Source: a virus
Taxonomy: Duplodnaviria; Heunggongvirae; Uroviricota; Caudoviricetes
Virus record (IMG/VR): IMGVR_UViG_2574180238_000002
DNA length: 25,422 nucleotides
Reading direction: 5' to 3' (one strand)
The number at the start of each line of letters is the position of its first letter. The stretch's first letter is position 1. Under the pieces are notes generated by a model. The model ran no database searches. It saw nothing but the letters and a program-made list of their open reading frames with translations, and had not been told where the DNA came from. This document shows positions 1-25,422 of this stretch, piece by piece. The position numbers and the translations under genes were made by a program.

Positions 1-276
1 GTGGCTTCTGTTTCTATCAGCTGTCCCTCCTGTTCAGCTACTGACGGGGTGGTGCGTAACGGCAAAAGCACCGCCGGACATCAGCGCTATCTCTGCTCTC
101 ACTGCCGTAAAACATGGCAACTGCAGTTCACTTACACCGCTTCTCAACCCGGTACGCACCAGAAAATCATTGATATGGCCATGAATGGCGTTGGATGCCG
201 GGCAACCGCCCGCATTATGGGCGTTGGCCTCAACACGATTTTCCGCCATTTAAAAAACTCAGGCCGCAGTCGGTAA
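1..276 (+). CDS. insA: IS1 InsA (GTG start)
   Basis: 91 aa [37 protein letters not shown]..., the canonical IS1 InsA; zinc-finger CxxC...CxxC. Confidence 0.9.
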
Positions 277-698
277 CCTCGCGCATACAGCCGGGCAGTG
301 ACGTCATCGTCTGCGCGGAAATGGACGAACAGTGGGGATACGTCGGGGCTAAATCGCGCCAGCGCTGGCTGTTTTACGCGTATGACAGGCTCCGGAAGAC
401 GGTTGTTGCGCACGTATTCGGTGAACGCACTATGGCGACGCTGGGGCGTCTTATGAGCCTGCTGTCACCCTTTGACGTGGTGATATGGATGACGGATGGC
501 TGGCCGCTGTATGAATCCCGCCTGAAGGGAAAGCTGCACGTAATCAGCAAGCGATATACGCAGCGAATTGAGCGGCATAACCTGAATCTGAGGCAGCACC
601 TGGCACGGCTGGGACGGAAGTCGCTGTCGTTCTCAAAATCGGTGGAGCTGCATGACAAAGTCATCGGGCATTATCTGAACATAAAACACTATCAATAA
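195..698 (+). CDS. insB: IS1 InsB reading frame (expressed as InsAB' by -1 frameshift)
   Basis: 167-aa ORF ...[36 protein letters not shown]... typical of IS1 InsB; overlaps insA in the -1 frame at the A6C motif. Confidence 0.85.
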
Positions 699-708
699 GT
701 TGGAGTCA

Positions 709-1485
709 TTACCATATCTGGCATGCGGTTTCGTTAAGAGGAACTCCGATCGCATTGCCAGCTTTTGTTTCATCAGGGTGTATCCATGCCATTTTCTTAT
801 CCAGATCGACCTGTGACCACTCAAGGTCTGTAACGTTGGAACGGCGAAGGCCTGTCGTGATTGCAAACATGACCACAGGGAAGAAGTGAGGAGCAATTTC
901 TGCAAACAGGCGCTTCGATTCCTCCTCTGTAAGCCATCTGATGCGTCCATTCTTAACGCGTGGTGTTGATATTTTGGGTGCCCTGTCAAGCCATCCCCAT
1001 TCAACAGCCATATTGAGAATGGCGCGAAGTATTGCCAGATGCCTCGTCTTCGTTCCTTTGCTTGCAAGCTTTGGTTTATACTCCGGCACCGGATTGCCAA
1101 GTCGCAAACACCTGTCCCGGCTCATCTCCCAGTTCAGGCGATGGCGGCGGTTTTCCATCCCATCTACCGCCTCCATTATTTTTTCTGTTGTTATGTCAGA
1201 GAGAATGGCTTCTCTGAAGTGCAACATCCAGAACGATATAATGCTCTTGTCATCATCAATGGACTTCTTATCCGATTTCTCACGCAGCCACCGTATGCAG
1301 GCTTCCTTGAATAGCTTTTTCGGTGATTCCCCGAGATTTTTTACTCTCCACGCTTCTGCTTTCAGACGATCGTGAAGTTCTTGCGCTTGCCTTTTGTCCG
1401 ATGTTTCAAGAGAGCGTCTAACTCTTGATCCATCTGGCGCGACGAAATCGCAGTGCCACGTGCCACCGCGTAGTTTGATTGACAT
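709..1485 (-). pseudogene. int: P22-family tyrosine integrase, C-terminally truncated by IS1
   Basis: 258 aa; N-terminal and core-binding region resemble lambdoid/P22-type Int (DKRQAQELHDRLKAEAWR...TGLRRSN). ORF stops inside the IS1 terminus at 709-713, so the catalytic H-x-x-R and Tyr region is missing. Strong RBS AGGAGG upstream of ATG at 1485. Confidence 0.8.
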
Positions 1486-1709
1486 GCTTTAACCTCCTGC
1501 ACATCAACCGCATTCACCGCGCTATTGTGTCTCACAGACTTAAGCGCCGCAATGCAGTCTGACTTGCAAATGCGATATGGGCTTTTAGGTTTATCTGGAT
1601 TTATCTTTGCGGCCTGAAGTCGTCCACTTCGTATCCACTGCGTGATAGTGCCTTTGTCTACCTTCAGATACGACGCTGCCTCTTCACGAGTGAAGATTTC
1701 TTCTTCCAC
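1362..1709 (-). CDS. xis: excisionase-like DNA-binding protein
   Basis: 115 aa directly upstream of and overlapping int on the same strand; GTG start with GGAG RBS; position and size fit a P22-type Xis. Confidence 0.6.
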   Translation of the reverse strand: MEEEIFTREEAASYLKVDKGTITQWIRSGRLQAAKINPDKPKSPYRICKSDCIAALKSVRHNSAVNAVDVQEVKACQSNYAVARGTAISSRQMDQELDALLKHRTKGKRKNFTIV

Positions 1710-1799
1710 CTGGAATCTCCATTTATTGGATTGGTATTATTGCGGTAGGTCTGGATATCATTGAGCAATGAACAGGCCTCATCGAGTATGAGGCTGTGG

Positions 1800-2144
1800 T
1801 TAGTCCTTGCGTAACTCGCTAATTCTTCTGTAAGTCTCTGGTGCTTTGTTTCCGTGTATCTTCATTTCAGACTTCAACAGATCAACGAGGGAATCCCATT
1901 CGTTGAGGATTCCTTTGAATGCCGGAACGCGCTTTGCAACCTTGTCGAATGAATCTCTGATTTCTGGAATCTGCTCAACAAGTGCAACGCATCGTCGGAA
2001 ATCTGCTGCGTCATGTGGAGCGCCGAAGTGATGACCATAGATATTCTTTTTCAGTCCACATGCGATTGAGGCAAGAGTTGCGCTACTGATGCCGACATCG
2101 CCAGTCGATTGCCATTTCAAAACCTTCATAGCCAAATCTGACAT
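1800..2144 (-). CDS. hypothetical prophage early protein
   Basis: ORF with GGAG RBS 7 nt upstream of ATG at 2144 (internal Met of the 123-aa track ORF). Confidence 0.5.
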   Translation of the reverse strand: MSDLAMKVLKWQSTGDVGISSATLASIACGLKKNIYGHHFGAPHDAADFRRCVALVEQIPEIRDSFDKVAKRVPAFKGILNEWDSLVDLLKSEMKIHGNKAPETYRRISELRKD

Positions 2145-2155
2145 TTCTTGTCTCC

Positions 2156-2180
2156 AATAAAAAACCGCCATCAGGCGGCT
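2156..2180 (-). terminator. rho-independent terminator (minus strand)
   Basis: Stem ccgcc/ggcgg with 5-nt loop followed on the minus strand by a T-run (A-run 2155-2164 on plus strand). Confidence 0.4.
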
Positions 2181-2244
2181 TGGTGTTCTTTCAGTTCTTC
2201 AATTCGAATATTGGTTACATTGTTTTCATATATGAATAAATAAA

Positions 2245-2424
2245 TTAGCTTTTTTCGTTGCCTTCGCGTTCTTTATTAATTTTGACAAAATCGTTTTTAC
2301 CACGCTCTCCAAATGCGTCTTTAGAGTCGTTGTATCCGCAATCGCAGCACACATAATCATCAGACCATCCACGCATTGTTTTTTCTTTTGCAATATTTCC
2401 AGAACCGCATTTTGGACAAGACAT
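2245..2424 (-). CDS. small zinc-ribbon protein
   Basis: 59 aa from ATG at 2424 with GGAGG RBS; MSCPKCGSG...CCDCG has two Cys pairs typical of a zinc ribbon. Confidence 0.5.
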   Translation of the reverse strand: MSCPKCGSGNIAKEKTMRGWSDDYVCCDCGYNDSKDAFGERGKNDFVKINKEREGNEKS

Positions 2425-2520
2425 ATCACTACCTCCAAAGCATGAGAGAGATGACAACGTAACATTGATTGGAGATTAACAATAGATTGCTGATGTAAAA
2501 GATATGTATAAGCTTCGCTT

Positions 2521-3240
2521 TCAAAGTGGAGGCTCTGGTAGCGGCATCCAGTGAGTTACGTCATCCAAGATATTTCCTGATAAATACGTGAAAGCTCTAT
2601 ATTTTTTGTAATCAATTGGATTTACAACCCAGTTCCAATATGCGGCCACGATTTCACCTTGACTAAATGCCAGTAACATTTTGGTGTCTTCCGGCATTCG
2701 ATCACTACAGCTTATCCAACCATCCGGAGTTACCGGAGATTTGCCATTTACATCGAAGTTTGGCTCTGCGTCCTGAACCAGGAGGATGTAACCATTCTTG
2801 GCAGTATCAAGTTCTGACGCCTCGGTGACGGTGCCGAAATAGCGATTACCTAAATCAGCATCACAAGTACTTACATCAATGGAAACTTCCATGCCTTCGA
2901 TTAATTCTGGCAAGTTGTAAGCTTGGCTTACAGGTTCGGCTTCCAGTTCTGCAATGCGCTTTTTTGCTGTTTCCAGCTCGCCCAGCAGCGCCAAGACGGT
3001 AGCCGGATTGGCTGCAGCGATGAATTCAGCATTGGCCTGCTGTTCCATTTGGAAATCTTCATCGAAACCGCTTTCAGAATGCGCTCCTTCAATTCTGCAA
3101 ATGGGAATATATCCAGCAGCCTCGCGATGAATTAGCGCATCATCACCATCAAATCGGCTCTCTCCATATTCGAGCGACCACTCACCACACGTTGCTTTTT
3201 CTGCCGCCTCACGCAGTGCCTGATAGTTAATTTCGCTCAC
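2521..3240 (-). CDS. prophage early protein with DUF551-like C-terminus
   Basis: 239 aa; GTG start with AGGAGG RBS; C-terminal ...WISCSDRMPED...HWMPLPEPP resembles the DUF551 motif common in lambdoid early-left regions. Domain assignment from memory. Confidence 0.55.
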   Translation of the reverse strand: MSEINYQALREAAEKATCGEWSLEYGESRFDGDDALIHREAAGYIPICRIEGAHSESGFDEDFQMEQQANAEFIAAANPATVLALLGELETAKKRIAELEAEPVSQAYNLPELIEGMEVSIDVSTCDADLGNRYFGTVTEASELDTAKNGYILLVQDAEPNFDVNGKSPVTPDGWISCSDRMPEDTKMLLAFSQGEIVAAYWNWVVNPIDYKKYRAFTYLSGNILDDVTHWMPLPEPPL

Positions 3241-3788
3241 TGGTTGCCTCCTTTGCGAAGCTCTGCAGCGAAATATACAGCTGCGGAAACAATAGCTGCA
3301 TGTCGGTATTCACCATCAGAAAATAAAGAATCTCCCTTAAGTGCATTGACGATACTCTGATGATTTTTTGCCAGCATCTCCACGCCCTGCGCCCGTACTT
3401 CAGCCAGAAAAGCATCGGTGGCTGGCATATTTCCTGTTGCCTTCATGGCCTCCAAAATAACCAGAACGCCATCTCGCCCAACCACCTCAGCGATAACCTC
3501 GGTGTTGTCGCCAACAACATCGCAGAATGCCTGAACTGCCTTACGAGCCAGCTCATTCTCCGCCGCAAGCGCCGAAAACTTCTCGTGTGCCAACTTAACA
3601 ACTGCATCAGCCTGCTTAATTGACTCAATCGCTCTCTGCTGGTCTTCGGACAGAGCCGAAATCTTGGCCTCCGCTTCAGCAAATTTACGCACCAGATATT
3701 CAGCGTTTGTTTCGTTAACCTTTAAATCTCGTGGGATGCATTTACCTTTCAGAAATCCATCCATCTCAATTAGTGACATTTGTTTCAT
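3237..3788 (-). CDS. hypothetical prophage protein
   Basis: ORF with GGAG RBS 9 nt upstream of ATG at 3788; GTGA start/stop overlap with the downstream gene suggests translational coupling. Confidence 0.5.
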
Positions 3789-3945
3789 TTCTTCCCACTC
3801 CGCCACATCGCATTCAGATATTTGTTGTCATTAACAGAACCGAAACTCTTTCTCTTAAGCAATTCCTCTCTCGATGGCATTGGCTTTACGCGTTGGCGAA
3901 TAATCATTTCTGCCGGAAGAATGCCGGGATTGTATGCAAGTCCTC

Positions 3946-4236
3946 TCATGATTTACTCTCCACGAACTGGTCAATAGCCATGCTAAGTGACATACCTAAA
4001 GTTTCGATATGCTGCTGAATATCCTGTAGCGTCTGCGCCTGAGATAACAGGATTTCACGGTTACATAACTCTTTAACCAGATGCTCAAACTTGCTGTAAT
4101 AACCGATACGGCTTAGTGTTTCTTTCCCTGCATTCTCACCTTCTTTGATAATTCCTCTTTCGCTAAGAATCAGGTCGTGTTTGGTTCCGGTAATAACGTA
4201 TTTTCCGAGGTCGATGTTCAGCTTCATTGTTTTCAT
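3946..4236 (-). CDS. hypothetical prophage protein
   Basis: 96 aa from ATG at 4236 ([12 protein letters not shown]...) with AGGAA RBS. Confidence 0.45.
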
Positions 4237-4246
4237 TGTTAATTCC

Positions 4247-4540
4247 TCAGTCATTACTGATAGCGCCATAGCGTGAGCGGTAATTACGCAGGCGCGGGTC
4301 AATTTCAGGGAAGTGGGTATATGTGGCTTTGCGGAATGGTCGGATTGATGTCTGGTAAATTCGCTCGCGTTCTTCTTTCTCTGCGAGCCATATACAATGG
4401 CGAAATTCCTTTTCCTCTTTCGTTTCCTGCGGTAGCGACATTATCCGGTCGTAGTTTTTTCTGAATTTATCCAGCACCTCCGATACGGAATTGCCGGAAC
4501 AGCGGCGCGGGTCATCCGCACTATACAGAGGCGCTGGCAT
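4247..4540 (-). CDS. hypothetical protein (uncertain)
   Basis: 97-aa ORF, charged composition, no clear SD; sits at the presumed deletion junction just upstream of the gp20-like gene. Confidence 0.3.
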   Translation of the reverse strand: MPAPLYSADDPRRCSGNSVSEVLDKFRKNYDRIMSLPQETKEEKEFRHCIWLAEKEERERIYQTSIRPFRKATYTHFPEIDPRLRNYRSRYGAISND

Positions 4541-4586
4541 TGGTGCTGGTATCGGATTGCTTGGCTCGTTGTTTTAAGGGGTAATC

Positions 4587-5993
4587 ATGGCTACTTGGCA
4601 AGGAACAAACGGCGGATTGTTGGCTGGTATCGGCGGCGTCAACTCAAACGCTCCGAGCGTAAATGACATCGGCAATACGCTTCAGCTTATCAGGCAGAAC
4701 AATGATATTGAGCGTTCAGGCGCTAACAATGTTGGACTGACGGCCTTGCAAGGTCTTTCAGGTATTGCGGGTGTTTTTCAGCAGGAAAAGCAGGCTCAGC
4801 GGCAGAAAGAATTTCAGCAGGCATACGCTAATGCTTATGCGTCTGGTGATCGCGGTGCTTTGCGTCAGTTGGCTACTCAATATCCAGACCAGATTGAATC
4901 CGTTCGTAAAGGCATGGGATTCATTGATGAAGACCAGCGTAATTCTATCGGTACATTAGCGGCTGGGGGGGGGGGTGGGGCATCGTCTCCAGAAGCAATG
5001 CAATCATGGCTGCAAAATAACGCCAAGGAACTGACTCGCGTCGGTGTTGACCCTAATAACGTTGCTCAGATGTATCAGCAGAATCCTTCAGGATTTGGTG
5101 AGTTTGTTGATCACCTTGGAATGGCTGCTCTTGGTCCGATTGATTACTTCAATGTTCAGGACAAGATGGCTGGTCGTGAGATTGATCGCGGAAAACTTGC
5201 AGAGACAATCCGCAGCAATCAGGCTGGTGAAGCACTTCAGGCGAGAGGGCAAAACCTTTCCTATCAGTCAGCAATGACTGGGCACAATATCGCAGCACAA
5301 CGCTTGGCCCTGGATCAGCAAGAGTTCGGGTTTAAGATGCAGCAAGCGCAGGAAAAGGCTCAGCAGTTGATTAGCGAAGCACCTAAGCTGTCAGTAAACA
5401 TGGAAAAAGGCATCGAGACGGCTGTAAACAATGCCACAGCATCATCAAACTCAGCCAATTCCATGAGTGCGCTTGCTCAACAGTTCAGAGCAGAAAAACC
5501 AACGACAGGTTTGTTCGGTAACGCACAGAACATGTTCGCAAAACTTACCGGAAGCGATACGACATTGCGTGATTTGCGCATTCGCCAAAATGCCCTTGTT
5601 AACAGTCAGGTTCTTAAATTCCTACCTCCCGGCCCAGCAACGGATAAAGACGTTGAGATCGTTCGACAGGGTGCGCCAACTGACATGGATAACCCTGAGA
5701 CGGTCGCAAGATGGCTTGATGCAATGGCAAACCTTGAGCGACGAAACGCGCAGTTTAATGAGTTTAAAGCTGAGTGGATGAGCGCGAATGGCAACCCTGG
5801 ACAATCGCGTAATGGCGGTCAGATATTGGGGTTGGATGTTAAAAAAGGTGAATCATTGGGGAGTGCCGTTAAGCGGTATATGTCATTGAATACTGACGCA
5901 GCGCCAGCACAAGATTCGATACCTTCAGGAGAACCACGGAATCAGGTTGGATCATATACCTCAAAATCAGGCATTCAATTTACGGTGGAATGA
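4587..5993 (+). CDS. P22 gp20-like ejection (DNA transfer) protein
   Basis: 468 aa with AAGGGG RBS. Size and position (before a ~610-aa protein, followed by an Mnt-like gene and tailspike) match the gp20-gp16 pair of P22-like phages. Assigned by synteny and size, not sequence recall. Confidence 0.7.
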
Positions 5994-7837
5994 TGAAAGT
6001 AACTGCAAACGGTAAGACATTTACCTTCCCTGATGGTACGAGCACGGAAGATATTGGATCTGCCATTGATGAGTATTTTGCTGGACAGTCTGTTCAGCAA
6101 CAAACTGTCAGCCAGGATAGCAATGAACCAGCACGTGAAGAACCATCATTGATGCAACAAGCTGGCGATTGGCTCACTGGTGGTCAAAGTGCAGGGCAAA
6201 TTGCTGAACAGGCTGGTCGTGGTCTGGTAAACATACCATTTGACGTATTGCAGGGTGGTGCAAGTCTGATTAATGCAATCAGCCAGGGGCTTGGTGGCCC
6301 AAAGGTTTTGGATGATGTTTATCGTCCAGTAGATCGACCAACAGACCCTTATGCGCAAGCTGGAGAAACAATTGGCGGGTATTTAGTTCCAGGAGCTGGA
6401 ACGGCAGGAAGCATGGCTATTGGATCACTGGCAGAGGCCGCAAATCAGAAAGGCGATTTCGCACAAAATGCAGCCAAAAATGCCGGAGTTAACCTTGCCG
6501 CTCAGGGTGTTCTTTCCGCAGCAGCAAAGGGAATAGAGCGTGGAATAACGGCTATAAAAGGTGATATTGCGCCAGAAGTGGCGAAGAAAATTGCCACATC
6601 AGAATCGATGGGCGTGACACCAATGACATCTGATGTTATCCCGCCGAAAAATGCTTTCACTCGTGGCCTTACTCAGGATGCCGAGGGTGCTTTGCTCGGG
6701 ACAGGCTCAAAGCGAGCGGAGCAATATGCAACGCGTAGTAAACTGGTAAGCAATTATTTTGACCGTTTTGGTGAGTATAACCCTGATGATGTGGTGAAAT
6801 CTCTGACCACCACGTTAAGGGGGAGGAAGGATGCCGCTGGCGCTGTTATCAATGACGTCACCAATAAAATGGGTAATGCCGCAGTTGATACCACAAATAC
6901 CATGAATGCTCTGAATACAGCGATCGCAAGACAGGAACGGCTTGGGACGTCTGCCAATCAAAGCCTGCTTACATCCTTGCGTAACCTACGTGAAGAATTA
7001 GCAAACCCTGCAACTGATTTGGATGTTACGTTTGATCTCTTGCGTCAGCACAGAACAGCATTTAGATCTAATGTTCAGGGAGATGCTATGGTCTTCCCCA
7101 ACCAGGCAAAAGCAGCTACCAATATGGTAGAGAATGCAATGTCAAAAGACCTTCGTAACGCAGTTGCTAAAAACCTCGGTGCATCAGACGCAGCAAAATA
7201 CCTTAAAGCAAATTCCGATTATGCAAACGTTTATAATAAGGTGCTTAATAAAAACATTGCTAACAAGCTCAACAAGGCAAGCAGTGAAGCCAGTCCTGAA
7301 CTTATAAATACCGTTGTATTAAGCAGAAAACCATCTGACGTGAAACGAATCTGGAGCGCACTGGATGATAAAGGGAAAGATGCTATGCGTGCAGCTTACG
7401 TCAGCAAAATAGCGGAAAAGGCCGGTGACTCTCCAGCCAAGTTCATCACTGAAGTTAATAAGCTGAAATCTCAGTCAGGCGGTGAAATTTACAACACTAT
7501 TTTTTCTGGAAAGCACATGAAAGAGCTTGATGCTCTTCATGAAGTTCTACAGCAAACAGCAAGGTCAGACACCGCAAATGTAGTAACTCAGACGGGGCAA
7601 TCGCAAGCCAACAGGATAAGGACGATTGGCGCAACTGCGACCCTTGGCGTATCAATGGGGCTTGAGGCTGGTTTTGGTGCAATGATGCGCTTGTATGAGT
7701 CCAAAGCAGCAAGGAATGCTCTCTTACGCCTGGCAAACACTAAAACTGGAACGCCAGCTTATGAAAGAGCGCTAAATAATGCTGCAAATGCGATACGCCC
7801 TATACTTTCAAGCCAAATTACAGCAGAACAGCAATAA
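5990..7837 (+). CDS. P22 gp16-like ejection (DNA transfer) protein
   Basis: 615 aa; ATGA overlap with the upstream gene; size matches P22 gp16 (~609 aa); synteny with mnt-like gene and tailspike. Confidence 0.7.
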
Positions 7838-7851
7838 AAGATAAGATATAA

Positions 7852-8337
7852 CTACCTGATATTACTGCTACTGTTGCATGTTACCGTGTTTCCAAATCCT
7901 GAATTGCAGTTTGTATATGTGTCAACGCGTGTTGGGTAAGGTTGAGTTATAACAGGCTGGCGCGCTTTTTGCTCGATCGCTTGCATTGTGTTTACAGCCT
8001 GATAATTCAATAAAGCCTGCTGGAATGCTTGGCTTTGCGCTATTTGTTGGGCTTGCTCTTGGCTTTGTAATTGAACATAAAGATTTTGAAGCTCAAGTCT
8101 TGCCTGTGCGTCACTTATCTTACCTTCATCAACACCTTGCCCGAGCATCTTTGCGGCAAGGACATACAGCTTAGGTGTTGGTGCAGACGCCATGCGTGAG
8201 TCGTTCTTCACACTGGCATCAAGGCAATTAGCCATATCGCTAAGCTTTTGATAGCGTTGTTCGCAACTTGCTTGATAGTCACTTACTTTTGCGCATCCAA
8301 CCAGAAGAAGCGGGATAATTAACAGTGATTTTTTCAT
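7852..8337 (-). CDS. lipoprotein in the sieA-equivalent position
   Basis: ATG at 8337 with AAGGAG RBS; MKKSLLIIPLLLVGC is a signal peptide with lipobox; Gln-rich C-terminal half. Confidence 0.6.
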   Translation of the reverse strand: MKKSLLIIPLLLVGCAKVSDYQASCEQRYQKLSDMANCLDASVKNDSRMASAPTPKLYVLAAKMLGQGVDEGKISDAQARLELQNLYVQLQSQEQAQQIAQSQAFQQALLNYQAVNTMQAIEQKARQPVITQPYPTRVDTYTNCNSGFGNTVTCNSSSNIR

Positions 8338-8407
8338 ATGGTTAACTCTCCTTAGTTTTTCACAGGATATCATGAAGGCAATGCCATTTTAGCCGGAAAC
8401 TAGATTT

Positions 8408-8674
8408 CTATGTTTCCTTTTTATTATTGCTATACATGGTCTTAAGCGTTTCAAAAACCATTTTCTTAACCATATCAGATTGTTGTTCTGCCATACGCTC
8501 TGCATCGTCAATGTAAACTGATGCAGAGCTTTGTTTAGCCAATGATTCTTCAATCGCTGCAATTATCTCTGAGTTCAGCGACCTGTTATTCATCTTCGCG
8601 CGCTGTTTAATTTTCGCGTGGAGTTCATGCGGAAGTCTCAAGTGAAACTGCGCCTCGTCGTATTTGCTGTACAT
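8408..8674 (-). CDS. mnt: Mnt-like ribbon-helix-helix repressor
   Basis: 88 aa from ATG at 8674; aligns by eye with remembered P22 Mnt (..NGRS.NSE...DAER.A..QS..VKKMVF.TLK..Y). Confidence 0.7.
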   Translation of the reverse strand: MYSKYDEAQFHLRLPHELHAKIKQRAKMNNRSLNSEIIAAIEESLAKQSSASVYIDDAERMAEQQSDMVKKMVFETLKTMYSNNKKET

Positions 8675-8795
8675 CCTTGATGCCTCACCAGTTGGGTGGA
8701 ATGGCATCGTAACCTACTGGATAAATACTCAATAGTACCATTTCTGTATGCAATCACATCATGGTTGCATCATATCATTCGTCTGGAGCAATGAA

Positions 8796-10613
8796 ATGTC
8801 AGATATCACCGCAAATGTTGTGGTAAGCATGCCTTCTCAACTCTTCACTATGGCTCGTTCTTTTAAAGCTGTAGCCAATGGCAAAATTTATATCGGTAAA
8901 ATTGACACTGACCCGGTAAATCCTGAAAACCAGATTCAGGTTTATGTGGAGAACGAAGACGGCTCTCACGTTCCTGTATCGCAGCCAATCATCATTAACG
9001 CTGCCGGATATCCTGTATATAACGGACAGATTGCCAAATTCGTAACTGTGCAAGGCCATTCTATGGCTGTTTATGATGCATATGGGGCGCAGCAGTTCTA
9101 TTTTCCTAATGCGTTGAAGTGTTCCCCTGACCAGGGAATTATCAGGTTAAAAGAAGAAATTGCGAAAGATGATGGAGAGAAATATATCGGAATATGCCCT
9201 GACGTTTCTACACTCAGAACAATTGAGCCATCATTCGTCGGGCAAAATATAACTGTTCGTGGATACTACTCTGACACACCCGGGCTTGGGGGAGGAACGT
9301 TTATAGCCTTTTCCAGTTCTGAAGCTGACGATGGTGTGAATATTTTTGTTACCCCTGGCGGTAAGCGATGGAAGAGAGCAGGAAGCCACATCGATATTCC
9401 GGTAGAGAACGGTGGCATGATGACATCATGTACGGCTGAGCAAAACAGTGAAGCCTTTGAACGCCTGACTGCATGCCTTCCATATGAAGGAGGTACGCTC
9501 AGACTCAATGGATTTTACGGTATTAAGTATGGCGCTATCGTGCCTCCACGTGTCACGCTGGAGGGGTGCGGTATGGATTCCTGTGGATTAATTAAAACAG
9601 GTAACGATATTAAAACCGTTCCGGATCGCATGTGGCAGGGTGTACCACACAGCTTCTCCAAAGACTTTATTGTTGCGGTAGATATGGATAGTGACACATC
9701 AGGTGATTTAAGCGGGACACAAACAAGAAGCACCAGAATAATTGGATTGAGTATTCTAAATACTGCGCCCAATCCTTGTGATTACGGGATATATAGCGCT
9801 ATCAGTTACAATGTGCGCCTTCAGGACCTGTATATTCATAGGGTGAAAACCGGTTATCGCACTAGTGATAGTTGGTTGCAGACATGGGAAAACATTACTA
9901 TTCAGGATGTCGTTACTGGAGTTAAAATCGAAGCAGGTGGAACCACATATAATTTAAACAATATTTATGTGAAAACATGTTCAGGTGTTGCATATGATTT
10001 TAATAACATTACATATAGCAGCCTGACTTGTTTGGCTGCTGACTTCGTTAATGGTACTGGCTATAAATTTAAAGATTGTACTGGAGTGAATCTATCTGGA
10101 TGCGGAAGCGAAGAAGGCACTGGTAAAATATTTGATATAAATGGTAGTCGAATTAACGTAACTGCATTTAGAGGGGTTAATCATCATGATGGAGGAGTTG
10201 AAGCTGTATCTCTGGAATCGTGTTTCATCTCATTGGTTTCATCTCATTTTTCTAGTTACTCTGGAGTCTCATCTAGCAAATACATATATCTTAATAATGC
10301 AACTGCAAATTTTAATGGTACGGTAATTCCCGACAACACCACTGATTCTATTAGATGGGGTAGTGCGCAGAGCAGGATCAACAAGGTTGATTCAGGCGGC
10401 ACCTATAGTATAACCGGAAACTCATCATGGACTGCATTATGCAGACTTGAGTCAGGATATATAACGGTTCTATCAGTATCACCACCCACGGGAGATACAA
10501 CTAATTTCCCGTTTGGCACCAAGTGGGAATTGCTTGGTCAGGTTTATACCGGACCGTGGAAGTGGACATACGTATCAACTGGTGAATGGAAGGTATCCGC
10601 AACTACCACGTAA
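8796..10613 (+). CDS. tailspike with P22-type head-binding N-terminus and divergent receptor-binding domain
   Basis: [11 protein letters not shown]...[35 protein letters not shown]...[11 protein letters not shown] matches the remembered P22 gp9 N-terminal ~110 aa; the rest does not resemble P22 gp9. GGAG RBS. Confidence 0.85.
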
Positions 10614-10640
10614 AAAAAAGGGGCTTTCAGCCCCTTTTTA
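10612..10640. terminator. bidirectional rho-independent terminator
   Basis: aaaaaaaa-ggggct-ttc-agcccc-ttttta: perfect 6-bp GC-rich stem flanked by A-run and T-run, between convergent tailspike and acyltransferase genes. Confidence 0.65.
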
Positions 10641-10641
10641 T

Positions 10642-11685
10642 CTAATATCTGAATTTGTTTGATATCTTTTTCCCAATATCCATTGCTGGTTTTTCTATCG
10701 CAATAAATGATATCAGTCCAGCAATAAGTGATAGTGCTATGCATAAAACTTGATTTAAGTACAGGTTTATATCAGGTAATAACCTGAATGTTATCTGCTG
10801 TATTAAAAAGCCCCACAAGTAAACGCCATATGACACATCATGTTTTATTCTTACTGATTTTATTATTTTTGTTGTTGATAAATACACGAAAAATGTACAT
10901 GCGCAAAAGTAAAAAAGCATATGCTTGAGTGTTGGGTCTGACACAAAATTATATAATATTGCAAATCCTATTGGTGCATGTGGTGAAATGTATATTTTGT
11001 CCTTGTTTATAGCATACAATGCGCCAAGAGCAAAGCATGGAGCCATTAAAAACACATCTGCATTATCGTTATTTATAAAAATTAATTTGTTCCATCCCAA
11101 TACTGGAAGCGCTATTATTGATAAGCATATGATGCTAGGTATTATTCTTCCTCTGCTCTGAGTTATCATGTAGCATGCTAGGAGCACGACATAAGATGCA
11201 ACTTCATATGGTATTGTCCATAAGGAACCATTAACTGATCTTTTATATATATTTTCCTCAAAAACACCAGGAAGAAAAAATTGCATATCCAAATATGAGC
11301 TTTTAAATAGATAGCTGTACGTCAGTGTATCTTTTAAATAAGATGTCATTGAGTGCGTTGTAAGTAATGGTCCAACAATGAATGTCGCGAATAATAAAAC
11401 AAAAATGAATGCGGGGAATATTCTAAAAAATCTAGATGAAATAAAGTGTGGTATGTTGCGCGTTGTTAATAAACTATTAGTTACAAGCATTCCACTAATA
11501 AAGAAAAATATTTTTACAGCAATGGAACCAGTATATGTAAATGTGAAAACAGACTGAACCGGCTCCTGGGCTCCATCAGAATTTGCAAGATAATATGAAT
11601 GGGCAAATATTACAGAAATTGCACAAAAAATACGTATTAAGTCAAGGTTATTGTTATCCCTTTTTAGCGCATCTTTGACCAACAT
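10642..11685 (-). CDS. integral-membrane acyltransferase family 3 protein (O-antigen acetyltransferase-like)
   Basis: 347 aa from first ATG; multiple hydrophobic segments; N-terminal motif ...LDLIRIFCAISVIFAHS typical of acyltransferase-3/Oac-type enzymes; visibly AT-rich; sits where P22-like phages carry O-antigen conversion genes. Confidence 0.7.
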   Translation of the reverse strand: MLVKDALKRDNNNLDLIRIFCAISVIFAHSYYLANSDGAQEPVQSVFTFTYTGSIAVKIFFFISGMLVTNSLLTTRNIPHFISSRFFRIFPAFIFVLLFATFIVGPLLTTHSMTSYLKDTLTYSYLFKSSYLDMQFFLPGVFEENIYKRSVNGSLWTIPYEVASYVVLLACYMITQSRGRIIPSIICLSIIALPVLGWNKLIFINNDNADVFLMAPCFALGALYAINKDKIYISPHAPIGFAILYNFVSDPTLKHMLFYFCACTFFVYLSTTKIIKSVRIKHDVSYGVYLWGFLIQQITFRLLPDINLYLNQVLCIALSLIAGLISFIAIEKPAMDIGKKISNKFRY

Positions 11686-12075
11686 AAAAATCACCTAACT
11701 GTTTATTTTGAAGAGCATTGTATCATCAGATAGCCGCACTTTCACTCCCATCAGATCACCGTCAGAAATTATCATAAGCGCCAGTTCATCATGTGCAATT
11801 GCGTGCAAACAAAATATTCACTGCAGAGAGATTAAGTAGATTGATTCTACTGGGTTGGCATGAGACAAAACTGAGACACAGAAAGCTTTGCACTGGATTG
11901 CAAGGCTTTGTGCTCTCCTGTGGATGTGTGTCTACATGTTTGAAGATTGTTGTGCCGTATTTGTGACATACGCATGACAACATCATGCATCAACTTTCTG
12001 TTTGTGCCATCAACTATAGCTTAGTGAATGCGGTTAATGCTTGCTAAAACAGATAGTTATGATTGGTGCTACAGA

Positions 12076-12121
12076 TTCGTAATGCGAAGGTCGTAGGTTC
12101 GACTCCTATTATCGGCACCAT
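12076..12121 (+). other. partial tRNA-Thr 3' segment (anticodon loop to CCA): central att site of the tandem array
   Basis: ATTCGTAATGCGAAGGTCGTAGGTTCGACTCCTATTATCGGCACCA matches the 3' 46 nt of tRNA-Thr(CGU) as remembered; upstream bases do not form the tRNA 5' half, so this is not an intact gene. Confidence 0.7.
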
Positions 12122-12726
12122 CAAGAAAATCAATAACTTAGCTTAACTTCTCTAAGAAATTGTATCTTCTGTTATCACTTACAAACGCCTATACGTTGTT
12201 ATGGGCTTTGGTAGTGTAACACGTATGGGCGAGTAGTTCCCAGGCTCAACCTCGTAACAAGTTCCTTTGAAGCTGGAAGACGTGCCACCGTCTCTAAACC
12301 TTCTACCAAAACTCTTAGCAAGATGTTCCACACCTGGCGCGGTGTCCAATGATGCTACACGTCGTGAGACGTTGCAGAGGATAAACAGGCTAAATGATGG
12401 GAAGAGTTTTAAGTGCAATAGTGGATCAAAGCCCACCTCTTCAAAACCTAACTTGATCGGGAAAGAATCAAGCTCTAGCACGGTTTCGTCCACCGGAGTA
12501 CAACGGGTGCCTGATAAGAGAAGAACTGCTAAGACTTCATAGCTTTTGTGAAAAAGCCCTTTTTAGTGGATACGCCTACGGCGCTTATTTTTTGGTATAA
12601 CCATCAAAGGCGCTTTATGGCTCCTATTGTCTTGAAAATGTATCTTTACTTGTATTGTGTTTTATGCGTAGTCTCCCTGTGTAGTATGTAACTTGTTAAT
12701 TTTCATATGAATACAGAGGCAACACG

Positions 12727-12879
12727 ATGAAAAACATTGCAGCTATAAAACGTAATAACCGCAAGATTCACGCTCGTAAGTTCCTGTCTACGCCAGAAGG
12801 AAAAGCCTGGCTAGAGCGTAAACAGAGAGAGAACGAAGAAAGAAAACTCCTTAGTGAGTTGAAATGGCTTAAGGATTGA
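12727..12879 (+). CDS. small basic protein (50 aa), uncertain
   Basis: MKNIAAIKRNNRKIHARKFLSTPEGKAWLERKQRENEERKLLSELKWLKD; not in the ORF track (below its length cutoff); followed by a long hairpin. Confidence 0.3.
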   Translation: MKNIAAIKRNNRKIHARKFLSTPEGKAWLERKQRENEERKLLSELKWLKD

Positions 12880-13429
12880 ATCACCAGTAGGCGCATAACA
12901 CATCCAGCGATCAAAGATGTGTTTATGCGCCTGATAGTGAAATTATTAAAGTTTTTTAGTTAATGTAGCCATTGCATGAACGATGATCGCTAGTGAATCG
13001 ATTTTATCTCGAGGGGTAAAATAGATGAGGTATATGATGGTAACAATTACAGCTAAAGTAATTGTGGTTCTGCAGGTTTTTAAAATGGATAAGATAAAGC
13101 GCATAGATACCCCCTATTGATTTAACAACAATAAGGTATCATTTATTTTTTATTGCATGCAATGTGCAAATTTTCACATATAATAGCTTACTATTCACTT
13201 TGCATGGTGTCAACAAGATGATGTGTTGTTTTGTTTGATTTGTTCAAGATAATATTTCATTTTCTCATCTATATAACTTGTGTTTTAGATAATTTCACTA
13301 ATTGTAAAAGTTACGTATTGCTTAATAGCTGCCTTTTTATCTGAAATCGGCGCAAACGTGATCAATGTTTAACGCGAAGATCAGCGGCGTCAGGTCCACG
13401 CAGCGACAATTCTCAAATATCAGGAGGCA

Positions 13430-13981
13430 TTACGCTTCCTGCTCTTTCTTGATACGTTGCACCGTCTGTGTGCTGACACTGAAATCTTTTGCTACGCTCC
13501 GAATTGATCCACCATTCGCGAGAGCGGCAACAATTCCCGCTCGATCAATTGCTTTTCCATTACCACGTTTTGCTATACGTCCAGCGGCCTTAGCTGCGGC
13601 GATCCCCTCACGTTGCCGCTCAAGCATCATTTCACGTTCCATTTGTGCCACTGCTGCAAGCACTGTGAGCATCATATTCCCTGCGGGAGAGTTCTTCCCT
13701 GTCTTAAAGTCTTCTTTATGGAAATGCACAGACACGCCGCGCTCTGTTAATTGCTCAACCGTTGCCAGAAGGTCGGCTGTATTACGGCAAAGGCGATCAA
13801 TACTGTGAACATGCACAACATCACCTTCCCGCACATAGTTCATCATTGCCTCAAACTGTGGGCGCTGAGTGTTCTTGCCTGACGCTTTATCTTCAAAGAC
13901 TTTATCAAGAGTTACTCCAGCTAATTGACGGTCTGTGTTTTGTTGCACAGTCGATACCCTAATGTATCCAATATTAGCCAT
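13430..13981 (-). CDS. serine recombinase (resolvase/invertase family)
   Basis: MANIGYIRVSTVQQ... with the catalytic Ser context, DRL.R motif and C-terminal HTH (GGSIRSVAKDFSVSTQTVQRIKK); ~183 aa, typical of small resolvases/invertases; RBS 9 nt upstream of ATG at 13981. Confidence 0.8.
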   Translation of the reverse strand: MANIGYIRVSTVQQNTDRQLAGVTLDKVFEDKASGKNTQRPQFEAMMNYVREGDVVHVHSIDRLCRNTADLLATVEQLTERGVSVHFHKEDFKTGKNSPAGNMMLTVLAAVAQMEREMMLERQREGIAAAKAAGRIAKRGNGKAIDRAGIVAALANGGSIRSVAKDFSVSTQTVQRIKKEQEA

Positions 13982-14507
13982 TTTCATTTTCCTTCTGTGT
14001 TGATTTGTGTGTAGTGATTATTGATCGTGTTGATTAGGTGTGTAAAGGACTTTTTTCACTACGAAATTCGAAGGTTTTTAGTGTGGTGATTTAGCCTGCT
14101 TTATCACTACACGTCTTGCATGAGAATCATGTAGTTACATTTTGGTAAAATTAGCAAGCTATTAAATAGTGTGTTTATTTTGAAAAAATAATTTTTTGTT
14201 GCATTAAAGGAAACTTGTTCGACAAATAATAGATTGATTTTTAATCAACAATTTCTGATAGTGCTCTGTAAGCCGTATTACACAAGGCTTTGCGAAAGTG
14301 ATGTAAAAGTGAAGAAAGCTAACATTGCACTTTTTAAGCTACTTTTCATTGGATTTTTACGTAGGAATTACACAGGGATTAATCATCAATTACATTGAAT
14401 TTAAGCCTGTTTTAGATGTTTAATTTTGGTAGCAAGAAACACTTTTAGAAGATCATTGCACAGATGTTATGTGATAAATGGATGTAACGGTAGGTCACTG
14501 TGAACTA

Positions 14508-14644
14508 CCCCCACAGAATTCTGTTATCCTTAACTTTTAAAGAAATATGCACCCTAACAGAAAACTGTTACCCCAACCCTAACAGAATTATGTTAGATAC
14601 CCCCACAGAAAACTGTTAGCCACCCCTACAGAATTTTGTTACCT
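14508..14644. repeat. array of five ~23-bp iterons, each a TAACAG-N4-CTGTTA palindrome preceded by a C-run
   Basis: Cores at 14513-14526, 14557-14570, 14582-14595, 14605-14618, 14628-14641; four of the five start 23 bp apart. Confidence 0.65.
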
Positions 14645-14756
14645 ATTAGATCAACTATCAAACTACAATTAAATTATCTTTTATAAATTCTTTTATCTTT
14701 AAAGAATAATTAAGTGATACCCGTTAGGGAGTCTTCGACTATCCCTTAATCTATTG

Positions 14757-15033
14757 GCATTCGCCAGAACCTTGCACAAGTTAGAGTGTTAGTCGTTAGA
14801 CTGCTTGTCATAACACATAGTTTTTGTTTGTTGATGTTAGTTAGTAGATCTATGTTCGCTAATGCCGCTCACAACGAATATGTAATCTACTATGTGCAAA
14901 TAGCCTACGGCTTGCGTAAGGCTAAATAGTCTATGCGCTGTGCGCTTCAATAGTTCCATTGATGAGGCTTACGCCAATCTAACGATCATCAATCATCTAA
15001 AATAAATTTCTTGTGCAATGTTCTGGCGAATGC
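14757..15033. repeat. 24-bp inverted-repeat pair flanking a 229-bp segment
   Basis: gcattcgccagaaccttgcacaag (14757-14780) versus reverse complement of cttgtgcaatgttctggcgaatgc (15010-15033): 23/24 identity. Confidence 0.55.
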
Positions 15034-15339
15034 AATTAGAGTAGCGTTACCCCTTTGGGGATGCTAACGCATAACTATAGATCAACCATCAAACAGACAA
15101 AAAAGAAAAATATGGTTTAAAGATGTTAGGTAGTAGATGAGATTCTACCGCTTAAATCAAGCCGTAGGCGAGCTAAACAGCCTCTACATAAGGGAATGTA
15201 TTGTATTTATCAAAACCTCGTCAGAGGGCGTTTTAGAGCGTTTTAGAGAATAAGGAAGAATAGGAGCACTCTTAAGAGCACGAATTGCTAAGAAAAATTA
15301 TAACACACTGAAAATGATCAATATTTTTATGGCTAGGGG

Positions 15340-15368
15340 TTGACAAAAGCTTTTAGTCGTGGTAAAGT
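15340..15368 (+). promoter_or_regulatory. candidate sigma70 promoter for the 15492-17800 operon
   Basis: TTGACA (15340-15345), 17-bp spacer, TAAAGT (15363-15368). Confidence 0.4.
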
Positions 15369-15491
15369 AATATTAGGGACAGAAAACATTCTTATCCTCT
15401 AAGTAATTAAACCAATGCACCGCACTTTGAAGCCCAACAAGGCTTGCAAGGTGTTTTTTCTTTTAACCAAATAGAATAAGGAGGCTAATTA

Positions 15492-15668
15492 ATGAAATAT
15501 TTTACTCCACAGGATGTAGTTGAAGCCTGGAAACGTGGTGAGATTAATCGTTTTAAAGTAAGGATGAACAGGAACACAGCGCGACGCTGTGGTTATCCAG
15601 AGCGTGAAAAATGCTTTGACGATGCACTAAAAATTATTGATGAACTGCGTAAGGCAGAGAAAGAATAA
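15492..15668 (+). CDS. small protein (58 aa), unknown function
   Basis: Strong SD AAGGAGG upstream of ATG; MKYFTPQDVVEAWKRGEINRFKV...; first gene of a co-directional operon. Confidence 0.5.
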   Translation: MKYFTPQDVVEAWKRGEINRFKVRMNRNTARRCGYPEREKCFDDALKIIDELRKAEKE

Positions 15669-15689
15669 TAACAGGAGAAGGAGAAAACT

Positions 15690-15860
15690 ATGAGCGAAAC
15701 TACAGAAAAGAAAAGACAACCACGCACTTGCTTTCATATTCCTGATGAAGTATTTCAGGTGTTGTTTAAAGAAGCCAGAAGTAAACGTATCACTGTTACA
15801 GATTACATTCTTGATATGTTGAAAAGAGAGGCTGAAACACTCTCAAACAAAAGCAAGTGA
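15690..15860 (+). CDS. small ribbon-helix-helix-like DNA-binding protein (56 aa)
   Basis: SD AGGAGAAGGAG; sequence RTCFHIPDEVFQVLFKEARSKRITVTDYILDMLKRE fits a beta-strand then two helices as in CopG/Arc/ParG-type RHH proteins (by-eye secondary-structure pattern). Confidence 0.5.
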   Translation: MSETTEKKRQPRTCFHIPDEVFQVLFKEARSKRITVTDYILDMLKREAETLSNKSK

Positions 15861-15913
15861 TTTTTATCACCATAGTAGCGCCGTAGAGCGTGATTACATC
15901 AAGGAGATTTTTA

Positions 15914-16483
15914 ATGATTAATGAAGAACAATTTGTAAAAGTTCCTATGTGGATTCTAAAAATAAGCCAAGTAAACGGACATAAATTTACAGATAGTGCT
16001 AAAAACCTTTACTGCTATCTGAGAGGGTTTGATCGTGCATTTCCCTCTTACGCTAAGATAGGCGATGTTTTTGGCATAACACCAAGAGCAGCAGAAGAAA
16101 GGGTTAAGAAATTGCTCGAAATGGGATTAATTATAAAAGATGCACGACCAGGAAGCTCTAACCTTTATCGAGTGCTTGATATTCCAAAAGGAGAATCATC
16201 ACTACCTGATCCTTCTGAGAAAGAAGACGAATCTAATGAAATATTGAATGTTTCCGAAATCATCGTTGAAGAAGAAACACAAGAGCCAGAGTTCCCTGAG
16301 CGGCCCGAAATTTTTACTTGGCTTCTTTCCCTTGATAAGAAGAAACCACCGCACGAAGAAACAGAAGATTTTGTAAAACGAGCATTAGATTCAAAGAATA
16401 TCTATCTTTGTGAAAATGATTTTGACTCTTTGATAATTGATCTCAAAAGTGAGAGCACAATATATGATTCACTACCCTTCTAA
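15914..16483 (+). CDS. predicted winged-helix DNA-binding protein with acidic C-terminal tail
   Basis: ATG at 15914 with AAGGAG RBS; N-terminal ~90 aa has a wHTH-like pattern (..AKIGDVFGITPRAAEERVKKLLEMGLI..); C-terminal half highly acidic. Confidence 0.55.
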   Translation: MINEEQFVKVPMWILKISQVNGHKFTDSAKNLYCYLRGFDRAFPSYAKIGDVFGITPRAAEERVKKLLEMGLIIKDARPGSSNLYRVLDIPKGESSLPDPSEKEDESNEILNVSEIIVEEETQEPEFPERPEIFTWLLSLDKKKPPHEETEDFVKRALDSKNIYLCENDFDSLIIDLKSESTIYDSLPF

Positions 16484-16492
16484 GGAGAATAA

Positions 16493-16750
16493 ATGACTTA
16501 TAACATCACTATAGGAAACAAAACTATTGAAATAACTGAAAGCGGATACAACATTTTAAAAGCTATTTTGGACATAGAGTTTTCACCACCGACAGTGGTT
16601 AGCTTTTGTAGTTTAGGCGGCTACAGCGCACAACACGTAAATCATTTTACATCGTTCGGTGTGCTGGATTATGAAGGGATTAACAGCACTACATTTCGTC
16701 TTTTGAAATTAAACAAAGATTTTGAATTGTTTCTCACAAACAATCAATAA
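16493..16750 (+). CDS. hypothetical protein (85 aa)
   Basis: AAGGAG RBS; same-strand operon context. Confidence 0.5.
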   Translation: MTYNITIGNKTIEITESGYNILKAILDIEFSPPTVVSFCSLGGYSAQHVNHFTSFGVLDYEGINSTTFRLLKLNKDFELFLTNNQ

Positions 16751-16847
16751 CAACAGATCGGGCAATACATATGGCAAATGCATTTATGGCGATATTCATC
16801 GTAACAATGGCGTCCAGTTTTTATAATCCACATAAAAAGAGGGAAAA

Positions 16848-17231
16848 ATGGGAAGAAAGAAAAAGAACAACTTAAAACGTATTGAAAAAAACAGTAATTT
16901 CAATTCAAAAAGACAACGTCCACCGACACACACCAATAACGAAATTCCAGGGGAAGAGATAATCTTTATTCTTGAAACAGAATCCCCTGAATTAAGTGAT
17001 GAAGAATTAGAAATAATCCAATCAATGCCAGGCGTTTACTTTCGCCCAAGAACAAGAAAACAAACTATCATTTCTGATGGCACTCTGAAACGTTGGCAGC
17101 TTTTAGGGTTTAGCTCCTATCATCATTTTTTGGGATTTAACGCTTTCAATAATTGTGTAGGTGGTGCATCGGAAGTCGATCTGATGGCTCATTTAGAAGA
17201 TACATTAGCTTCTAACAAACGTTCTAACTAA
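16848..17231 (+). CDS. hypothetical protein with basic N-terminus and acidic middle (127 aa)
   Basis: RBS AGAGGG; N-terminal Lys/Arg-rich stretch followed by an acidic segment. Confidence 0.5.
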   Translation: MGRKKKNNLKRIEKNSNFNSKRQRPPTHTNNEIPGEEIIFILETESPELSDEELEIIQSMPGVYFRPRTRKQTIISDGTLKRWQLLGFSSYHHFLGFNAFNNCVGGASEVDLMAHLEDTLASNKRSN

Positions 17232-17246
17232 TAAAATGATGGGTGT

Positions 17247-17492
17247 ATGTATAAGCGCCCAATGAAAATATTCAAAAAAGGAAAAATAATGATTGGCTAT
17301 ATTCAAGAAACACAATTATTTCAGATGATCCTGTCTGATGCAAAAAACTATGCAGAGTTAATTCGGCTGGCAAAAGAAACAGAAGACTACGAAGCATTAG
17401 AGCGTTACCGTGATGAAGTGCTGACGCTCAAGACACCTTTTAACATCGTATTGAATATGATTAATGATGCATTACAAGGAGAATACGCATAA
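17247..17492 (+). CDS. hypothetical protein (81 aa; alternative start at 17289)
   Basis: ORF with better RBS (AAGGA) before the internal Met at 17289; stop overlaps the next start (ATAATG). Confidence 0.45.
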   Translation: MYKRPMKIFKKGKIMIGYIQETQLFQMILSDAKNYAELIRLAKETEDYEALERYRDEVLTLKTPFNIVLNMINDALQGEYA

Positions 17493-17800
17493 TGGAAGAA
17501 GATATTAGCAATGCAATGGAACAACTTTTAGAACTGACTATCTCACTACAAACAAGAATAAATCAAGCCTATTCAGATTTATGCGATTACACGCTCTCTC
17601 AATGCGTTATTAGCTTAATGAAGGTGAATGTAAGCCTTGACGATTTTATCTCTCTTGGGAGCGATTTAGAGCTATCAGAGGACGATGCAAAACAGTGTAA
17701 TCAAATCATCACAGACATCGCCACCACGTTAAAGGTTGCAAGTGAAGAGATTCAGCAATTAGTAGATGATTTAGCAAAAAGTGCTATTTTCTCTAAATGA
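17492..17800 (+). CDS. strongly acidic small protein (102 aa)
   Basis: AAGGAG RBS; about 19 Asp/Glu versus about 6 Lys/Arg by count. Confidence 0.5.
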   Translation: MEEDISNAMEQLLELTISLQTRINQAYSDLCDYTLSQCVISLMKVNVSLDDFISLGSDLELSEDDAKQCNQIITDIATTLKVASEEIQQLVDDLAKSAIFSK

Positions 17801-18642
17801 TAATGAAAATTATTTGCATTTATAATGATTTTGTTATATAATAATTTTAGGGGTAGATAAAAAGATTTTAGTTGGTGTTAATCCTTCTACTGTCATAAAT
17901 CCCTGCATATGGAAGGTGATAGCCTCAAAGGTTGAGTGGCATTAACCTCTAACAAATATTACCTTCCATCTCTCAAGAAGTTTTAGAATAATCATAACTC
18001 CCTCTTTGATTGTTGATTGTTTCTACGTTGTGTTGATGAATGTTGTTAGGCATTGTGCTTAATTTTGATAAAAGCGGGTAGGTGTTATCTCCTTGCCCTT
18101 CCCGCTCTTATTTTTCATCTATGCTTATCCTAAAGCTCCTTATTTTGTCAGAAAACATTAAAGAGCCTTACACTGATAGTTATATTTTATAACTATTTAC
18201 TAACATCATTAAACTATTATTTAATGACAGAAGTTAGTAACAGAATAATCTATTAAGTTGTTGTCAAAAACAATCATCTGCATAGCGTTAGCCGCAAGCA
18301 GAGAGAGTTTAGCTAAGAATGGTGCAATAAACTTTGGAAATATTGATAGCAAAACGGGTTTTATAGAATGCGGATCTATAAGCTTTGGTTGTAAAAACGA
18401 TTTTCTGAAACGGTAGATTACTGTTGGTGTAGTTAATCATTATTAAAAATTTAATCTGTGAGTAGATTGGAATAGTGATTCCTTAAAATCTGACTGGTGC
18501 ATCCACACCATGAAAGATAGCGGTTGGCCACCGCGCCCCGAATAGATATTCCTGATTGATTCCGCATGTTTTCCTAAGAGCATGTTTTCAGGAGTATCTA
18601 TTCACCCTTTAAGCATATCATCAAGTATATTTAAAAAGTGTA

Positions 18643-18671
18643 TTTGCTGATATGTTTAATCCTCTTATAGT
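18643..18671 (+). promoter_or_regulatory. candidate sigma70 promoter for the 18785-23366 operon
   Basis: TTTGCT (18643-18648), 17-bp spacer, TATAGT (18666-18671); weak -35, good -10. Confidence 0.3.
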
Positions 18672-18784
18672 TTAACTTATCAATTATGTAATTGCCCGCA
18701 CGTTAAAGCCCCTTTGCTGGTCAGAATTAACCTCTTACGGCATTGGGGCTTTTTATTTGTCTGGCACTAACAGGAACATTATTT

Positions 18785-18982
18785 ATGAAACAAGAAATGA
18801 TTATCAGCAAAGACGGGGAAACGATGATTGTTAGTGATGAAAACCTCATTAAGGTTGCCGCACTGTTGGGAGTTACTCCCGAAAGTCTTCGTTCTACCAC
18901 TGCTCAATTATTTAAATCGGCTGATGCGGTTAGTCTTGCTGATGCCCTTAAATCTAAAATTAAACAACTGAAAGGAAAATAA
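18785..18982 (+). CDS. hypothetical protein (65 aa)
   Basis: AGGA RBS before ATG at 18785; first gene of the second operon. Confidence 0.45.
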   Translation: MKQEMIISKDGETMIVSDENLIKVAALLGVTPESLRSTTAQLFKSADAVSLADALKSKIKQLKGK

Positions 18983-18986
18983 TCTT

Positions 18987-19370
18987 ATGGCTAACCCATA
19001 TGGAAAATTAAAAGCAGTGAATGCGGATAACTCCCGTTCACGCTGTAAGGTAGTAGCTTACGCTGCTGATCCAGTGCTGCAAGATCGCCTCGTCAAACTG
19101 GCTTCACCTCTCACTGACGATCTTATTGTCGGGGCTTTGCTGAAAGCCGATGGCACCAAAGCAACAACCGCATCTGATATTGCTCACGTAGTAGTTGAAC
19201 CGGCTTATGAAGGACAGGAAAGCGTAGTGGTTGCACATCCTACTTTCGTTATTCTGGCTGAAGATGGGATTGAATTTAACAGCATGGAAAAGGCAAGTGT
19301 TATTGCAAAACTGCAATCTCTCGGCTTTGTAATTGCTGGTTATGAAGAACTTGCGATCCCTACGACTTAA
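18987..19370 (+). CDS. hypothetical protein (127 aa)
   Basis: AAGGA RBS; tightly spaced with neighbours (4-14 nt intergenic). Confidence 0.55.
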   Translation: MANPYGKLKAVNADNSRSRCKVVAYAADPVLQDRLVKLASPLTDDLIVGALLKADGTKATTASDIAHVVVEPAYEGQESVVVAHPTFVILAEDGIEFNSMEKASVIAKLQSLGFVIAGYEELAIPTT

Positions 19371-19384
19371 CAAGGAAAATAATA

Positions 19385-20416
19385 ATGAATGATTTATCAA
19401 CATATTTTGGCGTTAATACTGCGGTAGTAACTCCATTTGCTTATGAGAATGCACTTAATACCCTGATTACTAATCTCGATCTGTTCGATGTGCAATATCA
19501 TACAGAAAACAGCATTCTTCTTACCGACCTGATTGATCAGTTTGTGCAGGTAGCTGGGGAAACCTCGCCTTACGCTCAAAGCGACTGGAACGCCTCTAAA
19601 CGTCAGGAATGGTCAAACAAACTTTTCCAGATGAAACACGTCGGCAGTATTAACGCTGTTACTTCTCGTGACCTGGAACAATACAGCCGCCAATATCCAA
19701 ACCGTTCTGATGCTATGCTGGTAGCGGTTAATGATTTCTCTGAGGCTCATTACCGTTCACACGCAAACCGTGTTGAAGTGGATCTGATTACCGCGCTGCT
19801 GGGCCTGAAAGTTGAATCTGAATATGCCGGACAAGGTGATCTCGACTTCCTCGACGGTCAGGCTAAAACCACGGTACCCGCTATCGACTTTGCATCGACT
19901 ACTGTTAACCCGTTCCTTGCTATTCGTAAAGCGGTGCGCTTACAGAGTGAAAAGCTGGGGTCTGGTCTTGCTGCAAAGCGAACTGGTGTAATTATCTTTG
20001 CTGCTGGCACTGCTGCTGATGGTTTGTCATCTAACCCGCTGATCAGTGACATGGTGAAATATGCAGGCGATGCGAGTGCTACGGCCCTGTTTACCCGTAT
20101 GGTTGATTCTAACCCAGCCTATGACTCTTTCCAGATTGGTGGGATCACTGTTATTGATGTGTCAATGTTTCCTGAGATTGTTGCTCACATCGGAGAGAAC
20201 GGTTTCGCAATTGTTCCGGTAATGGATAAAGCGGCACAGTGTTACCAGCTTCATAGCGGCGTTGGTGTGCGTCATGCTGAGTTAGGTCAAGATGCCGTGT
20301 TGCATCACCAATATCTAATCAAGGATGAATTCCAATTCCCATCTGTGGTTACTGAGACATCTTATCTGCCAGTAAACAACATTCCGCAAGCTATCATCTT
20401 CGGATCTGCTGCGTAA
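19385..20416 (+). CDS. hypothetical protein (343 aa), function unknown
   Basis: AAGGA RBS; no signal peptide or recognisable catalytic motif by eye. Confidence 0.55.
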   Translation: MNDLSTYFGVNTAVVTPFAYENALNTLITNLDLFDVQYHTENSILLTDLIDQFVQVAGETSPYAQSDWNASKRQEWSNKLFQMKHVGSINAVTSRDLEQYSRQYPNRSDAMLVAVNDFSEAHYRSHANRVEVDLITALLGLKVESEYAGQGDLDFLDGQAKTTVPAIDFASTTVNPFLAIRKAVRLQSEKLGSGLAAKRTGVIIFAAGTAADGLSSNPLISDMVKYAGDASATALFTRMVDSNPAYDSFQIGGITVIDVSMFPEIVAHIGENGFAIVPVMDKAAQCYQLHSGVGVRHAELGQDAVLHHQYLIKDEFQFPSVVTETSYLPVNNIPQAIIFGSAA

Positions 20417-20567
20417 TAAAGCGTTAATAGACGATTCCCCATCGGGGCAATAAGGGTAAAGGGATTAACTAACCTGTAGGCGCAAATACAGTAACGAATC
20501 TCTTTGCCCTTTTTGTTTTTCTACTGTCTACAAACCCAAATAAAAATATATATGTGAGAGAAAACCA

Positions 20568-20765
20568 ATGAATACAGAAAACCCACAATCCTTTATTCTT
20601 AAAGCTGTAAAAGAACTGGCAGCTATTAGCGAGGAATCAGTTATAAACACATCGGCGCTTTGCCGCCTTTTAGAAATTGATGCAAATAATGTGCGCCAGC
20701 GTGTCTTTCAGACTGGGTGCAGCACTTTCGAAGCAATTCAATACTATTGCTCTAAAAAACAATAA
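20568..20765 (+). CDS. hypothetical small protein (65 aa)
   Basis: ORF in operon context; weak RBS. Confidence 0.4.
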   Translation: MNTENPQSFILKAVKELAAISEESVINTSALCRLLEIDANNVRQRVFQTGCSTFEAIQYYCSKKQ

Positions 20766-20799
20766 TAAACAACAATCATAATACAGGGAAACAATTAGC

Positions 20800-22641
20800 A
20801 TGTTAGAACTTAACGTCAGCCGCTTATCAAACGTTGTCACCTTCCAGGTTGATCGACCATCATTAGAGAAAGCAAAAGCAGAAGTAGAAAAACTTCGTAA
20901 ACAAATGGCGGCGGTGAAAGATATAGAATTGCGTGTTAAGACACATAAACAATCAACTTCTAAAGCAAAAAAAGACGTAGACGATATTGCTAAAAAGCAA
21001 GCACAGGCAGATAAAGCCAATGCTAAAGCACAATTAGCCGCTCAACGTGTAGTTGCAAGAGAACAAAAAGCCCTGGCAGCACGCAAAGAGAAGGCAGACT
21101 TAAAACTGTTAGACGTTGGATCAAGCATTAGTGCATTGCACCGCCTTTCTGTAGCGGAACAATATAAAGCTATTGCACAGGCTAGAGAAATTGCCCTCCA
21201 ATATGAAAGAGGAGCTATTAGTCTGGCACGTATGAATAGCCAAATGAAACGCCTACAACAGCAACAACGTAAGATTAATGGCAATCGTAACGCTCACGCT
21301 AAAGCCTATGCACCTGTTAAGGGTAGCGGGAGTATTGGCGGCGGTGCTGCGGCTGTTATGCTGGGTGGCTTAGGCGCTGGCGCTACGTATATGGCTATGA
21401 GCAAAGCCTCTGAATTTGTTACTAACAGCTTTGCGAATGCTGAAACGCTGGGTGAATTGTATAGCCGTGCGAAGCTGGGCGGTGTAGACGTTAACCAGAT
21501 GAACAATATTGAGCAATGGGCCTACAAAAACGGCGTTGATTCAATGATGGGGGATCAAGGTAAACGTAAGTATCTCGATCAGATGAAAGATGTGCGTGAG
21601 CGTGCAACCAAAAGCTATGATGAGGCTGAATATGTAGTCGATAAAAAAACAGGCAAAGGTGAATGGAAGGGCGGCGATAGCGGCATCAATACTTTAATGA
21701 ATGAAGGATTCTTAACTAAAAAGGATCTAAAAGACTTTGCTGATAATCCGGCTGGTCTGGTTAGTAAAGCAGTTCAGGGAATGGTGAAGAAAGGCTATTC
21801 AGATGCACAAATCGGTAGTCGTCTGGAAGATCTGGCTGATGATTTGATGCTCACCTCTAAATACTGGACACGCTCCGCTAAAGAAGTGGAACAATCAGCA
21901 CGAGAACAACTAGAATCAGGGCGCTGGGTAACACAGGCACAACAGGAAAGCGTTATTAAATTCCGTGAACTGAATAATGCACTTAGTGGGCTTTCTGACT
22001 CACAAGGGATCGCCTTTGTTGATGGCTTTATGAAATCTCTTGATCCGAAAGTGATTGAAGAGTTTAAAAAGAGCATGGTTGCAATGCTGCCAATGTTTAC
22101 CAAATTAGGCGAGGCTATCGGCGGATTGGTTAACGCCGTAATGAAAACAATCAACTGGCTGATGAAAAACGACGAGAAGACGGAAGCTATTCAGAAGAAT
22201 TTAGGGGATGCACCGCCACTATCTAACGAAGGAATGAAGCAGAATCTTTCTAATCTCACTCCTGATCAATATAAAGGCGCTGGCACCGGAACAACTAAGC
22301 CAGATAACAGCAATTCCCTGGTTAACACTATTAAAAGCTGGTTTATGCCAGAAGAAACGGTAGGTGGGGCGCAGGCTGTAAATCAATACAGTCTCGAAGG
22401 ACAAAACATTGCAAATCTGAAACAGAGTGCAGCACAACAAGCTTTCAAGGCTCCTTCTTACACCTTTGCACCTGTTATTAACTTCAATCCAGAATTACAA
22501 GTAAATGCAGAAGTGCCGCTAACTATCGAATCAGACACCGGACGATTGAGCGAATTTATCGACTTCAAATCAAAGGCATCCTCCGCTGAGTTTAGCAAGC
22601 TATTAACGCTGGGTGTTATGTCAGGCGGGTCAACCTATTAA
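20800..22641 (+). CDS. large coiled-coil protein with Gly-rich hydrophobic segment (613 aa)
   Basis: AGGGA RBS; N-terminal ~170 aa Lys/Ala/Gln-rich heptad-like sequence; GSGSIGGGAAAVMLGGLGAGATYMAM resembles a glycine-zipper membrane segment. Confidence 0.6.
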   Translation: MLELNVSRLSNVVTFQVDRPSLEKAKAEVEKLRKQMAAVKDIELRVKTHKQSTSKAKKDVDDIAKKQAQADKANAKAQLAAQRVVAREQKALAARKEKADLKLLDVGSSISALHRLSVAEQYKAIAQAREIALQYERGAISLARMNSQMKRLQQQQRKINGNRNAHAKAYAPVKGSGSIGGGAAAVMLGGLGAGATYMAMSKASEFVTNSFANAETLGELYSRAKLGGVDVNQMNNIEQWAYKNGVDSMMGDQGKRKYLDQMKDVRERATKSYDEAEYVVDKKTGKGEWKGGDSGINTLMNEGFLTKKDLKDFADNPAGLVSKAVQGMVKKGYSDAQIGSRLEDLADDLMLTSKYWTRSAKEVEQSAREQLESGRWVTQAQQESVIKFRELNNALSGLSDSQGIAFVDGFMKSLDPKVIEEFKKSMVAMLPMFTKLGEAIGGLVNAVMKTINWLMKNDEKTEAIQKNLGDAPPLSNEGMKQNLSNLTPDQYKGAGTGTTKPDNSNSLVNTIKSWFMPEETVGGAQAVNQYSLEGQNIANLKQSAAQQAFKAPSYTFAPVINFNPELQVNAEVPLTIESDTGRLSEFIDFKSKASSAEFSKLLTLGVMSGGSTY

Positions 22642-22688
22642 TCATCACTGTGGGGCTGTTTAGCCCCCTTAAATAAGGATTACAAATT

Positions 22689-23366
22689 ATGGCAATGGGT
22701 CCGTTAACCATTGGTCGCCCGACTGAGGCGAAAATCAACAGCACAAGCAACGATAGCAACGGTAGAACAACCAAAGGGGGTAACGGCTTTGCGATCATTA
22801 CCTCTAATCTCGGCAGTGGTGCAAATGCTGCTTACAATGACTACCAGGCATTATCATTTGATAGCGTGGAATCGACGAAAGTTAGCAGAAATGCGGACGT
22901 TACAAGCTATGCCGTCGAATCAGGATCAGAAGTTAGTGATCATGTTCAAATACGGAATAACAAGTTCACATTACAAGGGCGTATCTCTGAAACCGTATTG
23001 AAGCTCAATCCTGATATGATTAAGAATGCTGGAATTAACGGCAATCGACGTATGCTTATGCTTGAATACCTAAATCAGTTGATGGACAGTCGCCAACCTT
23101 TCCTACTTGTCACTGAGTTAAAAAATTATGACAACGTTGTGTTAGTTGGCATGTCTTACGAAGAAGAAGCAAGCGAAAGCCTATTGTTTACTCTTGATTT
23201 TGAGCAAATCCGTCTTGTCTCTAAAGCAACTACAAGCGCAATTGCGGTAAAAACAGCACCAAATAAATCTGTAGGAGGCCAGGTTAAAATGCAGGTAAAT
23301 ACAACAGAACAGAAAAATCAAAAAAGCCCAGGGCAAGACGTTGTAACGCCAGTATTTAAACAATAG
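22689..23366 (+). CDS. hypothetical protein (225 aa)
   Basis: AAGGA RBS; preceded by a ggggct-gttt-agcccc hairpin. Confidence 0.55.
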   Translation: MAMGPLTIGRPTEAKINSTSNDSNGRTTKGGNGFAIITSNLGSGANAAYNDYQALSFDSVESTKVSRNADVTSYAVESGSEVSDHVQIRNNKFTLQGRISETVLKLNPDMIKNAGINGNRRMLMLEYLNQLMDSRQPFLLVTELKNYDNVVLVGMSYEEEASESLLFTLDFEQIRLVSKATTSAIAVKTAPNKSVGGQVKMQVNTTEQKNQKSPGQDVVTPVFKQ

Positions 23367-23446
23367 CCTTAAACGCCTATGAAACGCTCTGTAACGAGAT
23401 AATCATAAAAGAGGCATCAGCCTATATTGAAGCCTCTTTATTACGT

Positions 23447-24724
23447 CTATAGCGTTGTTTTACGCCTTAAATTTGATTTTTTATTGATTGATAAGCCTTT
23501 CTCTATTTCAGGGTAGCGTAAAAGCTCAATATATTTTTTAAGCTCTATTGGAGAAGCTGCATTTTTGCTATATGTGCGGAATGTTTCTGTATTGCCGCGT
23601 GTATGGCCCAGGAGAAGGGCGATCCTGTCTTCTGGAATTTGATTTCGATCAAGAAGCTGTGCTACTCCGTGTCTCAGAGAATGAAACACTTTCCTTTCTG
23701 TTCCCTTTTCCCCTAAAGCCTTTCGTTTAGCTCTTGTAAATCGTTGTGTATGCCACGTAGAGCGTTTACCGTCAGCACGTTCTGTAATGCTGGCGTGATA
23801 GAACAAAAAGCCATTGTGAGGCTTTTCACGCAGCGACAACACCAACGGAGTGATAAGGTTATGCACAGGCACAACACGTGCCGCAGCTTTCGTCTTTCCC
23901 TGTGTGATTTCAAAACACAGCACACCTTCGATCTCTTTCACATCGTCTATTGTGAGACTTGCTATCTCATTGATCCGCATACCTGTATATAAACCGATAA
24001 GACACAAAGCCGTCATTTCTTTGTTTTCTGCTGAATTACCGGAAAATACTTGCAACACCTGCAATAGCTCTTTGTTAGAAAATGCCTCGTAGCTCTCTCT
24101 ACTTTGTGCCACATCAAGCCTATGCCCTCGCCAGGGGGAGAGCGCCCTTTCTGGCGCATCGTGGTAACGTGATGAAGCTAATTCCCATAGCTGGGCCATT
24201 GGACTGATATAATTTGCAATTGATTGTTGTGAAAGAGTTTTTTGCATGTGTTCAATCCAGCCTGTAACAGTGGTGCGGCTTACATCTTGCAATGCAATAT
24301 CAGGCTTTTTACGGTAGGAGAGAAACATCTCTACCGCTTTTCTTGCCTTAGCTAAAGTGGCTGGCTTCTTCTTCGTGCTGTTAATTGTCAGGTAGATTTC
24401 AAGAATTTTAAGCAATGACGGACACGAAGACGCTGTATCTTGCACTCTGGTAGCTGTTTTGGCGTATTTAGCCTTACTGCGTAACAGTTCCAGCGTGTTT
24501 TCTATTGTGCTGTTTACAGGGGCAACACTCTCCCGTAAGCAATGGTATTCATCTGCAATCTGATCACGCTTTCTACGTGCAACACGAAGATTACTTGTGT
24601 GTAGACTTCTGACAAACGTCCTTTTTCCTTCAAAAAAGGGCTGCATATACACAGGCAGCGTGATCCTTAAATAGTAGTTACCGTAAGAATCACAGATTAA
24701 GTATTGGTTAGGCTTGTATCTCAT
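23447..24724 (-). CDS. tyrosine integrase of the second element (P4-type size, about 425 aa)
   Basis: C-terminal catalytic-domain pattern (..HSLRHG..LLGHT..TFRTYSK.. consistent with the R/H-x-x-R/Y region); GGAG RBS before ATG at 24724 (track ORF extends to a TTG at 24811); adjacent to the tRNA-derived repeat. Context resembles thrW-associated integrases such as IntF of E. coli K-12. Confidence 0.8.
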   Translation of the reverse strand: MRYKPNQYLICDSYGNYYLRITLPVYMQPFFEGKRTFVRSLHTSNLRVARRKRDQIADEYHCLRESVAPVNSTIENTLELLRSKAKYAKTATRVQDTASSCPSLLKILEIYLTINSTKKKPATLAKARKAVEMFLSYRKKPDIALQDVSRTTVTGWIEHMQKTLSQQSIANYISPMAQLWELASSRYHDAPERALSPWRGHRLDVAQSRESYEAFSNKELLQVLQVFSGNSAENKEMTALCLIGLYTGMRINEIASLTIDDVKEIEGVLCFEITQGKTKAAARVVPVHNLITPLVLSLREKPHNGFLFYHASITERADGKRSTWHTQRFTRAKRKALGEKGTERKVFHSLRHGVAQLLDRNQIPEDRIALLLGHTRGNTETFRTYSKNAASPIELKKYIELLRYPEIEKGLSINKKSNLRRKTTL

Positions 24725-24823
24725 AAAATCTCCGGCTAAAGTGTCGGAGCGTTTGTAATGTGAAAATTGATTGTGACGCATAGAAAATGATGATTTTTCT
24801 ATAAGATTCAATCAATTAGTAAT

Positions 24824-24885
24824 GGTCGTAGGTGATGGCATTAACACGAGATTAATCGAGTGTTTTACTCCTATTATCGGCACCA
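24824..24885 (+). other. degenerate pseudo-tRNA / right att of the second element
   Basis: 19-nt exact match to the tRNA-Thr 3' end (ACTCCTATTATCGGCACCA, 24867-24885), plus an upstream 10-nt tRNA-like piece (GGTCGTAGGT, 24824-24833) separated by non-tRNA sequence. Confidence 0.6.
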
Positions 24886-25011
24886 TTAAAATCAAAGAGT
24901 TACCCCATATTTAAATACACCACGTTTCCTCCTGTGCCGTATTTGTGCCATTGTAACCTTGGCAATTCATCAAAATACTGTTCTGACATCAGGCAGTGCA
25001 GGTGCAGACAT

Positions 25012-25422
25012 TTAAGCCAATTGCTGCCGCCATTCTTTGACGTAGTCAATCAGGGCGCGGAGCTTTGGTGCAATATTGCGACGCTGTGGGAAATACAGAT
25101 AGAAGCCCGGAAATTGTGGAAGAAAGTCATCAAGCAGCGATACAAGCTTACCGCTTTCAATATATGGCCTGAAAGTTTCCTGAGTGGCAATTGTTATTCC
25201 TCCGCCGGCAAGAGCCAGCCTCAACATCAGACGCAGATCATTAGTCGTAATCTGCGGTTCAATCGCAAGGTCGAAAGTTCTCCCGTTTTCTTCAAATGGC
25301 CAGCGATAAGGCGCAACCTCCGGGGACTGACGCCAGCCGATACACTTATGGGTATTTCCCCCGGAGGCGAGAAAGCGCTCTCCACGCCCGGCCGCAAGGA
25401 TCAGGACGACGGGGGCAGGCAT
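25012..25422 (-). CDS. LysR-family regulator, C-terminal substrate-binding portion only (possible gene fragment)
   Basis: 136 aa fit the C-terminal half of a LysR-type regulator; no N-terminal HTH region; ORF start coincides with the window edge. Position and size recall yagP of E. coli K-12, but I cannot confirm that from sequence. Confidence 0.6.
   Translation of the reverse strand: MPAPVVLILAAGRGERFLASGGNTHKCIGWRQSPEVAPYRWPFEENGRTFDLAIEPQITTNDLRLMLRLALAGGGITIATQETFRPYIESGKLVSLLDDFLPQFPGFYLYFPQRRNIAPKLRALIDYVKEWRQQLA

Follow-up and report, generated by a model that had tools for sequence, protein, structure and literature searches.

Diverged homologues of Stephanstirmvirinae virion proteins in a predicted integrative phage satellite at the Escherichia coli thrW gene

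The P4 satellite bears a copy of the packaging site of its helper P2, whose terminase packages the satellite DNA. Other satellites act on, or encode, parts of the virion itself. The PLE of Vibrio cholerae remodels the coat protein of its helper with an external scaffold of its own, TcaP (PMC10945586). In capsid-forming PICIs (cfPICIs), the core set adds to the capsid gene a portal, a prohead protease, a head-tail adaptor and connector, HNH, TerS, TerL, AlpA and Pri-Rep; the model used to detect these elements treats tail genes as "forbidden" (PMC10085698). EPIPs of Mycolicibacterium are satellites with their own tape measure protein, for which altered tails have been reported (bioRxiv 10.64898/2025.12.02.691453). 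A 2023 study from the Seed laboratory also predicted that a family of islands in E. coli are phage satellites (PMC10448857; Fig. 8 and Table S6 in NAR Genom Bioinform). The locus described here belongs to this last family, so the suggestion of "something new", made in an initial sequence-only reading, does not hold: copies 100% identical to positions 18700-23400 are found in CP009050, CP023061, CP016828 and CP013185, all listed in Table S6 of that paper. We consider it quite probable that the island is an integrative phage satellite with helpers among the Stephanstirmvirinae, and that a block of six genes is its morphogenesis (virion-hijacking) module.

The window, i.e., the whole stretch of DNA analysed, has 25,422 nucleotides (IMG/VR record IMGVR_UViG_2574180238_000002; coordinates refer to it, on the plus strand unless stated otherwise). 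Positions 12102-24886 form a 12.8-kb island (12,785 bp) at the tRNA-Thr gene thrW, with 20-bp direct att repeats at both ends. By exact repeat search, attL (ACTCCTATTATCGGCACCAT, 12102-12121) was placed at the 3' end of a thrW fragment (12076-12122), a sequence that matches the 3' end of this gene in thousands of E. coli genomes, and attR at 24867-24886. An IntF-like tyrosine integrase with DUF6538 and Phage_integrase domains in Pfam (23447-24811, minus strand) adjoins one att site, and its gene has the identical position across all island variants. A 185-aa Hin/Gin-type serine DNA invertase is encoded at 13430-13987 (minus strand; Pfam Resolvase, E 8.9e-39; phrog_125 "DNA invertase", E 4.5e-62). 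The thrW gene is a prophage hotspot, and a gutted P22-like prophage adjoins the island in the window. The island entered IMG/VR within a provirus call; all its matches among viral contigs are provirus calls from isolate genomes, with none from virome particles.

A repeat search revealed five 23-nt iterons (ACCCnnACAGAAnnnTGTTAnCC) at 14507-14644, which form a putative replication origin; the iteron core ACAGAAnnnTGT has five copies in the window, all within this interval. Downstream, operon 1 (15492-17800), with regulation and replication functions, encodes a 58-aa protein, a 56-aa Arc-like protein (15690-15860; phrog_582, E 0.011), an O-like/RepA_N-type replication initiator (15890-16483; phrog_270, replication initiation, E 1.2e-8; Pfam HTH_36) and four small proteins without assigned function. 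With two att sites, an integrase, a putative iteron origin and a replication initiator of its own, the island forms a discrete element.

Operon 2 contains six ORFs on the same strand (18785-18982, 18987-19370, 19385-20416, 20568-20765, 20800-22641 and 22689-23366), with products of 65, 127, 343, 65, 613 and 225 aa. The RefSeq annotation of identical island copies has the same six genes, in agreement with our ORF calls and with the six co-oriented genes of the sequence-only reading. That reading had also described tiny gaps, which is accurate for those of 4, 14, 34 and 47 nt but not for the third in order, the 151 nt that follow the capsid gene and hold an imperfect hairpin and a T-run. The near-identical ribosome-binding sites that it saw before two successive genes were confirmed, with AAGGAAAATAAT directly 5' of the start codons of the 127-aa and 343-aa genes alike. 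Across all six genes, dN/dS ranges from 0.06 to 0.36 in moderately diverged pairs, and this purifying selection indicates that they are real genes. The first, s1 (18785-18982, 65 aa; dN/dS 0.20), keeps its position in all variants and has no family match in Pfam or PHROGs; by eye, it looks helix-turn-helix-like. For s4 (20568-20765, 65 aa; dN/dS 0.36), weak HTH matches were found with the Klebsiella orthologue. A hairpin followed by a U-run, with the shape of an intrinsic terminator, lies 26 nt upstream of the operon start (18705-18758); alignment and folding recovered an equivalent one in 9 of the 9 variants examined, with folding energies of -22.6 kcal/mol in the window and -11.5 to -24.8 kcal/mol in the others.

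This set had been regarded as uncharacterised, and identities could be found for three of its proteins. The tape-measure likeness noted earlier for the 613-aa product (20800-22641) is borne out by phrog_16051 (E 1e-33, residues 154-611) and by the tape measure of phage PHB05 (29% identity, E 5e-28), in an alignment that includes the extreme N-terminus. The first 33 residues show 45% identity to the phage tape measure, and conservation extends to both ends of the protein, whose N-terminal third is charged and helical and is followed by a hydrophobic Gly/Ala-rich stretch (GSIGGGAAAVMLGGLGAGATYMAM). In a tblastn search of 50,697 phage records, relatives of this tape measure were found in 134, all of them Stephanstirmvirinae-type phages, and this confinement to one lineage links the island to its likely helper. 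The 225-aa product (22689-23366) is a Dit-like tail-tube initiator or baseplate protein (Pfam Dit_like, PF21821, E 1.2e-27; 97 bits against a cut-off of 24.2) and is 49-53% identical to the product of the gene directly 3' of the Stephanstirmvirinae tape measure gene. The order of tape measure and then Dit-like gene is common to island and phage. It had been stated that no terminase, portal or tail genes accompany the 613-aa gene, which is correct for terminase and portal and incorrect for the tail, since these two are tail genes.

The 343-aa protein (19385-20416) is an HK97-fold major capsid protein of the lambda gpE type. It is itself below Pfam detection, while 10 of its 15 close homologues match PF03864 (Phage_cap_E; best E 1.6e-8), and it matches phrog_29 with an E of 5.5e-5. 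With hhalign, it aligns to the PHB05 capsid protein at 81% probability over 235 columns. The capsid-fold check proposed in the sequence-only reading had a positive outcome, as the top Foldseek matches are all phage capsid proteins, the first being the ICP1 coat (8g1r, E 3e-7), for a model of low confidence (pLDDT 52). Identity between the island and helper-type phage capsid proteins is only about 20%, so that a fit of the former with helper portal, protease and scaffold is a proposal only. The 127-aa gene (18987-19370; dN/dS 0.18) is assigned to head decoration by position only: its position and size equal those of the Stephanstirmvirinae decoration gene. Its sequence gives a weak BLAST motif (E 0.003), phrog_2680 at E 0.068 and an hhalign probability of 0.8%, and its AF2 model is unusable (pLDDT 44); the HHpred label in PMC10448857 is "Dec". 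Capsid and decoration genes form cassettes of two types, with 19-24% mutual identity, that are swapped on near-identical island backbones.

In the phage module, the order is decoration, capsid, eight other genes, a small ORF, tape measure and Dit-like, and operon 2 is a colinear subset of it (locus L032 is counted in support). For four virion proteins of the helper, the island keeps diverged homologues, which are maintained by selection and follow the gene order of the helper (the decoration protein by position only). Clear homology to a known morphogenesis cassette had been named beforehand as a finding that would refute the initial reading. Such homology is literally present; it reveals the likely helper phage without turning the block into a fragmentary prophage. 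The most likely helpers are phAPEC8-like Phapecoctavirus and Justusliebigvirus, virulent E. coli myoviruses of about 150 kb.

Two further links of island to helper phages are found at the DNA level. The first is an 83-nt element (13344-13426) about 81% identical to the sequence across the direct-terminal-repeat boundary in Phapecoctavirus genomes. By blastn against the 50,697 phage records, it matches at least 60 of these genomes, astride the boundary of terminal repeats of 309-342 bp. When the element is mapped against the terminal repeats of KKP 3954 and WPEC4, the equivalent cut position in the island lies between 13378 and 13379; the phage boundaries are those of deposited records and one PhageTerm report rather than mapped ends, the repeat of the related phage BME3 being 342 bp by PhageTerm (PMC12210895). 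The element is kept in four variants (L001, L004, L011 and L024), and only its core in three others (L003, L009 and L031). It is likely to be a packaging-site mimic, a candidate for recognition and cutting by the helper terminase. The second link is gp053 of phage Mt1B1_P17, whose residues 1-105 are identical to residues 9-113 of the island initiator at 104 of 105 positions (99%; DNA 98.6% over 355 nt). Residues 119-226, a second DNA-binding domain for which PMC10448857 had no detectable match, match the initiator from a second variant of the E. coli islands at 75% identity, and the C-terminus is a T5orf172/GIY-YIG-like nuclease domain with Pfam scores below the gathering thresholds. Odn of ICP1 has the same architecture and cuts the PLE satellite origin (PMC8263062). 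Judged by its domains, gp053 is an Odn-like chimera with a captured island initiator DNA-binding domain and a predicted nuclease. Both links were found for E. coli islands only, the Klebsiella island having neither the gp053-type initiator link nor the terminal-repeat-boundary element.

We suggest that infection by a helper would trigger excision of the island, whose initiator would drive replication at the iterons. Expression of operon 2 would follow, possibly through read-through of the terminator-shaped hairpin upstream. The island capsid protein, probably with the 127-aa protein, may use the portal, protease and scaffold of the helper to form heads of satellite size; alternatively, it may co-assemble with the helper capsid protein and alter head size. 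The island tape measure and Dit-like protein would enter helper baseplates and tails, and the helper terminase would recognise the mimic at 13344-13426 and package island DNA. Some helpers may counter with Odn-like nucleases bearing the captured initiator domain. Among the options raised initially, this capsid-hijacking satellite is the one that the evidence favours.

Alternatively, the main role of the island could be defence against phages: as dominant-negative subunits, its diverged capsid, tape measure and Dit-like proteins would poison the assembly of heads and tails in invading Stephanstirmvirinae, and transfer would be incidental or absent. The structural homologues do retain termini and motifs likely needed for co-assembly, a dedicated counter-measure such as the Odn-like chimera implies that the island harms phages, and PLE, a characterised satellite, both protects its host and spreads (PMC8263062). 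Defence and satellite models are not exclusive. We nevertheless regard a mainly defensive role as unlikely, since pure defence leaves unexplained the att sites, the integrase, the independent replicon, the constrained island size of 10-13.5 kb, the terminal-repeat-boundary mimic and the spread over seven genera at differing sites, and no known defence system was found in a PADLOC screen.

This spread is also relevant for the view that the block is another fragmentary prophage, a leftover morphogenesis cassette without current function. The thrW hotspot, the gutted P22-like prophage alongside, the IMG/VR provirus call and the homology to a phage structural module would all fit such a remnant. 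However, the same architecture is found in Escherichia, Klebsiella, Enterobacter, Kluyvera, Kosakonia, Citrobacter and Pseudenterobacter, at differing chromosomal sites, with this gene subset recurring in order (members from the six genera beyond Escherichia mostly have no Dit-like gene). Purifying selection acts on the six genes, neither att site is damaged, and phages evolved a predicted nuclease aimed at the island replicon. When 100,044 species-representative genomes were searched in a pattern-limited scan, this tape measure family was found at 9 loci, 8 of them islands and 1 a phage-like MAG contig, with no prophage among them; the phages related to the island are themselves virulent. A Stephanstirmvirinae-type prophage gene set (terminase, portal, sheath, tube, baseplate, lysis), or pseudogenes of it, is absent from the island, whose ORFs are intact. 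A decayed prophage is strongly disfavoured and, in our view, very improbable. Least credible is a self-sufficient GTA-like or tailocin-like particle, or a membrane-targeting effector with the 613-aa protein at its centre, the latter without any support in our results. Capsid and tail proteins are encoded side by side, and the 613-aa protein does contain a hydrophobic Gly/Ala-rich segment. Such segments are typical of phage tape measures, however, to which the homology of this protein extends over its whole length, and no particle could be built autonomously: Pfam and PHROGs revealed no gene for a portal, protease, terminase, sheath, tube, baseplate wedge, fibre or lysis function in the island or the variants examined.

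For the satellite reading, three points seem to be new: the packaging-site mimic, the colinearity with the phage module and the occurrence outside E. coli. We also add to PMC10448857 the 75% match of the second gp053 domain, the shuffling of capsid cassettes and the purifying selection on the six genes.

Among the known systems, P4 and P2 share with the island the concept of a satellite copy of the helper packaging site, here a candidate mimic, and differ in the helper type and in having cos in place of short direct terminal repeats; no homologues of Psu, Delta, Sid, the alpha-primase or AlpA were found in the island by Pfam and PHROGs. EPIPs, compared by description, are a precedent for a satellite that encodes a tape measure, but unlike the island they have no capsid genes, a prophage helper and actinobacterial hosts. 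Like cfPICIs, which are also found in Enterobacteriaceae, the island has its own major capsid protein rather than merely remodelling that of the helper; it is without the other cfPICI core genes (Pfam and PHROGs, in the window and the variants examined), yet has two tail genes. The likeness to PLE and ICP1 is broader: a small integrated island tied to a large virulent myovirus, a RepA_N-type initiator with an iteron origin, a phage chimera of initiator DNA-binding domain and T5orf172 (PMC8263062), and the ICP1 coat protein as best structural match of the low-confidence island capsid model. On the other hand, no PLE-type matches were found among island proteins by Pfam, PHROGs or PADLOC, and the island has capsid, tape measure and Dit-like genes of its own, with a tyrosine recombinase as integrase, and resides in another host; PLE is experimentally established, while the island is known here from sequence alone. 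From the satellites of PMC10448857 it differs in nothing in kind and belongs to the same element family. As in these, decoration (by position only), capsid, tape measure and a baseplate component are encoded without other virion genes, about 13 kb lie between att repeats beside a tRNA gene with a tyrosine integrase at one of them, and the N-terminal domain of the initiator is near-identical to that of a phage RepA_N-T5orf172 (odn-like) protein.

In the region 18785-23366, operon 2 of the island is composed of six co-oriented ORFs encoding proteins of 65, 127, 343, 65, 613 and 225 aa, and the same six genes are annotated by RefSeq in identical copies of the region. The intergenic gaps, described as tiny in the sequence-only reading, are so only in part, with 4, 14, 151, 34 and 47 nt. 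The repetition of AAGGAAAATAAT ahead of both the 127-aa and the 343-aa genes, noted in the same reading, was seen in the sequence. All six genes have dN/dS from 0.06 to 0.36, with dS partly saturated. The 151-nt gap (20417-20567) follows the capsid gene and contains an imperfect hairpin with a T-run (GGGTAAAGGG...CTCTTTGCCCTTTTTGTTTTT), which may be an attenuating terminator that divides the block into a head and a tail sub-operon.

The 613-aa protein has a charged helical N-terminal third followed by a Gly/Ala-rich hydrophobic stretch. Its resemblance to tape-measure proteins, previously suggested from this architecture, was confirmed by a match to PHROG 16051, tail length tape measure (E 1e-33). 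The 225-aa protein matches the Pfam family Dit_like with 97 bits (cut-off 24.2); with these two matches, the claimed lack of accompanying tail genes was wrong. The 343-aa protein itself has no Pfam match. Its homologues across Enterobacteriaceae show 42-56% identity, 10 out of 15 match PF03864 (major capsid protein E), and hhalign gives 81% probability to an alignment of the family profile with a phage capsid protein (235 columns). The proposed check against capsid folds was run in Foldseek with an AF2 model of low confidence (pLDDT 52), since only ~24 homologue clusters exist. All top matches were HK97-fold capsid proteins, headed by the ICP1 coat protein 8g1r (E 3e-7) and followed by phiTE, Bas63 and Sf14, and we take this model as supporting evidence only. 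By gene position alone, the 127-aa protein is a decoration candidate, an identity settled neither by the structure nor by the sequence and profile comparisons. No family was matched by the two 65-aa proteins.

In Justusliebigvirus PHB05, one of the presumed helpers from Stephanstirmvirinae, the head part comprises decoration (130 aa) and capsid (333 aa) genes, then eight neck, sheath, tube and chaperone genes, and the module continues with a 57-aa ORF, the tape measure (660 aa) and a Dit-like gene (238 aa). The island gene order is the order of PHB05 minus the middle genes. Identity with the PHB05 counterparts is 49% for the Dit-like protein, 29% for the tape measure, first 33 residues included, and ~20% in a global alignment for the capsid protein, where short motifs are conserved. 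Among 50,697 phage records, only 134 contain relatives of the tape measure, all of them of the Stephanstirmvirinae type with ~145-150 kb. Of the three natures guessed for the block in the sequence-only reading, namely a capsid-hijacking satellite module, a membrane-targeting effector system or something new, the first is the best supported.

The capsid motifs LDLFDVQYH (19457-19510, residues 25-42) and DFASTTVxP (19880-19915, residues 166-177) are both common to window-type island and E. coli phage capsid proteins, and absent from Klebsiella-type island proteins. A recent recombination as their origin was ruled out since third codon positions are diverged (6/18 and 5/12 identical), and the divergence of these synonymous sites suggests that the motifs are constrained interaction surfaces.

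The island is bounded by a 20-bp att direct repeat (ACTCCTATTATCGGCACCAT), with one copy in the 3' end of thrW (12102-12121) and the other at 24867-24886, covering 12.8 kb. Five 23-nt iterons are found at 14507-14644, and further contents are a Hin-type invertase, operon 1, which encodes an Arc-like protein and an O-like replication initiator, and a DUF6538 tyrosine integrase. Pfam and PHROGs screens revealed no portal, protease, terminase, sheath, tube or lysis genes in the island or in any variant, in agreement with the earlier remark on the lack of terminase and portal. With a cut-off of E <= 0.1, the island showed no known RNA families, promoter and terminator consensus matches were no more numerous than in shuffled controls, and searches for known defence systems and NCBIfam names returned nothing relevant. 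The named thrW elements O157 Sakai Sp1, Sp2 and K-12 CP4-6 differ from the island and have only the IntF-type integrase position in common with it. The stretch that separates the invertase gene from operon 1 has 229 bp enclosed by the two arms of a 34-nt inverted repeat (14747-14780 and 15010-15043, 88% complementary). An invertible promoter switch at this repeat was not supported, with the flipped query matching 0 of 352 E. coli genomes.

A gutted P22-like prophage (709-11694) adjoins the island as a separate element. It retains an integrase in truncated form (709-1485), the early genes Ea22/DUF551 and DUF5405 directly before the injection proteins (Inj_translocase at 4587-5993, plus a 615-aa ORF), a tailspike (8748-10613) with the Head_binding domain and, at 10642-11694, an acyltransferase, and its entire replication-to-head region is gone.

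The island is not a remnant. The same architecture was found in Escherichia (two sites), Klebsiella, Enterobacter, Kluyvera, Kosakonia, Citrobacter (two in tandem) and Pseudenterobacter, with the Dit-like gene usually missing from the members across genera. At least part of the six-gene block is carried by 572 of 5426 complete E. coli genomes (~10%). Two E. coli variants have integrases 98.8% identical and structural genes far apart, sharing 19% identity in the capsid, 24% in the decoration-position protein, 62% in the tape measure and 59% in the Dit-like protein. A third variant has the backbone of the window (invertase, o1 and o5) with 98-99% identity, but the other of the two capsid types. 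The tandem islands of Citrobacter sp. NCU1 (loci L027 and L028, NZ_NRDO01000039) are ~13 kb apart and have unlike capsid cassette types. In Pseudenterobacter timonensis, a ~2-kb insertion cuts the tape measure gene in two (L031:9995-14329), and judging from this interruption the copy is probably inactivated. Locus L010 has the Dit-like gene within operon 1 (6786-7424) and not behind the tape measure gene, and its replication module is, in place of the O-like initiator, a DEAD-helicase-like protein of 506 aa (4810-6330) with an HTH at its C-terminus. In locus L004 (NZ_CM184343), the tape measure orthologue (11235-13076) appears in RefSeq as a "flotillin family protein" and the initiator as a "LexA family transcriptional regulator", both probably mis-annotations.

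Immediately upstream of operon 2, a stable hairpin followed by a U-run was found in 9 of 9 variants examined. In the window, only 26 nt separate the hairpin (18705-18758) from the first start codon of the operon, which makes control of operon 2 by read-through plausible. A leader block at ~18470-18535, kept among the E. coli island variants, contains the hairpin GCGGTTGGCCACCGC, with a compensatory change in the variant L011 (GCGATTAGCCATCGC). On the minus strand of this block, a terminator-like signal was called, and the block may be a small RNA. The dyad GTAAC-N6-GTTAY is present in L008, L009, L025, L027, L028 and L031 (e.g. L028:7407-7421 and 7987-8001), mostly with two per island, after operon 1 and before operon 2 (only the latter in L008). 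It is restricted to the island subfamily of Enterobacter, Citrobacter, Kluyvera and Pseudenterobacter, and may be a subfamily-specific operator pair. Since neither the window nor the two phage loci contain it, it was rejected as a helper-activated late promoter and does not link the island to the phages.

A blastn of the non-structural half of the island against all phage records revealed two kinds of match, both in Stephanstirmvirinae. In its 5' part (15873-16227), the initiator gene has 98.6% identity with Phapecoctavirus Mt1B1_P17, where residues 1-105 of gp053 (328 aa) are identical to the DNA-binding domain of the island initiator in 104 of 105 positions. Residues 119-226 of gp053 show 75% identity with the initiator of a second E. 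coli variant (L011), and its C-terminus has weak T5orf172/MUG113 Pfam matches and 35-47% identity with >100 phage proteins whose annotation is homing or GIY-YIG endonuclease. In the other match, 13344-13426 has ~81% identity with at least 60 Phapecoctavirus genomes. With repeat boundaries taken from the deposited record ends, its counterpart in KKP 3954 spans the start of the right-hand copy of an exact 309-bp repeat, and in WPEC4 the boundary of a 328-bp repeat. That this location is an artefact of where the assemblies were opened is countered by the exact 309- and 328-bp repeats coming from two laboratories, and by the 342-bp direct terminal repeat determined with PhageTerm in the related phage BME3 (PMC12210895). 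The island equivalent of the cut position is 13378/13379, between the perfectly conserved blocks TTAACGCGAA and CGTCAGGTCCACGCAGCGACAATTC, and we infer that 13344-13426 is a putative packaging-site mimic. No RNA structure was detected in this 83-nt element (z = +0.4, -0.3). In a Klebsiella island, neither DNA-level link was found, with tRNA-Gly as the sole match.

The island family is already known as a bioinformatic prediction, published and still unvalidated, since it was predicted in PMC10448857 (2023), whose Table S6 includes genomes with 100%-identical copies of the island in the window. The starting point of that study was the same group of phage nucleases (those of Inny, Muut and Mt1B1_P17), from which it reached 224 predicted "putative E. 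coli phage satellites" of ~13 kb, with decoration, capsid, tape measure, baseplate component and integrase. It mentions neither terminal repeats nor a packaging-site mimic, nor the colinearity with the helper structural module, nor members beyond E. coli and close relatives, and for the phage nucleases it leaves their second DNA-binding domain without a satellite match. The present analysis adds the mimic, the colinearity, the wider genera, the second-domain match, the shuffling of cassettes and the analysis of selection. The six-gene finding is real and biologically interesting.

Element anatomy, protein identities, conservation and the two sequence links to phages are what we establish; how these parts work together is proposed from them. 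In the favoured course of events, the helper would trigger excision and iteron replication, operon 2 would be expressed, heads containing the island capsid protein would be assembled, the tape measure and Dit-like proteins would enter helper tails, and the helper terminase would package at the mimic site. No evidence of encapsidation was found in viromes, as the viral-contig matches are all provirus calls from isolate genomes or long contigs. A more novel reading, which we hold with more doubt than confidence, is that the island is a hybrid hijacker unlike any demonstrated so far. It would form satellite-sized heads from its own capsid protein with the portal, protease and terminase of the helper, replace the helper tape measure with its own in helper-built tails (in E. 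coli, also the tube initiator), and be packaged by mimicking a short-terminal-repeat cut site. If this is true, no satellite before it would have been shown to exploit a virulent coliphage with direct terminal repeats, and its conserved size of 10-13.5 kb would be explained as a small-capsid constraint. The candidate mimic and the satellite tape measure are handles on how a short-terminal-repeat phage can be exploited.

Phapecoctavirus and Justusliebigvirus are often isolated as therapy candidates. The island may block such phages and their odn-like genes may overcome it, which would bear on phage choice and host-range prediction. In ICP1, the helper of the Vibrio cholerae satellite PLE, the nuclease Odn binds and cuts the satellite origin (PMC8263062), and gp053 of Mt1B1_P17 has the same architecture. 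Provided that they are true satellites, islands of this family would stand as parasites of large virulent phages, and would represent for E. coli what the PLE and ICP1 system is in cholera.
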